A stretch of DNA of 64,000 bases from Candidatus Rokuibacteriota bacterium. Lineage in GTDB: Bacteria; Methylomirabilota; Methylomirabilia; Rokubacteriales; CSP1-6. The notes beneath the pieces are model-generated. The model was given only the letters and a program-made list of their open reading frames with translations, was not told the DNA's origin and made no database searches. Shown here piece after piece: positions 1 to 64,000 of this stretch (position 1 is its first letter; every line of letters begins with the position of its first letter). The position numbers and the translations under genes were made by a program. Location of the stretch: positions 52,394 through 116,393 of the forward strand of contig JAUSJX010000141.1 of assembly GCA_030647435.1 (NCBI GenBank), read 5' to 3'.

Positions 1-1379
1 AGGTCGAGGGCGCGGGTCGCGGCCGGCATCACGGCCAGCATGGTCGCGGCCACGACGGCCCCAGTCCACCGTCCGGCGCGGCGCCACGCGCTCACGGTGA
101 GAACGGCCGCTCCCGCCGCCATGATCAGCGCCGTCCGGGTCACCAGCGGCTGGAGCGCGGACCAGGGCGGCAGCGGAGAAGCCTGGGCGGCGGCAGTCTC
201 CTTGCGCGTATAGACGTCGGTGGCCGAGAAGACTATGTCCAGGAAGCCCTTGCCGTCGCCGGCGGCCACCAGGCCGAGCCCCACGGCGACGAGCGCGAAG
301 AGCCCCGCGTGGACGAGCGCCGGCGCGCGGCCGCGCTCCCCGCGCTCGGTCCACCAGCGCGCCGCCAGCAGCGCGACGGCCGGGTACGCCGGCAGACCGT
401 AGTGGGGCAGCTTGAAGGTTGTCAGCGTGAAGAGGCCCCAGAGCCCGATCACCCACACGGCGAGGGCGACCCAGGGGGTCTCCTCGGGATCGCGCCAGGC
501 CCGCCTGCGGTAGAGCGACACCACCATGAGCCCGGCGGGAAGGACCCACGGAAATGCGCCCAGCGCGGCCACGGCAAGGAACTCCGCGGTGGCAAGCGGG
601 ACGTCTTCATCCGGAAAGTGGCGGAGCCCGACCGCATTAAGGATGTGGTTGTCCACAACAGCGTACCAGAGAAAGCCCGGATGCCGGAGCGCGCTCCAGG
701 CATACCAGCCCAGACCCACCAGTAGCATGAGCGTCACTCCCTCCCACGGCAGCCACTGGCGGACAGGCCGCAAGCGCCCACAGGCCGCGAGCGCGACGGC
801 GACGGCAGCCAGGGGCCACATGAGCCCGAGCGGGTCCTTGGCGAGCGACGCAACGCCGAGCGCGGCGCAGCCTGCGACAGCCCAGCGCCTTGCGCGGCGT
901 CCTTCGCCCGTCACGCCCAGCAGGAGGCCCGTCAGGCCGATCTGGATGGCGGCCGCGAAGAGCGTCTCGGGACGGACGTAGCGGCCGAAGACCGCGAAGA
1001 GCGCGCAGGACAGGAGCGCGGCGGCGGCGAGGAGCCCGGCGCCCGGACCGAGGAGACGCGCGCCGAGAAACGCCGTCGCGGCGGCGGCGGCCGCCGCGGC
1101 CGCGAGCGAGGGCAGCCGCGCGGCCCACTCGGACGGACCCCAGGCGCGGAAATCGAGCGCGATCAGCCAGTACAGGAGCGGCGGCTTGTCGAAGTAGCGG
1201 ACGCCGTTGAGTCTCAAGTCGAGCAGATCGCCGGAGGCCCAGGCCTCGCGCGCGATCTCGGCATGCTGGCCCTCGCCCGGATCGTCGAACGGCGCTCGCC
1301 CGAGGCCGGGCAGGAGGAGCGAGAGCGCCAGGAGCGCCGCAAGGACCGCGACGGCCCATGACGCCGCCGGGCGCGTCAC
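1..1379 (-). CDS. GT-C fold glycosyltransferase, ArnT/PMT-like (lipid-carrier dependent); 3' end runs off the left edge
   Basis: Absent from the ORF track because it is open at the window edge. Hand translation of the minus strand from GTG at 1379 gives an uninterrupted frame to position 3: VTRPAASWAVAVLAALLALSLLLPGLGRAPFDDPGEGQHAEIAREAWASGDLLDLRLNGVRYFDKPPLLYWLIALDFRAWG...SLAKDPLGL...FKLPHYGLPAYPAVALL. This is the multi-TM, YFDKPPL-type pattern of ArnT/PMT transferases. GTGA start/stop overlap with the upstream ATPase gene. Confidence 0.7.
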   Translation of the reverse strand, partial: MTRPAASWAVAVLAALLALSLLLPGLGRAPFDDPGEGQHAEIAREAWASGDLLDLRLNGVRYFDKPPLLYWLIALDFRAWGPSEWAARLPSLAAAAAAAAATAFLGARLLGPGAGLLAAAALLSCALFAVFGRYVRPETLFAAAIQIGLTGLLLGVTGEGRRARRWAVAGCAALGVASLAKDPLGLMWPLAAVAVALAACGRLRPVRQWLPWEGVTLMLLVGLGWYAWSALRHPGFLWYAVVDNHILNAVGLRHFPDEDVPLATAEFLAVAALGAFPWVLPAGLMVVSLYRRRAWRDPEETPWVALAVWVIGLWGLFTLTTFKLPHYGLPAYPAVALLAARWWTERGERGRAPALVHAGLFALVAVGLGLVAAGDGKGFLDIVFSATDVYTRKETAAAQASPLPPWSALQPLVTRTALIMAAGAAVLTVSAWRRAGRWTGAVVAATMLAVMPAATRALD

Positions 1380-2074
1380 GCTGCGGGCGCGGCGGGCCCC
1401 GGCGCGAGGCGGCCGTCGCGGAGCCGCAGCACGCGATCGGCACCGGCCTGCGTCTCGGGACGGTGCGTGACGAGCACTACGGCTGCGCCGCGCGCAGCAG
1501 TCGAGGCGCGAAGCTCGGCCAAGATCACCCGCGCGTGCTCGTCGTCGAGGTTGCCGGTCGGCTCGTCGGCCAGCAGCAGCGGCGGGCGATTGAGGATCGC
1601 GCGGCAGTAGGCGACGCGCTGCTGCTCCCCGCCCGAGAGCTGGGCCGGGTAGTGGTCCTTGCGGTGCGCGACCCCCATCCGCTCGAGAAGGGCCAGCGCC
1701 TCGCGCCGCGCCACGGCGCGGTCCCGGCCGACGTAGCGCGCCGCGAGCACCACGTTATCGAGCGCGGTCAGCCCGGAGAGCAGCAGGAAGGACTGGAACA
1801 CGTAGCCGATGGAGGAGCCGCGCACCCGCGCCTGGGCGCGGCGGCCGAGGTGGCTCACGCGCTCGTCGCCGAGCCAGACCTCGCCCGCGGACGCCGGCTC
1901 GAGCAGCCCCAGGAGATTCAGCAGGGTGGTTTTGCCCGACCCCGACGAACCTGTCACCGCCACGAACTCGCCGCTCCGGACCTCGAGATCGATGTCGTGG
2001 AGCACCGGCACGGGAGCGCCGCCCGGGCCGAGAAAGGTCTTGGAGAGCCCCGTCGCCCGCAGCAAGGGGATCAA
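1376..2074 (-). CDS. ABC transporter ATP-binding protein (LolD/MacB/FtsE type)
   Basis: 232-aa ORF. Walker A GSSGSGKTT, signature LSGGEQQRV, Walker B LLLADEPTGNLD. Start codon is TTG at 2074, preceded by GAGGG. Confidence 0.9.
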   Translation of the reverse strand: MIPLLRATGLSKTFLGPGGAPVPVLHDIDLEVRSGEFVAVTGSSGSGKTTLLNLLGLLEPASAGEVWLGDERVSHLGRRAQARVRGSSIGYVFQSFLLLSGLTALDNVVLAARYVGRDRAVARREALALLERMGVAHRKDHYPAQLSGGEQQRVAYCRAILNRPPLLLADEPTGNLDDEHARVILAELRASTAARGAAVVLVTHRPETQAGADRVLRLRDGRLAPGPAAPAA

Positions 2075-2128
2075 TTCAGCCCTCGCATTCTACTCAGCCC
2101 TCGTAGTCTATTCAGCCCTCGGCTCGCG
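2075..2128. repeat. 3 x 18-bp imperfect tandem direct repeat in the permease-ATPase spacer
   Basis: TTCAGCCCTCGCATTCTA / CTCAGCCCTCGTAGTCTA / TTCAGCCCTCGGCTCGCG at 2075-2092, 2093-2110 and 2111-2128. The core CTCAGCCCTCG also occurs inside the long-form palindromic elements at 14578 and 57755. Confidence 0.8.
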
Positions 2129-2198
2129 CCTTCGTCGCTTACCTCGAACCGCCACATGCTCGTGCCTGCGGCAGCTCGGCCATGTCTCGGCTCGAACA

Positions 2199-3383
2199 TC
2201 AACTGCCGCGCCGGATCGCTTCGGCGGGCGAGAGCCGCGCGATCCGGAGCGTCGCGTAGCCGGCCGCGAGCGCCCCCAGCGCGAGCGAAAAGACAAGGGC
2301 GAAGGCGAGGAGGCGCGGGGAGAAGAGGAAGAGCTGCTGCCCGTCGCGGAGCACGCGCGCGTCCACCGCGGTGCCGATGCTCCACGCCAGCAGCACGCCG
2401 GCCACCCCGCCCCAGAGGCTCACGCGGATTCCCTCGCCCAACACCTCGCCGAGAAGATCGAGATCCGTGGCGCCCAGCGCGCGCTTGATGCCGAAGTCCC
2501 GGATGCGCTCGAAGACGGCCGCCGTCACCGTGTTGGCGAGCGACAGGCCTCCGATGAGAAGCCCAAGGGCGCCGATCCCGAGCAGGAGCGCGGAGAAGAA
2601 GGCGGTCGACTGTCGGAGGAGGCGGCTCAGCTCGCCGGGAATCGTGACGTTGAGGCCGGCCACCGTCGCCTGGATGCGGCGGGCCAGAGCGTCCGGGTCC
2701 TCGCCGTCGCGCCAACCAACCGCGGCGCCGGTGTTGAGGTCTCCGCGGCGCAGGGAGCCCGAACCGAAGACCTGGACGAGGAGCGGGTCCCGCCGGAGCC
2801 ACAGCTCGCGCGTGTCCTCGATGGGGACGAGCGCGAAGCGATCGGGGGCCGTGAAGGTCTTCTCGAGGATGCCGACGGCGGTGAAGTCCTGGCCGCCGAG
2901 CGTCACGGAGGCGCCGGCGCTGAGATGCCGCGAGGCGGCGAAGTCCGCACCCAGCACCGTGGCCCGCCGATCGCCCGGGCGGAGCGGCCGCCCCGCGGCA
3001 ACCGGCAGCTCGCGGTAGTGGCGGTTGGGGATGGGCACGCTCACGTCCATGCCCATGATGAGCTCCTGGGTCAGCGTGAGAAAGTGCGACGTGCTGGTAT
3101 TGAGCGGCAGCATCACCTGCGCCTGGACGCCGGAGACTCCGGGCACGGCGGCGATCTCGCGGATCTTGGCCGCGGAGAGGAGCCCGCCGGCGGTGAAGCC
3201 CGTACCCATGCCCATCCCCTCGCCCGCGACGGAGATCTGGCCCAGCACGAAGCGGTCGCCGCCCTCGATGAAGCGCGTGATGCGCTCGGCCATGGCGCCC
3301 AGCGACACCAGTCCCGCCACCCCAACGGCGATGCCGACGACCGTAAAGGAGTAGCCCCGGGGCAAAAACTCCCGGAGCCTCAC
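2199..3383 (-). CDS. ABC transporter permease, FtsX/MacB/LolE type
   Basis: C-terminal 394 aa of the 723-aa track ORF. GTG at 3383 forms a GTGA overlap with the upstream stop. N-terminal TM FTVVGIAVGVAGLVSLGAM, a large extracytoplasmic domain, then three C-terminal TMs (LLLGIGALGLLIGGLSLANTV, LWGGVAGVLLAWSIG, AFALVFSLALGALAAGYATL). The upstream Arg/Pro-rich extension looks like a GC-frame artefact. Confidence 0.85.
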   Translation of the reverse strand: MRLREFLPRGYSFTVVGIAVGVAGLVSLGAMAERITRFIEGGDRFVLGQISVAGEGMGMGTGFTAGGLLSAAKIREIAAVPGVSGVQAQVMLPLNTSTSHFLTLTQELIMGMDVSVPIPNRHYRELPVAAGRPLRPGDRRATVLGADFAASRHLSAGASVTLGGQDFTAVGILEKTFTAPDRFALVPIEDTRELWLRRDPLLVQVFGSGSLRRGDLNTGAAVGWRDGEDPDALARRIQATVAGLNVTIPGELSRLLRQSTAFFSALLLGIGALGLLIGGLSLANTVTAAVFERIRDFGIKRALGATDLDLLGEVLGEGIRVSLWGGVAGVLLAWSIGTAVDARVLRDGQQLFLFSPRLLAFALVFSLALGALAAGYATLRIARLSPAEAIRRGS

Positions 3384-5710
3384 CAGCCGAGCCTCGACTC
3401 CACGGGCCGGCCGCGCCAGCGGCGCAGCCACCGGGTGACGCGCACGATCGCGAAGAAGACGGTGAGCGAACCCCGCATGCGAAGCCGCATGCGCAGAAAG
3501 GCGCCGCCCGCCAGGACTCCCAGGACGCTGTCGAGGATCCCCAGCCGGTTGCGCGGCTGGAGAAAGACCTCGAGGAAGGCGGGCTCGTAGTAGCGGCGGA
3601 TGAAGCGGACGAACGGGCTGACGCCGCGATGGACGCGCCGCACGTACCCGTTGAAGCGCCGCGCCTCGAAGCGGTCCTCGGCGAAGGCGGCGAGGATCTC
3701 CGCGGCCGCCATCTCGCCCGTCTGCATGGCGATGTAGACGCCCGAGGAGAAAATGGGATCCACGAAGGCCAGCGAGTCGCCGACGCAGAGGAAGCGGTCG
3801 CCCGCCACCGGGTGTGTCAGGTAGGAGAAGTTCGCCGCGCTCCGCACGGGTGTGACGCGGCGGGCCCCGCGGAGCCCCTCCGCGACCCGGCGGCAGCGGA
3901 AGATCATCTCCTCGTACAGCGCCTCGAGCGTGCCCTCCCGCCCCCGCGCCGTCTTCGCGTGGAGGACGCAGCCGATGCTCGTCAGGCCGCCCGCGAACGG
4001 GATCCACCAGAACCAGCCGTCCTCGAAGATGTAGAGACGGATCAACCCCTCGTCGCGCCCCTGCCAGCGCGGCGCGCCCTCGTAATGGGCGAAGAGGGCG
4101 ACCTTGCCGAGGCCCGGGATGGGAGCGCGCCGGCCCACGCGGCGCGAGGCGAGAAAGCCGTCCCGGCCGCTGGCGTCGACGACGAAGCGCGCGCGAAGCG
4201 CCCGCGACTCGCCGCCCTCGCGGATCCCGACGGTCGCGCCGTCCGCGTCGAACTCCACCCGCTCCACCGTGGCCGGCTGAAGCACGCTCGCGCCCGGCTC
4301 CTTGGCGGCGTGCTCGAAGAGGATCTGGTCGAACTCCGCCCGAGGCACCTCGTAGCTGTAGTTCGGCCACGGCTGGCCCTCGCGGAAGTAAAAGCGGTAC
4401 TCGAGATCGGACTCCTGGTCGTGGAAGGCCGCCCCGTACTTGACGAGGAAGCCGTGCCGTTCGATCCGCTCGCGGACACCGAGCCGGTCGAGCAGCGGCA
4501 TCATGGCCGGCAGGAGCGATTCGCCGACGTGAAAGCGCGGGAAGACCTCGCGCTCCGCGATCGCCACGCGCAGGCCCCCGCGGGCGAGGAAGGTCGCGGC
4601 CGTCGAGCCGGCCGGCCCGCCACCCACGACAAGGACATCATAGTCCGCCGGCGGTGACTCGGGCCGCGCGGCGCCGGGCAGCGACGCGGCCAGCCGTTCC
4701 TGTGAAAATATCCGCCGTACGAGGGGCGAGACAAGGTTGGGACCCGGACGCCGTCCGAGCCCGAGCGCCCCCTGCACCGCCGCTGCCGCCGCCAGCACGG
4801 GCAGCGCCGCGGTTGCCAGGGCCGCGCGGCGCATGACGCAGGCCCGCGGGTCCCACCACCAACCCCGCCAGCTTTGGGCGATGCGGTCGAGCATGAAGGC
4901 TCCCATCGCCATCGCGTAGGCTCCGTAGTTGTAGCGGTACGGCGCCGCGAAGCGGTGCATCTCGCGGTGACGCTGCTTGAGGCGCGCGGGCGTGAGCGGC
5001 CTCAGGAGCACCGCCGCGACGATCCCCGCATCCCGGACCCAGCGCCGGATGCCGCGGGCTATGAGATACGTCGCCACGGCGGTGCCGTCGCGGAGCGGCC
5101 GGAAGTGGCTCGGCCGTCCCGCCCCGAGCCCCGGCGTCACCGGGACTTCGCGGATGGCGAAGCCCGCCGCGGCGGCCCGCAAGAGCATCTCGCTCTCGAG
5201 CACGAAGCCGCCGCGCCGCGGCCTCACCGCCTCGAGCAGCTTCCGCGGGTAGACGCGGAACCCGGACTGCGTGTCGGCGACGGCCTGCCCGGTCAGCCAG
5301 TTGATGAAGAAGCCGGCCACCCGCTGCGCGTTCAGGCGGGCGGGCTCCATGGAGGCGCCGCCATCGGAGAGCCGGCTCCCGATGACGAGCGTTCCCGGCA
5401 GGGCGGCGGACGCCGCGAGAAGCTGCGGAATGTCATCGGGATCGTGCTGCCCGTCTCCGTCGAGCGTGAGCACACGCTCGGCGCCGCGGGAGAGCGCCTC
5501 GGCGAAGCCCGCGCGCAGCGCCCCGCCCTTGCCGCAGCGACCGGCGAGGCGGAGCACGGCGGCGCCCGCGGCCGCGGCCGCGTCGGCGCTGCCGTCGGAG
5601 GAGCCGTCGTCCACGACGAGGACGGGGCCATGGCGCACCGCGCGCGCCACGAGAGCGCCGATCGTCGGGGCCTCGTTGAAGACCGGGATGACGGCGACGT
5701 GGTCACTCAT
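3380..5710 (-). CDS. Fusion protein: GT2 polyprenyl-phosphate glycosyltransferase-like domain (GtrB/ArnC type), hydrophobic linker, flavin-dependent halogenase domain
   Basis: 776 aa. N-terminus VIPVFNEAPTIGALV...VVDDGSSDGS...LDGDGQHDP is a GT2 DxD-type fold. Hydrophobic segments follow (YGAYAMAMGAFML, AALATAALPVLAAAAAVQGALGLG). C-terminal half has DYDVLVVGGGPAGS (GxGxxG), FPRFHVGESLLP, GWFWWIPF (WxWxIP) and FVDPIFSSGVY. Confidence 0.8.
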   Translation of the reverse strand: MSDHVAVIPVFNEAPTIGALVARAVRHGPVLVVDDGSSDGSADAAAAAGAAVLRLAGRCGKGGALRAGFAEALSRGAERVLTLDGDGQHDPDDIPQLLAASAALPGTLVIGSRLSDGGASMEPARLNAQRVAGFFINWLTGQAVADTQSGFRVYPRKLLEAVRPRRGGFVLESEMLLRAAAAGFAIREVPVTPGLGAGRPSHFRPLRDGTAVATYLIARGIRRWVRDAGIVAAVLLRPLTPARLKQRHREMHRFAAPYRYNYGAYAMAMGAFMLDRIAQSWRGWWWDPRACVMRRAALATAALPVLAAAAAVQGALGLGRRPGPNLVSPLVRRIFSQERLAASLPGAARPESPPADYDVLVVGGGPAGSTAATFLARGGLRVAIAEREVFPRFHVGESLLPAMMPLLDRLGVRERIERHGFLVKYGAAFHDQESDLEYRFYFREGQPWPNYSYEVPRAEFDQILFEHAAKEPGASVLQPATVERVEFDADGATVGIREGGESRALRARFVVDASGRDGFLASRRVGRRAPIPGLGKVALFAHYEGAPRWQGRDEGLIRLYIFEDGWFWWIPFAGGLTSIGCVLHAKTARGREGTLEALYEEMIFRCRRVAEGLRGARRVTPVRSAANFSYLTHPVAGDRFLCVGDSLAFVDPIFSSGVYIAMQTGEMAAAEILAAFAEDRFEARRFNGYVRRVHRGVSPFVRFIRRYYEPAFLEVFLQPRNRLGILDSVLGVLAGGAFLRMRLRMRGSLTVFFAIVRVTRWLRRWRGRPVESRLGW

Positions 5711-6834
5711 GCCGCTTGCCCGACGACAAGGGCCGTACGGCAGCCGCCGCGGGCGATCCCGTGCACCAGCGCGGGCGCGCGCCCCGCGCGCGCGTCGAGC
5801 GCTGCGGCGGCGACACGGAGGGCGCCGAGTCCTCCATGCTGGCCGAAGAGCGGCGCCAGCGACACCGGATCCCGCACGCCGTCGGCCGCGAGCAGCCGCA
5901 GCTCCCAGTCATCGAGCGCCGGGTCGCCGTTGCCCGAGCCGTAGCAGCGCGCCAGAGACGCGGCCTCGACGCCCGCCTGGTCCAACGCCCGGCGCGCGAT
6001 GGCGCGCGCGTCGCGCCGGCCGGCAGGGGCCGTGTGCGGAGCCACCGGGATGCCGCCCCAGGCGGCACCCAGGACTTCGGCATGGATCGCGGCGCCGCGC
6101 GCCCGCGCCGCCTCCCTCTCCTCCAGCACCAGGAAGGTGGCGCCTTCGCCGAGCACGGGCCCGTTGTGGTCGTGAGCAAAGGGGCGGCAGCCTTCGGGAG
6201 CACCGCCGCCCATCGGAGAGAGCGCCCCCAATCGGGCCAGGTTCCGGTAGACGTCGCTGAAGAGCTCGTCCACGCCGCCGGCGACCACGGCCTCCGCCCG
6301 CCCGTCGGCGATGAGCGCGGCCGCCCGCGCCACGGCCAGATCGCCGGCCACCGTCGCCTGGTTGAGCGTCACGGAGGACGCCTTGGCGCCGATGGCGATG
6401 GCCGCCACTGCCGCCATGCTGTTCATCACCGTGCTCGGGAACACCATCGGCGAGAGCCCCGCCGGCCCGCGGCGGAGGAAGCCGTCGAAGAACTCCGCGC
6501 CCGAGCGGAAGTCGCCGAATTCGCTGCCGACGACGAGCCCCAGCCGCGGGCCGCCCTCGAGCCCGGCCTCCTCGACGGCCAGGCGGCAGGCGGCCAGGGT
6601 CATGCGGCAGATCCGCGAGAGCCGGCGCACGCTGTCGGAGTCAAGCAGCGCCATGAGCCGCGCGTCGCTAACCTCGGCAGCCAGGCGGCTCGCGCACCCG
6701 TCCAGGGTGAAGGCTTTGAGTGGCGCAATGGTGGCCCTCCGCCGCTCGAGCGCCTGGGCCACGGCCGCTGTGCCGCCGGCCCCGGCCGCGCTGACCGAGC
6801 CCATCCCCGTGATCACGACCCGGCGCCCGGACAT
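5707..6834 (-). CDS. Ketosynthase-like protein lacking the active-site Cys and both His (chain-length-factor/KS-beta-like partner)
   Basis: ATG at 6834 (MSGRRVVITGMGSVSAAG...). The position of the KS TACASG motif reads TLNQATVAGD. The usual HGTGT and GH motifs read GSGNGDP and FGQHGG. TAATG and ATGA overlaps with its neighbours. Confidence 0.75.
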   Translation of the reverse strand: MSGRRVVITGMGSVSAAGAGGTAAVAQALERRRATIAPLKAFTLDGCASRLAAEVSDARLMALLDSDSVRRLSRICRMTLAACRLAVEEAGLEGGPRLGLVVGSEFGDFRSGAEFFDGFLRRGPAGLSPMVFPSTVMNSMAAVAAIAIGAKASSVTLNQATVAGDLAVARAAALIADGRAEAVVAGGVDELFSDVYRNLARLGALSPMGGGAPEGCRPFAHDHNGPVLGEGATFLVLEEREAARARGAAIHAEVLGAAWGGIPVAPHTAPAGRRDARAIARRALDQAGVEAASLARCYGSGNGDPALDDWELRLLAADGVRDPVSLAPLFGQHGGLGALRVAAAALDARAGRAPALVHGIARGGCRTALVVGQAA

Positions 6835-8021
6835 TATCGGCCGAAGATCAGGCTCACGTTGTGGCCGCCGAAGCCGAAGGAGTTGGACAGCGCGGCGTGC
6901 AGCTCGACGGGGCGCGCCGTCTGAGCGACGCAGTCGAAGGGCACGTCCGGGTCCGGATCGGTCAGATTGGCGGTCGGCGGAATCAGCCCGTGCTGCAGCG
7001 CGAGGAGGGTCGCCACCGCCTCGACGCTGCCCGCCGCCGCCATGGTGTGGCCGACGAGCGACTTGGTCGAACTCACCAGCACGCGGCCCTCCCCGAAGAC
7101 GCGCGCCATGGCCAGGGCCTCGACACGGTCGTTCTGCGGCGTCCCCGTGCCGTGCGCGTTGACGTAGCCGATGTCGCCCGGCTCGCGCCCGGCCGCGTCG
7201 AGCGCATCGGACATGGCGCGGATCATCCCCTCGCCCTCCGGGTGCGGCGCCGTGACGTGGTGGGCGTCCGTGGTGACGCCGGCGCCCAGGAGCTCGCCGA
7301 GCACGCGCCCGCCGCGCCGGCGGCAGTGCTCGGAGTCTTCGAGCACGACAAACGCGGCTGCTTCGCCGATGGACATGCCGCGCCGCCCGCGGTCGAAGGG
7401 CCGGCACGGCTCGGGGTCGAGCAGCTTGAGCGCATTGAAGCCCATGAAGCAGATGCGCGTGATGGCATCCACGCCCCCCGCGAGCGCCAGCGGGGTCGCG
7501 CCGGAGCGGATGAGGTCGGCGCCGAAGGCTATGGAGGCCGCGCCGGAGGCGCAGGCCATGACCACGGTCTCCCTGGGCCCGCCGAGCCCCAGCCGCCAGC
7601 CGAGCATCTCCGCGTGGCTCGCCGGCAGGATGGAGCGGAGCGCCCCGATCCTTGGCGAGGGCCGCAGGCGAAGCGCCTCTTCACAGTACCAACCCTCGCC
7701 CTCGAGCATGCCGCCGCCCACGGCGCCGACGAAGAGCGCCATGTCCGTCCGGTCCCGCGGCGCGAGGTCGGCGTCGGCCACGGCCTCGCGGGCCGCGGCA
7801 AGGGCCAGGCGGTCGGCGCGCGAGCGCCGGCGAGAGACGCCGAGGGCGCCGACGACGTCGGCGGGCACCTCCGCCGCGATGCGCGACCGAAAACCCTCCG
7901 TGTCGATGACGGTCAGCGGCCGGATGGCGCACTGGCCCGAGGCCAGGCCGGCCCAGAAGGTCTTAACACCGGCGCCGTAGGGGCTGACGACGCCGAGGCC
8001 GCTGACGACGACGCGCGTCAT
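6834..8021 (-). CDS. Beta-ketoacyl-ACP synthase (FabF/KS-alpha type, catalytically intact)
   Basis: ATG at 8021 (MTRVVVSGLGVVSPYG...). Cys motif VVMACASGAASIA, His motifs NAHGTGTPQND and VGHTMAAAGS. Confidence 0.9.
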   Translation of the reverse strand: MTRVVVSGLGVVSPYGAGVKTFWAGLASGQCAIRPLTVIDTEGFRSRIAAEVPADVVGALGVSRRRSRADRLALAAAREAVADADLAPRDRTDMALFVGAVGGGMLEGEGWYCEEALRLRPSPRIGALRSILPASHAEMLGWRLGLGGPRETVVMACASGAASIAFGADLIRSGATPLALAGGVDAITRICFMGFNALKLLDPEPCRPFDRGRRGMSIGEAAAFVVLEDSEHCRRRGGRVLGELLGAGVTTDAHHVTAPHPEGEGMIRAMSDALDAAGREPGDIGYVNAHGTGTPQNDRVEALAMARVFGEGRVLVSSTKSLVGHTMAAAGSVEAVATLLALQHGLIPPTANLTDPDPDVPFDCVAQTARPVELHAALSNSFGFGGHNVSLIFGR

Positions 8022-8287
8022 TTCAACTTGGAGAGGACGAAGCGGGACAGGGTGTCGAGGGAAAGAAAATCGTCGGCCAGGCTCTCGGTCTCGTCGATGA
8101 CGATGCCGAAGCGCTCCTCCATCGCGACGGAGAGCTCGATGAAGTCCAGCGAGTCGAGGCCGAGCGAGCCCTCGACGCCCTTGGGCAGCGTGGTTTCGAG
8201 CGTCATCTCGGCCGCGCGGCCCGGATCGAACTTCAGGCGCTCGACGATCAGCGTTTTGAGCTCGTCCAGGATCTCCTTCTGCGTCAT
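8018..8287 (-). CDS. Acyl carrier protein
   Basis: 89 aa, MTQKEILDELKTLIVERL...LGLDSLDFIELSVAMEERFG with a DSL phosphopantetheine-attachment serine. ATGA overlaps on both sides. Confidence 0.9.
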   Translation of the reverse strand: MTQKEILDELKTLIVERLKFDPGRAAEMTLETTLPKGVEGSLGLDSLDFIELSVAMEERFGIVIDETESLADDFLSLDTLSRFVLSKLK

Positions 8288-9120
8288 GCGATCCGCCTCC
8301 GCCGGGGCCGCGCCGCCCCGCGCATCTGGTATGGGCTCTGGCTCCACGCGAGCCGCGCCGACTCGCCCCGCCATGCGCCCTGTAAGCGTAGCGGTCCCGT
8401 GGCGCCGCCGTCGCGCGCGAGGGCCAGGACCGCCACGGGCTCGCAAGCCAGCATCTCGCCGAGGCGCTGCCGCACGCCTCCCGTCTCCCGCCGCCCGCCA
8501 CGCCTCTGATCGAAGCTGAGCGTGCCCTCGCCCGGCTCGAGCCAGAGGCAGCCGGCCGCCTCCACCAGCGGCCGCGCGAGCCGCCCCCGCGCTCGCGCGA
8601 AGAGATTTTCGCACTCCTCGAAGATCTCGACAGCCAGGACCAGCGCGCGGTCGCAGGCTCCAGATTCCAGGAGCGCCGCCGCGCGCGCGATGGCTCTCAT
8701 CGTCGCCGTGGGCCCGCCGATCAGGATCTCGTACGGGCCTGTGAGCCCGAACTCGATGGCGACCTCGGCCGGCACCGCGGCGGCCGCCGTGTAGGGGAAA
8801 TACATGCCGCCGATCCGCGCCTCGATGAACTCGCGGTTGGAGGCCGCATACGCGGCAGCGGTGGCGAAGAGAAGCCCTGTCCGCTCGCCCGCGATGATCT
8901 CGGCCCCTACCCCAGCATCTTCCAGCATGGCGCCCACAGCCGCAACCCCCAGGAGAGATTCGCGCCGCGAGCGCCGGAAGCGCTCGTGGGTGAAGGCGGG
9001 CCGCTCGATGCTCAGGACGGCGCGTCCCACGGCGGCCCGTGCGGCGTCCGAGGGCACGGCCGCCGCGCCAGGTCCCCAGCCCGACAGCAGCCCCACGGCC
9101 CGGATCGCCGGAGCGCGCAT
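8284..9120 (-). CDS. Truncated thiolase-fold / KS N-terminal-like protein without a catalytic Cys
   Basis: 278 aa. KS-like N-terminal half (LLGVAAVGAMLEDAGV..., GLTGPYEILIGGPTATMRAIARAAALLESG) in which the Cys position is Thr/Ala-type. No C-terminal His motifs. Confidence 0.65.
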   Translation of the reverse strand: MRAPAIRAVGLLSGWGPGAAAVPSDAARAAVGRAVLSIERPAFTHERFRRSRRESLLGVAAVGAMLEDAGVGAEIIAGERTGLLFATAAAYAASNREFIEARIGGMYFPYTAAAAVPAEVAIEFGLTGPYEILIGGPTATMRAIARAAALLESGACDRALVLAVEIFEECENLFARARGRLARPLVEAAGCLWLEPGEGTLSFDQRRGGRRETGGVRQRLGEMLACEPVAVLALARDGGATGPLRLQGAWRGESARLAWSQSPYQMRGAARPRRRRIA

Positions 9121-10295
9121 CAGGCGCTCTCGATCACGAGGGCCGCGTTGCAGCCGCCGAAGCCGAGCGACGTGGACAAGCTCACGCGCGGCCGTACGGC
9201 GCGCGGCGAGCCCTGGACGCAGTCGATGTCGCAGGCCGGGTCGCGTTCTTCGAGGCCGAGCGTGGCCGGCACCTGGCCGTAGCGCCCCGCGAGGAGGCAG
9301 ACGATGGCTTCGAGCGCCGCCGCCGCTCCCATGGTGTGGCCGAGCGCGCCCTTGATCGAGTTGACAGGCACCTCGCCTCCGCGAGCGCCGAGCACGCGCC
9401 GGAGCGCGGCCGCCTCGATTGGATCGTTCAGCGGCGTCGCGGTGCCGTGGGCGCTGACGAAGTCGATAGCGTCAGGTCCGACCCCGGCGTCCGCCAGCGC
9501 CCTACGCATGGCGCGCTCGATGCCGCGGCCGTCCGGGTCGGGCGCCGCGATGTGGGCGCCGTCGCTGGCGCTGCCGTAGCCGAGGAGCGTGCCGAGCCGG
9601 CGCGCGCCGGCCTCTCGCTCCCGCCGAAGCAGGAGCAGCCCCGCAGCCTCGCCCAGAAGGAGCCCGCTCCGGCGCCGGTCGAAGGGCCGCACGCGCTCCC
9701 GCGTGAGCGAGCGGAGGCCGTCGAAACCGCGCATCACGAAGCGGCAGAGGATGTCGTAGCCGCCGGCGACGACGGCGTCGGCCTCGCCGCGGCGGAGCAT
9801 GTCGGCCCCGATAGCGAGCGCGGTGGCGCCCGAGGCGCAGGCCGTCGAGACCGTGACGGCGGGACCACGGGCGCCCAACCAGCGCGCGAGCCGGTGCGCC
9901 GGCGCGTCATAGAGCGCGGCGCGGAGACGCCTCGCCGATCCGCCGCACAGGGCGCGCTCGCCCTCTTCCACCCCGCCGAGCGCCGTGCCCACGACGACCG
10001 CGAGGCGCTCGGGTTCGACGTCCAGCGGCCGCTCGCCGGCCTGCACGCAGAGATCGTCGGCGGCCGAGACGAGCAGCCGTGTCGCGCGGCAGTCGGGGAC
10101 GCGCCGCCAGTCCACCGCGCGCGTGAGCTTCTTGATCTCGCCGCCGCGCCCCACGCGGAGATCCGCCACCGGAAAACGCTCCACGGCCGAGGTGCCGTCG
10201 GCGCCCGTGAGCAGCCCCGACCAGAAGGTGTCGAGGTCCTGTCCAATGGGCGTGACCACACCGGCGGCCACGATGGCGATGCGCTCGGCTGGCAT
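9120..10295 (-). CDS. Beta-ketoacyl-ACP synthase (second catalytically intact KS)
   Basis: MPAERIAIVAAGVVTPIG... from ATG at 10295, the internal Met of the 403-aa track ORF, 1 nt after the upstream stop. VSTACASGATALA, SAHGTATPLND, GHTMGAAAA. Confidence 0.9.
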   Translation of the reverse strand: MPAERIAIVAAGVVTPIGQDLDTFWSGLLTGADGTSAVERFPVADLRVGRGGEIKKLTRAVDWRRVPDCRATRLLVSAADDLCVQAGERPLDVEPERLAVVVGTALGGVEEGERALCGGSARRLRAALYDAPAHRLARWLGARGPAVTVSTACASGATALAIGADMLRRGEADAVVAGGYDILCRFVMRGFDGLRSLTRERVRPFDRRRSGLLLGEAAGLLLLRREREAGARRLGTLLGYGSASDGAHIAAPDPDGRGIERAMRRALADAGVGPDAIDFVSAHGTATPLNDPIEAAALRRVLGARGGEVPVNSIKGALGHTMGAAAALEAIVCLLAGRYGQVPATLGLEERDPACDIDCVQGSPRAVRPRVSLSTSLGFGGCNAALVIESA

Positions 10296-10296
10296 A

Positions 10297-11073
10297 TTAA
10301 AGGAAGGGGGAGTAGTACATGCGGAAGGCACGTATCGCGCCGGGCTCGGTGTCGTAAACGCCGGAGGCGAAGAAGCTGCGCTCGGCCCGATCGAAGGCGA
10401 CCCGGCCCGGCTCTTCGGGCTCGTTGGGGTCGTAGACGATGAACTCGATGAACCGGCCCTCGTAGATCCGGTAGTCGTAGGCGATGACGGTGTGGTTCAG
10501 CTCGACCTTGGGCAGGTTGGTCACGAGAAGCTGGACCATGCGCCCCGCGTCGAGCTCGGCCAGAGTCTCCCGCGCCACGCGCTCCTGCTGCCCGCCCGTT
10601 ACGGGGAAGACCACGCGCCAGTTGGTCCACTGGATAAAGGTCCAGACGAACCCGCCGAGGCCGGCCTTCACGGCCGCCTCCTGCGCCGCGGAGAATTCGT
10701 AGAGCGAAGCGTAGCCGGGAATCACGACCCGTTCCGCGGGAGGGAGCGGATCCTCCCACGGCGCCCGCGCCACGACCTCGCTGACGAGGCGGGTGTAGAC
10801 GGGAGGCTCGACGCGCGGCAGCTCCGGAGCGAAGCGCGCGAAGCGATGGAACTGCGTGACAGCGCGCGCCATGACAAAGCAGTAATTGGCGTACATGTCG
10901 GTCTTGCCCGGATTCTTCCAGCGGATGTCGTTGCGGAACGCGAACGTATCCACCCCGAACCGGAGGGCGGCGCCCGACGTGGGCCGCGGCGCGCTCCGTT
11001 CGATCGGGGGCGCGGTCGCGCAGCCGGCGAGAACCAGCATCAGGCAGAGCAAGCGGGCAACATGGCGCATCAT
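10297..11073 (-). CDS. Lipoprotein of unknown function
   Basis: 258 aa. Signal peptide with lipobox MMRHVARLLCLMLVLAGC. The mature part contains spaced YANYCFVMA ... NHTVIAYDY ... IVYDPNE (Cys/His/Asp). Confidence 0.7.
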   Translation of the reverse strand: MMRHVARLLCLMLVLAGCATAPPIERSAPRPTSGAALRFGVDTFAFRNDIRWKNPGKTDMYANYCFVMARAVTQFHRFARFAPELPRVEPPVYTRLVSEVVARAPWEDPLPPAERVVIPGYASLYEFSAAQEAAVKAGLGGFVWTFIQWTNWRVVFPVTGGQQERVARETLAELDAGRMVQLLVTNLPKVELNHTVIAYDYRIYEGRFIEFIVYDPNEPEEPGRVAFDRAERSFFASGVYDTEPGAIRAFRMYYSPFL

Positions 11074-11093
11074 CGTTAAGCGAGTTTACCCCG

Positions 11094-11858
11094 TCAGCCC
11101 TGGATGGAATAGCCCCCATCAACCGGGATGGCCGCTCCGGTGATGAAATCGGACGCGGGACTGGCAAGAAAGACGGCCACGCCGGCCATGTCCTGCTCCA
11201 CACCCCAGCGCTTCGCCGGCGTGCGCCTGAGCACGCTCTCGTGCAGCCCCTCGATCTGCTGGCGCGCCCGCTGCGTGAGCTCCGTGTCGATCCAGCCGGG
11301 CAGCACCGCGTTGACCTGGATGTTGTCCGCCGCCCACCCGGCGGCCATGGCCTTGGTCAGCTGGACCATGCCGCCCTTGGAGGCCGCGTAGGCCGGCGCG
11401 AACGAGGCGCCGAAGATGGACATCATGGAGCCGATGTTGATGACCTTGCCGCCGCCCTGCTTCTTCATCACGGGGTGGCAGGCGCGGCTCGCGAGGAAGG
11501 CGCTGGTCAGGTTGACGTCGATGACCTGGCGCCACTCGCCGAGCGCGAGGCTCTCGACGGGCTTGCGGATGTTCATGCCGGCGTTGTTGACGAGGATATC
11601 GAGCCTGCCGAAGCGCGCCACGGTCGCCTTGACGAGCGCTTCGACCGAGCCCTCATCGGCGACGTCCACCTCGATGGCCTCCGCCTCGCCACCGAGTCCA
11701 CGCAGCTCAGCGACGGCCCGCGCGCTCTTCTCGCGATTGCGCGCCGCCACCACGACGGCCGCGCCCGCCTCCGCGAGCCCGCGCCCCATGCCGAGCCCGA
11801 TGCCGCCGTTACCGCCCGTGACCACCGCCACGCGACCCTTCAGATCGAAAGCGCCCAC
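11094..11858 (-). CDS. SDR family oxidoreductase (3-oxoacyl-ACP reductase-like); first gene of the operon
   Basis: 254 aa. GTG start at 11858 preceded by AAGGGGGAA. TGGNGGIGLG cofactor motif and YAASKGG (YxxxK). Confidence 0.9.
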   Translation of the reverse strand: MGAFDLKGRVAVVTGGNGGIGLGMGRGLAEAGAAVVVAARNREKSARAVAELRGLGGEAEAIEVDVADEGSVEALVKATVARFGRLDILVNNAGMNIRKPVESLALGEWRQVIDVNLTSAFLASRACHPVMKKQGGGKVINIGSMMSIFGASFAPAYAASKGGMVQLTKAMAAGWAADNIQVNAVLPGWIDTELTQRARQQIEGLHESVLRRTPAKRWGVEQDMAGVAVFLASPASDFITGAAIPVDGGYSIQG

Positions 11859-11983
11859 GGTCGGGTTCCCCCTTGGAGTCGACGGATGTGCTAAAGGTGA
11901 GGGGCAGTGTACCCGCTCGAGGGGCTCCTGTGAAGCGCTCCCGCTGGACCGCCCGCTTGATTCAGGGGGCCGCCTCGTTTAGC

Positions 11984-12457
11984 ATGGCGGCCATGTGGCA
12001 GGGGTCGGTGGTCTCGATCCACATCACTTCCGCGGCGGGCCAGCCGATGGAAACCGTGCCGGAGGCGCGCGCCGTCGCCGGCCGCGGCCTCGAGGGTGAC
12101 CGCTACTTCGCCGGCACCGGCTACTACTCGGACAAGCCCGGTGAGGGCGGACGCGAGCTGACGCTGATCGAGACGGAGACCCTCGAGGCGCTTCCCGCCC
12201 TCGGCGTCAAGCTCTCGGCGGCCGAGAGCCGCCGCAACATCGAGACCGCGGGCGTTCCGCTCAACCACCTGGTCGGCCGCGAGTTCCGGGTCGGCGCGGT
12301 CCGGCTTCGCGGCACCCGGCTCTGCGAGCCGTGCAGGTACCTCGACGGCCTCACGCAGCAGGGCGCCATGGCGGCCCTGATTCATCGCGGGGGCCTGCGG
12401 GCGCAGATCCTCATCGACGGCCTCATCCGTGTCGGCGACACCATCACGCTGGCCTAA
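11984..12457 (+). CDS. MOSC domain-containing protein
   Basis: ATG at 11984 (or 11993) within the 194-aa track ORF. GLEGDRY..., RRNIET..., conserved TRLCEPCRYL cysteine motif. Confidence 0.8.
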   Translation: MAAMWQGSVVSIHITSAAGQPMETVPEARAVAGRGLEGDRYFAGTGYYSDKPGEGGRELTLIETETLEALPALGVKLSAAESRRNIETAGVPLNHLVGREFRVGAVRLRGTRLCEPCRYLDGLTQQGAMAALIHRGGLRAQILIDGLIRVGDTITLA

Positions 12458-12475
12458 CCACTACAGGAGAACACC

Positions 12476-13309
12476 ATGGAGATGGAACGGCGCGACTTCC
12501 TCAAGCTCGGCGCGGGAGCCCTCACCTTCAGCCTGGCCGCCGAAGCGGCGTGGGCGCAGACTAACAAGATCGAGGTCCAGTGGCTCGGGCAGGCGACGAC
12601 CAAGATCACGACGCTGACGGGCAAGGTGATCGTCATCGACCCGTTCATGGTCAACAACCCCAAGACGCCGGTGGGATGGAAGAACCTCGACGCCCTCGGC
12701 AAGGTGGACGTGATCCTCGTGACGCACGGCCACGGCGACCACACGGGCGACGTGGCGGAGCTGGCGAAGCGCACCGGGGCGACGGTGCTGGGGGACGGCG
12801 GGCTCATGCAGACCCTCGTGGACCTGGGCTGGGTGCCGGCCGACAAGGCCGTCCGCTTCGGCAAGGGCGGCAAGGTCCAGCCCGCGGGGCCGCAGATCAC
12901 GATCACCCAGACGCACGCCGAACACTCCTCGGAGGTGACGGTCACCGACCCGGCGACGAAGAAGAGCACGACCTACCCCGCCGGCCAGCCCGCGGGCTTC
13001 ATCGTCGAGATGGAGAACGGCTTCAAGCTCTACCACATGGGCGACACGGGGCTCTTCGGCGACATGCGGCTCATCGGCGAGTACTACAAGCCCGATCTCA
13101 TCATGATCCCGATCGGCGGACACTTCGTGATGGACCCGAAGGACGCGGCGTACGCGACCAATCAGATGCTCAAGCCGAAGTACTCGATCCCGTTCCACTA
13201 CGGCACGTTCCCCGTGCTCAAGGGCACGCCGCAGGAGTACCAGGCGGCGCTCGGCCAGACAACCACTCAAGTGTTCCCGATCAGCCCGGGAGACAAGCTC
13301 CAGTTTTAA
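12476..13309 (+). CDS. Metallo-beta-lactamase-fold hydrolase with Tat-type signal peptide
   Basis: 277 aa. RRDFLKLGAGALTFSLAAEAAWA twin-arginine leader and VTHGHGDH metal motif. AGGAGA upstream of the ATG. Confidence 0.85.
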   Translation: MEMERRDFLKLGAGALTFSLAAEAAWAQTNKIEVQWLGQATTKITTLTGKVIVIDPFMVNNPKTPVGWKNLDALGKVDVILVTHGHGDHTGDVAELAKRTGATVLGDGGLMQTLVDLGWVPADKAVRFGKGGKVQPAGPQITITQTHAEHSSEVTVTDPATKKSTTYPAGQPAGFIVEMENGFKLYHMGDTGLFGDMRLIGEYYKPDLIMIPIGGHFVMDPKDAAYATNQMLKPKYSIPFHYGTFPVLKGTPQEYQAALGQTTTQVFPISPGDKLQF

Positions 13310-13439
13310 GTAGGTCTATGAAAGAAGATGAAGCCAAAGACGTTGAGGCAGAGGGGCAGGACTATCTGCCACACCGAGTACGCCTTCCAGGATTCATCCT
13401 TGATGAAGATGCGGGTCTCGGATTATGAGGAGAGTAACC

Positions 13440-14363
13440 ATGGAACAAAACGAAGTGAAACAACAATCAGCCAACCAAGCTGCGGCGGGTCACGATGTCG
13501 CCGCGATGACGCCAGCCCAAGAGTATGTTGCTATGCCACCACCGGCTGAGGAGGCACCTTGCCCAACTTGCTCAGGCGGGGCGGCTTCTATGCCTATGTC
13601 CTACGTCCATGCCCTTGGCCGGATCGAAGCACGATTTCCGCGCCTATCGATTGAGAAAGAGTTTGCCCAGGTTGCGGGTCGCTCTGAAACCGCTGGAATG
13701 ACCGATCGCAAAGTATTTCATGCCATCCTGTCAAAACGCGAAAACCGTTATCTAGCGCGCCAAATGTGCTGGGTGCTGACCATTCAGGGCCTAGAGACCT
13801 ATATTTTGCACCCGCGCGACCCAGTAGACTTCGAGCGTTTAGTGGAAGCCATTCGCCCGATGCCCAGCCCAAATGACATTGATGTGGTGATTGGGATAAA
13901 AGGCCCCATCGCTCCACCAGAGCTATGCAACGGGCTTATGGTTCCGATTGTCGCGTTCGACCAGATCTATTCCTTCGACCGCGATACGCTCATCAAAGCC
14001 ATTCCGAGCCCTGAGAAGGTCAAACCAGAGACGTTTAGACCCGCAGCGGAGGAAGTGTTCAATAGGATCATGCAGATGACGGACAACACCGGCGCGACGG
14101 GTGAGCATCGGGCGCTGAATTATCTGGTCGTGCGCTATCCCGCCATCTATACAAAAGCGGCCGAAGAGTTCACACGAGACTTCTCGCTGACGGCGGTGAA
14201 AGTTCGTTCCTCACCCCTTAGCAGCACACGCAACATCGTCGAGGTCATTTTCTCCTACACCAACCGCAACACCGATTTCACCGAGAAGTTTTTTGTGCGC
14301 GTCGACGTGACCGAGGAGTTTCCATTCCTGGTCACCAAACTGTCGCCATACTTTGACCGTTAA
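13440..14363 (+). CDS. Stand-alone protein resembling the C-terminal domain of unknown function of PatA/PatG-family (cyanobactin-type) proteases
   Basis: ATG at 13440 is preceded by GAGGAGAG; the track start 13425 is also possible. From memory, SYVHALGRIEARFP...EKEFAQV, CWVLTIQGLETYILHP...FERLVEAI, LMVPIVAFDQIYSF and EHRALNYLVVRYPAIY...FVRVDVTEEFPFLV resemble the PatG C-terminal DUF. No protease domain. Gene is about 50% G+C. Confidence 0.45.
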   Translation: MEQNEVKQQSANQAAAGHDVAAMTPAQEYVAMPPPAEEAPCPTCSGGAASMPMSYVHALGRIEARFPRLSIEKEFAQVAGRSETAGMTDRKVFHAILSKRENRYLARQMCWVLTIQGLETYILHPRDPVDFERLVEAIRPMPSPNDIDVVIGIKGPIAPPELCNGLMVPIVAFDQIYSFDRDTLIKAIPSPEKVKPETFRPAAEEVFNRIMQMTDNTGATGEHRALNYLVVRYPAIYTKAAEEFTRDFSLTAVKVRSSPLSSTRNIVEVIFSYTNRNTDFTEKFFVRVDVTEEFPFLVTKLSPYFDR

Positions 14364-14390
14364 ACCCAAACACTGAAAGGAGGGTACCAA

Positions 14391-14600
14391 ATGAACATGC
14401 TTAGATTTACCGCAGAGGCCTCGCTGTACAAGACCAGCGGGCGATACCAAACCGGTAGACATGCGACCAATTTACCCACTCAAATGATTAGCGCGATCAA
14501 CCCGATTTTAACAGGCTGCTCAAAAGGGTCCAGATGCGAGGCGGCGCCCGACGGCCGCAGGCGAAGCGTAATTCTGTCTCAGCCCTCGCCTCGGGGCTGA
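14391..14600 (+). CDS. Short ORF (69 aa); the first 40 codons are native and the last 29 are encoded by the inserted palindromic element
   Basis: AAAGGAGGG lies 7 nt upstream of the ATG at 14391. MNMLRFTAEASLYKTSGRYQTGRHATNLPTQMISAINPIL, then the reading frame enters the repeat starting at about 14509-14512. Confidence 0.35.
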   Translation: MNMLRFTAEASLYKTSGRYQTGRHATNLPTQMISAINPILTGCSKGSRCEAAPDGRRRSVILSQPSPRG

Positions 14601-14703
14601 GCCCCTCAGCTCGAACGTCCACGTACGTTGAGCCTGCGGCCGAGGGCACCCCAACAGTCTTCTTGCTAAATGGCGCAGATGGGCTCTTTTCAGCAGCCTG
14701 CTA
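14509..14703. repeat. Palindromic MITE/REP-like element, copy A (long form)
   Basis: Termini TAACAGGCTGCTCAAAAGGGTCCAGATGCG ... CGCAGATGGGCTCTTTTCAGCAGCCTGCTA are imperfect inverted repeats. Near-identical core to the copies at 40739, 49372 and 57685. Confidence 0.85.
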
Positions 14704-15486
14704 GGACTTCTTGTCTTTGTCGGAGTAGCTGACGGCCAGTCCCGCCCCGGCGTCGCCCTGGATGCCGTAGGGCGGGACCGGATAGCGGAGCCCGTTCTTC
14801 GACAGCGCCGCCAAGCCGTCGACCATCTTCGGCAGGTAGCGCGGCGGCAGCGCCATCAAGAGCTCATCGTCGGCCACTCCGCCGTAGCGCCGCTCGGCGT
14901 AGCAGGGAATCGTCAGCGCGGGCTCGCCGGTCTTGAGCGCCTTGCCCCACGAGTCGGCGCAGGCCGATTCGCCCACCGACGTGAAGGACATCTTCTTGTA
15001 GCCCGACCACTGAAGCCCGTTGATCATGAAGATCATCTGTCCCGGCGTGCCGTACAGCAGGCAGATGTCGGGCGGGTCGAGCCTGCCCGACGCGAGCGGC
15101 GCCACCGCCATCGCGCTGTAGCGGCCGAACGGCACGCAGTCCATCGCGTGCTGGTGCAGGCTCGCGTCCTCCTGCGTCTTGAACCACACGCCGGCCATGC
15201 GATGCCCCGAGAGCCATTCCTCATTCTGGGGATGGAGCCCGATCACAGCGCCGCACTGCGCGCCGACCAGGTCCTCCATGGTGATGCCCACGGTCCAGCC
15301 GAGCTGGCGCGCCTGCGCGACGATCTGGTCCGTCGTGTGCTTGACCTTCGGCCGCCTGATCTTGGGGATCGCCTCCATGTCGGCGGCGCTCTCGAAGAGC
15401 TTCATGCCGATCGGGATGCTGCGCAGCCGGAGATACTGGTTCAACCCGCTGATGATCGCGTCCCAGTCGTAGGTCTCAGTGGTCAC
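14701..15486 (-). CDS. DUF169-like protein
   Basis: 261 aa. GTG start at 15486 preceded by AAGGAGA. Family assignment is by overall resemblance only. The TAG stop is the last 3 nt of repeat copy A. Confidence 0.6.
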   Translation of the reverse strand: MTTETYDWDAIISGLNQYLRLRSIPIGMKLFESAADMEAIPKIRRPKVKHTTDQIVAQARQLGWTVGITMEDLVGAQCGAVIGLHPQNEEWLSGHRMAGVWFKTQEDASLHQHAMDCVPFGRYSAMAVAPLASGRLDPPDICLLYGTPGQMIFMINGLQWSGYKKMSFTSVGESACADSWGKALKTGEPALTIPCYAERRYGGVADDELLMALPPRYLPKMVDGLAALSKNGLRYPVPPYGIQGDAGAGLAVSYSDKDKKS

Positions 15487-15767
15487 GCTCGTCTCCTTGC
15501 GCGTGGCGTCGCTACCCTAGCCGCGGCGAGCGTACCATGCCTCTCCGCCCTCAGCCTCCCCTCGGTCATGGCCGGGTGTAGCTCTGGCCTAGCGGCCCTA
15601 TTGAACCAGGGCGGCGTGCGGCACAGGATGAGACGGGGTGGGCTGCGCTACTAGGCGCGACCACCCCCGCCGTCAGGCGCGGGAGGTCTCAACGCTGGCT
15701 TCAGACGCCGCCGAAAGCCGAAGCGACGTAGGAGCGGAGGCTATTGGCGGTCGCCTGCAAGCCGGGG

Positions 15768-16802
15768 TTAGGTGGCCCCGCTCTTCTGCGACCTTGCAAG
15801 TCCATCAATGAAGCGATCGATCTCAGCGCGGTTGGCAAAAAAACCTTGAAACCCTTCGTAATCTGGACCAGCGGTCTCGTAGTAGATCCATGGATCGCGG
15901 CGCGGCGGCAGCATCGCCAGGTCGGCGTCCTCCGACAGGTTCAAAAAGGAGCGGAGCCGGAGGGAGTAGAGCTGAAACCGGAGTCCGTCACTCGCGTTGC
16001 TCTCTTGCGGGATGAGGCTGACGACAGTCTTTTTGCCCCCGTTGAAAACACCAGTGAAGCCGATGGAGCTTCGGGTCGTGTGCTTCTGGAAATAGCGCTC
16101 TAAATTGGCTACCGCGTGGCGGTATGGCTCCTGCACCCCCTTCTCTGCCGCTATCGCGTCCAACTCCTCGTAGGTGAGGTTCGGACGGCGCTTCGACGCG
16201 CCCTTCGTACGACTCTGCAGCTCTACCTGGGCCGGCTCAATCAAGAAAACGCGGGCGAGAAGTTCTGGCCCGTTCTGCTCTTTGAAGTACTGGAAGGTTG
16301 CGGCGTTGATGTTGACGCCGTACGTGTCTGAGAGGTACTTGATAATTCGCTCTGAGCTCGCGTGGATTTGCGAAGCGACGATAAGGAGGCGGTGATTCTC
16401 GTTCAGGGTCTCGGGAAGATCTGCGTCGAACCGACCTTTGAACGCTTCTTCGAGCTTACCCTGACCGAGGTAGGCTTCGCCTATGGCCGTGATCCGTTCG
16501 TTCGACAGGTCCTTGACCCAGGACCCGTAGTCGAGAATCTGCGCGGTGATCTCGCGCGGGGTCTTGTCTCGCTTCAGCTCAACCACCACTACATCTCCTG
16601 CGTGGTCGAGGCAGAGCAGGTCAATGAAGCCACCGAAGTCCGTCTCGACCTGGCGGCCTATAACCAGCAGGCCCGGGCTGAGCACGGAGATGTCACGCTC
16701 CAGCCAATCTTCGAGCCGGGCTTCGAGATCGAGCGGGGATCGAGCGATCTCGCGCAGGGTATCGCTGCCTTGGATCCTCCAGAGTCGCACTTCCTCAGGC
16801 AT
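15768..16802 (-). CDS. PD-(D/E)xK nuclease, NucS/DUF91-like N-terminal domain with an uncharacterised C-terminal extension of about 200 aa
   Basis: 344 aa. LEDWLERDISVLSPGLLVIGRQVETDFGGFIDLLCLDHAGDVVVVELKRDKTPREITAQILDYG gives the D...ExK and QxxxY pattern. Gene is about 52% G+C. Confidence 0.65.
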   Translation of the reverse strand: MPEEVRLWRIQGSDTLREIARSPLDLEARLEDWLERDISVLSPGLLVIGRQVETDFGGFIDLLCLDHAGDVVVVELKRDKTPREITAQILDYGSWVKDLSNERITAIGEAYLGQGKLEEAFKGRFDADLPETLNENHRLLIVASQIHASSERIIKYLSDTYGVNINAATFQYFKEQNGPELLARVFLIEPAQVELQSRTKGASKRRPNLTYEELDAIAAEKGVQEPYRHAVANLERYFQKHTTRSSIGFTGVFNGGKKTVVSLIPQESNASDGLRFQLYSLRLRSFLNLSEDADLAMLPPRRDPWIYYETAGPDYEGFQGFFANRAEIDRFIDGLARSQKSGAT

Positions 16803-17143
16803 GTTCGATTCTCTTCTCTAGACCACCTAAGAATTGGACGGAACCATCTAGAAACAGTGACGCAGCGCGCGTTGCATCATAGCAGGGACGGAGGCCACGG
16901 ACAGGAGCAGCGAGATCAGCGCGGAACATCGACACGTTGCGGCGTCCCGTGGTGTGGAGGACGTCCGTGCTATGCGGAACTTTCGAGTCCATTCCGAGGC
17001 GGCGCTTTCGCGGCGAAGAGTCAAGCGCGTCATGCCTGGAAAATTCGGGCCCCTTATGCTCGGTCAGGCCTTTGCGAACGCGCAGCGAATCACGCCGGGC
17101 GACAGCCGACGCCCCGCTCGCGCCAGCCGCCGTCCATATCAGG

Positions 17144-18097
17144 TCACTCGTGGGCGTGCAGGAACTCCCGCCACGCCACGCGGTGCCCGCGCAGGAAGTA
17201 GCCCAGCATGACGCCGGACGCCAGGAGATTGCCCGCGAGGATGGTCCACCACGTGATGGCCTCGAGCAGCCACTGGGCGAGCGCCGCGATCATGGCGAAC
17301 GTGAACACCTCGAAGCAGCAGAAGAGCATGATGAAGGCGAAGAGTAGGGTCGGCTCTCTGTCGGCCAGCGTGAGCAGTGAGGCCGCGATCCAGCCGAAGA
17401 AGACGAAGGCCAGGCCGTGGAAGGCCGTGTACTCGGCGACGAGCGGCATGCTGATCACGAGCGCCGACGGGTCACGCAGGCCGTGGAAGAGCGCGGCGCC
17501 CAGGAGCGCGGGCGTGCGGAGCGGCACGCCCGCCGCGACGTCGTAGAGGAGAAACCACACCGCGACCACCCCCGCCCCGAGCATCCCCGACACGAGCCCC
17601 TCGCGGGCGATGCGGGTCCAGGGGCCGAGCAGCATCCGGCCGAGCGAACGGTACCCCACGAAGAAGTAGACGAGCATGCCTCCCGCGGCGAGCGCGTTCG
17701 CGGCGAGAATCGCCCACCATCCGAGCTCGGTCACCACCGGGTGCGCCCACCATGTGAGCACGGCCAGAAAAGCGACCTCGAAGGACATGAGCGCGATGAA
17801 CACCATGAGCAGGCGGCTCGGCTGGCTCTGCGCGGAGACGATCAGGTAGGCGATCAGGACGCCGAAGAGCGCGAAGATCACGCCGTGGAGCACGGTGTAC
17901 TGCACGACCAGCCCCGGCGAGACCGTGACGGCCGACGGATCGCGGAGGCCCTGCAGCGCCGCCGCGCCGAGCAGCGCCGGCGTGCGGAGCGGCTGGCCGC
18001 GCGCGGCGTCGTAGATGAGAAACCAGGCGGCAACGATGGCCGCCCCGATGAGGCCGGCGATGATGCCTTCGCGGAAATAGCGGGATCGGGAACCCAT
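17144..18097 (-). CDS. Integral membrane protein with an internal tandem duplication
   Basis: 317 aa. GAGGAGG lies upstream of the ATG. The two halves align: REGIIAGLIGAAIVAAWFLIYDAARGQPLRTPALLGAA versus REGLVSGMLGAGVVAVWFLLYDVAAGVPLRTPALLGAA. About 4 TM segments per half. Confidence 0.75.
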   Translation of the reverse strand: MGSRSRYFREGIIAGLIGAAIVAAWFLIYDAARGQPLRTPALLGAAALQGLRDPSAVTVSPGLVVQYTVLHGVIFALFGVLIAYLIVSAQSQPSRLLMVFIALMSFEVAFLAVLTWWAHPVVTELGWWAILAANALAAGGMLVYFFVGYRSLGRMLLGPWTRIAREGLVSGMLGAGVVAVWFLLYDVAAGVPLRTPALLGAALFHGLRDPSALVISMPLVAEYTAFHGLAFVFFGWIAASLLTLADREPTLLFAFIMLFCCFEVFTFAMIAALAQWLLEAITWWTILAGNLLASGVMLGYFLRGHRVAWREFLHAHE

Positions 18098-18200
18098 GGG
18101 AAGCCTCCTCTGGAGAGCGGTCGGGCCCGGGCCTGTGGATCCTTGATCCCGGGTGTACCACCGTCCCGGCTGGAGAACAACCGGGAGGTGCGCCGGTGCG

Positions 18201-19235
18201 CTACCTCGGACCAGAGGCCGGGGGGTCGGGGGCCAGGCGCACGACCATCTTGCCCAGGTTGTCGCCGGAGAAGAGGCCGAGGAAGGCCTTGGGCGCGTTC
18301 TCGATGCCCTCGACTACGGTCTCTTCCCGCTTGATGCGCCCGGCCTTGAGCCAGCCGCCCACCTCGCCGACGAATTCTCCGTAGCGGTCGAAGTGGTCGG
18401 AGATGATGAAGCCCTGCATGAGGGTGCGGTTGGCGATCATGGAGAAGAGGTAGCGCGGGCCGGGGTCGGGGATCTCCAGGTTGTACTGCGAGATCATGCC
18501 GCAGAGGGGGATGCGGGAGAGCGGGTTGAGCAGGCGCAGCACGGCGTCGAGGATCGGCCCGCCCACGTTCTCGAAGTAGACGTCGACGCCCTTGGGGCAG
18601 GCCTGGCGGAGCGCGTCGACGCAGTCACCGGCCGTCTTGTAGTTGATGGCGGCGTCCGCCCCCAGCTCGCGCCTGACATAGGCGCACTTCTCGTCGGTGC
18701 CGGCCGTGCCCACGACGCGGCAGCCCAGGATCTTGCCCATCTGGACGACGAGCGAGCCCGTCGCTCCGGCGGCGCCGGAGACCACGAGCGTCTCGCCGGC
18801 CTTGGGCTTGCCGATCTCCTTGAGCCCGTACCAGCCCGTGAAACCGGGGACACCGAGGACGCCAAGGTAGGCCGGCAGCGGCAGCGAGGCATCGACCGGC
18901 GTGATGCCCTCGCCCGCCGAGACGAAGTACTCGCGCCAGCCCTGCATGTTGCTGACGACCGCGCCTTCCTTGAGCTTGGGATGATTCGACTTCAGCACCT
19001 GCCCCACGGCGCGCCCGTCGAGCGGCTTGCCGACTTCGAAGGGCGGCGAGTACGACTTGCGGTCGTTCATGCGGCCTCGCATATACGGGTCCACCGACAT
19101 CCAGATGTTGCGCACGAGGATCTGGCCTGGCCCCGGCTCGGGCACGGGCGTCGTCTCGAGCCTGAAGTCGGTGGCCTTCGGCATGCCCGCGGGGCGGGCA
19201 GCGAGGACGATCTGCCGGTTCACGAGTGCGGTCAT
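18201..19235 (-). CDS. NADP-dependent oxidoreductase, MDR superfamily (YncB/CurA/PTGR1-like)
   Basis: 344 aa. ILVRNIWMSVDPYMRGRM and VSGAAGATGSLVVQMGK motifs. ATGA overlap with rnd. Confidence 0.85.
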   Translation of the reverse strand: MTALVNRQIVLAARPAGMPKATDFRLETTPVPEPGPGQILVRNIWMSVDPYMRGRMNDRKSYSPPFEVGKPLDGRAVGQVLKSNHPKLKEGAVVSNMQGWREYFVSAGEGITPVDASLPLPAYLGVLGVPGFTGWYGLKEIGKPKAGETLVVSGAAGATGSLVVQMGKILGCRVVGTAGTDEKCAYVRRELGADAAINYKTAGDCVDALRQACPKGVDVYFENVGGPILDAVLRLLNPLSRIPLCGMISQYNLEIPDPGPRYLFSMIANRTLMQGFIISDHFDRYGEFVGEVGGWLKAGRIKREETVVEGIENAPKAFLGLFSGDNLGKMVVRLAPDPPASGPR

Positions 19236-20362
19236 TCGAGCCTCCTCAAGAGATCGGCGCCGAAGAGCTCGGCGCGCCAGCGCCCGACACCTTCCACGCG
19301 CGCGAGGGCATCGAGGTCGCGCGGCGGATCATGGGCCAGCCTGTCGATCAGGCGCTGCGGGAAAATCACGCCCGCGTCGAGCTCCACGAGCTTGGCGGCC
19401 TCGACGCGCCAGGCGCGGAGCGCCTCGCTCCGCCGCTGGACGGCGCCGGAGGCGCGGGGCCGCGGGTTCGGGCGCCGCACGGGCAGCTCGGCGTCCAGCA
19501 CGGTCAGGCCGCGCTCGACGGCCGCCAGGATCGCCTCGCCCGCTCGGCGCACCACGTTGATCGTGCACCCCTTGACCGTGAGGATCGAGTTGCTGTCCCG
19601 AGGCTTGAGCACCGCCAGCGCCACCAGCACCTCGTTGCCCAGAATCATGAAGGGCGGGCGGTCGAGCTTGATCGCCAGCGTCTCGCGCGCCTGGTGGAGC
19701 TCGCGCAGCACGGCGAGCCCGCGGCCGTCGAGGTCCTTGGCGGCCTTGAGCTTCATGTAGGCGTCGGGGTCGGCAGCCTTCTCGGGAGCGGGCATGGCGG
19801 CGATCAACGCGCACTCCTCCTCGACCCAGAGCTCGCGCCCCTTGGCGCGCAAAGCCTCCAACAGCTTCTGCCGCAAAGGTATCAGGTGGAGCACGTCGTT
19901 GAGCGCGTAGGTCTCCTGGGCCGGGCTCAGCGGGCGCTTGGACCAGTCGTCTTTCTGGCGCGAGGGACCCGGGTCCACGCCGATGAAGTCGCGCAGGAGC
20001 CCGTCGAGCGACAGCGACGTCACGCCGAGAAAGCGCGCGGCGATGGCCGTGTCGAAGATGTTGGCGACGGAGAACCCGTAGAGCCGCTTGAGATAGCCGA
20101 GATCGTTGTCGGCTGCGTGCAGCACCTTGACCACGCCCGCGTCCGCGAAGAAGGGTCCGAGCGGCTGGAGCGTGGGTAGCGCGAGCGGATCTATTAGGTG
20201 TCCCCGGCCCCGGTCGTCGGCCACCTGCACCAGGCAGAGCTTGACCGGATGGTGGTGGAGGCCGTCGGCCTCGGTGTCGATGCAGAGCGTCTTGGCCCCC
20301 CGCAGGGACACGACGAGCGCGTCGAGCTCCTCGGGGGTCCGTATCCAGAGTGGGGCGGCCAT
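19232..20362 (-). CDS. rnd: Ribonuclease D (DEDD 3'-5' exonuclease plus HRDC domain)
   Basis: 376 aa. [22 protein letters not shown] and YALNDVLHL exonuclease motifs, with a C-terminal HRDC-like region. Confidence 0.85.
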
Positions 20363-20418
20363 GGGTCTCGGTTATACTACCGCGGCAGTCGAGACCCCTG
20401 CCGAGGAGGATTCAATCG

Positions 20419-21186
20419 ATGAAGATCGCGGGATCCGTTGCGGTGATCACGGGCGGCGCGTCGGGGCTGGGCCGGGCGACGGCCGAGCGGCTGCTCGCGG
20501 GCGGCGGCAAGGTCGCGCTCCTCGACCTGCCCAAGTCCGCCGGCGTCGAGGTGGCCAAGCAGATGGGGGGCAATGCCTTCTTCGCGGCCTGCGACGTCAC
20601 CAGCGCCGACGAGGTGACGGCGGCGCTCGAAGCCGCCGCGGCGAAGTTGGGCGCCGTCCACGTGCTGGTCAACTGTGCCGGCATCGGCGCGGCCGAGAAG
20701 GCCTACGGCAAGCGCGGCCCGGCTGATCTCGGGGTATTTACGCGAGTCATCCAGGTCAACCTAATCGGCACCTTCAACTGCATCAGGCTGGCCGCCGCGC
20801 ACATGGCCAAGAACCAACCCAACGAGGAGGGCGAGCGGGGCGTGGTGGTCAACACCGCCTCCGTCGCCGCCTTCGATGGCCAGATCGGCCAGGCGGCCTA
20901 CTCGGCCTCCAAGGGCGGCATCGTCGGCATGACGCTGCCCATCGCCCGCGACCTTGCGGACCTGGGCATCCGCGTCTGCACCATCGCGCCCGGGCTCTTC
21001 GACACCCCGCTCCTGGCGGGGCTGCCGGAGCCCGCGCGCGTGTCGCTCGGCAAGCAGGTCCCGTTCCCCCCTCGCCTCGGGCGCCCGGCCGAGTACGGCG
21101 CCCTCGCAGCCCACATCGTCGAGAACACCATGCTCAACGGCGAGACCATCAGGCTGGACGGGGCGATCAGAATGCAGCCCCGCTAG
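20419..21186 (+). CDS. SDR, 3-hydroxyacyl-CoA dehydrogenase type 2 (HSD10)-like
   Basis: ATG at 20419 is preceded by [42 protein letters not shown]. Confidence 0.85.
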
Positions 21187-21365
21187 TGTCCTGAGTGAGA
21201 AACTCGTTGGCAATCTGCCGGGCGGGGAGCCGGGTGGGGCAGGGGGCCCTCCCCTGCTGACCTCGCTGACCGGAAACTGTCAAGAAGAACGAGACACCGG
21301 GTTCGCGAGATCAGTGTAGGAGCGCCCTCCCGTCGCTCGGGTCTGGCGTGTCTGGAGGCCGAGGA

Positions 21366-21428
21366 GGGCGATAAGCGCAGCGACTCACATGCCGGGGATC
21401 ACTGGTTCAAGTCCAGTGTCGTCCACCA
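21366..21428 (+). other. tRNA-like 3' end (T-arm, acceptor 3' strand and ACCA) without a recognisable D or anticodon arm; likely an att-site or tRNA-gene remnant
   Basis: ACTGG-TTCAAGT-CCAGT T-arm at 21401-21417, then GTCGTCC-A-CCA ending at 21428. The only upstream complement, GGGCGAT (21366-21372), lies just 28 nt before the T-arm. Confidence 0.45.
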
Positions 21429-21434
21429 TTTTCG

Positions 21435-21472
21435 GCGCGGGGTTGCAACCCACCCCGCGCTGTTGCTTTTCT
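21435..21472 (+). terminator. Rho-independent terminator following the tRNA-like end
   Basis: GCGCGGGG (21435-21442), 10-nt loop, CCCCGCGC (21453-21460), followed by TGTTGCTTTTCT. Confidence 0.7.
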
Positions 21473-21505
21473 GCCGGTGCCGAAATAGTGCCACTTGAGC
21501 TCCGG

Positions 21506-22309
21506 TCACGCGATCGCGGACGCGCTCTCGTTGTCCGGTACCGCGGCCTTGACGGGGTGCGGCTCCAGGGCTCGAATGGCGTCGCGGAGATGCCCCGGCG
21601 AGAGGTGCTGATAACGCATCGTCATCCGCGGATCGCGGTGGCCGAGAATCTCCATGATGCTTCGCTGAGGGACGCCGGCCATAGTGAGCATGCTGCCCGC
21701 GTGATGGCGGAGGTCGTGGAATCGGAGGTTGGGCATCTCGAGGTCGGCCACCAGGCGCGCGAAGCCGCGGGAGATCACTTTAGGCTCGCGCTCAGGAAGG
21801 ACGGGCGCCTCCGGTGAGAGCGGGCGGGGGAGCGCGGCGAAGGTTTCACGCAGCGTGTCCGTCATCGGAACCGAGCGTGCGTACCCGTTCTTGGTGTGCC
21901 GGAAGGTGATGGTCCGCGCCCGCATGTCCACGTCAGCCCATCGGAGGCGCACGAGCTCGCTTCGCCGAGCCCCTGTGTGGAGCGCGGCCAATATGTAGAG
22001 TCGGAGCGCGGAGTTGGGCGCCTGTCGCGCCGTCCATATCCGCCCGTTGTTCGCCTTCACCGTCACGTCGGCGCCGTTCAAGAGCTTCTCGTACTCCTCG
22101 GGCGAGAGATACCGGACCCGCCCTGGCGCTTCCTTCGCCTTCTTGAGCGCCCGCGCCGGGCTCGCCTTGAGATACCCCCACGTGACGGCGCGGCCGAGCA
22201 GATGCTTGAGCCGGGCCAGCTCCTTGTTGGCGGTGGTGGGAGAGACCTGGCCGAGCCGCTCGGCGTACCACGTCTCCATGCCCTCCTGCCGGAGGCTGGA
22301 GAGCTTCAT
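21506..22309 (-). CDS. Tyrosine recombinase / phage-type integrase, apparently 5'-truncated
   Basis: 267 aa. Catalytic pattern GARRSEL ... HDLRH ... LGH ... MRYQHL. The integrase-like frame continues upstream of the Met (VVNRDFRYILPRFGD) but is closed by an in-frame TGA at 22358-22360. Confidence 0.75.
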   Translation of the reverse strand: MKLSSLRQEGMETWYAERLGQVSPTTANKELARLKHLLGRAVTWGYLKASPARALKKAKEAPGRVRYLSPEEYEKLLNGADVTVKANNGRIWTARQAPNSALRLYILAALHTGARRSELVRLRWADVDMRARTITFRHTKNGYARSVPMTDTLRETFAALPRPLSPEAPVLPEREPKVISRGFARLVADLEMPNLRFHDLRHHAGSMLTMAGVPQRSIMEILGHRDPRMTMRYQHLSPGHLRDAIRALEPHPVKAAVPDNESASAIA

Positions 22310-22430
22310 GTCGCCGAAGCGCGGGAGGATGTATCGGAAATCCCGGTTGACAACACCTCATCGGCCATGCAAGCGTAGTGGCCCTGCGGCGGCCGGAGTC
22401 GCGGGCGGGCAAACGCAAAGGAGGTCCACG

Positions 22431-23681
22431 ATGTCCAGGGCGAAGAGCGTGCTCAGCGGTATCCTCGTGCTCGCGGTGGTCGGCGGGCTGGCGTCAGGGG
22501 CGATGTCGGCCGATCCCATCCGGGTGGCCTACGTCGATCCGCTTTCGGGGCCGTTCGCGGCGACCGGCGAGAACGGACTCAAGCAGTTCCGCTTCGCCGC
22601 GGACCAGATCAATCGCGCGGGCGGCGTGCTCGGCCGGCAGATCGAGATCGTGCCCTTCGACAACAAGGTCAGCCCGCAGGAGAGCCTGATCCAGCTCAAG
22701 AAGGTCATCGGTGACGGGATCCCCTTCGTCTTCCAGGGCAACAGCTCGGGCGTGGCCCACGCCATCTCGGACGCGGTCCTCAAGCACAACGAGCGCAATC
22801 CGGGCAGCCGCGTCCTCTATCTGAACTACTCAGCCGTCGACCCCGCGCTCACGAACGAGAAGTGCCACTACTGGCACTTCCGCTTTGACGCCCACGCCGA
22901 CATGAAGATGGCGGCGCTGACCGACGTCATCAAGGCCAAGACCAAGATCAAGAAGATCTACGTCATCGGCCAGGACTACTCGTTCGGGAAGGCGGTGGCC
23001 GAAGCCGCCGTCAGCATGCTCAAGGCCAAGCGGCCCGACATCCAGATCGTCGGCAACGAGCTGCACCCGATCGGCAAGGTGCTGGACTTCTCGCCGTACG
23101 TACAGAAAATCCTCGCCTCCGGCGCCGACGCCGTCATCACCGGCAACTGGGGCGCCGACATGGTGAACCTGGCCAAGGCCGCCAACGACGGTGGGTTGAA
23201 GGTGCCTTTCTACACCTACTACGCGGCCTCCGACGGCGTCACCGCCGCCATCGGCGCCGCCGGCATCGACCGCATCCGGCTCGTCCACGAGACCAACCCC
23301 GGCAACCCGAGCGCGCCCAAGGCGTTGGGCGACTACATCACGGGGTACAAGAAGGTGAACCACGAGGGCGACGTCAACCAGCCCCGCATCAACACGGGCG
23401 TCAACATGCTCGCCCTGGCCATCAAGAAGGCGGGCACCGTGGACGTCGACAAGGTGGCCGCCGCCCTCGAGGGCATGGAGTGGACCACGCTGGGCGGCGA
23501 TCAGGTCGTCATGCGACGCGAGGATCACCAGCTCCAGATGCCCATCTACATCTCCGTGCACACCAACAAGGGCATCACCTACGACTTCGACAACTCCGGC
23601 TTTGGGCTGTCGCTCGAGAGCAAGATCGATCGTGCGAAGGCCACGCAGCCCACGACCTGTAAGATGGCGCGGCCGGGCTAG
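22431..23681 (+). CDS. Liv/HAAT-family ABC transporter substrate-binding protein
   Basis: ATG at 22431 is preceded by AAAGGAGG. Signal peptide MSRAKSVLSGILVLAVVGGLASGAMSA, then IRVAYVDPLSGPFAATGENG, typical of the LivJ/K fold. Confidence 0.85.
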   Translation: MSRAKSVLSGILVLAVVGGLASGAMSADPIRVAYVDPLSGPFAATGENGLKQFRFAADQINRAGGVLGRQIEIVPFDNKVSPQESLIQLKKVIGDGIPFVFQGNSSGVAHAISDAVLKHNERNPGSRVLYLNYSAVDPALTNEKCHYWHFRFDAHADMKMAALTDVIKAKTKIKKIYVIGQDYSFGKAVAEAAVSMLKAKRPDIQIVGNELHPIGKVLDFSPYVQKILASGADAVITGNWGADMVNLAKAANDGGLKVPFYTYYAASDGVTAAIGAAGIDRIRLVHETNPGNPSAPKALGDYITGYKKVNHEGDVNQPRINTGVNMLALAIKKAGTVDVDKVAAALEGMEWTTLGGDQVVMRREDHQLQMPIYISVHTNKGITYDFDNSGFGLSLESKIDRAKATQPTTCKMARPG

Positions 23682-23737
23682 CCCCGGTCGGGCGGAGCCC
23701 GCTGGCCCGGCCGGCGGGCTCCGCACAGCGCGCCACG

Positions 23738-24688
23738 ATGTTCGAGCTCGTCTTCTTCTCCCTGCTGAACGGCCTCGTCTTCGGCCTGCTCCTGTTCATG
23801 CTGTCGAGCGGGCTCACGCTCATCTTCGGCATGATGGGGGTGCTGAACTTCGCCCACGCCGGCTTCTACATGCTGGGGGCCTACTTCGGGTACGCGTTCG
23901 GCCGCGCCGTGGGCTTCGGGCCGGCGCTGGTGATCGCGCCGCTGCTGGTGGGCGCCCTGGGGGTGCTCGTCGAGCGCTACGGGCTGCGCCGCGTGCATCG
24001 GTTCGGGCACGTGCCCGAGCTGATCTTCACGTTCGGCGTCGCCATCGTCATCGAGGAGCTGGTGCCGCTCGTCTGGGGACGGCCCGCCAAGAGTTACGAA
24101 ATCCCCAAGGCCCTCGACTTCGCGCTGTTCCACCTCTTCCACGGCAGCTTCCCGGCCTACAAGGCGTTCATGCTCGCCGTGTCCGTCGCGATCTTCCTGT
24201 TCCTCTTCGCGGCCTTCATGCGCACGCGGGCCGGCCTCATCATCCAGGCCTCGCTCACGCATCCTGGGATGGTGGCCATGCTCGGGCACAACGTCCCCCG
24301 CGTCTTCATGGTCGTCTTCGGCATCGGCTCGGCGCTCGCCGGACTGGCCGGCGTCATCGCCGGCCCCGTGCTGGGCACGTTCCCAGGTATGGCGCAGGTG
24401 CTCGGCAGCATCGTGTTCGTGGTGGTGGTGGTCGGCGGCCTCGGCTCGCTCACCGGCGCGCTGGTGGCCTCGCTACTCATCGGTATTCTTCAAACCTTCG
24501 CGGTGGCGCTCAACGTCTCGGTGGGCAGCGCGCTGATCGCGCTGGGCGTGCCGATCGACGCGGGCGGGGCGCTGCACGACCTGTGGCGTATCACGGTCGC
24601 CCAGGTGGCGCCGATCATGCCGTATTTCCTGCTGGTGTTCATCCTCATCGTGCGGCCCACCGGGCTCTTCGGGACGCGGGAGACGTGA
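23738..24688 (+). CDS. livH: Branched-chain amino acid-type ABC permease (LivH-like)
   Basis: 316 aa, polytopic. MFELVFFSLLNGLVFGLLLFMLSSGLTLIFGMMGVLNFAHAGFYMLGAY. Confidence 0.85.
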   Translation: MFELVFFSLLNGLVFGLLLFMLSSGLTLIFGMMGVLNFAHAGFYMLGAYFGYAFGRAVGFGPALVIAPLLVGALGVLVERYGLRRVHRFGHVPELIFTFGVAIVIEELVPLVWGRPAKSYEIPKALDFALFHLFHGSFPAYKAFMLAVSVAIFLFLFAAFMRTRAGLIIQASLTHPGMVAMLGHNVPRVFMVVFGIGSALAGLAGVIAGPVLGTFPGMAQVLGSIVFVVVVVGGLGSLTGALVASLLIGILQTFAVALNVSVGSALIALGVPIDAGGALHDLWRITVAQVAPIMPYFLLVFILIVRPTGLFGTRET

Positions 24689-26004
24689 GCGTCCCCGCCA
24701 CCGCGCGTCCGCTCGAGGCGATGGCGCCCGCGCGGACCCGATGGATGCGCCGCTCCGCGGTCTGGCTGGCCGCGGCCGCGCTGCTGGCGGCGCTTCCCCA
24801 CGTCGTGCGGACCTCCGCGGCCGTGCCCGTGATGAACCAGATGGGCATCGCGATCGTGTTCGCCCTGAGCTACAACATGCTCCTCGGCCAGGGCGGCATG
24901 TTATCTTTTGGTCACGCCGTGTACTTCGGGCTCGGCGGCTTCATCGCCGCGCACGTCCTCAATCTGGCCGGCCAGGGCGTCGTGTACCTCCCCGTGCCGC
25001 TGCTGCCGCTGGTCGGCGGGCTCGGCGGCCTCTGCTTCGCCGCGCTCTACGGCAGCTTCTCGACTCGAAGGGCCGGCACCGTCTTCGCGATGATCTCGCT
25101 CGGGGTGGGCGAGATGATGGCCGCCTCCGCGCTCATCTTCGACAAGTTCTTCGGCGGCGAGGAGGGGATCACGGCCAACCGGACGAAGGCGCCGCTGCTC
25201 CTGGGCCTGCACTTTTCGACCGATCGCCAAGTGTACTACCTGATCGCCTTCTGGGTGCTTGTGGCCGCCGCGCTGATGTACGCGTTCTCGCGGACGCCGG
25301 TGGGGCGCATGGCCAACGCCGTGCGCGACAATCCGGAGCGCGCGGAGTTCGTCGGCTACAGCGCGCAAACCGTCCGCTTCATCGCGTTCTGTGCCGCCGG
25401 CTTCTTCGCCGGCGTGGCGGGCGGGCTCTTCGCGGTGAACTACGAGATCCTCACCGCGGCGAACATGGGCCTCGCGGCCTCGGGCGCCGTGCTGCTCATG
25501 ACGTATATCGGCGGCATCGGCTCTTTCGTCGGCCCCATCCTCGGCGCGATACTCTTCACGTTCCTCCAGTCGATGCTGAGCGACTACACGGGGATCTGGC
25601 TCCTCTACCTCGGCCTCCTGTTCCTAGCCACCGTCCTCTTCGTGCCGGCGGGGCTGGCGGGGGCGCTGATGATGCACGCGCCCGCGTGGCGGGCCGGCCG
25701 CCTGCGGCGCCTCGTCGGCCCGTACCTCGTCGCCGCGCTCGCCGCGCTCGTGGCCGCCGTGGGCGTCATCGGGCTCCTCGAGATGGTGCACTTCCTCGTC
25801 ACCGCGTCACCGGCCATCACCACCAAGCGCCTGTTCTGGACGGCCGTCCCCGTGCGCACGCTCTTGCCCTGGCTCGCCTTCGTCGCGCTCACCGCGGCGG
25901 GGGCGCTGGCGCTGCGGTGGGCGGCCCCCCGTGCCGCCAACGCGCTCGCCGAGGCGAGCCGCCCGGCGCCCGCATCCGCAGGAGGAGGTGAGCGGCGGCC
26001 GTGA
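24685..26004 (+). CDS. livM: Branched-chain amino acid-type ABC permease (LivM-like)
   Basis: C-terminal part of track ORF 23602..26004. GTG at 24685 forms a GTGA overlap; the ATG at 24721 is an alternative start. NQMGIAIVFALSYNMLLGQGGMLSFGHAVYFGLGG. Confidence 0.8.
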   Translation: MSVPATARPLEAMAPARTRWMRRSAVWLAAAALLAALPHVVRTSAAVPVMNQMGIAIVFALSYNMLLGQGGMLSFGHAVYFGLGGFIAAHVLNLAGQGVVYLPVPLLPLVGGLGGLCFAALYGSFSTRRAGTVFAMISLGVGEMMAASALIFDKFFGGEEGITANRTKAPLLLGLHFSTDRQVYYLIAFWVLVAAALMYAFSRTPVGRMANAVRDNPERAEFVGYSAQTVRFIAFCAAGFFAGVAGGLFAVNYEILTAANMGLAASGAVLLMTYIGGIGSFVGPILGAILFTFLQSMLSDYTGIWLLYLGLLFLATVLFVPAGLAGALMMHAPAWRAGRLRRLVGPYLVAALAALVAAVGVIGLLEMVHFLVTASPAITTKRLFWTAVPVRTLLPWLAFVALTAAGALALRWAAPRAANALAEASRPAPASAGGGERRP

Positions 26005-26804
26005 GCGCCTCGCGAGCGCGCCGCGAGCCGACGCTTCAACGGCCCGGAACACCGCCGGCGATCGAGCTGGTCGACGTCCGCAAGGCCTTCGGTCCCACGC
26101 TGATCATCCGCGGCGTGAGCCTCGCCATCGAGGCGGGCACGCGGCAGGCCCTCATCGGTCCTAACGGCGCTGGTAAATCGACGCTCTTCAACTTGATCAC
26201 CGGCAAGTACCCCGTCTCGGGCGGGCGCATCCGGCTCAGGGGCGAGGACATCACCGGGCGGCGTCCCTACGAGGTCAACCGCCGGGGACTGAGCCGCTCC
26301 TTCCAGGTGACGAACATTTTCCCCTGGCTGAGCGTCTTCGAGAACGTGCGGTGCAGCGTGCTGTGGTCGCTGGGCTACCGCTATTCGTTCTGGCACTGGG
26401 TGGACGCGGCGCGCGAGGTGCGGGAACGCACCGAGACGGTGCTCGAACAGCTCAACCTCGCGGCGCGGCGTCACATACCGGCCGGCCTCCTGTCCTACGC
26501 CGAGCAGCGCGCGCTGGAGATCGGCATCACCATCGCGGGTGGCGCCGACGTGATCCTGCTCGACGAGCCGACCTCGGGCATGAGCCGCAGCGAGACCGAG
26601 CAGGTCGTCCAGCTCATCCGCCAGGTGACGGCGGGCAAGACGCTGCTCATGGTGGAGCACGACATGAGCGTCGTCTTCGACCTCGCCGACCGGATCGCCG
26701 TGCTCGTGTACGGCGAGGTCATCGCGCACGACACGCCCGCGCGCATCCGCGCGAGCGCGGCCGTGCAGGAGGCATACCTCGGCGTGCCCCAGGGCGCGGG
26801 CTGA
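26001..26804 (+). CDS. livG: ABC ATP-binding protein (LivG-like)
   Basis: 267 aa. [34 protein letters not shown]. Confidence 0.9.
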   Translation: MSASRARREPTLQRPGTPPAIELVDVRKAFGPTLIIRGVSLAIEAGTRQALIGPNGAGKSTLFNLITGKYPVSGGRIRLRGEDITGRRPYEVNRRGLSRSFQVTNIFPWLSVFENVRCSVLWSLGYRYSFWHWVDAAREVRERTETVLEQLNLAARRHIPAGLLSYAEQRALEIGITIAGGADVILLDEPTSGMSRSETEQVVQLIRQVTAGKTLLMVEHDMSVVFDLADRIAVLVYGEVIAHDTPARIRASAAVQEAYLGVPQGAG

Positions 26805-27499
26805 TGCTGGCCGTCAGCGACCTGCACGCTTTCTACGGCAAGAGCCACATCCTGCACGGCGTGAGCCTGTGTGTTGACGAGGGCGAGATCGTGAGCCTGC
26901 TCGGCCGCAACGGCGTCGGCCGCTCGACGACCATCAAGGCAATCATGGGCGACGTCCGGGCGCAGGGCTCCGTGCGCTTCCGCGACGAGGAGCTGGTCGG
27001 GCTGCCGCCGCACGTGATCGCCCGGAAGGGCCTGGGCTACGTGCCCGAGAACCGGGACATTTTCCCCGGACTCACCGTGCGAGAGAATCTCCTCCTCGGC
27101 AGGAAGTCCACGAAGCAGACCGGGCGGTGGAGCTACGACGACGTCTTCGAGCTCTTCCCGCTCCTGCGGGAGCGCGCCGACGTGCTGGGCGGCGTGCTCT
27201 CGGGCGGCGAGCAGCAGATGCTGACCATCTGCCGGACACTGATGGGCGATCCCGAGCTCATCATGATCGACGAGCCCACCGAGGGCCTCGCGCCCCGATT
27301 GGTGGAGCTCGTCAGCGGCCTGCTCGAGCGCATCGCCGCGCGGGGCGTCTCCATCCTGCTGGTCGAGCAGAAGCTCACGATCGCGCTCCGTATCAGCCGC
27401 CGGCTCTACGTGATGGGCCACGGCCGCATTGTCTTCGAAGGCACGCCGGAGGACCTGCGCGCCAACGCGGCGGTGCGCAAGGAATGGCTCGAGGTCTGA
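26804..27499 (+). CDS. livF: ABC ATP-binding protein (LivF-like)
   Basis: ATG at 26804 overlaps the livG TGA. MLAVSDLHAFYGKSHILHGVSL, GRNGVGRSTT, LSGGEQQML. Confidence 0.9.
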   Translation: MLAVSDLHAFYGKSHILHGVSLCVDEGEIVSLLGRNGVGRSTTIKAIMGDVRAQGSVRFRDEELVGLPPHVIARKGLGYVPENRDIFPGLTVRENLLLGRKSTKQTGRWSYDDVFELFPLLRERADVLGGVLSGGEQQMLTICRTLMGDPELIMIDEPTEGLAPRLVELVSGLLERIAARGVSILLVEQKLTIALRISRRLYVMGHGRIVFEGTPEDLRANAAVRKEWLEV

Positions 27500-27522
27500 C
27501 GGCGGGCCTGCTTCGGCAGCCG

Positions 27523-28638
27523 CTAGAAGCGGCCGAGCCTCAAGTCGGCGATGTCGAGGCTGGTGCGCCCCGTCGTGAGGAGCTCGGCGACCATCTCGCC
27601 GGCCGCGGGCGAGTGCTGGAAGCCGTGGCCGCAAAAGCCGATGGCGAGATAGAGCCCCTCGATGCCCGGCGCCCAGTCGAGGATGCCGCGGCCGTCGGGC
27701 GTGAGCGGCCGCAGTCCCGCCCAAGCATGGCGGATCTGGGCGTGCTCGAGCGCCGGCATGCGGCGCACCGCCTTCTCCACCGTCTCCTCCAGCACGCCCC
27801 AGTCCACGCTCGCCGTGTACTCCGTGTGCGCCCCGATGTCGCCCGGGCTCATCAGGATCGCGCCCTGCTCGCTCCGGCAGTAGAAGCCCGACGTGATGTC
27901 GGTCACGAGCGGCATCGGGTGTCTAATCTCCGTGAAACTGTCGGTGACGAAGATGTGGCGTTTCCGGGGGTCGACCGGCAGATCCAGCCCCACCATCTTC
28001 CCGACCAGCGGCGCTTGCGGCCCGGCGGCGTTGATCACGAGCCGCGTCTCGATCCGTCCCGCCGGCGTCACGACCGCGCCGACCTTCCTGCCGTCGTCGA
28101 GTTCGATCCCCGTCACCGGCGTTTCCTCGAAGAACCTGACCCCGCCCGCCCGGGCGCGGGCCGCGTAGGCCTGGACCACGTCGTTGGGCGAGGCGTAGCC
28201 GTCCGTCGGGCCCCAGACGGCCGCGACCGCGTCGTCCACGCGAAGGCCAGGCACGATGGCCTTCGCGTCATCGGGAGCGATCATTCTCACGTCGGCGCCC
28301 ATGCTTTGCTGGAGCGCTACGTTGGTGCGAAAGCGCGCGACGTCCTTCTCGCTCGACAGGATGAAGAGGTAGCCCTCCTGGCGGAAGTCGCACGGCACGC
28401 CCATCTCGTCCTCGAAGCGCTTGAAGAAGGCGATGCCCCGCAGGGAGAACTCGATCTCGACGCGCGTGGCGAACTGCACCCGGATACCGCCCGCGGCCTT
28501 GCTCGTCGAGCCCGAGCCGATCGCCTCGCGCTCGAGCACCACGACGTCGCCGGCGCCGCGCTTCGAGAGGTGGTAGGCGATGCTCGAGCCGATGGCGCCC
28601 GCGCCGATGATGACGATGTCGGCCGTCCGCGGCAGCAT
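27523..28638 (-). CDS. FAD-dependent oxidoreductase (DAO family; sarcosine or D-amino-acid oxidase-like)
   Basis: 371 aa. DIVIIGAGAIGSSIAYHL dinucleotide motif, SGSTSKAAGGIR. Confidence 0.85.
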   Translation of the reverse strand: MLPRTADIVIIGAGAIGSSIAYHLSKRGAGDVVVLEREAIGSGSTSKAAGGIRVQFATRVEIEFSLRGIAFFKRFEDEMGVPCDFRQEGYLFILSSEKDVARFRTNVALQQSMGADVRMIAPDDAKAIVPGLRVDDAVAAVWGPTDGYASPNDVVQAYAARARAGGVRFFEETPVTGIELDDGRKVGAVVTPAGRIETRLVINAAGPQAPLVGKMVGLDLPVDPRKRHIFVTDSFTEIRHPMPLVTDITSGFYCRSEQGAILMSPGDIGAHTEYTASVDWGVLEETVEKAVRRMPALEHAQIRHAWAGLRPLTPDGRGILDWAPGIEGLYLAIGFCGHGFQHSPAAGEMVAELLTTGRTSLDIADLRLGRF

Positions 28639-28729
28639 GGTGTTTCAGTATACGGACGTCGCCGGTCTGGGGCGCGTGCTATTATCCCGCCCGCCGAGGC
28701 CGCCGCTCTCGGCCAGGGGGACAGCGACC

Positions 28730-29170
28730 ATGCGCATCCTCGGCATCGACCACATCGGCATCGCGTCGGGGGATCTCGGGAAGCACATCGAGATCTTCGG
28801 CGACAAGCTCGGCCTCGAGATCCACGGCTTCGAAGAGAAGGACCCCTACGGAGGGCTGCGCGCGGCCTTCGCGCGCGTGGGCGATACCGACTTCGAGATC
28901 CTCGAGGACCGCGTGCCCGACGGCGACCAGAAGGTGATCGACCAGCGCGACATCGCGAAGTTCGTCGCCCGGCGCGGCCAGGGCCTCCACCACATCGCAC
29001 TCCGCGTGGCCGACATCGAAGAGGCCATGCGTGACGCCAGGGCCGCGGGTCTCACTGTCATCGACGAGACGCCGCGTCCCGGCGCGCGAGGCTCGAAGAT
29101 CGCCTTCCTCCATCCGAAGTCCACGGGCGGCATCCTCATCCATTTCGTGGAACGTCCCGATCGTGGCTGA
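28730..29170 (+). CDS. Methylmalonyl-CoA epimerase-like VOC family protein
   Basis: ATG at 28730. MRILGIDHIGIASGDL..., FEILEDRVP, GQGLHHIALRVADIEEA, GILIHFVE. Confidence 0.8.
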   Translation: MRILGIDHIGIASGDLGKHIEIFGDKLGLEIHGFEEKDPYGGLRAAFARVGDTDFEILEDRVPDGDQKVIDQRDIAKFVARRGQGLHHIALRVADIEEAMRDARAAGLTVIDETPRPGARGSKIAFLHPKSTGGILIHFVERPDRG

Positions 29171-29177
29171 CGCACCG

Positions 29178-30221
29178 ATGCCGCCCGGGCGCATCGAAGG
29201 CCCGTCGGCCTGGCGCGGCCCCGACATGGCCAAGTCGGAGGAATGGCTCTACCGGCTCTCCACGGACGAGATCGCCGAGCTCGACCAGGCGCTCGAGCGC
29301 ACCCGCACGCGCGGCCTCGACATCATCGGGATCACGCGCGAGGACTTCCCCCTGCCCCGACTGGGCCCAGTCCTCGACGGCATCCACCGCGAGCTGCTCC
29401 ACGGCCGCGGCTTCGTCCTGCTCCGCGGCGTGCCCGTCGGGCGCTACTCGATCGCCGAAGCCGCGACGGTCTACTGGGGCATCGGCACGTACTTCGGCCG
29501 CGCGCTCTCGCAGAACGCCAAGGGCCACGTCCTCGGCCACGTGCGCGACCTCGGCTACAACCCAGACGACCCCAACGTCCGCATCTACCAGACGACGGAG
29601 CGCCAGTACTTCCACACGGATTCGTGCGACCTCGTGGGCCTCCTCTGCCTGCGCCAGGCGCGCTCCGGTGGACTCTCCGCCATCATCAGCTCGGTCAGCG
29701 TCTTCAACGTGATGCTGGCGCGCCGTCCCGACCTCCTGCCCGTCCTCTTCGAACCCTTCGAGACAGACAGACGCGGGGAAGTCCCGGCGGGCATGAAGCC
29801 CTACTTCGCGGTGCCCGTCTTCAACTGGCACGCGGGGCGCTTGTCCACCATCTACGTGCGGCGCTACATCGAGTCCGCCCGGCGTTTCCCCGAGGTGCCG
29901 CCGCTCACCGCGCGCCAGGTCGAAGCGCTCGATGTATTCGACTCGCTGCTGGAAGACCGCGATCTCAACCTCTTCATGGACTTCGAGCCGGGCGACATCC
30001 AGCTGCTGCACAACCACCAGATCCTCCACGACCGGACGGGTTACGTCGACTGGCCCGAGCCCGCGCGCAAGCGCCACCTCCTGCGCCTCTGGCTCTGCCC
30101 GCCCGACGGCCGCCCGCTGCCGGACTGCTTCGCGCCGCGCTACGGCAGCGTCGAGATCAGCCGTCGCGGGGGCATCCTCGTCCCCGGCACCACGCTCAGC
30201 GTGCCCCTCGAGCCCTGCTAG
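29178..30221 (+). CDS. TauD/TfdA-family Fe(II)/2-oxoglutarate dioxygenase
   Basis: ATG at 29178. YFHTDSCD (HxD) and the distal HNHQILHDR. Confidence 0.8.
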   Translation: MPPGRIEGPSAWRGPDMAKSEEWLYRLSTDEIAELDQALERTRTRGLDIIGITREDFPLPRLGPVLDGIHRELLHGRGFVLLRGVPVGRYSIAEAATVYWGIGTYFGRALSQNAKGHVLGHVRDLGYNPDDPNVRIYQTTERQYFHTDSCDLVGLLCLRQARSGGLSAIISSVSVFNVMLARRPDLLPVLFEPFETDRRGEVPAGMKPYFAVPVFNWHAGRLSTIYVRRYIESARRFPEVPPLTARQVEALDVFDSLLEDRDLNLFMDFEPGDIQLLHNHQILHDRTGYVDWPEPARKRHLLRLWLCPPDGRPLPDCFAPRYGSVEISRRGGILVPGTTLSVPLEPC

Positions 30222-30236
30222 ACTGGAGAGATCACA

Positions 30237-31283
30237 ATGGACGAGACCAAGCTGCACGCGTTCATGGGCAAGTTCGTCACCGACATGGGCGGCGCCCTCA
30301 TGATGGCCGTGGTCCTGATCGGCGAGGAGCTCGGGCTGTACAAGGCCATGGCCGACGGCCGGGCGGTCAGCGCCGACGCGCTGGCCGCCCGGTGCCGCTG
30401 CAATCCCCGCCTCGTGCGCGAGTGGCTCGACGCCAACGCGGCCGCCGGCTACCTGGAGCACGCGGACGGCGGCTACCGCCTTCCGCCGGAGCAGGCGATG
30501 GCCCTCGCCAACGAGAACTCTCCGGTCTTCGTCGCCCCCGGGACCAACGTCGTCGGCGCCTGCTTCACCGACATCGACAAGGTGCTCGACGCGTTCCGGG
30601 GAGACGGCGGCCTGCCCTGGGGCCAGCACCACCACCGGCTGTTTCACGGGACAGAGAAGTTCTTCAGGCCGGGGTACAAGGCCCGCCTGACCACCGCGTG
30701 GCTGCCGGCCCTGGACGGGATCGTGGTCAAGCTCGAGGCCGGCGCCAAGGTCGCCGACGTCGGCTGCGGCCACGGGGCGTCGACGATCATCATGGCAGGG
30801 GCGTACCCGAAGTCGCGCTTCTTCGGCTTCGACATCCACGCGCCGTCCGTCGAGGTGGCCCGCACCCGCGCGGCGGAAGCCGGCGTCGCAGACCGTGTCA
30901 CATTCACGGCCGCCGCGGCCAAGGGCTACGCCGAGCGGGGATTCGACCTGATCTGCTTCTTCGACTGCCTGCACGACATGGGCGATCCGGTCGGCGCCGC
31001 CCGCCACGCCCGCCAGGCCCTCAGCGACGACGGCACGATCATGCTGGTCGAGCCGTTCGCCGGCGACAGCGTGGCGGACAACTCGAATCCCGTGGGGCGG
31101 CTGTACTACGCCGTGTCCAGCATGATCTGCACGCCCAATTCCCTGTCGCAGGAGGTCGGGCTCGGCCTCGGCGCGCAGGCCGGTGAGCGCCGCCTCGCCG
31201 CGGTCATGGCCGAGGCCGGCTTCAGCCGCTTTCGCCGGGCGACAGAGACCCCGTTCAACCTGATCCTCGAGGCGCGCAAGTAA
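30237..31283 (+). CDS. Class I SAM-dependent methyltransferase with an N-terminal helical domain
   Basis: 348 aa. Motif I VADVGCGHGAS, FDLICFFDCLHDMGDP. Confidence 0.85.
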   Translation: MDETKLHAFMGKFVTDMGGALMMAVVLIGEELGLYKAMADGRAVSADALAARCRCNPRLVREWLDANAAAGYLEHADGGYRLPPEQAMALANENSPVFVAPGTNVVGACFTDIDKVLDAFRGDGGLPWGQHHHRLFHGTEKFFRPGYKARLTTAWLPALDGIVVKLEAGAKVADVGCGHGASTIIMAGAYPKSRFFGFDIHAPSVEVARTRAAEAGVADRVTFTAAAAKGYAERGFDLICFFDCLHDMGDPVGAARHARQALSDDGTIMLVEPFAGDSVADNSNPVGRLYYAVSSMICTPNSLSQEVGLGLGAQAGERRLAAVMAEAGFSRFRRATETPFNLILEARK

Positions 31284-31304
31284 CGGAGGAGGTCACGAGA
31301 GCCG

Positions 31305-32345
31305 ATGGCAACTTCTCGATGGAAGCACCGCCCGGAAGGATCCACCTGGGGAGACTTCGGCCCCGACGACCAGATCGGGCGCTTGAATCTGATCACGCCC
31401 GAGAAGGTCAAGCAGGGCGTGGCCGAGGTGCGCGAGGGCCGCACGTTCTGTCTCAGCCTCCCGCTCGACTACCCGGGCGGCGCCGTGCTCAACCCGCGGC
31501 GCACCCCGCCCGTCCTCTCGGCGACGGGCACCGAAGAGAGACCGCGCTACAACATGCCGCTGTCCGTCTACAACCCGCTGCACACCGACGTGGTCTGTGA
31601 CGACCGCGTGCTGCTGACGCTCCAGTATTCCACGCAGTGGGACAGCCTCTGCCACGTCGGCGCCCACTTCGACGCCGACGGCGATGGTAAGGCCGAGCCG
31701 CTGTTCTACAACGGCCACCGCGCCAACGTGGACGTGGTCGGTCCCATCGACTACCGCACGGGCGAGAAGACGACGGAGCCCATCGGCGCGCGCCGGCTGG
31801 GCGTCGAGAACATGGCGGCGCACGGCATCCAGGGGCGCGGCGTCTTGGTGGACCTTCACGCCCACTTCGGCGCCGAGCGGAAGATGGTGAGCCGCGACGA
31901 CCTGCTGCGCGTCATGGACCAGGACAAGGTGGTCGTCGAGAAGGGCGATATGCTGCTGCTTCACTCGGGGTTCAGCCAGGCCATCCTCGACATGAAGCGG
32001 AATCCCGACGGCGAGAAGCTCGCCTCGTCCTACGCCGTGCTCGACGGCCGCGACGATGCGCTCCTGCAATGGATCACCGACAGCGGCATCGCGTCCCTCA
32101 TCGCCGACAACTACGGCGTCGAGGCCGTGCCGTCGCGCCCCGGCGGCCCCGCGCCGCACGCGGGACTGCCCCTCCACCAGCACTGCCTCTTCAAGCTCGG
32201 GGTCAACCTCGGCGAGATGTTCTACCTGACGGAACTCGCGGCCTGGCTCCGCCAGCACAAGCGCAGCCGCTTCCTCCTGACCGCGCCGCCGCTCCGGCTT
32301 CCCGGCGCCGTCGGATCACCCGCGACGCCCATCGCGACGGTCTGA
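31305..32345 (+). CDS. Cyclase-family protein (kynurenine formamidase-like fold)
   Basis: 346 aa. DQIGRLNLITPEKV, STQWDSLCHVGAHFDADGDG, LHQHCL. Confidence 0.7.
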   Translation: MATSRWKHRPEGSTWGDFGPDDQIGRLNLITPEKVKQGVAEVREGRTFCLSLPLDYPGGAVLNPRRTPPVLSATGTEERPRYNMPLSVYNPLHTDVVCDDRVLLTLQYSTQWDSLCHVGAHFDADGDGKAEPLFYNGHRANVDVVGPIDYRTGEKTTEPIGARRLGVENMAAHGIQGRGVLVDLHAHFGAERKMVSRDDLLRVMDQDKVVVEKGDMLLLHSGFSQAILDMKRNPDGEKLASSYAVLDGRDDALLQWITDSGIASLIADNYGVEAVPSRPGGPAPHAGLPLHQHCLFKLGVNLGEMFYLTELAAWLRQHKRSRFLLTAPPLRLPGAVGSPATPIATV

Positions 32346-32355
32346 GAAGGAGCGC

Positions 32356-32889
32356 CTAGCCCAGATCGGGCTCGATGCGGAGGCCGTTGTTGAAGCGGTT
32401 GGTGAAGTTCGCCATGCAGGTCACCAGGGCCAACTCGACGATCTGGTCTTCTGTGAAGTGCCGCTTGAGCTCGCCGACCGCCATGTCGCGCAGGCCGGCG
32501 CCCGCCGCACGCGTCATCCGCTCGGCGTAGAGCAGTACGGCTTTCTCCTTCTCGTCGAAGAGCGGACTCCGCTCGTAGAACGTCAGGGCCCCGATCTGCT
32601 CGCCGGTAATCCCGGCCCGCTTCACCGCCGGCGTGTGCGCGCGGGAGCAGTACTCGCAGCCGTTCAGGTGCGAGGTCTTGAGATAGGCCAGCTCCTTGTA
32701 TCGGGCTTCGAGGGTGCCCTCGTTCATCACCGAGGCATAGAGCGGCAGGAAGTTCTTCAGCGCTCGGGGATGGTGAGCCATGACGCCGTAGAAGTCCGGC
32801 ACGCGCCCGGCCCGCTTCGTCAAGCCGTCGTACACGGCCTGCAACTCGGCAGGCGCCTTCTCCCTGGGGATCGGATCTACGACGGCCAT
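32356..32889 (-). CDS. Carboxymuconolactone decarboxylase / AhpD-like family protein
   Basis: 177 aa. HLNGCEYCSRAH CxxC-type motif. GGAGG upstream of the ATG. Confidence 0.85.
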   Translation of the reverse strand: MAVVDPIPREKAPAELQAVYDGLTKRAGRVPDFYGVMAHHPRALKNFLPLYASVMNEGTLEARYKELAYLKTSHLNGCEYCSRAHTPAVKRAGITGEQIGALTFYERSPLFDEKEKAVLLYAERMTRAAGAGLRDMAVGELKRHFTEDQIVELALVTCMANFTNRFNNGLRIEPDLG

Positions 32890-32904
32890 GCAGAGCCTCC
32901 TCTG

Positions 32905-33534
32905 TCAGTACAGCCCGTCGCGGACCCGTTTGTCCAGGTCGCGGGCGTAGTCGGTGACCGACGCCGCGCTGCGCGCGGTCGGCACCTGGTCCCAGAGCAT
33001 CTGGGCGAAGGACGGGAGCTTCTGCGGCTCGGCCCAGGTTGACGGGTCCCACAGGCTCGAGCGGAGGAAGGCCTTGGGACAGTGGAGATACGCCTCCTCG
33101 ACCACGACGCCGAGCGCGACCCTGGGGAGCTTGCCATGCATGGCCAGGCGCGCCAGGATCTCCTCGTCGCGGATGATCGAGGCTCTTCCGTTGACGCGCA
33201 GCGTGTCCCCGCGCCCGGGCACGAGGAAGAGCATCCCGATATGCGGGTTCTCGAGGATGTTGGTCATTCCATCGGTGCGGTTGTTGCCGGGGCGGTCGGG
33301 CACGACCAGATGCGTGTCGTCCAGGACCCGCACGAAGCCCGGCGCGTCGCCCTTGGGGGAGACGTCGCACTGCCCCGCGGCGTTGGAGGTCGCGAGCAGC
33401 ACGAAGGGCGAGGCCGCGATGAACGCGCGCGAGTGCTCGTCGAGGGACGAGTGGCACTTGAGGACGGCCCGCTCGCTCGGCTCGCCGAAGATGGCGCGCA
33501 GCTCCTGCTTCGAAGTCACGACGTCCTTGAACAT
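32905..33534 (-). CDS. Pyridoxamine 5'-phosphate oxidase-family (FMN-binding split-barrel) protein
   Basis: 209 aa. PFVLLATSNAAGQCDVSPKGD...VVPDRPGNNR...NPHIGMLFLVPG. AGGAGG upstream. Confidence 0.75.
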   Translation of the reverse strand: MFKDVVTSKQELRAIFGEPSERAVLKCHSSLDEHSRAFIAASPFVLLATSNAAGQCDVSPKGDAPGFVRVLDDTHLVVPDRPGNNRTDGMTNILENPHIGMLFLVPGRGDTLRVNGRASIIRDEEILARLAMHGKLPRVALGVVVEEAYLHCPKAFLRSSLWDPSTWAEPQKLPSFAQMLWDQVPTARSAASVTDYARDLDKRVRDGLY

Positions 33535-33579
33535 GTTCCCACCTCCTGTCGCGATGCTAGCACGGCCGGTCGGGCGTCG

Positions 33580-34299
33580 TCAGTAGAGCTCCCACCAGGA
33601 GTCCTGCGCGGCCAGGAGCTCGGCGGCCGGCTTCTCGAGCACGATGCGCCCCGATTTCATCACGTAGGCGCGGCCCGCCATGCCGAGCGCCGTCTTGATG
33701 TTCTGCTCAACCAGCACGATGGCCGTGCCGAAGCGCCGGTTGATCTGGACCGCCGTCTCCAGCACGCGCCGGACGAGCACCGGCGCGAGCCCGATGGACG
33801 GCTCGTCCATCATCATGAGACGCGGTCGCTGCATGAGGGCCGTGCCCACGGCGACCATCTGCTGCTGGCCGCCCGACATGGTGCCCACGCGCTGGCCGCG
33901 GCGCTCGGCGAGCATCGGGAAGAGCTCGAGGACCTCGTCCATGCGCTGGAGGGCGCCGGTCCGGTCGCCCTGGGTGTAGGCGCCCAGCATGAGGTTCTCG
34001 ACCACGCTCAGGTCGGGGAAGACGCCGCGTCCCTGCGGCACGAGCGCCAGCCCGCGCTTCACGTTGGCGGCGGGGTCGCCGTTGCCCCACTCCTCGCCGG
34101 CGAAGCGCACGCTGCCCGCCCGCGCGGGCAGGAGGCCCAGCACCGTCTTGAGCGTGGTGGACTTGCCGGCGCCGTTGTGGCCGAGGAGGGCGACGATCTC
34201 GCCCTCGCCCACGCGGAAGGACACGCCGTGCAGCACGGTCTTCTTCCCGTAGCCGGCTTCGAGGTCGCGGACGTCGAGCAGCGTCTCGGTCACGATCAC
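33580..34299 (-). CDS. livF: ABC ATP-binding protein (LivF-like)
   Basis: GTG at 34299 forms a GTGA overlap with the livG-like stop. LLDVRDLEAGYGKKTVLHGVSF, GHNGAGKSTT, MSGGQQQMV. Confidence 0.9.
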   Translation of the reverse strand: MIVTETLLDVRDLEAGYGKKTVLHGVSFRVGEGEIVALLGHNGAGKSTTLKTVLGLLPARAGSVRFAGEEWGNGDPAANVKRGLALVPQGRGVFPDLSVVENLMLGAYTQGDRTGALQRMDEVLELFPMLAERRGQRVGTMSGGQQQMVAVGTALMQRPRLMMMDEPSIGLAPVLVRRVLETAVQINRRFGTAIVLVEQNIKTALGMAGRAYVMKSGRIVLEKPAAELLAAQDSWWELY

Positions 34300-35057
34300 G
34301 CCCCGAAGTAGATCTCGGTCAACGCCGGGTCGCGCGTGATCTGCTCGGCCCGGCCCCGCGCCATGACGCGCCCCTGGTGGAGGAAGACGACTTCGTCCGA
34401 CAGCTGCGAGATCAGCTCCATGTTGTGCTCGATGAGGAGCACGGTCTTGCCGTGCTCGACAAGGCGGCGAACCATCGGCACGATCTTCTGGAGGGAGTCG
34501 GTATCGAGCCCCGAGGTGGGCTCGTCGAGCAGCAGGATCTCGGCGTTGGTGGCGAAGATGCGCGCCATCGAGAGAAGCTTCTGCTCGGGGTAGGCCAGGT
34601 CCTCGGCCAGCTCGTGGGCGCGGCCGGCCAGGGCGAAGAAATGCAGCACCTCCATGGCGCGCTCGCGCGCGGCGGCCTCCTCGGCGCGCACGCGCCCCGG
34701 GCGCAGGAAGAGCGTCAAGACGTTCTCTCCGAGCGGCGTCCGGCAGCCCAGCAGCACGTTCTCGAGCACGGTCATCTTGCCCCAGAGCCTGAGGTGCTGG
34801 AAGGTGCGCACGACGCCGCGCGCCTCGACCTGGTGGGGGGCGAGCCCCAGGAGCTCCTCGCCCTTGTAGCGGATCGAGCCGCCGTCGGCGCGCAGGAAGC
34901 CGGTGATCAGGTTGAACACCGTGGTCTTCCCCGCCCCGTTCGGGCCGATGAGGCCCGTGATCAGGCCGGGCGGCACTTCGAAGCTGCACTCCTCCACGGC
35001 GTGGATACCGCCGAAGGCCTTGGACACCTTCTCGATCGTCATGATGGGCGCGGCCAT
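34296..35057 (-). CDS. livG: ABC ATP-binding protein (LivG-like)
   Basis: 253 aa. GPNGAGKTTVFN, LAYPEQKLLSMA, LLLDEPTSGL. Confidence 0.9.
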   Translation of the reverse strand: MAAPIMTIEKVSKAFGGIHAVEECSFEVPPGLITGLIGPNGAGKTTVFNLITGFLRADGGSIRYKGEELLGLAPHQVEARGVVRTFQHLRLWGKMTVLENVLLGCRTPLGENVLTLFLRPGRVRAEEAAARERAMEVLHFFALAGRAHELAEDLAYPEQKLLSMARIFATNAEILLLDEPTSGLDTDSLQKIVPMVRRLVEHGKTVLLIEHNMELISQLSDEVVFLHQGRVMARGRAEQITRDPALTEIYFGA

Positions 35058-35065
35058 GGGCGGCC

Positions 35066-35944
35066 TCAGGCGCTCTTGGCCCGCGCGCGGCCCAGGATGC
35101 CCTCGGGGCGCACGAACATGAAGAGGATGAGGAGCCCGCCGTAGAGGATCTGGCGCATGGGCGCCGCCACCGTGTCGGGAATGGCCAGGAACTTGAGCGC
35201 CTCCGGCACGGCCAGCAGGATGAAAGCGCCCACGACAGGCCCGGCCAGACGCTCGGTGCCGCCCAGGATAACGAGGGACATGATGAAGATGGACTCGTCG
35301 AGGGTGAACGAGCTCGGGTTGATATAGGTGATGTAGTGCGCGTAGAGGCTGCCGCCCAGCGCCCCCAGCGCCGAGGAGATGGTGGTGATGACGATCTTGA
35401 CGAGCACCACGTTTTTGCCCGTGGCCTGCGCGGCGATCTCGTCCTCGCGCACGGCGCGCAGCGTCCGGCCGAAGGCCGAGCCGGTCAGCCGGCGGCAGAT
35501 GGCGTACGTCAGCGCCGCCAGCGCCAGCGAGAGGACCACGTACTTGAACGGGTTGTCGATCACGAGCCCGAAGACGCGCGGCCGCGGGATGCCGGCCAGC
35601 CCCGCATGTCCGTTGGTCAGGTCGGTCCAGTTCATGAACACGGTCAGGATCACGACCTGGAGGCCGAACGAGGCGACGATGTAGTAGTCGCCCGCGACGC
35701 GGAGCGACGGGATGCCCACGAGCGCCGCTGCGCAGGCGCCCGCGACGGCGGCGACCACGAGCCCACCCCAGAAGCCCAGCCCCAGCTTGAGGGCCACGAG
35801 CGCCGAGGCGTAGGCCCCGATGCCGTAGACGGCCGCGTGCGCCAGCGAGAAAATGCCCGCGTAGCCCACCAGCAGGTTGAGCGAGACGGCGAGGATCGTG
35901 TAGATGCCCACCATCACGAGATAGTGGGCGACGTAGGCCGCCAC
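35066..35944 (-). CDS. livM: ABC permease (LivM-like)
   Basis: GTG at 35944, 1 nt after the livH-like stop. VAAYVAHYLVMVGIYTILAVSLNLLVGYAGIFSLAHAAVYGIGAY. Confidence 0.8.
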   Translation of the reverse strand: MAAYVAHYLVMVGIYTILAVSLNLLVGYAGIFSLAHAAVYGIGAYASALVALKLGLGFWGGLVVAAVAGACAAALVGIPSLRVAGDYYIVASFGLQVVILTVFMNWTDLTNGHAGLAGIPRPRVFGLVIDNPFKYVVLSLALAALTYAICRRLTGSAFGRTLRAVREDEIAAQATGKNVVLVKIVITTISSALGALGGSLYAHYITYINPSSFTLDESIFIMSLVILGGTERLAGPVVGAFILLAVPEALKFLAIPDTVAAPMRQILYGGLLILFMFVRPEGILGRARAKSA

Positions 35945-35945
35945 G

Positions 35946-36830
35946 TCAGATCTCCGCAGAGTGGATCGTGCGGCCGAAGAAGCCGCGCGGCCGTACGAGG
36001 ATGAAGACGAGGAAGACGCCGAAGCTGATGGCCGACTGCCACTCCGACGGCAGCTTCCATATGCCGAGGTTCTCCAGCAGGCCCAGGAAGAGGCCGCCGA
36101 GCATCGCCCCCGGGATCGAGCCGATGCCGCCCATGATGACGCCCACCGAGGCCAGCAGCACGAACCGCGTGCCGCGGAACGGCTCGGCGCCCACGTCCAT
36201 GGCGACCAGGATGCCGGCGGGCGCGGAGATGGCCGAGCCGATGGCGTAGGTGAGGAGGTGGACCTTCCCCAGGTTGATGCCCACGGTGCGCGCCATCTCC
36301 GGGCTGCTCGACACGGCACGGATGGCCTGGCCCCACCGGGACCACTTGAGGAAGGCCGCCAACAGCCCGTAGCCGGCGACGACGAGGACGACCGTCAGGA
36401 TGTGCAGGTAGGTGAGGAAGACGGGCCCGATGATGACGGCGGTGCTGAGCGAGCCGATGTCCATCCGCATGGGATCGGGCGTGAAGACGATGGCAAGCAC
36501 GTTCTCCAGCACGATCAGGAGCCCCAGCGAGGAGATGAAGATGCTCGTGCGGAATGCGCCGCGCTTCTCGAGCTGCTGGTAGACGAGAAGGTCGATCAGG
36601 AGCCCGGTGGCGGCCGCCGCCAGGACGGCGGCGGCGACCGCCGCGAGCAGGGGCAGGTGCAGGAGCTTCTGCCCGACGTAGGCGTAGTAGGCCGCCAGCG
36701 CGAAGACCGCGCCGTGGGCCACATGGAAGTGCAGCGTCGTCCCGTAGATCAGCCCCCAGCCGAGCGCGCAGAGGGCGTAGAGGCTGCCCACCACGAGCCC
36801 GGTGGCGAGGAGCTGGAGGACGAGGTCCAC
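35946..36830 (-). CDS. livH: ABC permease (LivH-like)
   Basis: 294 aa, polytopic. MDLVLQLLATGLVVGSLYALCALGWGLIYGTT. Confidence 0.85.
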   Translation of the reverse strand: MDLVLQLLATGLVVGSLYALCALGWGLIYGTTLHFHVAHGAVFALAAYYAYVGQKLLHLPLLAAVAAAVLAAAATGLLIDLLVYQQLEKRGAFRTSIFISSLGLLIVLENVLAIVFTPDPMRMDIGSLSTAVIIGPVFLTYLHILTVVLVVAGYGLLAAFLKWSRWGQAIRAVSSSPEMARTVGINLGKVHLLTYAIGSAISAPAGILVAMDVGAEPFRGTRFVLLASVGVIMGGIGSIPGAMLGGLFLGLLENLGIWKLPSEWQSAISFGVFLVFILVRPRGFFGRTIHSAEI

Positions 36831-36851
36831 GGCGCGGCCGGCCTCCCGCGC

Positions 36852-37976
36852 CTAGGGGTTGGCCTTGAGGGTCTTCTCCACCTCGACCTTCCCGCCCTTG
36901 AGCACGCCCACCTCGATGTCCATGATGGCGGCGTGGTTGGGCTGGAAGACGAGCTTGCCCGAAATCGTGTCGAAGGCCTTGAGCGACTCGATGGCGTTCT
37001 TGACCCCCTCGCCGTCGAGCTTGCCGCCGCTCTTCTTCATCGCCTCCTCGGCCGCGCGGGCGAAGATCTTCGTGCCGCTGTAGTACTGGACCGCGAAGAA
37101 GCCCGCGTCGGTCTTGTACCTGTCCTTGAACTTGCGGGCGAAGGGCGAGTCGGGATTGAAGGGCAGGCGTGTGACCAGCATCCCTTCCGCGCCCTTGGAC
37201 TTGAACACCTCCGGAATCAGGATCCAGGAGGTCGCTGCCATGGGGAGCGTGATGCCGAGCTCGCGGGCCTGATCCGCGATGATGGCCACGTTGCGCCCGT
37301 AGGAGGAGATGAACAGGAGGTCGCCGCCCGCGGCCTTGAGCTTGGCCAGCTGGGCGCGGAAGTCGTTGCCGTCGAGCGCCACCTGCTCCTCGGCCAGCAC
37401 GCGGCCGCCGTCCGCGGTGAACTTCCCGCGGAAGGTCTTCGCCGCGTTGCGGCCTGCCTCGTCGTTGGCCACGATCACGACCGCCGCCTTGAACTTCTTC
37501 TCCTTGGTCAGCCAGTCGGCCAGCACGCCGACCTCGTTGGAGACAACGGGGATGTTGTTGTAGAGGTACTCCTTGTTGGCCAGGTTGTCGGACTGGCCGC
37601 CGCCGTTCATCATCACGACTTTGTTCTGGGCGCCGATGGGCTGGATCGCCAGCGTGGGCGCGGAGTACGAGGTGAGCGTGAAGGGGACCTTCTCGACCTC
37701 GACGAGGCGCCGCATGCCGTTGACGGCCTTGGAGGCGTCGGCCGCGTGGTCCTCGTAGATCACCTCGAGCTTCCGGCCGCCGATCCCGCCGGCCGCGTTG
37801 ATCTCCTCCGTGGCCATCTCGGCGCCGCCCTTCATCCAGACGCCGTACGAGGCGCCCGAGCCGGTGAGCGGCAGGATGGCGCCGATCTTGACGGGCGGCT
37901 GCTGCGCATGGGCGGCCGCTGCCAGGGCAAGGGCAAGGGCAAGAACAGCGGTGAGGACGGGCACACGCTTGAGCAT
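36852..37976 (-). CDS. Liv/HAAT-family substrate-binding protein
   Basis: ATG at 37976 is preceded by AAGGAGG. Signal peptide MLKRVPVLTAVLALALALAAAAHA, then VKIGAILPLTGSGASYG. Confidence 0.85.
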   Translation of the reverse strand: MLKRVPVLTAVLALALALAAAAHAQQPPVKIGAILPLTGSGASYGVWMKGGAEMATEEINAAGGIGGRKLEVIYEDHAADASKAVNGMRRLVEVEKVPFTLTSYSAPTLAIQPIGAQNKVVMMNGGGQSDNLANKEYLYNNIPVVSNEVGVLADWLTKEKKFKAAVVIVANDEAGRNAAKTFRGKFTADGGRVLAEEQVALDGNDFRAQLAKLKAAGGDLLFISSYGRNVAIIADQARELGITLPMAATSWILIPEVFKSKGAEGMLVTRLPFNPDSPFARKFKDRYKTDAGFFAVQYYSGTKIFARAAEEAMKKSGGKLDGEGVKNAIESLKAFDTISGKLVFQPNHAAIMDIEVGVLKGGKVEVEKTLKANP

Positions 37977-38092
37977 CGCAGGAGCCTCCTTGTTCACATG
38001 GCAGAACGGTTGGTCACGCCGCGGCAGCCGGAGCCTAGCGGCTCGGCCGGGGAAAGTCAAACCACTGGCGCCCGAGGAGGGCTGTCACCCGT

Positions 38093-38860
38093 CTAAACCA
38101 CGCTCGCCATGCCGCCGTCGAAGTTGATGGCCGTGCCGGTGATGAACGCGGCGCGCGCCGAGACCAGGAAGGCCACGAGGTCGGCGAATTCTTCGGCTTC
38201 GCCAACGCGCCCGATGGGCACGCGCTTGGCGATGTCCTTGTAGAAGGCGTCGAGGTCGCCCTTGGCGCGGCGCTCCCACTGGGCGCTCTTGACCAGCCCG
38301 ATACAGATCGTGTTCACGAGGATCTTGTCCGCCGCGTACTCGTTGGCGAGGGACTTGGTCAGGTTGATCCCGGCCGCGCGAGAGACGCTGGTCGGCAGCC
38401 CGCGGGCGGCCGGGGTCTTCGCGCCCAGGTTGGTGACGTTGATGATGCGCCCGCCGCCGCGCTTCTTCATGTGCGGGATGGAGAGCCGGCACAGGCGCAC
38501 CGCCGACAACAGCTTGAGCTCCAGGTCGTGCACCCAGGCGTCGTCGTCCACCGCCTCGAAGGACGCGGCGGCCGAGGTGCCGGCGTTGTTGACGAGGATG
38601 TCCACCCCGCCCCACTCGCGCACGACCTCGCCGACGAATTTCTCGATCTGGTCCGCCTGGGTGACATCGACCGAGCGTGCCAGCACCTGCCCGCCCGCCG
38701 CGCGTATGCCCACCGCCGTGCTCTCGAGCACGTCGGGCCGCCGCGCGCAGATGGCCACGCGCGCCCCTTCGGCGGCGAGTCTCTGGGCGGCCGCGCGCCC
38801 GAGCCCTTCGCTTCCGCCCGTGATGATGGCCACCTTGCCGCCGAGTCCGAGATCGAGCAT
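38093..38860 (-). CDS. SDR family oxidoreductase
   Basis: ATG at 38860 (MLDLGLGGKVAIITGGSEGLGRA). The canonical YxxxK is not obvious in the expected position (reads TSVSRAAG). Confidence 0.75.
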   Translation of the reverse strand: MLDLGLGGKVAIITGGSEGLGRAAAQRLAAEGARVAICARRPDVLESTAVGIRAAGGQVLARSVDVTQADQIEKFVGEVVREWGGVDILVNNAGTSAAASFEAVDDDAWVHDLELKLLSAVRLCRLSIPHMKKRGGGRIINVTNLGAKTPAARGLPTSVSRAAGINLTKSLANEYAADKILVNTICIGLVKSAQWERRAKGDLDAFYKDIAKRVPIGRVGEAEEFADLVAFLVSARAAFITGTAINFDGGMASVV

Positions 38861-39052
38861 TGGGGTCTCCTTACTCTGTAGGCACATCCGGTGTCGCCGC
38901 CATGCCGGGCCCCTATGGGTCGTACCAGGGGGCCGTCCCGGAGGCGGTCACGCCTGCCACGAGCGCGATTATCCTACACGTTCTCATTTCTTGCTGGCGG
39001 CAGAGGCGGGGGCTATCCTGTTTGCCTCGATCCAACCGAGGAGAGCCCTCCC

Positions 39053-40111
39053 ATGAAGCTGCGGCTGACTTTCGGCATCTTCCCCAAGCTCCTGCTGACC
39101 ATGCTTGTGGTGACGCTGATCCCGCTGGGCGCCATCTGGTACCTCGACTACCGCGCCGAATCGGAGAGCCTCTCGCGTCAGATCGAGCAGCGCCTGAGCA
39201 GCCAGGCGGACACCATGGTCGGCTACGTGGATGCGTGGGTGGACATGAACGTGCGCATGCTGCGACAGAACGCGGCCCTCGACGACATGTCCTCGATGGA
39301 CGCGAAGAAGCAGAAACCGCTCCTGCGCGCCATCGTCGCCGAGTACAAGTGGGTCTACCTCGCCTTCACCATCGCCCCCGACGGCAACAACATCGGGCGG
39401 AACGACGAGGAGGCGCCGCGCTTCTACGGCGACCGGGGCTACTTCAAGCAGGCCATCGAGGGGCGCCAGGTGGGCCAGGAGGTCGTCATCAGCCGCACGA
39501 CGGGACAGCCCGCCGCCATCCTCTCGGTGCCGGTCTGGCGGCTCGACAAGGTCGTGGGCGTGCTCGCGGCGGGCACGAGCGTCACCGACGTCAGCACCAC
39601 CATCACCAACGTGAAGATCGGCCAAAGCGGCTTCGTCTTCCTCGTGGACGACCAGGGCAAGGTCATCGCGCACCCGAGCGCGCGCGACAGCCTCAAGGCC
39701 CACCCCGCCGTCGCGGGGCTGGGCGCGGAGCCCAAGAGGCAGATCATCTTCGCGGAAGCCTCGCGCAAGCGGGTCATCGCCGTCGCCGAGAAGACGAAGT
39801 ACGGCTGGACGCTCGTCGCCCTGCAGGACTACGACGAAGCCTACGCGCCTCTCGCCCTGGCCAACCGCAACGCGCTGATCCTGCTCGGCATCACGGTGCT
39901 CTTCGTTCTCCTGGTCTCCTACGCGCTGGCTAGCGGGCTGACCCAGCCCATCCGGAGGCTGACGCAGATCGCCGACGGGATCAGCCGCGGCAACCTGGGC
40001 GCCCGCATCGTCGAGACCAAGCGCTCAGACGAAATCGGCAGCCTCGCCCGTGCCATCGAGCGCCTGCGGGCGAGCGTCAAGCTGGCCGTGGAGCGGCTCG
40101 GCACCCGGTAG
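39053..40111 (+). CDS. Membrane sensor with an extracytoplasmic Cache-like domain and a HAMP domain but no output domain
   Basis: ATG at 39053. TM1 LLLTMLVVTLIPLGAIWYL. Cache-like FYGDRGYFKQA...ISRTTGQPAAILSVPV...IGQSGFVFLVDDQGKVIAHPS. TM2 LILLGITVLFVLLVSYALA. HAMP PIRRLTQIADGISRGNLGARI...EIGSLARAIERL. Stop about 10 codons later. Confidence 0.75.
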   Translation: MKLRLTFGIFPKLLLTMLVVTLIPLGAIWYLDYRAESESLSRQIEQRLSSQADTMVGYVDAWVDMNVRMLRQNAALDDMSSMDAKKQKPLLRAIVAEYKWVYLAFTIAPDGNNIGRNDEEAPRFYGDRGYFKQAIEGRQVGQEVVISRTTGQPAAILSVPVWRLDKVVGVLAAGTSVTDVSTTITNVKIGQSGFVFLVDDQGKVIAHPSARDSLKAHPAVAGLGAEPKRQIIFAEASRKRVIAVAEKTKYGWTLVALQDYDEAYAPLALANRNALILLGITVLFVLLVSYALASGLTQPIRRLTQIADGISRGNLGARIVETKRSDEIGSLARAIERLRASVKLAVERLGTR

Positions 40112-40126
40112 GCCGCAGGCGGCGCG

Positions 40127-40741
40127 ATGAGCCCCACGCAGGCACCCATGTCCTACCGCCAGCTGATGACCGAGCTGGGCGCGCTGTGCGCCGCGAAGCG
40201 CACGGGCACCATGTTCATCGCCACCACGGACAACCACTCGGCGCGCATCGGATTGAGGCAGGGCGACATCGTCTCGCTGGTCTTCCGCACTCAGCGGGGT
40301 CTCGAAGCGCTCGACCACATCCGCAAGATCACGGCGGGACGCTTCAGCTTCTCCGATGCGGTGGTGGACAAGGGAACGTACGCCGACCTGCCCCACACGG
40401 CCGACCTGCTCGCGCTGCTGGTAGGCGAGGAGTCGCCGCTGCCTCCGCCGGCCCCCGCTCCCCCGCTTGCCGCCGCGCCGCGCGCTCCCGCGCCCGCCGC
40501 CGCGCAGCCGATCGACAACCCGCAGCTGGCGAGGGCGCAGGCGGTGATCGAGTCGGAGCTGACCGAGTTCGTCGGCCCCATCGCGCCACTGCTCTGCCGC
40601 GAGCACATCGCGCGTGCGGCCGCGGCGGGGCCGCCCTGGGACTGGGGCGAGCTGGTGGAGGCCGTGGCGCGCGAGATCGGCGACCGCGGCAAGGAAGACC
40701 GCTTCAAGCAGCAGGCGCTAGCGCGCCTCCGCGACCGCTAG
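40127..40741 (+). CDS. DUF4388 (PATAN-like) domain protein with a Pro/Ala-rich linker and a C-terminal helical region
   Basis: 204 aa. LCAAKRTGTMFIATTDNHSARIGLRQGDIVSLVFRTQRGLEALDHIRKITAGRFSFSD resembles DUF4388. The TAG stop is the first 3 nt of repeat copy B. Confidence 0.55.
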   Translation: MSPTQAPMSYRQLMTELGALCAAKRTGTMFIATTDNHSARIGLRQGDIVSLVFRTQRGLEALDHIRKITAGRFSFSDAVVDKGTYADLPHTADLLALLVGEESPLPPPAPAPPLAAAPRAPAPAAAQPIDNPQLARAQAVIESELTEFVGPIAPLLCREHIARAAAAGPPWDWGELVEAVAREIGDRGKEDRFKQQALARLRDR

Positions 40742-40886
40742 CAGGCCTCTGGCTACGGCCGAAGGCGGCTGAGAAGGGTCCAGATGCGAGGCGGCGCCCG
40801 AAGGCCGCACGCGAGGCGTACTCCCTGTACGTTGAGCGTGCGGCCGAGGGCACCAACGAAGCAGATGGGCCCTTATCGGCCGCCTG

Positions 40887-40889
<3 letters not shown>
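40739..40889. repeat. Palindromic MITE/REP-like element, copy B (short form with extra sequence at the left end)
   Basis: TAGCAGGCC...GAGAAGGGTCCAGATGCGAGGCGGCGCCCGAAGGCCGCACGCGAGGCGTAC...GCAGATGGGCCCTTATCGGCCGCCTGCTA. Confidence 0.85.
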
Positions 40890-42563
<1,674 letters not shown>

Positions 42564-42658
42564 AGGGTCTGGATTATACCGGGCGCCCCGTGGTTTTCAT
42601 TGACAAACCGCCCCGGCCCCTCTATAAACAGGCCCCAACCCATGCATCCCCTGGAGCA

Positions 42659-44172
<1,514 letters not shown>

Positions 44173-44189
44173 CGGGAACCGGAGACCGC

Positions 44190-45071
44190 ATGGACACGTT
44201 TCTTCAGCAGGTGGTGTCGGGGCTCGCGACGGGTGGCATCTATGCCAGCCTGGCCCTGGCTCTCGTCATGATCTACCAGGCGACCGACGTAGTGAACTAC
44301 GCACAAGGTGAGATGGCCATGTTCAGCACCTACCTCGCGTGGTCGATGCTGAACCACGGGGTGCCCTACTGGGCCGCCTTCTTCGCGACGGTGGCGCTCG
44401 CTTTCCTGGGGGGCCTCCTGATCCACCGAATCGTCATCCGCCCGGTCCAGAATGCTCCCGTGCTCACCATCGTCATCGTCTGCATCGGGCTCCTGACCAT
44501 CTTCAACAGCCTCGCCGGCTGGATCTACTCCTACATCATCCAGCCCTTCCCGAGCCCCTTCCCCAAGGAGCCGATCAAACTCGGGCGCATCGTCTTCAGC
44601 CCGCACGAACTGGGCGCCATCGGCGTCACCTTGATCATGCTCTTTCTCATCTGGGTCTTCTTCCGCTTCACCACGCTGGGGCTCGCCATGCGCGCCGCCG
44701 CCCAGAACCCGGCCTCGAGCCGCCTCTGTGGCATCCGCGTGTCCTGGATGCTGGCGCTCGGCTGGGGGCTGGCGGCCCTCGTGGGCGCGGTCGCCGGCAT
44801 GATGGTGGCGCCCGTCATCTTCCTCGAACCCAACATGATGGGCGGCATCCTGATCTACGCCTTCGCCTCGGCGACGCTCGGCGGCTTCACGAGCCCGGTC
44901 GGCGCGGTGATCGGCGGCTTCCTGGTCGGCGTCATGGAGAATCTGGCGGGCACCTACATCTCCTTCATCGGCACGAGCCTGAAGCTCACCGTCGCGCTCG
45001 CGCTCATCATCGTCGTGCTGCTCGTTCGGCCGAGCGGACTCCTCGGCCGCGCCGTGATCCACCGGGTCTAG
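44190..45071 (+). CDS. livH: ABC permease (LivH-like)
   Basis: 293 aa. MDTFLQQVVSGLATGGIYASLALALVMIYQATDVVNYAQGEM. Confidence 0.85.
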   Translation: MDTFLQQVVSGLATGGIYASLALALVMIYQATDVVNYAQGEMAMFSTYLAWSMLNHGVPYWAAFFATVALAFLGGLLIHRIVIRPVQNAPVLTIVIVCIGLLTIFNSLAGWIYSYIIQPFPSPFPKEPIKLGRIVFSPHELGAIGVTLIMLFLIWVFFRFTTLGLAMRAAAQNPASSRLCGIRVSWMLALGWGLAALVGAVAGMMVAPVIFLEPNMMGGILIYAFASATLGGFTSPVGAVIGGFLVGVMENLAGTYISFIGTSLKLTVALALIIVVLLVRPSGLLGRAVIHRV

Positions 45072-45074
45072 GGC

Positions 45075-46091
45075 ATGCCTGACACGGCGGGCGCGGCGGG
45101 GGTGACGGTGGTCAAGGCGGCGACCGCGGCCGAGCGCCGCCCGAGTACCAGCCGGCTGGTCGGCCTGGGGCTCCTGCTGGCGGCCGCCTGCCTCCTGCCC
45201 TTCTCGCTGAGCCCCTTTCTCGTGTTCCAGTTCACCCAGGTGCTCGTCTACGCGATGGCGCTGCTCGGACTCAACATGCTGACGGGCTACAACGGCCAGA
45301 TCTCGCTCGGGCACGGCGCCTTCTTCGCGCTCGGCGCCTATACGACGGCCATCATGATCGACCGCTGGCACGTGCCCTATGGCTGGACGCTGCCGGTGGC
45401 GGGGGTGATCTGCCTCGTCGTGGGCTTCCTCTTCGGCATCCCGGCGCTCCGACTGGAAGGACTTTATCTGGCGCTCGCCACCTTCGCGCTGGCGCTGGCC
45501 GTGCCCCAGATCCTCAAGTACTTCGACGGATGGACCGGGGGCTCGCAGGGGATCGTCCTCTCCAAGCCCAAGGCGCCGTGGGGCCTGCGGCTCAACCCCG
45601 ACCAGTGGCTCTACTTCCTTGCGCTCTTCGTGGCTGTCGTCCTCTTCGCGCTCGCGTGGAACCTCCTGCGCGGGCGCATCGGGCGGGCCATCGTCGCCAT
45701 CCGCGACAACCCCATCGCCGCGGAGGCGATGGGCATCAACAGCGCGCTCTACAAGTCGCTGATCTTCGGCGTGAGCGCGGCCTACACCGGCATCGCCGGC
45801 GCAATAAGCGCGCTGGCGGTCGCCTTCGTCGCCCCCGATACCTACAACGTGTTCCTGTCTATCACGTTCCTCGTCGGCATCGTGATCGGGGGGCTCGCCT
45901 CGATCTCGGGAGCGATCTACGGCGGCTTCTTCACCCAGTTCGTCCCGAACTACGCACAGACCATCTCCAAGGCCGCGCCGTGGGCCATCTACGGCGTCGT
46001 GCTCATCGCCTGCATGTACGTCATGCCGCGCGGGGTCGCCGGCACACTCCGGCTGCTCTGGGCGCGCATGCGGCAGCGCGGGCGGGGCTAA
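45075..46091 (+). CDS. livM: ABC permease (LivM-like)
   Basis: 338 aa. VLVYAMALLGLNMLTGYNGQISLGHGAFFALGAY. Confidence 0.85.
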   Translation: MPDTAGAAGVTVVKAATAAERRPSTSRLVGLGLLLAAACLLPFSLSPFLVFQFTQVLVYAMALLGLNMLTGYNGQISLGHGAFFALGAYTTAIMIDRWHVPYGWTLPVAGVICLVVGFLFGIPALRLEGLYLALATFALALAVPQILKYFDGWTGGSQGIVLSKPKAPWGLRLNPDQWLYFLALFVAVVLFALAWNLLRGRIGRAIVAIRDNPIAAEAMGINSALYKSLIFGVSAAYTGIAGAISALAVAFVAPDTYNVFLSITFLVGIVIGGLASISGAIYGGFFTQFVPNYAQTISKAAPWAIYGVVLIACMYVMPRGVAGTLRLLWARMRQRGRG

Positions 46092-46114
46092 CCACACAGC
46101 AACAGGAGGACACC

Positions 46115-47320
46115 ATGAAGAGACTCGCACTGATTCTGGCGCTCCTGGCAGCGCTCGGGCTGCCGGCCTCGCAGGCGCAGGCGGCCGACCCCGGCGTGAC
46201 CGCGACGGAGATCAAGATCGGCCACACCAACCCGTACAGCGGCGGCGCCTCGGCGTACGGCACCATCGGCAAGGCCATCGGCGCCTACTTCAAGAAGGTC
46301 AACGAGGAGGGCGGCATCAACGGGCGCAAGATCAACTTCATCAGCTACGACGACGGCTACAGCCCGCCCAAGACCGTGGAGATGGTGCGCAAGCTGGTCG
46401 AGCAGGACCAGGTGCTGTTGGTCTTCCAGCCGCTTGGCACGCCGTCAAACACGGCTATCCAGAAGTACCTGAACGAGCAGAACGTGCCCCATCTCTTCGT
46501 GGCCACGGGCGCCACCAAGTGGGGCAACCCGAAGGACTTCCCGTGGACCATGGGCTGGCAGCCGAACTACCAGACCGAGGGAAAGATCTACGCGGCCTAC
46601 CTGCTCAAGAACATCCCCAACGCAAAGGTCGGCATCCTCCTCCAGAACGACGACTACGGCAAGGACTACGTCAAGGGCTTCAAGGACGGGCTGGGCGACG
46701 CCGCCAAGAAGCTCATCGTGATGGAGCAGACCTACGAGGTGACGGACCCCACGGTGGACTCCCAGATCGTCAACCTCAAGGGCAGCGGCGCCAACGTCTT
46801 CTTCAACGTGACGACACCAAAGTTCGCGGCGCAGGCCATCAAGAAGGCGCACGAGATCGGCTGGAAGCCGGTGCACTTCGTAAACAACGTGTCGGCCTCG
46901 GTGGGCGCCGTGCTCAAGCCGGCCGGGCTCGACGCCTCCAAGGACCTGATCACGGTCCTGTACTTCAAGGATCCGACCGATCCCCAGTGGAAGAACGACA
47001 AGGGCTACAAGGACTGGCTCGCCTTCATGCAGAAGTACTACCCGGACGGGAACGTGACGGACGGCTTCAACGTCTACGGCTACTTAGTGGCGCAGACCCT
47101 GGTCCACGTGCTCAAGCAGAGCGGCAACGACCTCTCGCGGGCCAACGTGATGAAGCAGGCCGCGAGCATCAAGAACCTCGAGCTACCGATGCTGCTGCCG
47201 GGCATCAAGGTCAACACGAGCCCGACGGACTTCTACCCGATCGAGCAGGAGCAGCTCGCGAAGTTCAACGGCGAAATCTGGCAGCTCTTCGGCGAGATCT
47301 ACGACGCCAGCAAGAAGTAA
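46115..47320 (+). CDS. Liv/HAAT-family substrate-binding protein
   Basis: ATG at 46115 is preceded by AGGAGGA. Signal peptide MKRLALILALLAALGLPASQAQA, then IKIGHTNPYSGGASAYG. Confidence 0.85.
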   Translation: MKRLALILALLAALGLPASQAQAADPGVTATEIKIGHTNPYSGGASAYGTIGKAIGAYFKKVNEEGGINGRKINFISYDDGYSPPKTVEMVRKLVEQDQVLLVFQPLGTPSNTAIQKYLNEQNVPHLFVATGATKWGNPKDFPWTMGWQPNYQTEGKIYAAYLLKNIPNAKVGILLQNDDYGKDYVKGFKDGLGDAAKKLIVMEQTYEVTDPTVDSQIVNLKGSGANVFFNVTTPKFAAQAIKKAHEIGWKPVHFVNNVSASVGAVLKPAGLDASKDLITVLYFKDPTDPQWKNDKGYKDWLAFMQKYYPDGNVTDGFNVYGYLVAQTLVHVLKQSGNDLSRANVMKQAASIKNLELPMLLPGIKVNTSPTDFYPIEQEQLAKFNGEIWQLFGEIYDASKK

Positions 47321-47345
47321 GCGGTCAGCCTGGACCTGAAGCGCG

Positions 47346-47387
47346 ACGGCCGGCGGGGATACCCCCGCCGGCCGTTGTGTTCTTTGG
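47346..47387 (+). terminator. Rho-independent terminator after the third Liv-type operon
   Basis: ACGGCCGGCGGGG (47346-47358), loop ATAC, CCCCGCCGGCCGT (47363-47375), then TGTGTTCTTTGG. Confidence 0.75.
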
Positions 47388-47397
47388 ATCTAAAAGG

Positions 47398-47781
47398 CTA
47401 CTGGCCCTGGGCCAGACCTGGAGTCAGGCTCGGGCCAGGCGAGTCGACCGGCTGAAGGTCGGGCGCCGGCGCTGACTTGGCCCCGGTGGGCAGATCGGGC
47501 GAGCCCTCGAAGCCGCCGGCGTGAGGCTGCCAGCAGATCTGGGGCACCCCGTCCACGATCCCGCAGGGAGTTCCATAGGGCAGCGCGATGCCCGTCTTCG
47601 TATCGCTGCCCACGCCGATGGCGATCGCGCTGATGGCACCGGTAATGAGCTGGAAGCCGCCGATCATAAGGCTCAGCGTCATGGGATCGAGCTGGGCGCG
47701 GGCGGGCACGGCCAGGGACAGCAGGAACGCCGCCCCGACCACGAAGCCCACCAGCCGGCGAAGGGTACCCAGACGCTTCAT
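47398..47781 (-). CDS. Secreted hypothetical protein
   Basis: ATG at 47781. Signal peptide MKRLGTLRRLVGFVVGAAFLLSLAVPARA. No recognisable domain. Confidence 0.5.
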   Translation of the reverse strand: MKRLGTLRRLVGFVVGAAFLLSLAVPARAQLDPMTLSLMIGGFQLITGAISAIAIGVGSDTKTGIALPYGTPCGIVDGVPQICWQPHAGGFEGSPDLPTGAKSAPAPDLQPVDSPGPSLTPGLAQGQ

Positions 47782-47966
47782 GCGCCTACTATACCCCCAT
47801 CCCCCCAATAAAGGCTACAAGGCCAAGACGGACAGGCCGCCCGCATCCAGTCTTAGCGGCCCACGCCGGCCGGCAATCCGAAGCGGGGGCGCGAGGCGCG
47901 GCGAGCGGCTCGTGCCTCCCGGAGCGCTTGCGGTGGGCCGGGCTACGGCCTATCCTCGGCGCACGC

Positions 47967-48638
47967 ATGGTCAAGGTGATCACGTTCCTCAAGCGGAAGG
48001 CCGGCATGCCGGTGGAGGAGTTCCAGAGCTACTGGCGGACGCGCCACCCCGAGGTGGTGACCCGGCTCCCGGGCGTGCGCCGCTACGTCCAGTCCCACGC
48101 GCTTCTCTCGGTCTACGGACACAACGAGCCCATCTACGACGGGATCGCAGAGGTCTGGGCCGACGACACCGACGCCCTCCGCGCGATGACCGGGAGCCCG
48201 GCGCACGCAGCCCTCCAAGCCGACGAGGCGCGCTTCATCGACCGCGCCAGCATGGGCGTGATCATCACCGAGGATCATGTGATCAAGGACGGCCCGGTGC
48301 CGCTGGACGCCGTGAAGAGCGTCGCGTTCCTCACGCGCAAGCCGGGTCTCCCCGTCGAGGCGTTCCAGCGGCACTGGCTCGAGGCGCACGGGCCCATCGC
48401 GGCGGCGCTGCCCGGCCTCAGGCGCTACGTGCAGAGCCACACGCGGCGCTCCGCGTACGACGCGGGCCGCGTCCCCGCCTACGACGGCGTGGTCCTCACG
48501 TGGTTCGACTCGACGGACGCGGTCCGCGGCGCGGCAGCCGCCCCCGAATACGCCCGCGTGCTCGCCGACGCCGGGAACTTTCTGGTCCCCGGCCAGACAC
48601 CGTCCATCCTCACCCGCGAGCACATCATCGTCGCGTAG
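47967..48638 (+). CDS. Tandem EthD-domain protein
   Basis: ATG at 47967. Two repeats of the EthD-like pattern: VITFLKRKAGMPVEEFQSYWRTRHPEVV...RRYVQSH and VAFLTRKPGLPVEAFQRHWLEAHGPIAA...RRYVQSH. Confidence 0.7.
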   Translation: MVKVITFLKRKAGMPVEEFQSYWRTRHPEVVTRLPGVRRYVQSHALLSVYGHNEPIYDGIAEVWADDTDALRAMTGSPAHAALQADEARFIDRASMGVIITEDHVIKDGPVPLDAVKSVAFLTRKPGLPVEAFQRHWLEAHGPIAAALPGLRRYVQSHTRRSAYDAGRVPAYDGVVLTWFDSTDAVRGAAAAPEYARVLADAGNFLVPGQTPSILTREHIIVA

Positions 48639-48655
48639 CGCCGACTGCCCGCCGC

Positions 48656-48853
48656 TCAGGCGGGCCGCGGGCTCACGATCCCCCGACGGCTGGTCCTGCA
48701 CCCTCTGCGCTGAAGCGCGCATCTGAGGGCGGCCCAGACGCTCCGCTGAGGCGGATGGAGCGACGCCAACACAACCCGCCGGGCTGCGTCGGCGCGGAGG
48801 TCGGCCAGCCGTGCCTTCGCGATCACTTCCAACGCGTAGAGGTTGATATCCAC
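48656..48853 (-). CDS. Small hypothetical ORF (65 aa)
   Basis: GTG at 48853 is preceded by GAAGGAGA, 17 nt downstream of the previous stop. VDINLYALEVIAKARLADLRADAARRVVLASL... Confidence 0.3.
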   Translation of the reverse strand: MDINLYALEVIAKARLADLRADAARRVVLASLHPPQRSVWAALRCALQRRGCRTSRRGIVSPRPA

Positions 48854-48870
48854 GGATCTCTCCTTCTCTC

Positions 48871-49269
48871 TCAGGCGGCCAGCGGTGTGTCGGTCGCGGC
48901 CTGCCGGGGAGCGTCGAGCTGCTGGGGCAGCGGCCGAGCGCCGAACGCGCCGGGTCTGAACACGATCTCCAGGCGCTCCGCCGCCTTCTCCGCGGCGAAG
49001 TGGCGCGCGGTCACGCGCAGGAGGGCCGCCACCAGTGCCGGCCGGTCGATGGGCACGGCCATGGACACCCGCCAGCCGCCACCGCGCCGCCGGCTCACTA
49101 CTGGCGCCGCCACGGCGCCGAGCTCCCAGTGGATCGCGTCGGTGAGCATGATCTGCTGGTCCCGCTGGAGATCCCGACGATCCTGCAGCCGCTCGGCGAG
49201 TCTGAGCAGCGCGCTCACTGCAACGAACGGAATCGCTACGATTACAAGAATCGCGACCAGGGCTGTCAT
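48871..49269 (-). CDS. Small membrane-anchored hypothetical protein
   Basis: ATG at 49269 is preceded by AAGGAGGG. N-terminal TM MTALVAILVIVAIPFVAVSALL. No recognisable domain. Confidence 0.55.
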   Translation of the reverse strand: MTALVAILVIVAIPFVAVSALLRLAERLQDRRDLQRDQQIMLTDAIHWELGAVAAPVVSRRRGGGWRVSMAVPIDRPALVAALLRVTARHFAAEKAAERLEIVFRPGAFGARPLPQQLDAPRQAATDTPLAA

Positions 49270-49371
49270 GGGCTCCCTCCTTGTGCCCACTAAGACACCG
49301 GAGGGCCGCGCGCGTGAAACGCGCCGAGCGCGACCGACCAGCCGAGACCAGCAGGATGTTGAAAAACCGCG

Positions 49372-49499
49372 CAGGCTGCTCAAAAGGGTCCAGATGCGAG
49401 GCGGCGCCCGACGGCCGCACGCGAGGCGTACTCCCCGTACGTTGAGCGTGCGGCCGAGGGCGCCAACGAAGCAGATGGGCCCTTTTCAGCAGCCTGCTA
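49372..49499. repeat. Palindromic MITE/REP-like element, copy C (short form)
   Basis: CAGGCTGCTCAAAAGGGTCCAGATGCGAGGCGGCGCCCGACGGCCGCACGCGAGGCGTACTCCCCGTACGTTGAGCGTGCGGCCGAGGGCGCCAACGAAGCAGATGGGCCCTTTTCAGCAGCCTGCTA. Folds on paper into one long imperfect hairpin. Confidence 0.85.
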
Positions 49500-50456
49500 C
49501 GCGGAGAGCGGGTGGAGATCCGGCCGGCAGGCCGCGCAGGGAGTGAGACCGACAGCCTCGGCGTGCCGGCGCGCGCCGAACAGCGTGAGCTGGGCCATCG
49601 GCTCCCGTGATAGGGAGCCGCACGTCGGCAGGCAATACTCCGCGTACCCCTCGAACAGGACGTACATGTGGCCGCGCTCGATCCTGTGGGCGCGGAGACC
49701 CACCGGGACGCCCTCGAGCGAGAGCAGCTGCTCCTTGAGCCCGATCCTGCTTCCGGCATAGCCGGTCAGGTCCCCGCTGCTGCCGATCACGCGATGGCAC
49801 GGGATGGCGATGGGTATGGGATTGTGCCGGAGCGCCTGGGCGACGGCGCGCACCGACGCAGGCGCGCCGATGCGCCGTGCGATCCCGGCGTAGGACGTGA
49901 TGGCACCATAGGGCAGCTCGGCCGTGGCGGCGAGCACGCGCCGCTGGAAGTCGCTCCCCGCCCACCGGAGGTCGAGCGGCCAGCTGAGCCGGGTGCTCCG
50001 GGCGCTCAGGTAGTCGAGGAGCTCCCGGTACGTCGCCTCGACTGCCGCCTTGTCTTCCACCGCGTCGTCCCCGGCCAGGCGGGCCAGGTACGACCGAGCC
50101 GAGCGCTCCGAATCGATGTACCTGACCATCGAGACGCCCAGCTCAGAGCGGGCGATGAGGATCTTGCCCAGCGGCGACGAAAAGATGCCGTAGGCGACCA
50201 TGCGGGACCGGATGTCGGCCAGCCGGGACTCGAGCTCGGCGCGCGCCAGCGTGGGTTCGGCCCCGGCCACGGGCGCGCGGCGAAGATCCGCCACCATGCC
50301 CTCGAGCACGCGATAGCGCTCGAGCTCGTCGCGGCAGCCACGGCAGACGGCCACGTGCCGCTCGACGCCTCGCGCAGCGGAAGCTCCGGCCTCGCCCGCG
50401 GCCACGGCCACCAGATCGGGTTCGATGTCACGGCAGGTCGAGTTCTCGGGGTTCAT
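49497..50456 (-). CDS. Three-domain fusion: ZAS-type anti-sigma domain, O6-alkylguanine-DNA methyltransferase (Ogt/MGMT) and Ada-type zinc-binding domain
   Basis: 319 aa, no TM segment. C8-x25-H34-x3-C38-x2-C41 (HVAVCRGC). MGMT core PYGAITSYAGIA...IPCHRVIGSSGDLTGYAG. C-terminal YCLPTCGSL...GLTPCAACRP (CxxxC...CxxC). ATGA overlap with the sigma-factor gene. Confidence 0.8.
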   Translation of the reverse strand: MNPENSTCRDIEPDLVAVAAGEAGASAARGVERHVAVCRGCRDELERYRVLEGMVADLRRAPVAGAEPTLARAELESRLADIRSRMVAYGIFSSPLGKILIARSELGVSMVRYIDSERSARSYLARLAGDDAVEDKAAVEATYRELLDYLSARSTRLSWPLDLRWAGSDFQRRVLAATAELPYGAITSYAGIARRIGAPASVRAVAQALRHNPIPIAIPCHRVIGSSGDLTGYAGSRIGLKEQLLSLEGVPVGLRAHRIERGHMYVLFEGYAEYCLPTCGSLSREPMAQLTLFGARRHAEAVGLTPCAACRPDLHPLSA

Positions 50457-50992
50457 GGCTGTCGCTCCGTGTGGACGGCGTCGAGATCATCCAGTCCCCG
50501 GCGGATCTTCCGCAGGGCTTGAAAGACATGGGCCCTGGCGCTCTCGGCCGAGCAGTCGAGGCTCTCACCGATGGCGTCGTAGTCGAGCTCGTGGACCTTC
50601 CGCATGGTAAAGGCCAGGCGCTGCTTGAACGGGAGCGCGGTGACGATCCGGTCGATCCGGGCGCCCGCCTGGCTGGCGATGGCTTCCCCCTCGGGCCAGG
50701 ACGACCCTCGCTCCGAGGCGCCGGCCGCCGCCATGACCATGGCCTGGCGCCGCCGCCCCTCCGCCCGGAAGTGATTGCGGAAGAGGTTGGTGGCGATGGT
50801 GAAGAGCCACGCCCTGACGTTGGCGTCCGGGGGCAGCGACCGATAGGCTTTGTAGGCTCGCACGAAGGTCTCCTGGGACAGATCGTCGGCATCGCTCGGG
50901 CGAGAGGTCGCCCGCGCGAGGTAGCGGTGTATCTCGGCATGGTGCGCGGCCACGACAGTCTCGAAGGGGTCCTCGGTCATGTCCCTGACCAT
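50453..50992 (-). CDS. ECF-type RNA polymerase sigma-70 family factor
   Basis: 179 aa. Region 2 DADDLSQETFVRAYKAY...VRAWLFTIATNLFRNHFR. Region 4 LPFKQRLAFTMRKVHELDYDAIGESLDCSAESARAHVFQALRKIR. Confidence 0.9.
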   Translation of the reverse strand: MVRDMTEDPFETVVAAHHAEIHRYLARATSRPSDADDLSQETFVRAYKAYRSLPPDANVRAWLFTIATNLFRNHFRAEGRRRQAMVMAAAGASERGSSWPEGEAIASQAGARIDRIVTALPFKQRLAFTMRKVHELDYDAIGESLDCSAESARAHVFQALRKIRRGLDDLDAVHTERQP

Positions 50993-51088
50993 GAGACACC
51001 GTAGCCCGGCGGATGTGAAATGGCCAGGTGCTCTATCATGAGGTCGGCGGCCCGAGCCCCCCTTTTCGCCCAGACACCGAGAGGCCCC

Positions 51089-51805
51089 ATGAGGACTTAC
51101 TTGCTGGCCTTGGTCATCGGAATTGGAATGGTCGCGATGCCCGCCTCAGCGCAGGTAGACCAACTCCTCAAGGGCATGGGCATTGGCCAGCAGAGCGGGC
51201 TGTCCGAGGGCACCGTCAGCGCCGGGTTGAAGGAGGCCCTCCAGGTCGCCACGGAAAAATCGGTCAGCCTCACCGGGCGTCCCAACGGCTATTTCAGCAA
51301 TGTGGCGATCAAGATCCTGATGCCCGAGAAGCTCCGGAGCGTGGAGCAGGGCCTGCGGGCGGTCGGCTACGGCCCGCAGGTGGACGAGTTCGTGCTGAGC
51401 ATGAATCGGGCGGCGGAGCAGGCTGCGCCGGCGGCCAAGCAGATCTTCGTGGACGCGATCACCAGCATGACCTTTGACGACGCGAAGAAGATCCTCAGCG
51501 GCGGCGACACCGCCGCCACCGAGTTCTTCAAGGCCAAGACGACGGACACGCTCACGGCGGCGTTCAGGCCCGTGGTCGACAAAACCATGGGGGAAGTCGG
51601 GGTGATACGCCAGTACCAGGCGCTGATGGGACGGTTCGAGGCCATCCCCTTCGCGAAGTCTCAGACGTTCGACATCGACGGATACGTGACCATCAAGGCG
51701 CTTGACGGCCTCTTCCACGTCGTCGGCGAGCAGGAAAAGCTGATCCGCACGAACCCGGCGGCACGGACCACGGCCCTGCTGCAGGAGGTCTTCACCAGGA
51801 AGTGA
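51089..51805 (+). CDS. Secreted DUF4197-like protein
   Basis: ATG at 51089. Signal peptide MRTYLLALVIGIGMVAMPASA. Family assignment by overall resemblance only. Confidence 0.55.
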   Translation: MRTYLLALVIGIGMVAMPASAQVDQLLKGMGIGQQSGLSEGTVSAGLKEALQVATEKSVSLTGRPNGYFSNVAIKILMPEKLRSVEQGLRAVGYGPQVDEFVLSMNRAAEQAAPAAKQIFVDAITSMTFDDAKKILSGGDTAATEFFKAKTTDTLTAAFRPVVDKTMGEVGVIRQYQALMGRFEAIPFAKSQTFDIDGYVTIKALDGLFHVVGEQEKLIRTNPAARTTALLQEVFTRK

Positions 51806-51858
51806 TCCCCCAGCCGGAGCTTCGCGCGGGGGGTCACCGGCGGATGGCGCTTGCCGCC

Positions 51859-52902
51859 CTAGGGCGTCCCCATGGTGGCCTTGTGGACGATCAGCAGGGA
51901 GTGCGGGGGCGCCAGATCCACTCCGTCCGGGGTGTTGAGCAGGCCGGGCTCGCGTCCCTTCCTGCCCGTCTGCCCGTACTGCCACACGATCCGGCTCGTC
52001 TTCGGATCGACGACGATGACCCGGTGGTTGGCATCGTCGTTCGCGATGACCATGCCGTTTGGCAGCACCTTCGCCATCGAGGGATGGTCGAGCGCGTCCT
52101 TCCCCGCGGGCTTGTAGCGCCACAACACCTTGCCGCCACCGTCGAACATCAGGATCTGGCCGGGCTTGGAGTAGTCGGCGGTGATGTAGCGCCCCGGCTC
52201 GACTTCGTTGCTGTCGGACGGGTAGCGCGCGCCGGGTACCTGGAAGCTCCGGATCACGGTTCCCGTCTTGAGGTCGAACTCGCTGTGCCACGCCCCCTGG
52301 ATCTCCGTGACGAGGTAGTGACCGTTGCGCATCGGAAAGGCGCCGTTGGGACTGCCGAAGATGCGCGGCGGGTCGTGCTTGCAGCCGCCCGGAGGCCGGC
52401 GGGCGGCGCCATAGACCCGCTCGGGCGTCTGCGTCCCCTGGGCGACCAGCAGGATGCGGCAGTTCTTGATGTCCGGAATGAGGACGTGCCCATCGGGGAG
52501 AACCAAGGCATCATCCGGGTTCCAGAGCTGGTTCGGCCCATGGCCGTGGACCCCCGGCGTGCCGTAGCGCCAGACGATGCGGCGGCTGGCGATGTCCACC
52601 AGCGAGACGGCGAAATTCTCTTCGTGCGTGACGATGATCTGCTTGCCGTCGGCCGTATAGAAGGCGTCGTCCGGTGATTTGAACGTCTCCCCGAGGCGCA
52701 GATCGCCGGGCTCAGGGAAGGTCCAGACGACGCGGCCCTGGGGATCCACGAGGATGATCCGGTCATTGTCCTCGTCGGCGATGAGGACCGGCCCGGGCAG
52801 TACGGACGGGTCCGACCCCGGCTGCAGATGCCCCTCCTGCTGAGACAAGGCCGGGGCGACAGCCAGCAGCAGGCCCATCGCCGCCACGATGACGTATCTC
52901 AT
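51859..52902 (-). CDS. Secreted beta-propeller repeat protein
   Basis: 347 aa. Signal peptide MRYVIVAAMGLLLAVAPALS. Recurring blades: NDRIILVDPQGRVVWTF, SRRIVWRYGTPG, NCRILLVAQG, NHRVIVVDPKTSRIVWQYG. Confidence 0.65.
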   Translation of the reverse strand: MRYVIVAAMGLLLAVAPALSQQEGHLQPGSDPSVLPGPVLIADEDNDRIILVDPQGRVVWTFPEPGDLRLGETFKSPDDAFYTADGKQIIVTHEENFAVSLVDIASRRIVWRYGTPGVHGHGPNQLWNPDDALVLPDGHVLIPDIKNCRILLVAQGTQTPERVYGAARRPPGGCKHDPPRIFGSPNGAFPMRNGHYLVTEIQGAWHSEFDLKTGTVIRSFQVPGARYPSDSNEVEPGRYITADYSKPGQILMFDGGGKVLWRYKPAGKDALDHPSMAKVLPNGMVIANDDANHRVIVVDPKTSRIVWQYGQTGRKGREPGLLNTPDGVDLAPPHSLLIVHKATMGTP

Positions 52903-53055
52903 GGTCCCTCCCGCTGCGCTCCGCGTTCGCGGCGCATGTGCACTCTGCTCCGCACCGAACCTACGCTAAAGGAACGCGCGCATCACTCGCAATAGTTCAA
53001 ATGAGGTATGCGGGTGAAGCTGGACGTCGATGTCCACACTGCGGGGAGAACCTCG

Positions 53056-54003
53056 TTAGAACATCGCGATCGGGTTGACGGGCGAGCCGGTGACGTTCTT
53101 CAAGCGCAGGGGCGCGACGGTGAGCAGGAACTCCCAGCGCGTGCGCTCGGTTGCCGCGCGCGCCACGTCTTCGAGGTTCATGTTGTCGATGAGCCAGAGC
53201 CCCATGGCGACGAGCGCGACGACGTGGAAGGAGTTGCCGAGGGCGGGGTACGGCAGGGGCGCGAGGTCGTTGTGCGTGTCCGTGCCGATCATGGCGACGC
53301 CGCGCTCGCGGAGCCACGGGCAGCAGGCGACGTGAAGCGCCGGCGTCCCGGCCGCCATCGGGTTGACGGGCCCCTCGGCGAGCCGCCGCGCGTAGTAGCC
53401 CGTCCGGACCAGCAGGATGTCGCCCGACTCCACGCGCACGCCCTGCGCCTTCTCCGCGGCTTCGAGGTCCTCGGGCATCACGCCTTCGCCCGGGCCCATC
53501 CAGCTCACGCTCTTGGCCCGAGCGACATCCAGCAGCACTCCCCTGCTCACCACGCCGTCGCGCAGCACCTCGACCGAGTTGACCGTGGCGCCCTCGCGGG
53601 AGGTGACGAGATTGGACGAGCGGCCGTTGTAGAACTGCCCCTGCCAGAAGTAGTGCGGCGGGGCGTCCACGTGAGTGATGGCGTACCCGTGGAAGACCAT
53701 GCCGATGAACTCGGCGGCGCCGCGGCGCTGGAGGATGCGGTCGTTGGAGTCGTGGTCCCGACCCTCGCCGGAGTCCACCATGAAGCGCATGGGCTGGACG
53801 GTCGTCTCGGGGGTGATCTCGGTAGACCAGGGGCGCGCGCAGGTGACGCTGACGCCGTCCTTGACGAGCGTCGCCGCCGCGGCGCGCTTCGCGGGGGTGA
53901 TCAGGTTGATCGTGCCGAGCTCGTCGTCCTTGCCCCAGCGCCCCCAGTTGGACAGGGTGCGCATGTACTCGCGCACCTGCGCTTCGGTCGGAGCGGTCGC
54001 CAC
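53056..54003 (-). CDS. Cyclase-family protein (kynurenine formamidase-like)
   Basis: 315 aa, GTG start at 54003. DELGTINLITP, HGYAITHVDAPPHYF metal-site-like motif. Confidence 0.75.
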   Translation of the reverse strand: MATAPTEAQVREYMRTLSNWGRWGKDDELGTINLITPAKRAAAATLVKDGVSVTCARPWSTEITPETTVQPMRFMVDSGEGRDHDSNDRILQRRGAAEFIGMVFHGYAITHVDAPPHYFWQGQFYNGRSSNLVTSREGATVNSVEVLRDGVVSRGVLLDVARAKSVSWMGPGEGVMPEDLEAAEKAQGVRVESGDILLVRTGYYARRLAEGPVNPMAAGTPALHVACCPWLRERGVAMIGTDTHNDLAPLPYPALGNSFHVVALVAMGLWLIDNMNLEDVARAATERTRWEFLLTVAPLRLKNVTGSPVNPIAMF

Positions 54004-54010
54004 GGGGCCG

Positions 54011-54937
54011 TTACTTCAATTCGCCCGAGTAGATCTTCATCACCGTCGACAGGAACTCGAGCGCGCGCGGCTTCTGGCGCTGGAACGAGTTCCGCCCGAT
54101 GATGGAGCCGAAGCCGCCGCCGTCGCGGATGGCCCGGCACTCGTCGAAGATCGCCTCGTCGTTCTCCTTGGTGGCGCCGCCCGAGAAGATGACGACGCGC
54201 CGGCCGTCGAAGGCCGACTGGACGACGTGGCGCACGCGCTCGGACAGCGTCGAGATCGGCACGCCGGTCTTTTCGTAGACCTTCTTCGCCTCCGGCTGCT
54301 CGATGTGCTGGGTGGGCGGCTTGACCTTGATGACATGCGCCCCCAGCTGCGCGGCGATCTGCACGGCGTACGCCACGACGTCGATCGCGGTCTCCCCCTC
54401 CTTGCTGATCGACGAGCCGCGCGGGTAGGACCAGACCACCGCGACGAGGCCGTTGGCCTTGGCCTCGGCGATCATCTCGCGGCACTGCTGGTACATGGTC
54501 TGCGCGTTGGCCGAGCCCGGGTAGATCGTGAAGCCCACGGCGACGCAGCCCAGCCGGAGCGCGTCCTTGACCGAGCCCGTCACGGCGGAGAGCGGGTCCT
54601 TCTCGTCGTTGAGCACGTCATGGTTGTTGATCTTGAGAATCAGCGGGATCTCGCCCGCGAACTCGGACACGCCCGCCTCGATGAAGCCCAGCGGCGCCGC
54701 GTACGCGTTGCAGCCCGCCTCGAGGGCGAGGCGGAAGTGGTACGCGGGGTCGTAAGCCGGCGGGTTGACGGCGAAGCTCCGCGCCGGGCCGTGCTCGAAG
54801 CCCTGGTCCACCGGCAGGATGACGAGGCGGCCGGTGCCGGCCAGGCGCCCGTGGGTGAGCAGGCGGGCCAGGTTGGTGCGGGTGCCCGGGTTGTCGCTCG
54901 AATACCAGGAGAGGATCTCGCGAACGCGCGCTTCCAT
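54011..54937 (-). CDS. fbaB: Class I fructose-bisphosphate aldolase (DhnA/FbaB type)
   Basis: ATG at 54937 (MEARVREILSWYSSDNPGTRTNLARLL...). LVILPVDQGFEHGP, IPLILKINNHD, GAHVIKVKPP. Confidence 0.8.
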   Translation of the reverse strand: MEARVREILSWYSSDNPGTRTNLARLLTHGRLAGTGRLVILPVDQGFEHGPARSFAVNPPAYDPAYHFRLALEAGCNAYAAPLGFIEAGVSEFAGEIPLILKINNHDVLNDEKDPLSAVTGSVKDALRLGCVAVGFTIYPGSANAQTMYQQCREMIAEAKANGLVAVVWSYPRGSSISKEGETAIDVVAYAVQIAAQLGAHVIKVKPPTQHIEQPEAKKVYEKTGVPISTLSERVRHVVQSAFDGRRVVIFSGGATKENDEAIFDECRAIRDGGGFGSIIGRNSFQRQKPRALEFLSTVMKIYSGELK

Positions 54938-54960
54938 GGCCGTCCCGTCCTTTCTCTCGG

Positions 54961-55950
54961 TCACCGACGGTAGAACTCTTCGGCGAGCGCAACGTCGTCG
55001 GGGCTGCCGACGATGATCGCCGCCCGCTGGTGGTACTCCGTGGCCTTGAGGTCGAGCACGCGCTCGGTGCCTGTGCTGGCGCGTCCGCCCGCCTGCTCGA
55101 CGATCATGCCCATGGGCGCCACCTCGTAGAGGAGCCGCAGCTTGCCCTTGGGCTTGGCGGGGTCGCGCATGTCGGCGGGGTACATGAAGAGCCCGCCTTC
55201 CAGCAGCGTCCGGTGCACGTCGGCGACCATGGCGCCGGAATAGCGTAGCGAATAGGGGCGTCCGGTCGCCTTGTCGGGCGTCCGCAGGTATTCCACGAAG
55301 GCGCGCTGCCCCGGGTGCCAGGTCGAGAAGTTGCCCTCGTTGATGCCGTAGACCTTGCCCTTCTTCGGGATGCGGATGTCCGGGTGCGTCAGGAAGAACT
55401 CGCCCGTGGCGCGGTTCATCGTGAAGCCGTGCGTGCCGTTGCCGGCCGTGTACACGAGCGTGGTCGCGGGCCCGTACATGACGTAGCCCGCGGCGATCTG
55501 CTCCGTGCCCGGGCCGAGTGCCGCGGGCCCCGCCGGATCCCACCCGCGGCTCGGGCGCAGGGAAAAGATCGTGCCGACCGTGCCGTTGACGTCGAGGTTG
55601 GAGGAGCCGTCCACCGGGTCGCAGGCGACCACGAGGCCGGTCGATCCCTTGCCCTCGTGCATCTCGATGGGCTCGGGCGCCTCCTCGGAGACGAGCGCGG
55701 CGCACGCCCCGCTCTTGCGGAGCGCAGCCGCCATGATGTCGTGGCCCCAGAGGTCGAGCTTCTTGACCTGGTCGCCCGTGAGGTTGGTGCCGCCCGCGTA
55801 GCCCAGCTGGTCCCGCAGCGCCGCGTGCGCCAGCTCCTGGGCGATGACGGCCGCGACGCTGCCGATGCGGCTGACGACCAGGGCCATACCGCGGGCCTGG
55901 TCCGAGGCGAGCGGGGCCTGCTGCAGGGCAAGGTGCTCGTCGAGCGTCAT
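54961..55950 (-). CDS. fbp: Fructose-1,6-bisphosphatase, class 1
   Basis: ATG at 55950. VSEEAPEPI, VACDPVDGSSNLDVNGTVGTIFS, YEVAPMGMIVEQAGG. Confidence 0.9.
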   Translation of the reverse strand: MTLDEHLALQQAPLASDQARGMALVVSRIGSVAAVIAQELAHAALRDQLGYAGGTNLTGDQVKKLDLWGHDIMAAALRKSGACAALVSEEAPEPIEMHEGKGSTGLVVACDPVDGSSNLDVNGTVGTIFSLRPSRGWDPAGPAALGPGTEQIAAGYVMYGPATTLVYTAGNGTHGFTMNRATGEFFLTHPDIRIPKKGKVYGINEGNFSTWHPGQRAFVEYLRTPDKATGRPYSLRYSGAMVADVHRTLLEGGLFMYPADMRDPAKPKGKLRLLYEVAPMGMIVEQAGGRASTGTERVLDLKATEYHQRAAIIVGSPDDVALAEEFYRR

Positions 55951-56032
55951 CTTTGACGGGGCCACGTTTCGGATGCTAGGCGAAGGCCGGCGTTTAGTCA
56001 ACCCGCCGAACGATGGTATTCTCGGTGGCGCC

Positions 56033-56458
56033 ATGACGAGCCGCATGCGCTGTCTTTCGGGGTGCCTGGCGGTGTTGTTCCTCGTCGCCGGGTGCGCCGG
56101 CCAGGTCCCGAGGTACGTCGTCTCCCCCGCCAAGGGCCAGACGTCCCAGCAGATGGACAACGACAAGTTCGACTGCAACCTCCAGGCGCAGAAGCAGACC
56201 GACTACAACCCCGACAAGGCGCTGACCGAGGGCGCCCTGGTGGGCCTGCTCGTCGGCGGGGCGGCAGGGGCGGGTCTCGGCGCTGCGGCGGGCGCGGCCG
56301 GCGGCATCGTCGGCACGGGCGCCTCCGTGGGCGCCATCGCGGGCGGCGGAATCGGCGCCACACTCGGCGGGTCGTACCTCTACGACAAGGACCTGAACCA
56401 GACCCAGCGGGCCTTCTACGCGTGTCTCGAGACGCGCGGCTACACCCTCACCAAGTAG
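56033..56458 (+). CDS. Glycine-zipper lipoprotein
   Basis: ATG at 56033. Lipobox CLAVLFLVAGC. GLLVGGAAGAGLGAAAGAAGGIVGTGASVGAIAGGGIGATLGG. Confidence 0.7.
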   Translation: MTSRMRCLSGCLAVLFLVAGCAGQVPRYVVSPAKGQTSQQMDNDKFDCNLQAQKQTDYNPDKALTEGALVGLLVGGAAGAGLGAAAGAAGGIVGTGASVGAIAGGGIGATLGGSYLYDKDLNQTQRAFYACLETRGYTLTK

Positions 56459-56463
56459 CCGGC

Positions 56464-57687
56464 GTGGCCGACCCCGCCCAGGGACGCTGGCGGGCGCTCT
56501 TCTTCCTCTCCCTGGCCGAGCTGGGCGCGCTGTCGCTCTGGTTCAGCGCCGCCGCCGTGCTTCCCGCGCTCTCACGCGAATGGCATCTCGGCGACGGCGG
56601 GCGCGCGGGGCTCACCATCGCCGTTCAGGCGGGCTTCATCCTCGGCACGCTGGGCTCGGCTCTCGCCAACCTGCCCGATATCGTCTCGCCCCGCCTGCTC
56701 ATGCTCTGGAGCGCCGTGGCGGGCGCCGCGCTCAACGGCGCGCTCGCACTCTGGATCGAGAGCCTCACGCCTGCACTCGTCCTTCGCTTCGCGACGGGCC
56801 TCTGCATGGCGGGCGCGTATCCGCCGGCCATGAAGATCGTCGCCACATGGTTCCGCGAGGGGCGCGGGCTCGCCATCGGTATCCTCGTGGGCGCGCTCAC
56901 CGTGGGCTCGGCCGCGCCGCATCTGATCCGCGGCCTCACCGACCTGCCCTGGCGCGGAACCTTGCTCGCGGCCTCGGGGCTTTCGCTCGCGGCGGCGGCG
57001 CTCGTCTGGCTCTGCGTCACCGAGGGCCCCGACCGCTTCCCGCCCGCGCGCTTCGATCTGCGCATGGCGGGCGCCGTCTTTCGCGGGCGCGGACCGCGGC
57101 TGGCGTGCTTCGGCTACTTCGGTCACATGTGGGAGCTCTACCCGATGTGGGCCTGGCTCGGCGTCTTCCTGGCGGCGAGCCTCGAGGCCCGCGGCGGCGG
57201 CAGCTACCTGGGACTCAACGCCCCGGCGGCGACCTTCGCCGCCATGGGGCTGGGCGGCGCGCTCGGCGCCTATGCGGGCGGCGCGCTCGCCGACCGCTGG
57301 GGCAGGACCGCGCTCACGATGGCGGCCATGGCGCTCTCGAGCCTCTGCGCGGCAACGATCGGTCTCTCGTTCGGCGGGCCGCCGGTGCTCACGTTCGCTC
57401 TCGCCGTGTTCTGGGGCATCACGGTGATCGCCGACTCGGCCCAGTTCTCGACGGCGGTGACGGAGCTCTCCCCGCCCACCTACGTCGGCACCGCCCTCAC
57501 GGCGCAGACCTGCGTGGGCTTCGCGCTGACCATGGTCTCCATCTGGCTCATCCCGCCGGTGGTGCGCGTGGTCGGGTGGAGCTGGGCCTTCGCCATGCTG
57601 GCCCCGGGGCCGGCCTTGGGCGTGCTCGCCATGGCCCGGCTTCGCGCCTCACCCGAGTCCCTGCGCATGGCAGGCGGCCGCCGCTAG
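56464..57687 (+). CDS. MFS transporter
   Basis: GTG at 56464 within track ORF 56062..57687. About 12 hydrophobic segments. LRFATGLCMAGAYPPAMKIVATWFREGRGLAIGILVG loop motif. The TAG stop is the first 3 nt of repeat copy D. Confidence 0.8.
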   Translation: MADPAQGRWRALFFLSLAELGALSLWFSAAAVLPALSREWHLGDGGRAGLTIAVQAGFILGTLGSALANLPDIVSPRLLMLWSAVAGAALNGALALWIESLTPALVLRFATGLCMAGAYPPAMKIVATWFREGRGLAIGILVGALTVGSAAPHLIRGLTDLPWRGTLLAASGLSLAAAALVWLCVTEGPDRFPPARFDLRMAGAVFRGRGPRLACFGYFGHMWELYPMWAWLGVFLAASLEARGGGSYLGLNAPAATFAAMGLGGALGAYAGGALADRWGRTALTMAAMALSSLCAATIGLSFGGPPVLTFALAVFWGITVIADSAQFSTAVTELSPPTYVGTALTAQTCVGFALTMVSIWLIPPVVRVVGWSWAFAMLAPGPALGVLAMARLRASPESLRMAGGRR

Positions 57688-57872
57688 CAGGCCGGCGAGA
57701 AGGGTCCAGATGCGAGGCGGGGCCCGACGGCGGCACGCGAGGCGTACGACCGTCTCAGCCCTCGCCTCGGGGCTCCGCCCCTCAGCTCGAACGGCCACGA
57801 GCGTGCGGCCGAGGGCGCCCCAACAGTCTTCTTGCTAAATGGCGCAGATGGGCCCTTATCGCAGGTCTGCGG
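57685..57872. repeat. Palindromic MITE/REP-like element, copy D (long form, right terminus degenerate)
   Basis: TAGCAGGCCGGCGAGAAGGGTCCAGATGCGAGGCGGGGCCCGACGG...CTCAGCCCTCGCCTCGGGGCT...CCCCAACAGTCTTCTTGCTAAATGGCGCAGATGGGCCCTTATCGCAGGTCTGC. Confidence 0.8.
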
Positions 57873-58192
57873 CCCTCGGGCTTGCCGAGTCGCGCGGCAC
57901 GCGCTGGCATCAACGAGGATGCTCACAACGCCGCTGCCGAGCGATCTCCTCGTCCCCATCTTCCGCGACGCGCGCGACATGCTCCTGCTCACGGGAGCGG
58001 GGGCTGCGCGGCCTCCTCGAGCGCGTATCTCGGCATCCTCGACTACCTGCGCGAAATCACGCGCCACTCCCGGCTCATCGCCCGCCGCATCGCCCCGCGC
58101 CCCGCTCCGGGCGAGGGGCCTTCCCCCCGCATCTAGCCTGTCGGCGGAACCTTTCGGTCCGCTCCGCGCTTCTAATGGGCGTGGAGGTCTCC

Positions 58193-58579
58193 ATGGTCAG
58201 ATCACGGATGACGATCGGCGCGGCGCTTCTGGCCTGCGTCCTGTCACTGGGCGCGGGCTCAGCGCATGCGGAGAGGAGCACCATCTCGGGCAACGCGGGC
58301 ACGATCACTCTCGACTGGCAGGCAATCCAGGACAAGGCCGGCCGCCCCCTCATCGTCGGCCACATGATCACCTACGGAGCCAAGTCCGGCTGCTGCATCC
58401 CCCGCCTCCTCGTGGAGACTCTCGACGCAGAGGGCCGGGTCGTCGCCCAGAACACGGGCTTCATTCCCGGCTACGTGGGCGGCTACGACAATGTCTACTT
58501 CGAGGAACCCATCCGGGCGCCGGGTGCGGGTTACCGCGTCAGCATCCCTTCCTGGAACAATTGTGCCGGCGGCCAGTAG
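58193..58579 (+). CDS. Small secreted hypothetical protein
   Basis: ATG at 58193, 5 nt after GGAGG. Signal peptide MVRSRMTIGAALLACVLSLGAGSAHA. No recognisable domain. Confidence 0.55.
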   Translation: MVRSRMTIGAALLACVLSLGAGSAHAERSTISGNAGTITLDWQAIQDKAGRPLIVGHMITYGAKSGCCIPRLLVETLDAEGRVVAQNTGFIPGYVGGYDNVYFEEPIRAPGAGYRVSIPSWNNCAGGQ

Positions 58580-58678
58580 TGGGGTCAGGTCTTGCATTCC
58601 GACATCACAGACCGGGTGCGGTGAATCAGTGTGGCAAGACTCGCGCGGAAATGTCGGAATGCAAGACCTGACCCCACT
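58578..58678. repeat. Perfect 28-bp inverted repeat with a 45-nt spacer between convergent genes
   Basis: AGTGGGGTCAGGTCTTGCATTCCGACAT (58578-58605) is the exact reverse complement of 58651-58678. The stop codons of both flanking genes touch the arms. Confidence 0.9.
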
Positions 58679-60279
58679 CAGGCGATCTTGTCGTAGACCC
58701 CGGGGGGGATGATGCGGTAGACGTTCAGCGGCTGCGAAACGTTCTTGAAGCTCTTCTCGCCGAGGTTCTCGAGCACGAAGACGCCCCGGACGCGCTCGGC
58801 GGTCATGGGGCCGACGACGATCTCATCGCCCTGCGCCGAGCCCGCGAAGCGCGCGGCCAGGTTGGTGGTGGGCCCCGTGGCGGTGAAGGTCCAGCGCTGG
58901 GCGCCCGCGCCGCCGATCTTCGTGGCGCCCACCCAGGCCTCGCCCGTGTTGATGCCCATGTGCAGGGCCACGGACGGAAAGACGCCGGCGTGCTCTTCGT
59001 TCAGCTCCACGGTGCGCTGGCGGATCGCGAGGGCCGCGCGCGCGGCGTTGAGCGCGTGGTCCACGGGGCCGCGGCCGGGCTCGCGGCTCTTGGACTGGAA
59101 GATCACCATGAGCCCGTCGCCCGCGGTCTCGTTCACGTCGCCCTGGTGCTTGCGGATGATCTCGAGGAATGCCGAGAAGTACGTCTGCACGAGCTGGTTC
59201 AGCCGCTTGGCTTCGACCTGCTCGGAGAGACGCGTGTAGCCCGCGATGTCGAGGAAGAGGACGGAGACCTCCTCCTGGTGCTTCTCCAGCTGGGTCGCCG
59301 ACGGGTCGCGCTCGAGCAGCTCCTTGACGGCGTCGGGCACGAACTTGGACAACTCGCCCTTGAGCTGCTCGAGCACTTCGAGCCGCTGGCGCGAGGCCTG
59401 GAGCTCGTCGAGCGTGGTCGCGAGCTCGCGGTTGCGGGTTTCGAGGCTCTGCTGGGCCGTAGACAGACGCTCGGTCATGGCGTTGAAGGCCGAGCCCAGC
59501 CCCGCCAGCTCGTCGCCCGACGTCGTGCGGGCGCGCGCGGCGAAGTCGCCCTCGCCGATCTTGTGGGCCACCTGCGCCAGCTCCTGGATGGGCCGCACCA
59601 CCACGCGCCTCATGACCAGCGCGAGGACGCCGGCGGCAGCGAAGATGGTCAGGAACGCCACCAGCATCTGCCGGTTGCGCTGCTCGCGCACGGCCACCAA
59701 CACGGGCTCCATGGACGTGGCCACGCGCACGACGGCGCGGACCTTGTGGTCGGTGCCGTGGCAGCCCTGGCAGCGCTCCTGGTTGGCGACGGGCTGGTGT
59801 AGCGTGAAGAGCATCTGCCCGTTGACGCTGTCGATGGACTCCTGGGTCTTGAGCGTGTCGACGGCCCGCTGGAAGAGCGGCCCGGTCATCGGCGGCCCCG
59901 CCGGCCGCGCCATCTTCTCGATGCTCGCCATGACGCCCTTCGGCAGGTCGGCCTCCTTCGCGACCTGCCGGAGCGTGGCCGTGTCGGTGAAGGCCTCGAC
60001 GCCGTTGCGCCGGTAAACGGTCAGCCCCTCGACAGGCGTGTTCTTCTGCATCTCCATGATCTGCATGCGGGCGATGTCGGGCCGCTCCTGGAGCATGGCG
60101 GCCTCGATGTTGGCGGTGAGCGCGGCCGTGAGGCGGCGCGCCGCCACCTTGCTCTGCTCGACGAGGAGGTCGGCCTCGCGCTGGATGGAGAGGATCGTGG
60201 AGATGCCGAAACCCACGATCAGCACCACGACGATGAGGACCGTGATCTTGACGGTGAGCGGCGCGGGGGGCAGCTTCAC
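58678..60279 (-). CDS. Class III adenylate/guanylate cyclase with HAMP domain and an extracytoplasmic sensor domain carrying a CxxCH motif
   Basis: 533 aa, GTG start at 60279. TM1 ITVLIVVVLIVGFGISTILSI. ERCQGCHG in the extracytoplasmic part. TM2 MLVAFLTIFAAAGVLALVM. HAMP PIQELAQVAHKIGEGDF...ELAGLGSAFNAM. Cyclase motifs VLFLDIAGYTRLSE and ETAGDGLMVIF. Confidence 0.85.
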   Translation of the reverse strand: MKLPPAPLTVKITVLIVVVLIVGFGISTILSIQREADLLVEQSKVAARRLTAALTANIEAAMLQERPDIARMQIMEMQKNTPVEGLTVYRRNGVEAFTDTATLRQVAKEADLPKGVMASIEKMARPAGPPMTGPLFQRAVDTLKTQESIDSVNGQMLFTLHQPVANQERCQGCHGTDHKVRAVVRVATSMEPVLVAVREQRNRQMLVAFLTIFAAAGVLALVMRRVVVRPIQELAQVAHKIGEGDFAARARTTSGDELAGLGSAFNAMTERLSTAQQSLETRNRELATTLDELQASRQRLEVLEQLKGELSKFVPDAVKELLERDPSATQLEKHQEEVSVLFLDIAGYTRLSEQVEAKRLNQLVQTYFSAFLEIIRKHQGDVNETAGDGLMVIFQSKSREPGRGPVDHALNAARAALAIRQRTVELNEEHAGVFPSVALHMGINTGEAWVGATKIGGAGAQRWTFTATGPTTNLAARFAGSAQGDEIVVGPMTAERVRGVFVLENLGEKSFKNVSQPLNVYRIIPPGVYDKIA

Positions 60280-60340
60280 GGGCTAGAGCCTACCGCGGCC
60301 GTGCCCGACGTGCAATCGAAGACCGCGCAATCGGGCGCGC

Positions 60341-61870
60341 TCACACGCGGGTTGCCCGGCCGGCCCAGTAGGGCTCGCGGAGCACGCGCTTGAGAAGCTT
60401 GCCCGCGGCATCCCGCGGGAAGTCGTTGTGGAAGGTCACCTCGCGCGGGACCTTGTAGCCGGCCAGGTGCCGGCGCGCGAACGTGATCACGTCCTCGGCG
60501 GTGAAGCGCGCGGCCGGGCGGGGCTGGACGGCTGCGTGGACGCGCTCGCCCCACTCGTCGTCGGGGACGCCGAAGACGGCCACGTCCTGGATGTCCGGGT
60601 GGCGGTGGAGCGCGTCCTCGATCTCGGCGGGGTAGATGTTGACACCGGCCGAGATGATCATGTCGCGCTTGCGGTCGCAGATGTAGTAGAAGCCGTCGGC
60701 GTCCATGTACGCGACGTCGCCCACCGAGTACCAGTCCCCGCGGCGCAGCCGGGCGGTCGCGTCGGGATCCTTGTAGTACTCGTCGAGAATGCCGGAGAAC
60801 TGCTTGACGTAGAGCTCGCCGGGCTCGCCCACGGGCACGGGCCTGCCGTCGTCGTCGAGTAGGGCGATCTCCTTGCCCGGCGCGGCGCGGCCGCAGGAGC
60901 CGGGCTTTCGCAGCACGTCTTCCGGCTGGAGGACCGTGTTCACCCCGAGCTCGCTCGAGCCGTAGAACTCGTAGAGCGCGGGACCGAAGCACTCGACCAC
61001 GGCCTCCTTGACGCTCATCGGACAGGGCGCCGCCGCCATGATGATGGCCCTCATGGAGGATACGTCGTAGCGGGCCCGGACGGATGCGGGCAGGTCCACG
61101 ATGCGCTTGAGCAGGGTCGGGGCCATGAAGGTGCTGGTGCAGTGGTGGCGCTGGATCTCCTCGAGCGCCCGCTCGGGGTCGAACTTGGGCATGATCACGA
61201 CCGTGGCGCCGACGATGTGCGCGTAGAGCGCCAGGCCGCCGGGCGCCGAGTGGTACATGGGGCCCGCGACCAGGTGGACGTGGTTCGGGTCGAGGAGGTC
61301 CATCGCGCCCAGCGTCTCCATCAGCCCCTGCGGGTCGATGCCGCGGCGGAGCGCGCCCTTCGGCTTCCCCGTAGTCCCGCCCGTGTAGATGATGGAGGCG
61401 CCAAAGGCCGCGCCTGACGGCAGCTCGACGGGCTCGGGGCTCCCCTGCGCCAAGAGATCGTCGAGGTGCACGGCCCAGTCGCACCGCTCCGCGCCCATGA
61501 GGATCCAGTGCCTGACCTTCCGGGCACCGGCGCGGACGGCCTCGCAGATTGGCAGGAACTGGTCGCTCGCGAAGACGGCCGCCGCGTCCGAGTGATCGAG
61601 GATGTAGGCGACCTCCTCCGCCACGAGGCGGTGGTTCATCGGGACCGGGATCAGGCCGGCCGCCCGCGCGCCTGTGCCGGCGAGATAGTGCTCGAGCGAG
61701 TTGGCGGCGTAGACGATGACGGTGGCGCCCGGCTCGAGCCCGAGCCCCAGGAGCGCGTGGCCCAGGCGGTTCCGGCGCGCAACGAGCTCGGCCCACGACC
61801 ACACCCGGTCGCCCTCGATGAGCGCGGCCTTGTCGGGGTGGCGGGCGGCATGGGCGGCCAGGATGTCCAT
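60341..61870 (-). CDS. AMP-dependent acyl-CoA synthetase/ligase
   Basis: 509 aa. IIYTGGTTGKPKGA, YGSSELG, GELYVK, GDVAYMDADGFYYICDRKRDMI. Confidence 0.9.
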   Translation of the reverse strand: MDILAAHAARHPDKAALIEGDRVWSWAELVARRNRLGHALLGLGLEPGATVIVYAANSLEHYLAGTGARAAGLIPVPMNHRLVAEEVAYILDHSDAAAVFASDQFLPICEAVRAGARKVRHWILMGAERCDWAVHLDDLLAQGSPEPVELPSGAAFGASIIYTGGTTGKPKGALRRGIDPQGLMETLGAMDLLDPNHVHLVAGPMYHSAPGGLALYAHIVGATVVIMPKFDPERALEEIQRHHCTSTFMAPTLLKRIVDLPASVRARYDVSSMRAIIMAAAPCPMSVKEAVVECFGPALYEFYGSSELGVNTVLQPEDVLRKPGSCGRAAPGKEIALLDDDGRPVPVGEPGELYVKQFSGILDEYYKDPDATARLRRGDWYSVGDVAYMDADGFYYICDRKRDMIISAGVNIYPAEIEDALHRHPDIQDVAVFGVPDDEWGERVHAAVQPRPAARFTAEDVITFARRHLAGYKVPREVTFHNDFPRDAAGKLLKRVLREPYWAGRATRV

Positions 61871-61893
61871 GTCAGCCGCCTACGCCGGAGCCA

Positions 61894-62592
61894 TCAGCCG
61901 CCTACACCAAGATACGTCGTCGTGATCTTGTGGTCTGCGCGGAGCGCGTCCGGTGTGCCTTCGAACACGATGGTCCCGTGGTCGATGACGTAGACGCGGT
62001 CCGCCAGCCCGAGCGCCATCTCGGCGTTCTGCTCGACCAGCAGCATGCTGACGCGCTCGCGCTTGAGCTCGCGAACGGTCCCCATGACCGTCTCGACCAC
62101 GAGCGGCGCCAGCCCCTGGGACGGCTCGTCCAGGAGGAGCAGCTCCGGCCCGGTCAGCAGGGAGCGGGCGATGGCCAGCATCTGCTGCTCCCCGCCCGAG
62201 AGCAAGCGACCCTTGCGGTCCAGCAGCTCGCGGAGCTTCGGAAAGCGCTCGAGCACGCTCTCCATCGGCCAGCGCGAGCCCGGCCGGCGCGCGATCTCGA
62301 GATTCTCTCGCGCCGTGAGATAGGAGAAGATGCCTCGGGTCTCGGGCACCAGCGCGATCCCGAGGCGGGAGATCCGGTGGGCGGGGAGACCGGCGATGTT
62401 GACGCCCTTGTAGGTGATCTCGCCGCTCCGGGGCGGCGTGAGCCCGGTGATGGAGCGAAGCGTCGTGGTCTTGCCCGCGCCGTTGCGCCCCAGGAGCGCC
62501 ACGACCTCGCCCTCGCCCACGCGCAGCGAGAGGCCGTGCAGGATGTGGCCGAGCCCGTAGTAGGTGTCGATGCCCCGGATGTCGAGGATCAT
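61894..62592 (-). CDS. livF: ABC ATP-binding protein (LivF-like)
   Basis: ATG at 62592 (MILDIRGIDTYYGLGHILHGLSL). GRNGAGKTTT, LSGGEQQML. Confidence 0.9.
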   Translation of the reverse strand: MILDIRGIDTYYGLGHILHGLSLRVGEGEVVALLGRNGAGKTTTLRSITGLTPPRSGEITYKGVNIAGLPAHRISRLGIALVPETRGIFSYLTARENLEIARRPGSRWPMESVLERFPKLRELLDRKGRLLSGGEQQMLAIARSLLTGPELLLLDEPSQGLAPLVVETVMGTVRELKRERVSMLLVEQNAEMALGLADRVYVIDHGTIVFEGTPDALRADHKITTTYLGVGG

Positions 62593-62605
62593 GGGACGTC
62601 CAGGA

Positions 62606-63358
62606 TCATGACGCGGGGACGCCCCCCAGGTAGGCGCGGCGGACTTCCGCATTCCGCTGGATCTCCGCCGGGGTGCCTTCCGCGATCACGCTGCCGAAAT
62701 GCATGACCGAGATCCGGTCGGACATGGTCATGACGACGTCGATCTTGTGCTCGATGAGCAGGATGGTGTAGCGCCCTTTGAGCTTGCGCACGAGCGTGAC
62801 CATCTTCTGCGTCTCGTCCGGCGACAGCCCCGCCGCGGGCTCGTCCAGCAGCAGGAGACGAGGGGCCGCCGCCAGCGCGATGGCCAGCTCGAGCTGCCGC
62901 TGCTCGCCGTGAGAGATCTCGCGGGCCGGCAGACCCGCCTTCTCGCCAAGCCCAACCTCCCCCAGCACCTCGAGCGCCCGCCGGGTCAGCTCCGGGTAAC
63001 GGTCGGCCCGGCGCCACGCCAGTCCCCGCCAGGATTCCTGCCGGGCAAAGGCCGCGAGCCAGACATTGTCCAGGATGGAGAGCGTGGGGAAGATGCTCGT
63101 GCGCTGGAACGATCGCGCGATGCCGAGATGGGCGATGCCGTGCGGCGGCGTTCCGGCGATGTCGCGGCCGTCGAAGATGATCCGGCCCGACGTCGGCGCC
63201 TGCTGTCCCGTCAGCAGGTTGAAGAACGTGGTCTTGCCGGCGCCGTTGGGCCCGATGACCGAGTGCAGCGAGCCCTCCTCGACCTCGAGCGTGACCGCGT
63301 TGACGGCGGTCAGCGCCCCGAAGGACTTCGTCAGGAGCTCGGTCCTAACGAGGGGCAT
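62606..63358 (-). CDS. livG: ABC ATP-binding protein (LivG-like)
   Basis: ATG at 63358 (MPLVRTELLTKSFGALTAVN). GPNGAGKTTFFN, ISHGEQRQLELA, LLLDEPAAGL. Confidence 0.9.
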   Translation of the reverse strand: MPLVRTELLTKSFGALTAVNAVTLEVEEGSLHSVIGPNGAGKTTFFNLLTGQQAPTSGRIIFDGRDIAGTPPHGIAHLGIARSFQRTSIFPTLSILDNVWLAAFARQESWRGLAWRRADRYPELTRRALEVLGEVGLGEKAGLPAREISHGEQRQLELAIALAAAPRLLLLDEPAAGLSPDETQKMVTLVRKLKGRYTILLIEHKIDVVMTMSDRISVMHFGSVIAEGTPAEIQRNAEVRRAYLGGVPAS

Positions 63359-64000
63359 CGGCCCGCGCGGCGGCGGGCGCACGATGCGCCGCGCGCCACG
63401 CCCAGAAGCGCGCCCACGCCTCGACGACCCCGCCCCGGAAGAACAGCACCACGACCACGAACGCGACGCCGAGCAGGAGCGGCCAGCGCGCCCACATGGA
63501 GCTGACCGACTCCGATAGCCAGATGAACACGAACGAGCCGATCACGGGCCCGTAGAGGGAGCCCGAGCCGCCGATGAGCGTGGCGAAGACGACATTGCCG
63601 GAGAACACGAAGCCGATGGACTCCAGCGGCACGATCCCGAAGAGCATGGCGTAGAGCACCCCGGCCAGCCCCGAGAAGGCGCCGCCCACCACGAAGGCGG
63701 CAAGCTTCATGCGGGGGGCGTTGTAGCCCAGGGCTTCCGCCCGCAGCTCGTTCTCGCGGATGGCCTGCAGGATCTTGCCGAGCGGCGACTCGACGATGCG
63801 CTTCATGACCCAGAGCGAGAGGAGGAAGAGCAGGGCAACGGCCGCGTAGTAGGCGAGCGGCGGGTGGATGTCGAGGCCGAGAACGCTCGGGCGCGGGATG
63901 CCGGGCATGCCGTCCTCGCCCCCGGTCACGGTCGTCCACTGGTAGGCCGTGAAGTAGAACATCTGGTTCAGCGCGAAGGTCAGCATGATGAAGTAGAGGC
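63345..64000 (-). CDS. livM: ABC permease (LivM-like); 5' end beyond the right edge
   Basis: The C-terminal 213 aa are visible: GEDGMPGIPRP, LGKILQAIRENELRAEALGYN, LAAFVVGGAFSGLAGVLYA. The frame is still open at 64000. Confidence 0.8.
   Translation of the reverse strand, partial: LYFIMLTFALNQMFYFTAYQWTTVTGGEDGMPGIPRPSVLGLDIHPPLAYYAAVALLFLLSLWVMKRIVESPLGKILQAIRENELRAEALGYNAPRMKLAAFVVGGAFSGLAGVLYAMLFGIVPLESIGFVFSGNVVFATLIGGSGSLYGPVIGSFVFIWLSESVSSMWARWPLLLGVAFVVVVLFFRGGVVEAWARFWAWRAAHRAPAAARADAPR

Follow-up and report, generated by a model that had tools for sequence, protein, structure and literature searches.

What product is encoded by an operon in which ketosynthase (KS) and acyl carrier protein (ACP) genes stand beside a halogenase, two glycosyltransferases and a MacB-type exporter? 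The operon occupies the left end of the window, that is, the whole stretch of 64,000 nucleotides of Candidatus Rokuibacteriota DNA that was analysed (Table 1). Our tentative answer, to which we give nearly even chances, is that the genes form a single operon, conserved in Methylomirabilota and serving a specialised lipid of the cell envelope, in which a core derived from aryl-polyene/flexirubin-type systems is combined with other modules. Its product is probably an undescribed membrane lipid, and a halogenated, glycosylated polyketide lipid would, by pure inference, be a form that it could take.

Operon layout and conservation

Re-derivation of the gene calls from the sequence placed 11 genes in positions 1-11858, all on the minus strand and in one tightly packed array, and the eleven-gene operon of a preliminary description of this DNA was thereby confirmed, as were its domain calls (by Pfam, NCBIfam and PDB searches). 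Its count of 8 overlapping or 1-nt-gap junctions among 10 was also reproduced. These comprise TAA-T-ATG (lipoprotein/KS1, 1-nt gap), TGATG (KS1/KS-like, with the KS-like start overlapping the KS1 stop by 1 nt), ATGA (KS-like/ACP, ACP/KS2 and CLF/GT2), TAATG (KS2/CLF) and GTGA (GT2/FtsX and ABC/GT-C); the SDR/lipoprotein and FtsX/ABC junctions are gaps of 20 nt and 124 nt. Because stop/start overlaps are commonplace in high-GC operons, the junction count alone is little proof, and conservation is the stronger evidence for an operon. Gene order was kept in all 11 Methylomirabilota loci recovered, at protein identities of 46-98%, and the overlapping junctions recur in these relatives. The operon is present throughout Methylomirabilota (Rokubacteria), an uncultured soil phylum.

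Table 1. Positions of the operon genes and associated elements in the window
Feature	Position	Strand	Basis
Sigma-70-like promoter candidate, TTCACA-17-TACACT	11906..11934	-	Consensus match only; 48 nt upstream of SDR start
Classical SDR, FabG-like ketoreductase candidate, 254 aa	11094..11858	-	Pfam adh_short_C2 7e-64, KR 1e-14
Lipoprotein, LAGC lipobox, DUF8321/DUF8322 family	10297..11073	-	PF26995 and PF26997, precomputed for orthologues
KS1, ApeO-like ketosynthase	9120..10295	-	Pfam ketoacyl-synt N- and C-terminal domains
Short KS-like protein, 278 aa	8284..9120	-	Pfam ketoacyl-synt 2.6e-8, residues 52-180 only
Dedicated acyl carrier protein, 89 aa, DSL motif	8018..8287	-	Pfam PP-binding
KS2, FabF-derived ketosynthase	6834..8021	-	Pfam
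CLF-like inactive KS homologue, full length	5707..6834	-	Pfam ketoacyl-synt N-terminal domain only
GT2, hydrophobic linker and flavin-dependent halogenase, 776 aa	3380..5710	-	Pfam Glycos_transf_2 7-161, Trp_halogenase/FAD_binding_3 356-709
Type VII ABC permease FtsX, 4 TM, MacB-like periplasmic domain	2199..3383	-	Pfam FtsX and MacB_PCD; PDB matches MacB
Intergenic spacer, 124 nt	2075..2198	-	Read from sequence
ABC ATPase, MacB/LolD/DevA type, TTG start	1376..2074	-	Pfam ABC_tran
ArnT-like GT-C glycosyltransferase (PMT_2), cut by window edge	1..1379	-	Frame open from 1379, no stop

The eleven genes are not the complete operon, since in relatives it extends beyond the window's left edge with at least one further gene, hpnJ, after GT-C. 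Flanking genes vary by lineage (L007, L028 and L030), whereas the genes from the lipoprotein through HpnJ stay together, and this block is therefore the conserved unit. The SDR, an acyltransferase, a 149-aa periplasmic protein and DedA are accessory genes that vary between lineages. In particular, the SDR is an operon gene in the window but not a core one: it is not adjacent to the operon in the same three divergent lineages, and is therefore a lineage-specific first gene added at the 5' end. The SDR shares 35% identity with E. coli FabG and 28% with ApeQ, and reached no NCBIfam model at its cut-off. A single promoter-like site (11934-11906) was found in positions 1-12600, with 0.4 expected from shuffles. 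In the FtsX/ABC spacer, CGAGGGCTGA(A/G)T(A/T)GA occurs three times as a direct repeat, at 18-nt spacing; L001 has two copies and L003 none.

The lipoprotein found no match in the local Pfam or NCBIfam copies, and none of its 1408 homologues is named. Cys65, His194 and Asp215 are invariant, and its AF2 model (pLDDT 72) weakly matched Mac-1/IdeS cysteine proteases as the best Foldseek hits (E 0.03, TM 0.25); the "lipoprotein" may be a papain-fold Cys-His-Asp enzyme.

Ketosynthases, carrier protein and fused halogenase

KS1 matched E. coli ApeO (36% identity, 196 bits) better than FabF (173 bits), and its best PDB match was 9s5h_B. The Cys-His-Lys-His active-site columns are all intact, and KS1 is predicted to be an active ketosynthase. 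Its presumed non-catalytic partner, the short KS-like protein, consists of the N-terminal thiolase half only, has Pro in the Cys column and lacks both Cys and His; pairwise comparison of this protein with ApeC showed no similarity. The nearest match of the ACP is ApeE (32% identity), with weak NCBIfam matches to AmcB, AcpP and PRK09184. KS2 likewise retains Cys-His-Lys-His and is predicted to be active; it scored highest against FabF (209 bits; ApeO, 196 bits), under the NCBIfam fabF equivalog cut-off (353 vs 494). In the CLF-like protein, the presumed partner of KS2, the Cys column is Thr, both His columns are lost and a conserved Gln stands at position -2. In a rough neighbour-joining tree without bootstrap, with housekeeping references from E. 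coli only, the ketosynthases joined the ApeO-type group and not E. coli FabF/FabB, KS1 being placed in that group, KS2 clustering with KSs of acidobacterial clusters, and the CLF-like protein forming a clade with CLF-likes of acidobacterial and flavobacterial clusters. Together with the co-conserved neighbours, this argues against a housekeeping reading of the KS genes.

The GT2-halogenase fusion matched ChlB4 (1e-66), PltA, Mpy16, CmlS and CndH in the PDB, and ArnC for its N-terminus. Halogenase motifs are kept, namely GGGPAGS (GxGxxG), catalytic K424, WFWWIP (WxWxIP) and FVDPIFSSG (FxxPxxSxG), and a hydrophobic segment lies at residues 296-319. Flavin-dependent halogenases normally require an electron-rich group in the substrate, for example an aryl, pyrrole or enol. 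A 50%-identity library of 1.84 billion proteins contains essentially a single full-length representative of the fusion. The GT2 domain has the DDGS and DGDGQH (DxDxQH) motifs in common with ApeJ, whose N-terminus it matches at E 4e-18, and appears to be of the lipid-phosphate glycosyltransferase type. ApeJ was proposed to attach GalNAc to lipid phosphate (APEL structure paper, bioRxiv 10.1101/2020.12.19.423268).

On these comparisons the nearest known systems appear to be aryl-polyene, xanthomonadin and flexirubin clusters, and the likeness suggested earlier is real and measured for KS1 to ApeO, ACP to ApeE and GT2 to ApeJ. Flexirubin-type Flavobacteria have the same KS-x-ACP-KS-CLF order plus a halogenase; in Luteibacter, GT2 and then halogenase follow ApeO and ApeC as separate genes, whereas they are fused in the window operon. 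The aryl-polyene family, however, has an ApeI/P dehydratase, an aryl-starter enzyme, a thioesterase and an MMPL/LolA/DUF3261 export set, all missing from the operon, and membership of the aryl-polyene/xanthomonadin/flexirubin family was rejected on their absence.

Exporter, proposed outer-face glycosylation and HpnJ

The ABC ATPase matched DarD, MacB, LolD and DevA in NCBIfam, in no case reaching the cut-off. MacB-type transporters are usually paired with an adaptor or outer-membrane partner, neither of which is encoded in the operon. GT-C is 587 aa at full length in L001, where the orthologue matched PMT_2 (4e-13) and reached 88 bits for ArnT against a cut-off of 567; the sole PDB match of GT-C was ArnT 5ezm. 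A DedA/UptA-like gene is inserted beside GT-C in some relatives, and the ArnC/ArnT-style pair put forward in the preliminary description is plausible on both grounds.

HpnJ stands after GT-C in 7 of the 7 loci long enough to show it. It is a true HpnJ, the radical-SAM enzyme of the hopanoid cyclitol ether, scoring 778 bits (cut-off, 578) and 63-66% identical to Burkholderiaceae HpnJ, and it ties the operon to hopanoid or cyclitol head-group chemistry. At the junctions leading to hpnJ, L003 has a 1-nt overlap with GT-C and L004 a 15-nt gap, and a 50-nt gap precedes hpnJ in L001; neither HpnI nor HpnK was found near hpnJ of the operon. Many relatives also carry, within the operon, an LpxL-type acyltransferase (Pfam Lip_A_acyltrans; NCBIfam LpxL/LpxP-family and PIM-acyltransferase matches) that is 32% identical to the ApeJ C-terminus. 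This gene is in neither the window operon nor L001 or L003.

Proposed pathway and competing explanations

With the genes identified, the state of their active sites read, and their order and joint conservation established, we infer all chemical steps and the product as follows. KS1 with its short dead partner and KS2 with the full-length dead CLF-like protein would join malonyl units into an acyl or polyketide chain carried by the dedicated ACP, while malonyl loading, dehydration and, where the SDR is missing, keto-reduction would come from housekeeping fatty-acid synthesis or be skipped. Since a dehydratase is missing, the operon alone cannot make a conjugated polyene. The halogenase domain, of the subclass for carrier-protein-tethered substrates, may halogenate the ACP-bound or a membrane-associated chain. 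The fused GT2 domain would add a sugar to lipid phosphate at the cytoplasmic face, like ApeJ and ArnC, and the ArnT-like GT-C may spend such lipid-linked sugar on the outer face, with the DedA protein recycling the carrier in some lineages. HpnJ may form a cyclitol from an amino-sugar head group, the conversion that it carries out in bacteriohopanetetrol cyclitol ether. Extraction or maturation of the product on its way to the outer membrane would fall to the ABC pair, of MacB/LolCDE type, and to the lipoprotein in the periplasm. The relatives' LpxL-type acyltransferase and DedA/UptA-like gene fit this envelope-lipid model. Counting against it are the missing dehydratase, the need of flavin-dependent halogenases for electron-rich substrates, the lack of HpnI and HpnK near hpnJ, the opposite membrane faces at which HpnJ and GT-C work, the lack of an adaptor or outer-membrane partner for the exporter and, in the window variant, the lack of the acyltransferase that would join chain to anchor.

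Outer-membrane or lipid-A remodelling of the rhizobial VLCFA type is unlikely, although several genes would suit it. In such a scheme, an ordinary fatty acid would be lengthened by the KS pairs on the ACP with housekeeping FabG, FabZ and FabI, and the LpxL-type acyltransferase would place it on lipid A or a similar glycolipid, GT2 and GT-C adding sugar like ArnC and ArnT and the hopanoid link resembling hopanoid-lipid A; the rhizobial AcpXL/FabF1XL/FabF2XL/LpxXL cluster and Bradyrhizobium hopanoid-lipid A would be parallels. The missing dehydratase and enoyl reductase, and in some lineages ketoreductase, fit reliance on housekeeping synthesis, and the family of the relatives' acyltransferase, the top score of FabF for KS2 and the PDB matches to ArnT and ArnC point the same way. 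However, KS1 and the ACP are nearer ApeO and ApeE than FabF and AcpP, the KS-x-ACP-KS-CLF cassette of five genes, like GT2 next to a halogenase, is a feature of flexirubin-/xanthomonadin-type clusters, the known VLCFA pathway gives a carrier-protein-type halogenase no role, and three loci (window, L001 and L003) are without the acyltransferase.

Co-transcription is no proof of a single pathway, which also counts against the envelope-lipid model. The genes could be independent modules under common envelope-stress regulation with separate products: an aryl-polyene-like pigment or lipid, Arn-like glycosylation with the exporter, and a stand-alone HpnJ cyclitol-ether step. The FtsX/ABC spacer and the gap before hpnJ in L001 would allow internal regulation, the four accessory genes vary between lineages, and HpnJ's canonical partners, HpnI and HpnK, are not at the operon. 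Moreover, HpnJ is a cytoplasmic radical-SAM enzyme and GT-C enzymes work on the outer face, so that the two, acting at opposite membrane faces, possibly have no common intermediate. Nevertheless, we consider this arrangement improbable: the order from lipoprotein to HpnJ survives divergence down to 46-58% identity while flanks change, overlaps bridge the modules at CLF/GT2, GT2/FtsX, ABC/GT-C and (L003) GT-C/HpnJ, and the halogenase-GT2 fusion physically links the first two.

Despite homology to ApeO, ApeE and ApeJ and a halogenase 36-40% identical to those of proteobacterial aryl-polyene/xanthomonadin-like clusters, a canonical aryl-polyene pigment cluster with dehydratases, 4-hydroxybenzoate activation, thioesterase and MMPL/LolA export encoded elsewhere in the genome is highly improbable, because the export system is of another class and none of ApeH, I, K, L, M, N and P turned up in the 64-kb window or, for 11 relatives, up to 10 kb from the operon. 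This absence is consistent across deep divergence, which marks it as a real feature rather than a gap in the assembly. The earlier statement that dehydratase, thioesterase and adenylating (starter-activating) enzymes are missing holds for the operon and for the relatives' operons; for the window its adenylating part is corrected, since an AMP-binding (adenylating) protein is encoded at 60341-61870; this lies inside a LIV-type ABC transporter cluster, 48 kb from the operon, and is not part of it.

Gene layout and conservation of the operon

Reading frames of the operon, eleven minus-strand genes running from a ketoreductase-type SDR gene to a GT-C gene cut by the left edge of the window, were re-derived and compared with Pfam. 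Every junction string claimed in the preliminary description matched the re-derived sequence, and each of its domain calls was borne out by Pfam. From 5' to 3', the junctions are a 20-nt spacer, TAA-T-ATG, TGATG, ATGA, ATGA, TAATG, ATGA, GTGA, a 124-nt spacer and GTGA; the 20 nt and 124 nt are thus the sole true spacers. GC content is 0.69-0.74 across the first 12 kb of the window. A single sigma-70-like site was found in positions 1-12600, 48 nt upstream of the SDR gene, with a chance expectation of 0.4, and terminator-like matches within the operon were not more frequent than expected by chance.

Genes of the operon in window positions, with the basis of each assignment
Gene	Position	Strand	Basis
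SDR	11094-11858	-	reading frames re-derived, Pfam
Lipoprotein	10297-11073	-	reading frame re-derived
KS1 (first ketosynthase)	9120-10295	-	reading frame, Pfam
Short KS-like protein, 278 aa	8284-9120	-	reading frame, Pfam
ACP	8018-8287	-	reading frame, Pfam
KS2 (second ketosynthase)	6834-8021	-	reading frame, Pfam
CLF-like protein	5707-6834	-	reading frame, Pfam
GT2-halogenase fusion	3380-5710	-	reading frame, Pfam
FtsX permease	2199-3383	-	reading frame, Pfam
ABC ATPase	1376-2074	-	reading frame, Pfam
GT-C	start 1379, frame open off left edge	-	reading frame re-derived

The 124-nt spacer between the FtsX and ABC genes (2075-2198) holds three direct copies of CGAGGGCTGA(A/G)T(A/T)GA at 18-nt spacing; two copies are present in the close relative L001 and none in L003, a more distant locus. 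The nonamer GAGGGCTGA of this spacer occurs again on the minus strand near 14587 and 57763.

Hundreds of metagenomic proteins are related to the GT2-halogenase fusion, with more than 120 distinct 90%-identity clusters recovered, and those that carry names are from Methylomirabilota or Rokubacteria. In L001, a 54-kb contig of MAG GCA_035936835.1, the operon is kept at 91-98% protein identity to the window, and in more distant contigs (L003-L009, L028 and L030) gene order is unchanged at 46-78% identity. Three features differ among the lineages. An LpxL-type acyltransferase gene (Pfam Lip_A_acyltrans) lies between the lipoprotein and KS1 genes in L004, L007, L008 and L028 and downstream in L030, and is missing from the window, L001 and L003. 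The SDR gene is missing in L007, L028 and L030, where the opposite-strand gene upstream of the lipoprotein encodes a dihydroorotate dehydrogenase or a GGDEF protein. In some lineages, GT-C is flanked by a 149-aa secreted protein and a DedA/VTT protein. The former (L004 14219-14668; also in L005 and L007) is encoded between the ABC ATPase and GT-C, has a signal peptide, no lipobox and no family match, and is absent from the window.

The continuation past the left edge was taken from the L001 contig, and hpnJ, encoding the hopanoid cyclitol-ether radical-SAM enzyme, is presumed to be present in the window's own genome on the strength of the 91-98% protein identity of the L001 operon. A B12-binding radical-SAM gene follows GT-C in all seven loci of sufficient length, with a DedA gene sometimes in between. 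The L001 protein scored 777.8 bits against NCBIfam HpnJ (equivalog cut-off, 577.6) and is 66% identical to Burkholderiaceae HpnJ; in the five loci where hpnJ is complete, its product shares 63-66% identity with Paraburkholderia HpnJ over 96% of the length, and L008 and L005 hold hpnJ fragments only. GT-C and hpnJ share one base in L003, and the junctions towards hpnJ in L004 are 1-nt overlaps or 15 nt. Because HpnJ always follows GT-C and genes beyond these limits vary by lineage, the conserved unit is the block from the lipoprotein through HpnJ. In the most divergent lineage, L030, three same-strand genes after hpnJ (17759-21981) may be an extension of the operon: the first encodes a 422-aa protein that matches no family, the second the LpxL-type acyltransferase and the third a 403-aa protein with a methyltransferase domain.

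Ketosynthases, halogenase fusion and envelope proteins

The operon has two presumed ketosynthase pairs, each consisting of a KS and a non-catalytic homologue. KS1 and KS2 both retain the Cys, His, Lys and His residues of FabF. KS1 is 36% identical to ApeO (196 bits; 173 bits for FabF), and ACP is 32% identical to ApeE (E 1e-9), with a single ACP here and two (ApeE/F) in the aryl-polyene (APE) cluster. Reference sequences for these comparisons came from the APE cluster of E. coli CFT073 and from fabF and fabB of E. coli K-12. The SDR shares 28% identity with ApeQ and 35% with FabG. In a rough NJ tree, KS1 and KS2 grouped with ApeO-type and cluster-associated KSs, apart from the housekeeping FabF and FabB of E. 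coli, and the CLF-like proteins formed their own clade. The presumed partner of KS1 consists of the N-terminal KS half only, has Pro in the Cys column and overlaps the KS1 stop codon. BLASTP detected no similarity of this short protein to ApeC, nor did pairwise comparison with the 201-aa ORF at the equivalent position of L036, a flexirubin-type locus of Salegentibacter chungangensis; its putative equivalence to either is a matter of position and domain type only. The presumed partner of KS2 is full length, with Thr in the Cys column and both His residues lost. A Gln two residues upstream of that column is kept in the acidobacterial and flavobacterial counterparts. We rejected the classical Cys-to-Gln signature of the CLF in type II PKS KS-alpha/CLF pairs, since, counted without gaps from the neighbouring Gly residues, it is Thr that falls in the Cys column, and Gln is at -2. 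Among solved structures, KS1 was matched best (228 bits) by PDB 9s5h/9s5i (chains B and C), a new deposition in which two "ketosynthase" chains, each about 412 aa long, form a heterodimer. For the CLF-like protein, this entry was among the better matches (110 bits), and it may serve as a structural model for the KS/partner pairs. A literature search on entry 9S5H found no describing paper.

The 776-aa fusion joins a GT2 domain to a halogenase domain by a hydrophobic linker. Hydropathy revealed one clear hydrophobic segment (296-319) and a weaker one before it, from which the number of TM segments was estimated. The best solved relatives of the halogenase domain are ChlB4, PltA, Mpy16, CmlS and CndH (E 1e-66 to 1e-54). 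All four motifs of flavin-dependent halogenases (GxGxxG, catalytic Lys, WxWxIP and FxxPxxSxG) were found, as GGGPAGS, K424, WFWWIP and FVDPIFSSG; they are invariant in 16 sequences, and K424 aligns with the Lys in the "K(K/Y)(F/Y)GAA" stretch of PltA/ChlB4. By analogy with the closest solved relatives (ChlB4, PltA, Mpy16 and CndH), we infer that the domain would halogenate an ACP-tethered substrate. The fusion suggests that halogenation takes place at the membrane, which is unusual among flavin-dependent halogenases.

The GT2 domain (Pfam Glycos_transf_2) carries the DDGS and DxDxQH motifs of lipid-phosphate glycosyltransferases, which are invariant and also present in ApeJ, and it is 26% identical to the ApeJ N-terminus (E 4e-18). 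Against the ArnC equivalog, it scored 44, with a cut-off of 529. APE lipids contain GalNAc-phosphate-glycerol, and ApeJ was proposed to put the sugar on the lipid phosphate (bioRxiv 10.1101/2020.12.19.423268), which gives the GT2 domain a second possible role beside an ArnC-like one.

Only one full-length GT2-halogenase fusion turned up among the 1.84 billion representatives of a 50%-identity library; the remaining strong matches were fragments, stand-alone halogenases and stand-alone GT2s. Two long proteins from the representative search (P0312 and P0325) were rejected as fusions, one having a spurious N-terminus and the other being an ABC-ATPase-halogenase fusion. "Full-length" proteobacterial matches of the genome scan were likewise rejected, each being a halogenase beside a separate ApeJ-like GT2, often in reversed order.

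The permease and ATPase are of the MacB/LolCDE type, with the features of type VII ABC systems: an FtsX 4-TM permease, a periplasmic MacB_PCD domain and a separate ATPase. Neither an adaptor nor an outer-membrane partner gene was found for this pair, nor a LolC, LolD, LolE or MacB equivalog score. ArnT is the sole solved relative of GT-C, which scored 87.9 bits against the NCBIfam ArnT equivalog (cut-off, 567) and is ArnT-like by fold family only. The lipoprotein belongs to the DUF8321/8322 family, with 1408 homologues, all unnamed. Its invariant residues are Cys65 (where a predicted helix begins), His194 and Asp215/Asn217, and a fold search returned weak matches to papain-like cysteine proteases (Mac-1/IdeS). 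Besides being a carrier, the lipoprotein may be a periplasmic hydrolase or acyltransferase; the papain-like matches are a lead only.

Relation to known clusters

The preliminary description had compared the operon with APE, xanthomonadin and flexirubin loci, and this likeness held: KS1 is nearest ApeO, ACP nearest ApeE and GT2 nearest ApeJ, and the cassette order is that of flexirubin clusters. With the APE cluster (apeA-R of E. coli CFT073 and Xenorhabdus doucetiae), the operon shares a type II FAS-like core of ApeO-like KS and dedicated ACP, to which the short KS-like protein would add a putative non-catalytic partner, a GT2 domain homologous to the ApeJ N-terminus with the common DxDxQH, an acyltransferase in the operon's relatives that is 32% identical to the ApeJ C-terminus, and unidirectional overlapping genes with a lipoprotein and a dedicated exporter (PMC8253772). 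However, it lacks the ApeI/ApeP dehydratase pair, the ApeH starter ligase, the ApeK thioesterase, the ApeB methyltransferase and ApeG; the MacB-type ABC pair and the DUF8321/8322 lipoprotein stand in place of the ApeL/M/N export set; a second KS/CLF-like pair, the ArnT-like GT-C and HpnJ are added; and GT2 is fused to a halogenase, whereas that of ApeJ is fused to an acyltransferase. Because several defining APE features are absent, we do not count the operon as an APE family member.

The claimed lack of a dehydratase and thioesterase was confirmed. ApeI and ApeP had no tblastn match in the 64-kb window, and no hot-dog domain appeared in the Pfam tables of L001, L003 and L004 or among the scanned called genes of the window. 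No homologue was found of ApeH (aryl starter), ApeM (MMPL exporter), the LolA-like ApeL or the DUF3261 protein ApeN, and none of ApeI/P, ApeH, ApeK or ApeL/M/N is encoded in the window or near any relative. In the rest of the window, a Pfam scan of called genes found no hopanoid gene (shc or hpn), no FAS gene (FabZ/FabA included) and no thioesterase gene. The further claim that the window has no adenylating enzyme missed one AMP-binding gene of the acyl-CoA ligase type (60341-61870, minus strand). The window has at least four clusters for ABC transporters of the LIV type, which take branched-chain amino acids (22-27, 34-38, 42-47 and 61-64 kb); the AMP-binding gene lies within one of them, 48 kb off, and is by position unconnected with the operon.

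Flexirubin-type clusters of Flavobacteriia, represented by L036, have the same order of KS, small ORF, ACP, KS and inactive CLF-like protein; the CLF-like proteins fall in one clade and share the Gln two residues before the lost Cys, and a Lip_A_acyltrans-type acyltransferase, a KR and a flavin-dependent halogenase adjoin the cluster. Unlike the operon, L036 has a tyrosine/histidine ammonia-lyase, a 4HBT thioesterase, LolA and a polysaccharide deacetylase, and has no GT-C, MacB-type ABC or HpnJ; its halogenase is separate, divergently transcribed and only 29-30% identical. Among the xanthomonadin-like clusters of Xanthomonadales, Luteibacter sahnii L074 has a lipid-phosphate-type GT2 gene followed 25 nt on by a flavin-dependent halogenase gene with WxWxIP, directly 3' of ApeO- and ApeC-like genes and in the order of the fusion's two domains. 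In this case, however, the two are separate genes, the halogenase is more distant (23-30% identical) and the rest is canonically APE-like, with ApeH, ApeI, ApeM and ApeQ in the related Gammaproteobacteria locus L056.

The pairing of a polyprenyl-phosphate-type GT2 with a GT-C, and the DedA-family gene between GT-C and HpnJ in some relatives, resemble the ArnC/ArnT aminoarabinose system with DedA/UptA recycling. Yet neither operon protein reaches the equivalog score, genes for ArnA, B, D, E and F are missing, and the GT2 is at least as similar to ApeJ, for which the proposed substrate is a glycerolipid phosphate.

To our knowledge, the HpnJ reaction has never been reconstituted. Genetics implicates HpnJ in the formation of bacteriohopanetetrol cyclitol ether from a glucosamine derivative (PMC13459092), and in a large genome survey the HpnJ domain was restricted to genomes having SHC and HpnH (bioRxiv 10.1101/2025.07.29.667474). 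Relatives of the operon carry an HpnJ orthologue, as do the hpnI-hpnK-hpnJ genes of Burkholderia and Paraburkholderia; hpnJ and hpnI overlap in Paraburkholderia, where another hpnI-hpnK pair is close by. In contrast, no HpnI or HpnK was found in the window or any of 84 loci, and HpnJ instead lies 3' of the ArnT-like GT-C and the KS/ACP/halogenase block.

Possible product and surrounding genes

The best-supported reading is a single envelope-lipid operon, in which an APE/flexirubin-derived core is combined with a membrane-anchored halogenase-GT2 fusion, an ArnT-like transferase, a MacB-type exporter and HpnJ; all of its chemistry is what we infer from the proteins encoded. Since a dehydratase is consistently absent, formation of a conjugated polyene by the operon alone is argued against. 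The same absence fits a VLCFA-like product, a saturated or hydroxylated chain made together with housekeeping enzymes, which is a possible alternative. It is also possible that the genes are co-transcribed modules with no common product, for which the membrane sidedness of HpnJ versus GT-C, the main internal tension of the single-operon reading, speaks.

One specific proposal, which we regard as rather improbable, is that the lipid belongs to a hitherto undescribed class, in which a halogenated chain (acyl or polyketide) is joined to a cyclitol head group derived from a sugar, perhaps on a hopanoid. HpnJ, outside its HpnI/HpnK context, would have as its substrate an amino sugar that the fusion has linked to a lipid phosphate, and GT-C would transfer this head group at the outer face of the membrane. 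Cyclitol lipids would then have a second route, one dependent on polyprenyl phosphate, and the product would be the first halogenated envelope lipid assigned to Methylomirabilota. Literature searches, among them ones on aryl polyenes or halogenases in Rokubacteria/Methylomirabilota, turned up no account of the operon. Methylomirabilota (Rokubacteria) are abundant in soils, nearly all uncultured, and their envelope chemistry is essentially uncharted. As the operon is conserved phylum-wide and the more than 120 clusters of its fusion come from metagenomes, the lipid it makes is likely to be a major one and widespread in the environment. A halogenated or cyclitol-bearing lipid, if made, would be a candidate biomarker for the phylum and would widen APE-type cluster chemistry beyond pigments, and HpnJ, a hopanoid enzyme, could prove to be used here in a non-canonical way.

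Upstream of the operon, window 11873-16802 has a lower GC content (0.62-0.64) and encodes MOSC, metallo-beta-lactamase-fold, DUF169 and NucS_C-like proteins. It looks like an inserted stretch, because in L003 and L004 the SDR gene comes straight after genes for RNase D and a membrane protein of 317 aa. The MOSC, metallo-beta-lactamase-fold and DUF169 genes are also present in L001. On the plus strand at 13425-14363, a 312-aa protein, absent from L001, has PatG_D and PatG_C domains (Pfam 1.6e-32 and 2.8e-34), known as accessory domains of cyanobactin maturation proteases, and no protease domain. The 317-aa protein itself is encoded in the window at 17144-18097 (minus strand) and is a conserved neighbour, on the operon's strand and directly 5' of the SDR gene in L003 and L004. 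It is polytopic, with no Pfam or NCBIfam match, and has a clear internal duplication, the halves of about 150 aa sharing "REG..G..GA..VA.WFL.YD.A.G.PLRTPALLGAA".

Follow-up and report, generated by a model that had tools for sequence, protein, structure and literature searches.

Two groups of clusters come closest to the locus described here. Aryl-polyene lipid (APEL) clusters, such as apeA-R of E. coli CFT073 and that of Xenorhabdus doucetiae, combine type II ketosynthase (KS) enzymes, whose partner is truncated or inactive, with a dedicated acyl carrier protein (ACP), a FabG-like reductase, a membrane-acting GT2 glycosyltransferase and a dedicated envelope export system. Their GT2, ApeJ, is fused to another pathway enzyme, an acyltransferase; for Xenorhabdus ApeJ the proposed acceptor is a glycerolipid phosphate, not polyprenyl phosphate. 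The product proposed for ApeJ is GalNAc-1-phosphate-diacylglycerol. The second group comprises xanthomonadin-type clusters (Xanthomonas, Variovorax and Lysobacter relatives) and halogenase-bearing aryl-polyene (APE) clusters (Burkholderiales, Methylococcus and Acidithiobacillus). The KS/half-CLF pair of xanthomonadin-type clusters is reported to have two conserved neighbours, a gene for a 'dolichyl-phosphate mannose synthase' and one for a halogenase (PMC3691225), and related Xanthomonas clusters that carry a halogenase gene of this kind make brominated pigments. Among individual enzymes, the nearest are the variant B flavin halogenases (PltA, Mpy16, Bmp2, ChlB4, CndH), which are soluble, stand-alone enzymes acting with a carrier protein on pyrrolyl-, tyrosyl- or salicyl-type thioesters, and ArnC, GtrB and DPMS, in which a GT-A fold with a DxD motif is followed by C-terminal membrane-anchoring helices.

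In the window, the whole 64,000-nucleotide stretch of Rokubacterial DNA that was analysed, a GT2 and a flavin-dependent halogenase are encoded by a genuine single open reading frame, which is kept in one subgroup of the Rokubacteriales (Table 1). No internal stop occurs across its 776 codons; its ATG and the stop of the KS-like gene upstream overlap as ATGA, and its own stop and the GTG of the FtsX gene downstream as GTGA. The operon runs from the reductase and lipoprotein through two KS/partner pairs with an ACP to the fusion and a MacB-type exporter, after which come the ArnT-like transferase and, outside the window, an HpnJ-type radical SAM gene. This synteny is kept down to about 50% identity.

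Table 1. Features of the fusion gene and its operon, in window coordinates
Feature	Position	Strand	Remarks
SDR ketoreductase, first operon gene	11094..11858	(-)	ApeQ-like, 28% identity
Conserved lipoprotein	10297..11073	(-)	no family match
Ketosynthase KS1	9120..10295	(-)	ApeO, 36% identity
Short KS-like partner, 278 aa	8284..9120	(-)	resembles N-terminal half of a KS only; compare Lysobacter ORF16
Acyl carrier protein	8018..8287	(-)	LGLDSLD; ApeE, 32% identity
Ketosynthase KS2	6834..8021	(-)	ApeO, 37% identity
Full-length KS-like partner	5707..6834	(-)	Pfam: N-terminal KS domain only, plus Ketoacyl-synt_2
Whole fusion gene	3380..5710	(-)	776 aa; GT2, hydrophobic segment and halogenase
GT2 (GT-A) catalytic domain	5096..5710	(-)	residues 1-205; Pfam PF00535, alignment A1, ApeJ and ArnC matches
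Helical, partly hydrophobic segment	4676..5095	(-)	residues 206-345; AF2 helices 207-343
Fusion junction/linker	4646..4675	(-)	residues 346-355; alignment A1 columns about 424-460
Flavin-dependent halogenase domain	3518..4645	(-)	residues 356-731; Pfam, NCBIfam, PDB matches, Foldseek
Conserved hydrophobic and basic C-terminal tail	3380..3517	(-)	residues 732-776
MacB/FtsX-type ABC permease	2199..3383	(-)	
ABC ATPase	1376..2074	(-)	
ArnT/PMT_2-like GT-C glycosyltransferase	1..1379	(-)	crosses left window edge; full gene L001:17616-19379

Pfam places Glycos_transf_2 (PF00535) at residues 7-161 of the fusion protein (69 bits; cut-off 23.3) and Trp_halogenase (103 bits; cut-off 21) with FAD_binding_3 across 356-709. 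All motifs quoted in the original prediction are present in the translation, namely VIPVFNEAP (7-15), VVDDGSSDGS (32-41) and LDGDGQHDP (83-91) in the GT2 half and VVGGGPAGS (361-369), GESLLP (396-401), GWFWWIPF (565-572) and FVDPIFSSG (649-657) in the halogenase half. Hydropathy peaks at residues 295-320, and the hydrophobic segment is probably a membrane hairpin with two passes (about 260-278 and 297-319), a topology read from weak hydropathy; both the GT2 and the halogenase domains would therefore be cytoplasmic. The C-terminal tail is probably a membrane-binding helix. The linker is the stretch most variable in length and sequence among the homologues in alignment A1 and has the lowest model confidence (pLDDT <50 at 347-351), and with a pTM of 0.53 for the fusion protein model the inter-domain geometry is uncertain.

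Outside the phylum, both halves find their nearest relatives in proteobacterial APE/xanthomonadin clusters, namely the halogenase and the ApeJ-type GT2 (reciprocal best hits). Many of the proteobacterial loci sampled contain, in order, a halogenase (37-43% identity), ApeD, an ApeJ-type GT2, ApeQ, ApeC and ApeO; locus L074 includes an LPLAT and a LolA_3 gene. Locus L028 combines a Rokubacterial KS module with ApeD, F, G, I, J and L, and in sister operons a gene resembling the C-terminal acyltransferase half of ApeJ precedes KS1. The Rokubacterial operon shares with APEL clusters each of the components listed above and, as in the xanthomonadin-type and halogenase-bearing APE clusters (PMC3691225), places a DPM-synthase-like GT2 and a halogenase close to a KS and the 'half-CLF' that comes after it; the halogenases of those clusters are 37-43% identical to the C-terminal domain of the fusion and have a similar tail. 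The arrangement differs, in that the Proteobacteria have separate genes for the halogenase, then others including LPLAT, and then the GT2, whereas in the fusion the GT2 precedes the halogenase in one polypeptide and takes the latter as its partner in place of the acyltransferase of ApeJ. Unlike APEL clusters, the operon contains two KS/partner pairs with one ACP, has neither ApeI/ApeP dehydratases nor the ApeH starter ligase, and carries a MacB-type ABC pump and a lipoprotein in place of ApeM/L/N, of which no clear set was found in the operon and one weak ApeM-like piece (E 6e-7) elsewhere on the contig. Aryl-starter genes (ApeH or XanB2) were likewise not identifiable in the operon. Since these APE hallmark genes were not found, the chain may not be an aryl polyene at all. 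The KS proteins are equally close to FabF and ApeO, and hhalign gave a probability of 2% for the short KS-like partner against ApeC.

We consider it rather likely that the fusion acts as a membrane-anchored enzyme with two functions in a pared-down relative of the APE/xanthomonadin lipid pathway. The GT2 domain, fixed at the cytoplasmic face of the inner membrane by the helical hairpin, would use a nucleotide sugar to glycosylate a lipid phosphate, giving a sugar-lipid anchor of the kind proposed for ApeJ. An acyl or polyketide chain would be assembled by the reductase, the carrier protein and the two KS/partner pairs, and the halogenase, using reduced flavin, oxygen and halide, would chlorinate or brominate an electron-rich carbon of the chain while carrier-bound, by analogy with PltA, Mpy16, ChlB4 and CndH, its closest relatives of known structure. 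This chain would next be joined to the sugar-lipid, and the MacB-type pump and lipoprotein may carry the product towards the outer membrane; in the family of the window organism, the ArnT-like enzyme may attach a further, periplasmic sugar. The fusion would set a 1:1 ratio of both activities and locate halogenation at the membrane assembly site.

In the GT2 half, residues D34, D35, D84, D86 (DxD at 5453-5461), K61 and D146-T-Q-S-G are invariant among 35 homologues. The match to the ApeJ N-terminus is modest (29% identity, E 4e-19) and scores better than that to the ArnC structure 9bhc (E 4e-10); ArnC, GtrB and DPMS resemble the domain weakly (E 4e-10 to 3e-6), with structure-sequence matches over residues 6-162 for ArnC and 6-201 for DPMS. 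The original prediction described a GtrB/ArnC-like polyprenyl-phosphate sugar transferase, of which the general architecture, a DPMS/GtrB/ArnC-like domain followed by hydrophobic helices, was borne out. The polyprenyl-phosphate assignment gave way to ApeJ-type GT2s of aryl-polyene clusters as reciprocal-best relatives. It is possible, although on balance unlikely, that the GT2 is nevertheless a true polyprenyl-phosphate sugar synthase of the ArnC/GtrB kind, paired with the ArnT-like GT-C three genes downstream, so that a sugar linked to its carrier on the inner side would be flipped and then passed to an envelope lipid on the periplasmic side, with the halogenase merely co-anchored through the fusion. 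Such a role is consistent with the ArnC and DPMS structure matches, with the best NCBIfam matches, which are polyprenyl-phosphate transferases (AglJ, PpgS, Dol-P-hexose transferase and ArnC), and with a downstream GT-C of ArnT-like profile in most loci of the window organism's bacterial family. However, none of the ArnC, AglJ and PpgS equivalog cut-offs in NCBIfam is reached, the GT2s of APE clusters pick the fusion GT2 domain as the best match in its genome, and the GT2 still adjoins a halogenase where the GT-C is absent, as in L006 from the related family f2 and in the APE clusters of Proteobacteria. The ApeJ-type and polyprenyl roles can coexist, because both put a sugar on a lipid phosphate.

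In sequence and predicted fold, the enzymes closest to the C-terminal domain are carrier-protein-dependent halogenases (ChlB4, PltA, Mpy16 and CndH) rather than reductases. It has every sequence hallmark of a flavin-dependent halogenase, the class named in the original prediction: the nucleotide-binding GxGxxG (4607-4624), K424 (4439-4441), WxWxIP (3998-4015) and FxDPxFSxG (residues 649-657) are invariant in alignment A1 (35 homologues). PDB sequence matches are led by ChlB4 (1e-66), PltA (1e-64) and Mpy16 (1e-59) and also include CmlS and CndH; the segment 'GFLVKYGAAF' aligns with the conserved '..fpkKfgaaw' of PltA, and Lys424 is the catalytic-type Lys. With the exception of 3nix, deposited as a flavoprotein/dehydrogenase, the top 20 Foldseek matches are halogenases, with target-normalised TM scores of 0.73-0.78 for the best of them and E values of 1e-29 against 1e-16 for geranylgeranyl reductase. 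Variant B halogenases share the fold, FAD motif, Lys, WxWxIP and FxDPxFSxG and are 30-32% identical to the fusion domain in structural alignment (E 1e-59 to 1e-66 by sequence), and an ACP gene lies alongside the fusion; what sets the fusion halogenase apart from them is its covalent link to a membrane glycosyltransferase and its hydrophobic, basic tail. The operon contains no flavin reductase gene. It is improbable that the domain is instead a flavin monooxygenase or reductase from this superfamily acting on the lipid chain. In favour of that reading, the operon offers no obvious aromatic substrate, and there are weaker matches to the QhpG monooxygenase, the LodB/GoxB maturases and geranylgeranyl reductases; against it stand the invariant residues, the best sequence and fold matches, every one a proven halogenase and ahead by 10-40 orders of magnitude, and the brominated pigments of the related Xanthomonas clusters.

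Equally doubtful is a role for operon and fusion in hopanoid head-group chemistry, in which a halogenated acyl chain would be placed on a hopanoid-sugar lipid rather than a glycerolipid, the GT2 and/or GT-C would stand in for the missing HpnI, and the sugar ring would be contracted by HpnJ. In its favour, the genome has a single above-cut-off HpnJ match, the equivalog directly after the GT-C (767 bits; cut-off 577.6), SHC and HpnH lie on the same contig, HpnI and HpnK are absent above their cut-offs, and at least 12 related loci have the GT-C/HpnJ pair behind the operon. Against this, HpnJ and the GT-C are not beside the operon in L006 and L022, L025 has just an HpnJ fragment some 4 kb past the exporter genes, and the core module is common to proteobacterial APE clusters without a hopanoid link. 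HpnJ is followed by serA, so the GT-C/HpnJ adjacency may be plain synteny. We know of no halogenated or polyketide-acylated hopanoid.

More than 100 protein clusters from independent metagenomes contain the fused form, at 58-95% identity, with a single full-length representative at 50% clustering, and the carriers of the fusion are uncultured soil Rokubacteria. A further 10 loci (9 genome records and 1 metagenome contig) encode homologues of all three segments, the GT2 core, the membrane segment and the halogenase, in one frame. In each 150-nucleotide block of the gene, linker included, GC3 is 0.84-1.0, so a single frame is coding throughout, and the junction DNA at 4630-4780, which contains ...RRIFSQERLAASLPGAARPESPPADYDVL..., has no stop or frameshift between the halves; the predicted single polypeptide was thus confirmed by its uninterrupted frame, its even coding signal and its recurrence in independent assemblies. 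That a stop lost or an indel gained in assembly or sequencing joined two genes is scarcely credible, for although wrong frames stay open over hundreds of codons at 70% G+C and one relative (G027/L004) seemed fused solely through such read-through, all three parts of the window frame are homologous, the same one-frame arrangement is found in the other loci and clusters (JGI, ENA, NCBI and Logan assemblies), linker lengths differ among fused homologues and GC3 is even over the junction.

No published description of a fused GT2-halogenase was found in the literature, in agreement with the original prediction, but the combination is less novel than was held there: its parts are already known as neighbours in aryl-polyene/xanthomonadin pigment-lipid clusters, where they were reported as separate genes (PMC3691225), and in sister genera they sit side by side as separate genes, the GT2 first. 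At the one split junction read (L003), the stop of the GT2 gene and the start of the halogenase gene overlap as ATGA, and the GT2 gene terminates after the hydrophobic segment, which thus belongs to the GT2 gene in split relatives. The membrane tethering of the halogenase suggested in the original prediction is probably not new with the fusion, since a conserved hydrophobic and basic C-terminal tail is also found on stand-alone halogenases of the same subfamily, the proteobacterial ones included.

The gene in which the original prediction had seen a GT2 glycosyltransferase fused to a flavin-dependent halogenase (FDH) is one open reading frame, whose ATG overlaps the stop codon of the upstream gene (ATGA) and whose own stop is shared in the same way with the GTG of the downstream gene (GTGA). 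Pfam searches placed Glycos_transf_2 at residues 7-161 and Trp_halogenase and FAD_binding_3 across residues 356-709, each clearly exceeding its gathering score, and all motifs quoted in that prediction were found at the expected places in the translation. Because the DNA of the window is ~72% G+C and long open frames are common in it, the codon-position signal was also checked; GC3 was 0.84-1.0 in 16 of 16 blocks of 150 nt, including the blocks that span the junction. The junction DNA (window 4630-4780) contains no stop and reads ...RRIFSQERLAASLPGAARPESPPADYDVL.... As a check on the junction at 4646-4750, conservation of the fusion over independent assemblies was used. Among 5.8 billion proteins searched, more than 100 full-length clusters resemble the fusion (770-814 aa, 58-95% identity); they originate from JGI, ENA, NCBI, and Logan assemblies. 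The single polypeptide is thus borne out by the stop-free frame, the uniform GC3, and this recurrence, and the fusion is not an assembly artefact.

In an alignment of 35 fusion homologues, conservation extends over the GT2 core, the helical segment, and the halogenase. Between '...SQERLA' and 'ADYDVLVVGGG', ~15-60 residues vary in both length and sequence, as expected of a fusion linker. Within the halogenase domain, the FAD-binding GxGxxG (G363-G-G365-P-A-G368, with G363, G365, and G368), the non-x positions of WxWxIP (W566-F-W568-W-I570-P571), and the FxDPxFSxG motif are invariant in these homologues, as is K424 (GFLVKYGAAF). K424 aligns with the K of 'fpkKfgaaw' in PltA (5dbj), and ChlB4 and Mpy16 have the same column, which we take to be that of the catalytic active-site Lys of the FDH family (Lys79 in PrnA and the corresponding Lys of PltA). 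By sequence, the best solved relatives are ChlB4 (1e-66) and PltA (1e-64), then Mpy16, FasV, CmlS, and CndH, with geranylgeranyl-type reductases scoring ~1e-12; the CmlS equivalog NF033113 gave 204.6 bits and did not reach its curated cut-off of 900. The alignment was also used to make an AlphaFold2 model (mean pLDDT 76.8, pTM 0.53). In it, the overall fold of the C-terminal domain is nearer to halogenases than to monooxygenases or reductases: the Foldseek matches to Mpy16, PltA, ChlB4, and CndH had E-values between 1e-29 and 1e-26 and a target-normalised TM of 0.68-0.76, and the runners-up outside the halogenases were squalene epoxidase (7e-18) and geranylgeranyl reductase (1e-16). With K424 present and Foldseek favouring halogenases, the assignment as a halogenase holds against a geranylgeranyl reductase or monooxygenase without the Lys. 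The closest solved relatives are of the carrier-protein-dependent (variant B) type, and a gene for an acyl carrier protein (ACP) lies in the same operon.

The GT2 domain matched PF00535 with 69 bits against a gathering score of 23.3. Its DxD motif is D84-G-D86 in LDGDGQHD, together with D34 and D35; D84 and D86 are invariant among the 35 homologues. The domain resembles AglJ, PpgS, Dol-P-hexose transferases, and ArnC, far under their cut-offs, none of which was reached (ArnC NF007986, 43.8 versus 529 bits; AglJ TIGR04182, 88.9 versus 325; PpgS NF058614, 74.4 versus 370), and solved ArnC and DPMS matched it at 4e-10 to 3e-6 only. The match to the N-terminal GT2 of ApeJ, from the aryl-polyene (APE) cluster of Escherichia coli CFT073, was stronger than that to ArnC (29% identity, E 4e-19). 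Residues 207-343 are helical in the AlphaFold2 model, and the only strongly hydrophobic stretch is 295-320. A two-pass hairpin that leaves both domains of the fusion cytoplasmic would fit both the charge distribution and the need of the halogenase for reduced flavin.

Flavin halogenases have mostly been studied as soluble antibiotic tailoring enzymes, and here an FDH is covalently joined to a membrane glycosyltransferase, in a soil phylum that is abundant and uncultured. The last 45 residues of the fusion form a conserved hydrophobic and basic helix, and other halogenases of the subfamily, both split Rokubacterial and proteobacterial ones, have a similar tail (e.g. loci L074, L061, and L052). 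Throughout the subfamily, including members from proteobacterial APE clusters, a hydrophobic helix is followed by an Arg-rich stretch at the C-terminus; we know of no such tail in soluble PltA-type enzymes. Its conservation suggests a membrane-associated halogenase family, and since split and proteobacterial halogenases share it, membrane association probably predates the fusion. Tethering of the halogenase to the membrane is therefore probably not new with the fusion.

Because open-frame length proved misleading, all fetched loci of relatives were re-scored by homology within one frame, with the GT2 core, the membrane segment, and the halogenase required to be homologous in the same frame. 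Besides the window, ten loci satisfied this rule (L002, L007-L015 and, partly, L030). A candidate that was rejected is L004 (L004:9826-12180, genome G027, contig C5), in which residues 2-776 match within an open frame of 859 codons. It was not counted as fused since its membrane segment lies in a different frame from the GT2 core and halogenase, which share one; this suggests two separate genes and an indel or frameshift. DNA this rich in G+C makes open frames unreliable, and their length was rejected as a criterion for fusion. Across 201 genomes of the same phylum, the full-length fusion was found in the genus of the window and in a few others, and in many sister genera residues 1-350 and 340-776 match two adjacent stretches on the same strand. 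In one such split locus, L003, the helical segment is the last part of the GT2 gene (361 aa), whose stop shares an ATGA with the start codon of the halogenase; a second copy of the halogenase comes next after the first. Tandem second copies of this kind also occur in three other loci, and in the halogenase tree they group as a clade of their own.

At 50% clustering (1.8 billion representatives), only one representative was a full-length fusion, and the remaining matches had a halogenase or a GT2 standing alone or belonged to unrelated fusions (an ABC ATPase-halogenase, for example). A maximum likelihood tree of the halogenase domains puts every fused form in a single Rokubacterial subclade, which also contains a few split forms and duplicated second copies. 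The first such tree required at least 3-4 changes between fused and split states; once L004 was corrected and both L018, which is truncated, and the duplicate halogenases were discounted, a single origin inside a polytomy may also account for the tree. The history may be either one origin with later splits or a small number of independent origins. Two metagenome-assembled genomes (MAGs) labelled Verrucomicrobiia, L011 (DATJIR010000409.1) and L017 (DATJFY010000047.1), contain a complete Rokubacterial-type operon at 59-68% identity. Both nest within Rokubacterial clades, and their label is probably a case of mis-binning, or else the operon was recently transferred. Some fusion homologues from Methylomirabilota (Rokubacteria) MAGs are labelled in NCBI only as 'tryptophan 7-halogenase'. 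Our literature search found no publication describing a GT2-halogenase fusion, no paper on Rokubacteria together with a halogenase, and none naming both Pfam families together.

The fusion lies in an operon whose order is kept in an independent metagenome contig at 64% identity and in most of the ~25 Rokubacterial loci long enough to show it. The core from the first ketosynthase (KS1) to the ABC ATPase is also kept in a second family (L006), where the ArnT/PMT_2-like glycosyltransferase (GT-C) and the HpnJ-type gene are not adjacent. Left of the window, serA comes next after the HpnJ-type gene. The best solved KS match is the heterodimer 9s5h, which with 9s5i represents a recent heteromeric '3-oxoacyl-ACP synthase'; KS1 matched chain B best (1.5e-66), and the KS-like partner had chain C among its better matches (1.8e-30). 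Ranking of the operon KSs against the PDB did not separate ApeO (6qsp) from FabF, both being equally close. The 278-aa protein had only weak PDB matches, to the N terminus of FabF, and no blastp or phmmer match to ApeC; hhalign of 18 Rokubacterial half-KS against 13 ApeC sequences was not significant (probability 2%, E 0.024).

Features of the operon, in gene order, and of related loci. L-numbers are fetched loci (L001, the window's own contig) and C-numbers are contigs of the window's genome.
Feature	Location	Strand	Remark
SDR reductase		-	operon gene 1
Lipoprotein		-	operon gene 2; no family match
KS1	window 9120-10295	-	
Half-KS		-	278 aa, between KS1 and ACP; resembles N-terminal half of a KS
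ACP		-	
KS2		-	
KS-like partner	window 5707-6834	-	
GT2-halogenase fusion	window 3380-5710	-	776 aa
C-terminal tail of fusion	window 3380-3517	-	
MacB/FtsX permease		-	directly after fusion
ABC ATPase		-	after permease
GT-C (ArnT/PMT_2-like)	L001:17616-19379	-	last listed operon gene
HpnJ-type B12-radical SAM	L001:16087-17526 (window -1913 to -474)		767 bits versus cut-off 577.6
SHC and HpnH	C112:505-4294		
Acyltransferase homologue	C140:128380-129093		beside ApeQ-like SDR
Distant halogenase-like gene	C117:243-1376		~30% identity to APE-cluster halogenases
Tandem second halogenase copies	L003:9966-11171, L004:13243-14433, L016:2495-3679, L017:10430-11632		directly after first copy; 59-62% identity
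ApeJ-acyltransferase-like genes	L004:4566-5147, L005:16245-16760, L009:2396-3130, L012:2697-3293, L017:2541-3350		between lipoprotein gene and KS1

With one genome taken per species, the next halogenase relatives (37-43% identity) come from Burkholderiales, Lysobacterales, Methylococcus, Acidithiobacillus, Nitrosomonas, and others. Probing of these proteobacterial loci with the ape genes of E. coli CFT073 gave the order halogenase, ApeD-like acyltransferase, ApeJ-type GT2, ApeQ, ApeC, and ApeO, with ApeM, ApeE, and ApeH near some of them; in Ramlibacter (L074), Pfam confirmed an LPLAT and a LolA_3 protein. Reciprocal best matches hold for both domains of the fusion: in the window's genome, its GT2 is the best match of the APE-cluster GT2s (61-88 bits, next ≤50) and its halogenase domain that of the APE-cluster halogenases (254-258 bits, next ≤101). 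The same genome has a second, distant halogenase-like gene. According to a 2013 study of Lysobacter pigments, the next protein after a KS is in every case one similar to the N-terminal half of a CLF, and in Xanthomonas, Variovorax, and others this KS/half-CLF pair is flanked by conserved 'dolichyl-phosphate mannose synthase' and halogenase genes (PMC3691225). The domain combination is consequently less novel than had been supposed: the fused form was found in no publication, but its parts were already known as neighbours in such clusters. Novelty is limited to the covalent architecture and the smaller set of genes. Fused and split forms make a natural 'Rosetta stone', which argues that the GT2 and halogenase of APE/xanthomonadin-type clusters cooperate physically and suggests that halogenation takes place at the membrane assembly step in widespread pigment-lipid pathways.

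Like APE/xanthomonadin clusters, the operon encodes KS1 with a half-KS, KS2 with a KS-like partner, an ACP, and an SDR, and like their halogenated subtypes it combines an ApeJ-type GT2 with an FDH, in agreement with the proteobacterial neighbourhoods. ApeJ, too, is a fusion, in its case between a GT2 and an acyltransferase. Operons of sister genera contain a gene like the C-terminal acyltransferase half of ApeJ; the window operon has none, with 1 nt between the lipoprotein stop and the KS1 start, and its genome has a homologue on another contig. Unlike APE clusters, the operon has a MacB/FtsX permease, an ABC ATPase, and a lipoprotein in place of the ApeM/ApeL/ApeN export set. No clear set of ApeM (RND), ApeL, and ApeN was found in the operon or genome, one weak ApeM-like piece lying elsewhere on the contig. 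No ApeI/ApeP dehydratase is encoded in the operon, and neither these nor ApeH gave a tblastn match in the genome at E 1e-4. Because of these absences, the unproven homology to ApeC, and the closeness of the KSs to FabF, the operon was not filed as an APE cluster. It is treated as a reduced relative of such clusters, whose chain may be something other than an aryl polyene, and the fusion is a lineage-specific one within this reduced APE-like lipid operon. A locus from an uncultured bacterium (L028, CBCXVS010000004.1, DOM43_bin32) has a Rokubacterial-style module of KS1, partner, ACP, KS2, and partner; it also has a 46%-identical halogenase and ApeD, F, G, I, J, and L, its ApeJ being 55% identical to that of E. 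coli. L028 may be an evolutionary intermediate between the Rokubacterial and classical APE cluster types.

The APE lipid of Xenorhabdus is a GalNAc-1-phosphate-diacylglycerol with the aryl polyene on the sugar, and two steps were proposed for ApeJ, transfer of the sugar to the lipid phosphate and its subsequent acylation (10.1101/2020.12.19.423268). In the mechanism favoured here, the GT2 domain of the fusion, anchored in the inner membrane, would make a sugar-lipid-phosphate anchor, and the KS pairs, reductase, and ACP would build a chain. The halogenase domain would halogenate the ACP-bound chain beside the site of anchor formation, the chain would then be moved onto the sugar of the anchor, and the lipid would be exported by the MacB-type pump and lipoprotein. 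In the window's bacterial family, the head group may be remodelled by GT-C and perhaps the HpnJ-type enzyme. The finding marks out Rokubacteria as likely makers of halogenated envelope lipids, which are possible soil biomarkers, and the operon, with 8-10 genes, is compact and suited to heterologous expression.

The same architecture could also serve a GT2 that acts as an ArnC-like partner of GT-C, with which it shares the operon. This is a minority possibility: the GT2 is kept where GT-C is absent, which speaks against partnership with GT-C as its primary role. The product of the operon could be a halogenated envelope glycolipid of an undescribed class that is not an aryl polyene, in which a non-aromatic chain, made with no dedicated dehydratases, is halogenated by the membrane-tethered FDH where the anchor is made and the head group is remodelled by ArnT-like and HpnJ-type enzymes, with a possible tie to hopanoid chemistry in a genome lacking HpnI and HpnK; as a whole this is improbable. 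A canonical hopanoid role of the GT2 as HpnI was rejected, as the HpnI model has no match above its cut-off anywhere in the genome; HpnK likewise gave nothing above its cut-off there. SHC and HpnH are encoded on the window's contig ~50 kb away. HpnJ-type radical SAM enzymes contract a sugar ring to a cyclitol. The single HpnJ of the genome adjoins the operon, and it is either fed by another glycosyltransferase or acts on the operon's own sugar-lipid.

Follow-up and report, generated by a model that had tools for sequence, protein, structure and literature searches.

The locus considered here raises the question of whether a protein that carries methyl-accepting DNA repair modules next to an anti-sigma domain could report alkylation damage by way of a sigma factor. 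In the textbook example, Ada, irreversible self-methylation converts chemical damage to DNA into a signal for transcription. The locus lies in a stretch of 64,000 nucleotides (referred to below as the window) from a soil bacterium of the Methylomirabilota (Rokubacteria). A preliminary description, made from the letters of the sequence, had claimed an ECF sigma factor translationally coupled to a protein combining a ZAS anti-sigma domain, an O6-alkylguanine-DNA methyltransferase (MGMT) and an Ada-type zinc domain. Its coordinates and motifs were all found to be correct when the ORFs and their translations were read, with both genes on the minus strand (Table 1), and independent profile or fold evidence was obtained for each module. 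We are highly confident that the two genes encode a sigma factor and its anti-sigma factor, the latter with MGMT and Ada-Zn modules that look functional.

Table 1. Features of the sigma/fusion locus, in window coordinates
Feature	Position	Strand	Remarks
ECF sigma gene	50453..50992	minus	179-aa ORF
Fusion gene	49497..50456	minus	319-aa cytoplasmic protein, directly downstream of the sigma gene
ZAS class-I anti-sigma domain, fusion residues 1-85	50202..50456	minus	C8, H34, C38, C41; profiles and AF2
O6-alkylguanine-DNA methyltransferase (N-domain and DNA_binding_1), fusion residues 86-250	49707..50201	minus	Pfam, phmmer, Foldseek
Predicted acceptor Cys220, codon	49797-49799	minus	PCHRV
Ada-type Zn(Cys)4 domain, fusion residues ~260-313	49518..49679	minus	C275, C279, C307, C310
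Putative promoter P1, ECF type, TTTCAC-N14-GGTGTC	50995..51020	minus	Exact match, directly upstream of the sigma gene
Putative promoter P2, second exact TTTCAC-N14-GGTGTC	49294..49319	minus	25 nt upstream of the small membrane-protein gene
Palindromic repeat element, ~130 nt	49358..49500	minus	Begins at the TAG stop of the fusion gene, then GGUUUUUC
Putative small membrane-protein gene	48871..49269	minus	132 aa, N-terminal hydrophobic helix

The sigma factor consists of regions 2 and 4 only (Pfam Sigma70_r2, E 8e-17; Sigma70_r4_2, E 1e-10) and passes the NCBIfam model of the ECF superfamily (sigma70-ECF, TIGR02937) at 76.5 bits (cut-off 42.9). Translation probably begins at Met5 (ATG at 50980) rather than at 50992, giving a protein of 175 aa, because the orthologues begin there and the -10 element of the upstream promoter motif ends at 50995. 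The overlap claimed between the sigma stop and the downstream start can be read directly at 50453-50456, where TCAT on the plus strand corresponds to ATGA on the coding strand. A genome scan with a five-sequence alignment retrieved 23 loci with a full-length fusion gene, from Methylomirabilota, Binatia and other lineages; in all 23, a sigma homologue ends at the fusion start and the three-part architecture lies directly downstream of it, mostly with an overlap of 4 nt (e.g. 6004 versus 6001). The MGMT-linked sigma factors of different phyla share 33-45% identity with each other. Neither an Rfam match nor a sigma-70-type promoter was found between 48500 and 51300, and the longer relatives of the fusion protein (P0183, P0196, P0197 and others) have N-terminal extensions only, with no sigma-ZAS-MGMT triple fusion among them. 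The possibilities that the 319-aa frame arose by chance in GC-rich sequence or from a chimeric mis-assembly were considered and rejected, as its full length is kept in more than 110 clusters and in 23 genomes.

The ZAS motif, described beforehand as complete, is present in the translation as H-x3-C-x2-C with an upstream fourth ligand (C8, H34, C38 and C41), and none of 27 family members deviates at H34, C38 or C41. A profile of the N-terminal part of the family found four anti-sigma factors of known structure, RslA (3HUG_B, E 3e-7), DdvA (4e-5), ChrR (2e-3) and RsiW (4e-3), and AF2 predicts helices at residues 8-19, 25-37, 39-60 and 68-85. Motif, homology, a predicted four-helix fold of about 80-90 residues and the adjoining sigma gene all mark this region as a putative ZAS class-I anti-sigma domain. 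A different reading is that the zinc motif has nothing to do with sigma binding, the sigma and MGMT genes merely sharing an operon while the sigma factor is controlled elsewhere. This would agree with the listing of the MGMT-associated group ECF122 without a cognate anti-sigma factor (PMC8999054), with the ZAS-MGMT genes of candidate division KSB1, which have no neighbouring sigma gene, and with the zf-HC2 score of the whole fusion protein, which at 21.7 bits stands 0.5 bits below the cut-off of 22.2. The isolated N-terminal 88 aa, however, reach 25.9 bits, the profile finds four distinct class-I anti-sigma factors of solved structure, a four-helix bundle is predicted, and the gene adjoins a sigma gene in 23 of 23 loci, with stop and start overlapping in many; we consider this reading extremely improbable.

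The following part of the protein was claimed to be a full methyltransferase with the acceptor motif PCHRV, and this was borne out by the residues themselves (P219-C220-H221-R222-V223), by the Pfam and NCBIfam models and by a predicted two-domain AGT fold. On the whole fusion protein, DNA_binding_1 was matched with E 2.8e-29 and Methyltransf_1N with 22.8 bits (cut-off 21), while NCBIfam ogt gave 95.7 bits against a cut-off of 46.4. Searches with phmmer found Mycobacterium tuberculosis OGT (E 4e-24) and Ada-C (1SFE, 2e-22), and the fold matches of the AF2 model found by Foldseek were again Ada-C and M. tuberculosis OGT, together with SsOGT, with target-normalised TM-scores of 0.82 (1SFE), 0.83 (4BHB) and up to 0.88 (SsOGT). 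Y189, R203, N212, C220, H221 and E248 fall in conserved alignment columns, and we take them to be the counterparts, at an offset of +75/+76, of Y114, R128, N137, C145, H146 and E172 of human AGT. Motif and fold thus identify Cys220 as the putative alkyl acceptor, and alkyl transfer to it is predicted.

The four C-terminal cysteines (C275-x3-C279 and C307-x2-C310), claimed to be Ada zinc ligands, do fall on C38, C42, C69 and C72 of Ada in an alignment with E. coli N-Ada (1ADN), with C275 opposite the methyl acceptor Cys38. The profile of the C-terminal domain matched 1ADN with E 2.8e-12 and all four cysteines aligned; 24 of 24 family members match Pfam Ada_Zn_binding (best 1.9e-15), the four cysteines being invariant in these 24. 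The protein of the window itself scores 19.2 bits as a whole and 22.3 bits as an isolated domain, the cut-off being 23. The domain covers positions 26/27-65 of the 65 in the Pfam profile and lacks the first ~25, and the 1ADN alignment spans Ada residues 23-77 only, so that a complete Ada zinc domain with its N-terminal helix was not found. The block-mean pLDDT of the AF2 model over this region is 82-96. Foldseek with the whole fusion model finds N-Ada weakly (1WPK, E 0.8), so that the case for homology to Ada is made by the sequence profile. Cys275 may take up a methyl group from methylphosphotriesters. A Pfam search for the proposed architecture with the whole protein thus passed the thresholds for DNA_binding_1 and Methyltransf_1N, whereas zf-HC2 and Ada_Zn_binding remained below theirs and became solid in the domain-level tests.

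At an identity of only 30-56%, nine three-part proteins show no change at any of the 12 ligand and active-site residues. In close homologues of at least 300 aa, PCHRV is kept in 115 of 115, the CHCC set of the ZAS domain in 114 and the Ada Cys4 set in 113, and PCHR is kept in 118 of 118 distant relatives; the two complete counts were made without a motif pre-filter. This conservation is far beyond chance. It also bears on a DNA-tethering or partner-switch model, in which binding of damaged DNA by the MGMT and Ada-Zn modules sterically competes with the sigma factor; as in alkyltransferase-like (ATL) proteins, no methyl transfer would be involved, and recognition of the damage would be enough to free the sigma factor. 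The conserved DNA-binding residues (Tyr189, the Arg203 finger and the Asn212 hinge) are compatible with such tethering, as are the alkyltransferase-like (PWQRV) genes that accompany the pair 1-2 kb downstream in Binatia-type loci and the distant representative P0124, which has PSHR instead of PCHR. A pure damage binder, however, would not need the PCHR that is kept in every one of the counted close and distant relatives; strict conservation extends to the Ada Cys4 set, and P0124 may be a sequencing variant. We think this model highly unlikely.

The zinc site of the ZAS domain offers another candidate sensor. In a model of the RsrA kind, its zinc-thiolate centre would sense oxidation, thiol-reactive electrophiles or its own direct S-methylation by an SN2 agent (a methyl halide, for example), and MGMT and Ada-Zn would be repair cargo. 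Zinc-bound thiolates are good methyl acceptors, as the chemistry of Ada illustrates, the C8/H34/C38/C41 set has the invariance just described in the nine diverse three-part proteins and nearly all close relatives, and RslA and ChrR, which the family profile matches, are solved ZAS factors. Many ZAS sites are, on the other hand, structural rather than sensory, and the NCBIfam RsrA equivalog model (TIGR03988) gives 13.5 bits against a cut-off of 62.5. Moreover, the sigma-adjacent MGMT relatives of Anaerolineales (P0338) and Actinomycetota (L066) lack H-x3-C-x2-C and retain PCHR, and the conservation in cis of two further methyl-acceptor modules would be left unexplained. We rate this model as unlikely. 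As the ZAS-less relatives of Chloroflexota and Actinomycetota keep PCHR, the MGMT is the module common to all sigma-linked forms, and the sensing function that they share is accordingly more likely to lie in the MGMT than in the zinc site.

Directly upstream of the sigma gene lies a putative ECF-type promoter, TTTCAC-N14-GGTGTC, which matches twice in the 64 kb of the window (0.35 expected) and not once in 1.28 Mb of unrelated control loci. Of the 23 orthologous loci, 22 have the strict pattern ahead of their sigma gene; in the remaining one, L007, a position weight matrix (PWM) derived from the sites in these loci recovered a GGCGTC variant. Behind the fusion gene, the second motif recurs in 15 Methylomirabilota-type loci (strict pattern) and in L007 (PWM), and it stands upstream of a homologous small gene in the 12 loci where the ORF picker detected that gene. 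In Binatia-type loci, the PWM found no second copy within 12 kb. The conserved, predicted promoter in front of both the sigma gene and the small gene is new in this analysis, and the latter gene is likely to belong to the targets of the sigma factor as well.

These targets could also be read as those of an expression buffer that senses no alkylation: the sigma factor would mainly express the repair protein, the anti-sigma domain would provide simple negative feedback, and release would come from general proteolysis or an unrelated signal. The recognisable regulon in the available sequence, consisting of the operon and one small gene, is in keeping with this, and a domain scan of the flanking ORFs in the window found no alkA, alkB or aidB-type gene, or any other repair gene, adjoining the pair. 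The target scan, however, covered 64 kb of the host genome, a dedicated sigma/anti-sigma loop is elaborate for constitutive expression, and the suicide chemistry of MGMT automatically ties the fate of the protein to damage. Such a buffer is, in our view, distinctly unlikely.

The reading that we prefer, with somewhat less than an even chance of being right, is that alkyl transfer to the fusion protein is the signal that releases the sigma factor. We infer that in undamaged cells the four-helix ZAS domain (residues 1-85) would bind the sigma factor and keep it inactive. Upon DNA alkylation, the MGMT module would move the alkyl group from O6-alkylguanine to Cys220, and the Ada-type zinc module may also accept a methyl group from a methylphosphotriester on Cys275. 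The irreversibly alkylated protein would be destabilised or changed in conformation, and the sigma factor would be released. In the AF2 model of the fusion (pLDDT 87.7), the four N-terminal helices are followed at once by the MGMT fold; helix 4 of the anti-sigma domain is directly continuous with strand 1 of the MGMT N-domain, which could allow a conformational change to be transmitted. The free sigma factor would then transcribe its own operon from P1, replacing the spent repair/anti-sigma protein and shutting the system off, and would also transcribe the small membrane protein from the second, identical promoter. In effect, the circuit would measure the remaining pool of unalkylated fusion protein.

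Known alkyltransferases offer a precedent for the release step. Methylated and benzylated hAGT is highly unstable, and methylation lowers the Tm of SsOGT from 80 to 60 C via the interdomain interface (PMC4605297); alkylated SsOGT still bound DNA, and the destabilisation was seen in vitro only (PMC4605297). The alkylation switch gains some support from the MGMT active site, which is kept in every sigma-linked relative, even those lacking the zinc ligands, and from the putative ECF-type promoter of the operon itself, as would be expected of a self-replenishing loop. Counting against it are that the only local second target is a small membrane protein, that the complete, invariant CHCC site in the branch of the window could itself be the sensor, that KSB1 has ZAS-MGMT proteins away from any sigma gene, and that the Ada-like domain is partial, its score lying just under the Pfam cut-off.

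The preliminary description was not aware of any characterisation of this arrangement. This holds for experiments, as a literature search returned nothing relevant, but not for the neighbourhood, already catalogued as ECF122, a group with an MGMT gene conserved in its neighbourhood, no anti-sigma factor and an 'unknown mechanism', for which a Cellulomonas example is named (PMC8999054); the association itself is therefore not new. The description of ECF122 used here comes from this 2022 review alone, which summarises the classification of Casas-Pastor et al. 2021, the main text of which mentions neither ECF122 nor MGMT. As in ECF122, an MGMT gene is conserved beside the ECF sigma gene at the loci related to the window, and the Actinomycetota locus L066 is of the ECF122 type, with a sigma factor 35% identical to that of the window over its full length. 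Compared with the group description, the branch of the window differs in having a clear ZAS anti-sigma domain, an additional C-terminal Ada zinc domain on its MGMT, and a host among the Methylomirabilota. The new element is that a bona fide anti-sigma domain and an Ada zinc module are now recognised in this ECF/MGMT branch.

With E. coli Ada, the fusion protein shares the same two methyl-acceptor modules, its Zn(Cys)4 domain being homologous to N-Ada and its MGMT fold closest to Ada-C (1SFE), and, under the alkylation switch, the use of irreversible self-methylation as a transcriptional signal together with autoregulation. It differs in lacking the AraC-type HTH (no HTH_AraC match in Pfam), in its reversed domain order with the zinc domain C-terminal, in the absence of the N-terminal part of the Pfam model from that domain, and in its proposed output: Ada binds promoters directly, whereas the fusion protein would act by holding and releasing an ECF sigma factor. 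The Ada regulator model PRK15435 scores 99.5 bits where 345 are required, its match being confined to the MGMT part. Like the cytoplasmic ZAS anti-sigma factors of the RsrA/SigR, RslA/SigL and ChrR/RpoE pairs, the protein has H-x3-C-x2-C with an upstream fourth ligand and a predicted four-helix class-I domain, and its gene lies immediately downstream of, and coupled to, that of an ECF sigma factor. The attached partner sets it apart: an alkyltransferase and Ada-Zn here, a cupin in ChrR, a membrane anchor in RslA and RsiW, and nothing in RsrA. Alkyltransferase domains joined to a second functional module also occur in AGT-EndoV and in C. elegans AGT-2 (PMC10779285), although the added domains there are nuclease or histone-like. 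That 2023 review of alkyltransferases describes no fusion that sequesters a transcription factor, and the word 'sigma' is absent from it (PMC10779285).

It is plausible that the sigma/MGMT-Ada anti-sigma system is an uncharacterised switch that raises the repair protein when alkylation exhausts its pool. We also advance, more tentatively still, the broader idea that an adaptive response to alkylation arose a second time and independently: an MGMT with an Ada-type zinc domain would hold an ECF sigma factor and free it once irreversibly alkylated, the unspent repair pool being measured and refilled, and the sigma-linked MGMTs without ZAS ligands in Chloroflexota and Actinomycetota (ECF122 type) would be a simpler form of this switch. 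If true, the chemistry of Ada would be wired to a wholly different output, the release of an ECF sigma factor, and covalent consumption of an anti-sigma factor by its own DNA repair reaction would represent a new class of ECF input. The mechanism listed as unknown for ECF122 would then be explained, and the sigma factor, the fusion protein and the TTTCAC-N14-GGTGTC promoter would make a simple, portable biosensor of alkylation damage. The system concerns abundant, uncultured soil phyla (Methylomirabilota and Binatia).

The 132-aa protein encoded behind P2 has no match in Pfam, NCBIfam or a PDB sequence profile search, and its 277 homologues are all annotated as hypothetical, none with a Pfam domain. 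Its AF2 model (pLDDT 73) shows a small beta-beta-alpha-beta domain after a long helix; Foldseek found no significant fold match for it, and the N-terminal hydrophobic helix is probably a membrane anchor. The gene is kept downstream of the fusion gene in loci L002-L017. Between the fusion gene and P2, the palindromic repeat element is predicted to fold as RNA with -105.7 kcal/mol (z -6.05), a terminator-like structure that would separate the operon from P2. An arm of this element also occurs at 14675-14701 and 40861-40887 of the window.

The sigma factor and the fusion protein are encoded by adjacent genes on the minus strand, and the stop codon of the former overlaps the start codon of the latter, as the preliminary description had noted: the plus strand reads TCAT at 50453-50456, which gives ATGA on the coding strand. 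Judging from this overlap and from domain matches, an ECF sigma gene is translationally coupled to a gene with a predicted cytoplasmic class-I anti-sigma domain, and a sigma/anti-sigma pair carrying repair modules is very probable. The sigma factor most likely starts at 50980 (Met5), 12 nt downstream of the ATG of the longest ORF, because the -10 element of the first promoter ends at 50995, only 2 nt before that annotated ATG at 50992, and the sigma orthologues start at the residue that matches Met5. The window has a G+C content of 69%, and its nearest genome relatives are the Methylomirabilota/Rokubacteria MAGs L002 and L011 (75% protein identity); an identical protein is present on the Logan assembly of run SRR13727527.

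Coordinates of features in the window and in related genome loci (L handles)
Feature	Position	Strand	Remark
Sigma ORF	50992 to 50453	-	179 aa
Fusion ORF	50456 to 49497	-	319 aa
First promoter copy	50995-51020	-	before sigma gene
Second promoter copy	49294-49319	-	25 nt before 132-aa ORF
132-aa small protein ORF	48871-49269	-	behind exact second copy of sigma promoter
Near-perfect palindromic repeat element, ~130 nt	49358-49500	-	RNA fold -105.7 kcal/mol, z -6
Further palindrome arms	14675-14701; 40861-40887	-	
L019, divergent motif copy	~5232-5256	-	Methylomirabilota-type
L022, Binatia-type example	7012-7479		
L024, Binatia-type example	7051-7887; 8355-8741		
L082, KSB1 ZAS-MGMT	3533-4348		
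L083, KSB1 ZAS-MGMT	3491-4306		
L074 (Denitrobaculum), MGMT-AdaZn match	6001-7005		

The three parts that had been read into the fusion protein from its sequence, namely a complete ZAS motif, a full MGMT with the acceptor PCHRV and an Ada-type four-cysteine zinc block, were all borne out by profile searches. The translation contains each of the residues named in the preliminary description; the ZAS ligands are C8, H34, C38 and C41. The whole protein scored 0.5 bits under the zf-HC2 cut-off, and its 88 N-terminal residues in isolation passed it (25.9 bits against 22.2); a profile of 27 family N-termini matched four solved class-I anti-sigma factors, RslA (3HUG_B; 3e-7), DdvA (4e-5), ChrR (2e-3) and RsiW (4e-3). 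The AlphaFold2 model of the fusion (mean pLDDT 87.7, pTM 0.72) places N-terminal helices at residues 8-19, 25-37, 39-60 and 68-85, with a low-confidence loop ahead of helix 4, directly after which the first MGMT strand begins at residue 87.

In the MGMT module, which carries P219-C220-H221-R222-V223, Pfam DNA_binding_1 was matched with an E-value of 2.8e-29 and Methyltransf_1N above its cut-off. Among solved structures, the closest matches are M. tuberculosis OGT (E 4e-24) and E. coli Ada-C (1SFE), and superposition of the predicted fold on Ada-C, MtOGT and SsOGT gave target-normalised TM scores of 0.82-0.88. Tyr189, Arg203, Asn212, Cys220, His221 and Glu248 occupy conserved alignment columns and correspond, shifted by +75/+76, to the residues with which human AGT performs catalysis and DNA flipping. 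At the C-terminus (C275-x3-C279 and C307-x2-C310), the window's sequence alone aligned weakly to N-Ada (E 0.2), its four cysteines falling on Ada C38, C42, C69 and C72, and a profile of 24 C-termini matched N-Ada (1ADN) with an E-value of 2.8e-12. All 24 matched Pfam Ada_Zn_binding, in a domain shortened N-terminally to profile positions 26-65 (Ada residues 23-77). Two intact-looking methyl-acceptor modules are fused to the anti-sigma domain. Pfam detected no AraC HTH in the whole protein, and with 99.5 bits against a PRK15435 cut-off of 345 the fusion lies outside the Ada regulator family, which by analogy it would resemble in using self-methylation as a signal.

The same 319-aa layout occurs in more than 110 clusters at 67-92% identity, and in an unfiltered count of close relatives PCHRV was conserved in 115/115, CHCC in 114/115 and the Ada Cys4 set in 113/115. 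All 12 ligand and active-site residues were invariant across nine three-part proteins that share only 30-56% identity among themselves. P0124, a three-part relative with 50% identity, has PSHR in place of PCHR (acceptor Cys to Ser), which could reflect an error in sequencing or a sensor variant that is non-catalytic and ATL-like. A search of 50%-identity representatives yielded three related architectures, ZAS-MGMT-AdaZn, ZAS-MGMT and MGMT-AdaZn. The last, lacking both ZAS and an AraC HTH, is a separate two-domain architecture (P0149, P0153, P0163, P0179, P0185, P0191-P0194, P0226, P0231 and P0233) whose domain order is the reverse of canonical Ada, and for which we found no published description.

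Scanning one genome per species, we detected full-length fusions in 23 loci, hosted by Methylomirabilota, Binatia, a 'Baltobacteraceae' MAG, a delta-proteobacterial MAG and two evidently mislabelled MAGs. Each of the 23 has a sigma gene, homologous to that of the window, that ends where the fusion starts, in many with a 4-nt ORF overlap. The 57 other scanned loci, mostly canonical Ada, had no such sigma gene, with the sole exception of L066 (Actinomycetota), whose sigma gene precedes an MGMT that is briefly extended at its N-terminus and lacks the ZAS motif. Sigma and MGMT genes coupled by a 4-nt overlap were also found in Dehalococcoidia (ZAS present) and Anaerolineales (ZAS ligands absent), and across these phyla the MGMT-linked sigma factors share 33-45% identity. 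Beside the KSB1 ZAS-MGMT genes, in which the first ligand is of the HHCC type, there is no sigma gene, and a peptidase M1 gene lies upstream; these proteins either act in trans or have a zinc domain that serves another purpose.

Nearly all loci carry TTTCAC-N14-GG(T/G)GT(C/T) ahead of the sigma gene, an ECF-type promoter through which the sigma-fusion operon probably autoregulates. Two exact copies occur in the window against 0.35 expected, and 1.28 Mb of unrelated loci contained none by regular expression or by a position weight matrix (PWM) built from the promoter motif sites. In Methylomirabilota-type loci a second copy lies downstream of the fusion in 15 cases by the strict pattern and in one more (L007) by PWM, and homologues of the 132-aa small gene are present in L002-L017. 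In L019, neither method found a downstream copy; the second copy there is divergent, pointing away from the sigma gene. The 132-aa protein, probably membrane-anchored by an N-terminal hydrophobic helix, contains the conserved motif RQIxLTDAIHxELGAxxAP; all 277 homologues are annotated as hypothetical, and Pfam, NCBIfam, PDB and fold searches gave no match. Binatia-type loci (L018, L020, L021, L022 and L024) lack this small gene, and PWM found no second promoter copy in the 12 kb scanned. They encode, 1-2 kb downstream of the pair, a ~125-aa alkyltransferase-like (ATL-like) protein with PWQRV for PCHRV, preceded in all except L022, where it directly follows the fusion, by a conserved protein of ~275 aa whose N-terminus resembles a signal peptide and which belongs to no Pfam family.

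These observations uphold the anatomy behind the preliminary interpretation and leave its release mechanism plausible and inferred. The fusion would sequester the sigma factor until Cys220, and possibly Cys275, takes up an alkyl group from damaged DNA, which would disable the fusion as an anti-sigma factor; the freed sigma factor would then re-express the pair. That alkylation triggers release we hold tentatively, at slightly less than an even chance. As a point against it, the CHCC site, strictly conserved in this branch, could itself sense electrophiles, but sigma-linked relatives without zinc ligands keep the MGMT acceptor cysteine, and the fusion does not score as RsrA (13.5 bits against 62.5). 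Alkylation sensing is favoured over an RsrA-like zinc/redox sensor because an MGMT with an intact acceptor cysteine is common to all sigma-linked relatives, because an MGMT is consumed stoichiometrically, making an autoregulated anti-sigma-MGMT a natural feedback device, and because alkylated AGTs are destabilised through the N/C-domain interface (PMC4605297) and helix 4 joins the MGMT N-domain directly in the model. Also against alkylation-triggered release, the sole second target seen is a protein without known function, the KSB1 genes stand apart from any sigma gene, and the domain-scanned ORFs flanking the pair in the window include no other alkylation-repair genes.

The preliminary description knew of no characterised system of this kind. 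Literature searches on ECF/anti-sigma factors with alkyltransferase, MMS or the adaptive response likewise found nothing relevant, and sigma factors go unmentioned in a 2023 review of alkyltransferase fusions (PMC10779285), but the ECF-MGMT association itself is already catalogued. A 2022 review places ECF122, exemplified by Cellulomonas, among groups 'without cognate anti-sigma factors', gives '6-O-methylguanine DNA methyltransferases' as conserved in its neighbourhood and labels it 'unknown mechanism' (PMC8999054). L066 fits this description; the system in the window has the sigma-MGMT coupling in common with it but differs, by description, in its recognisable ZAS anti-sigma domain and Ada zinc domain. 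The promoter and the probable local regulon are new here.

The palindromic element occurs at least three times in the window, each copy opening with the TAG that lies where a minus-strand ORF ends. Orthologous loci lack the ~150-nt palindromic insertion, and the second promoter there lies 15-50 nt past the stop codon. The copy behind the fusion gene, followed by GGUUUUUC, looks like a terminator.
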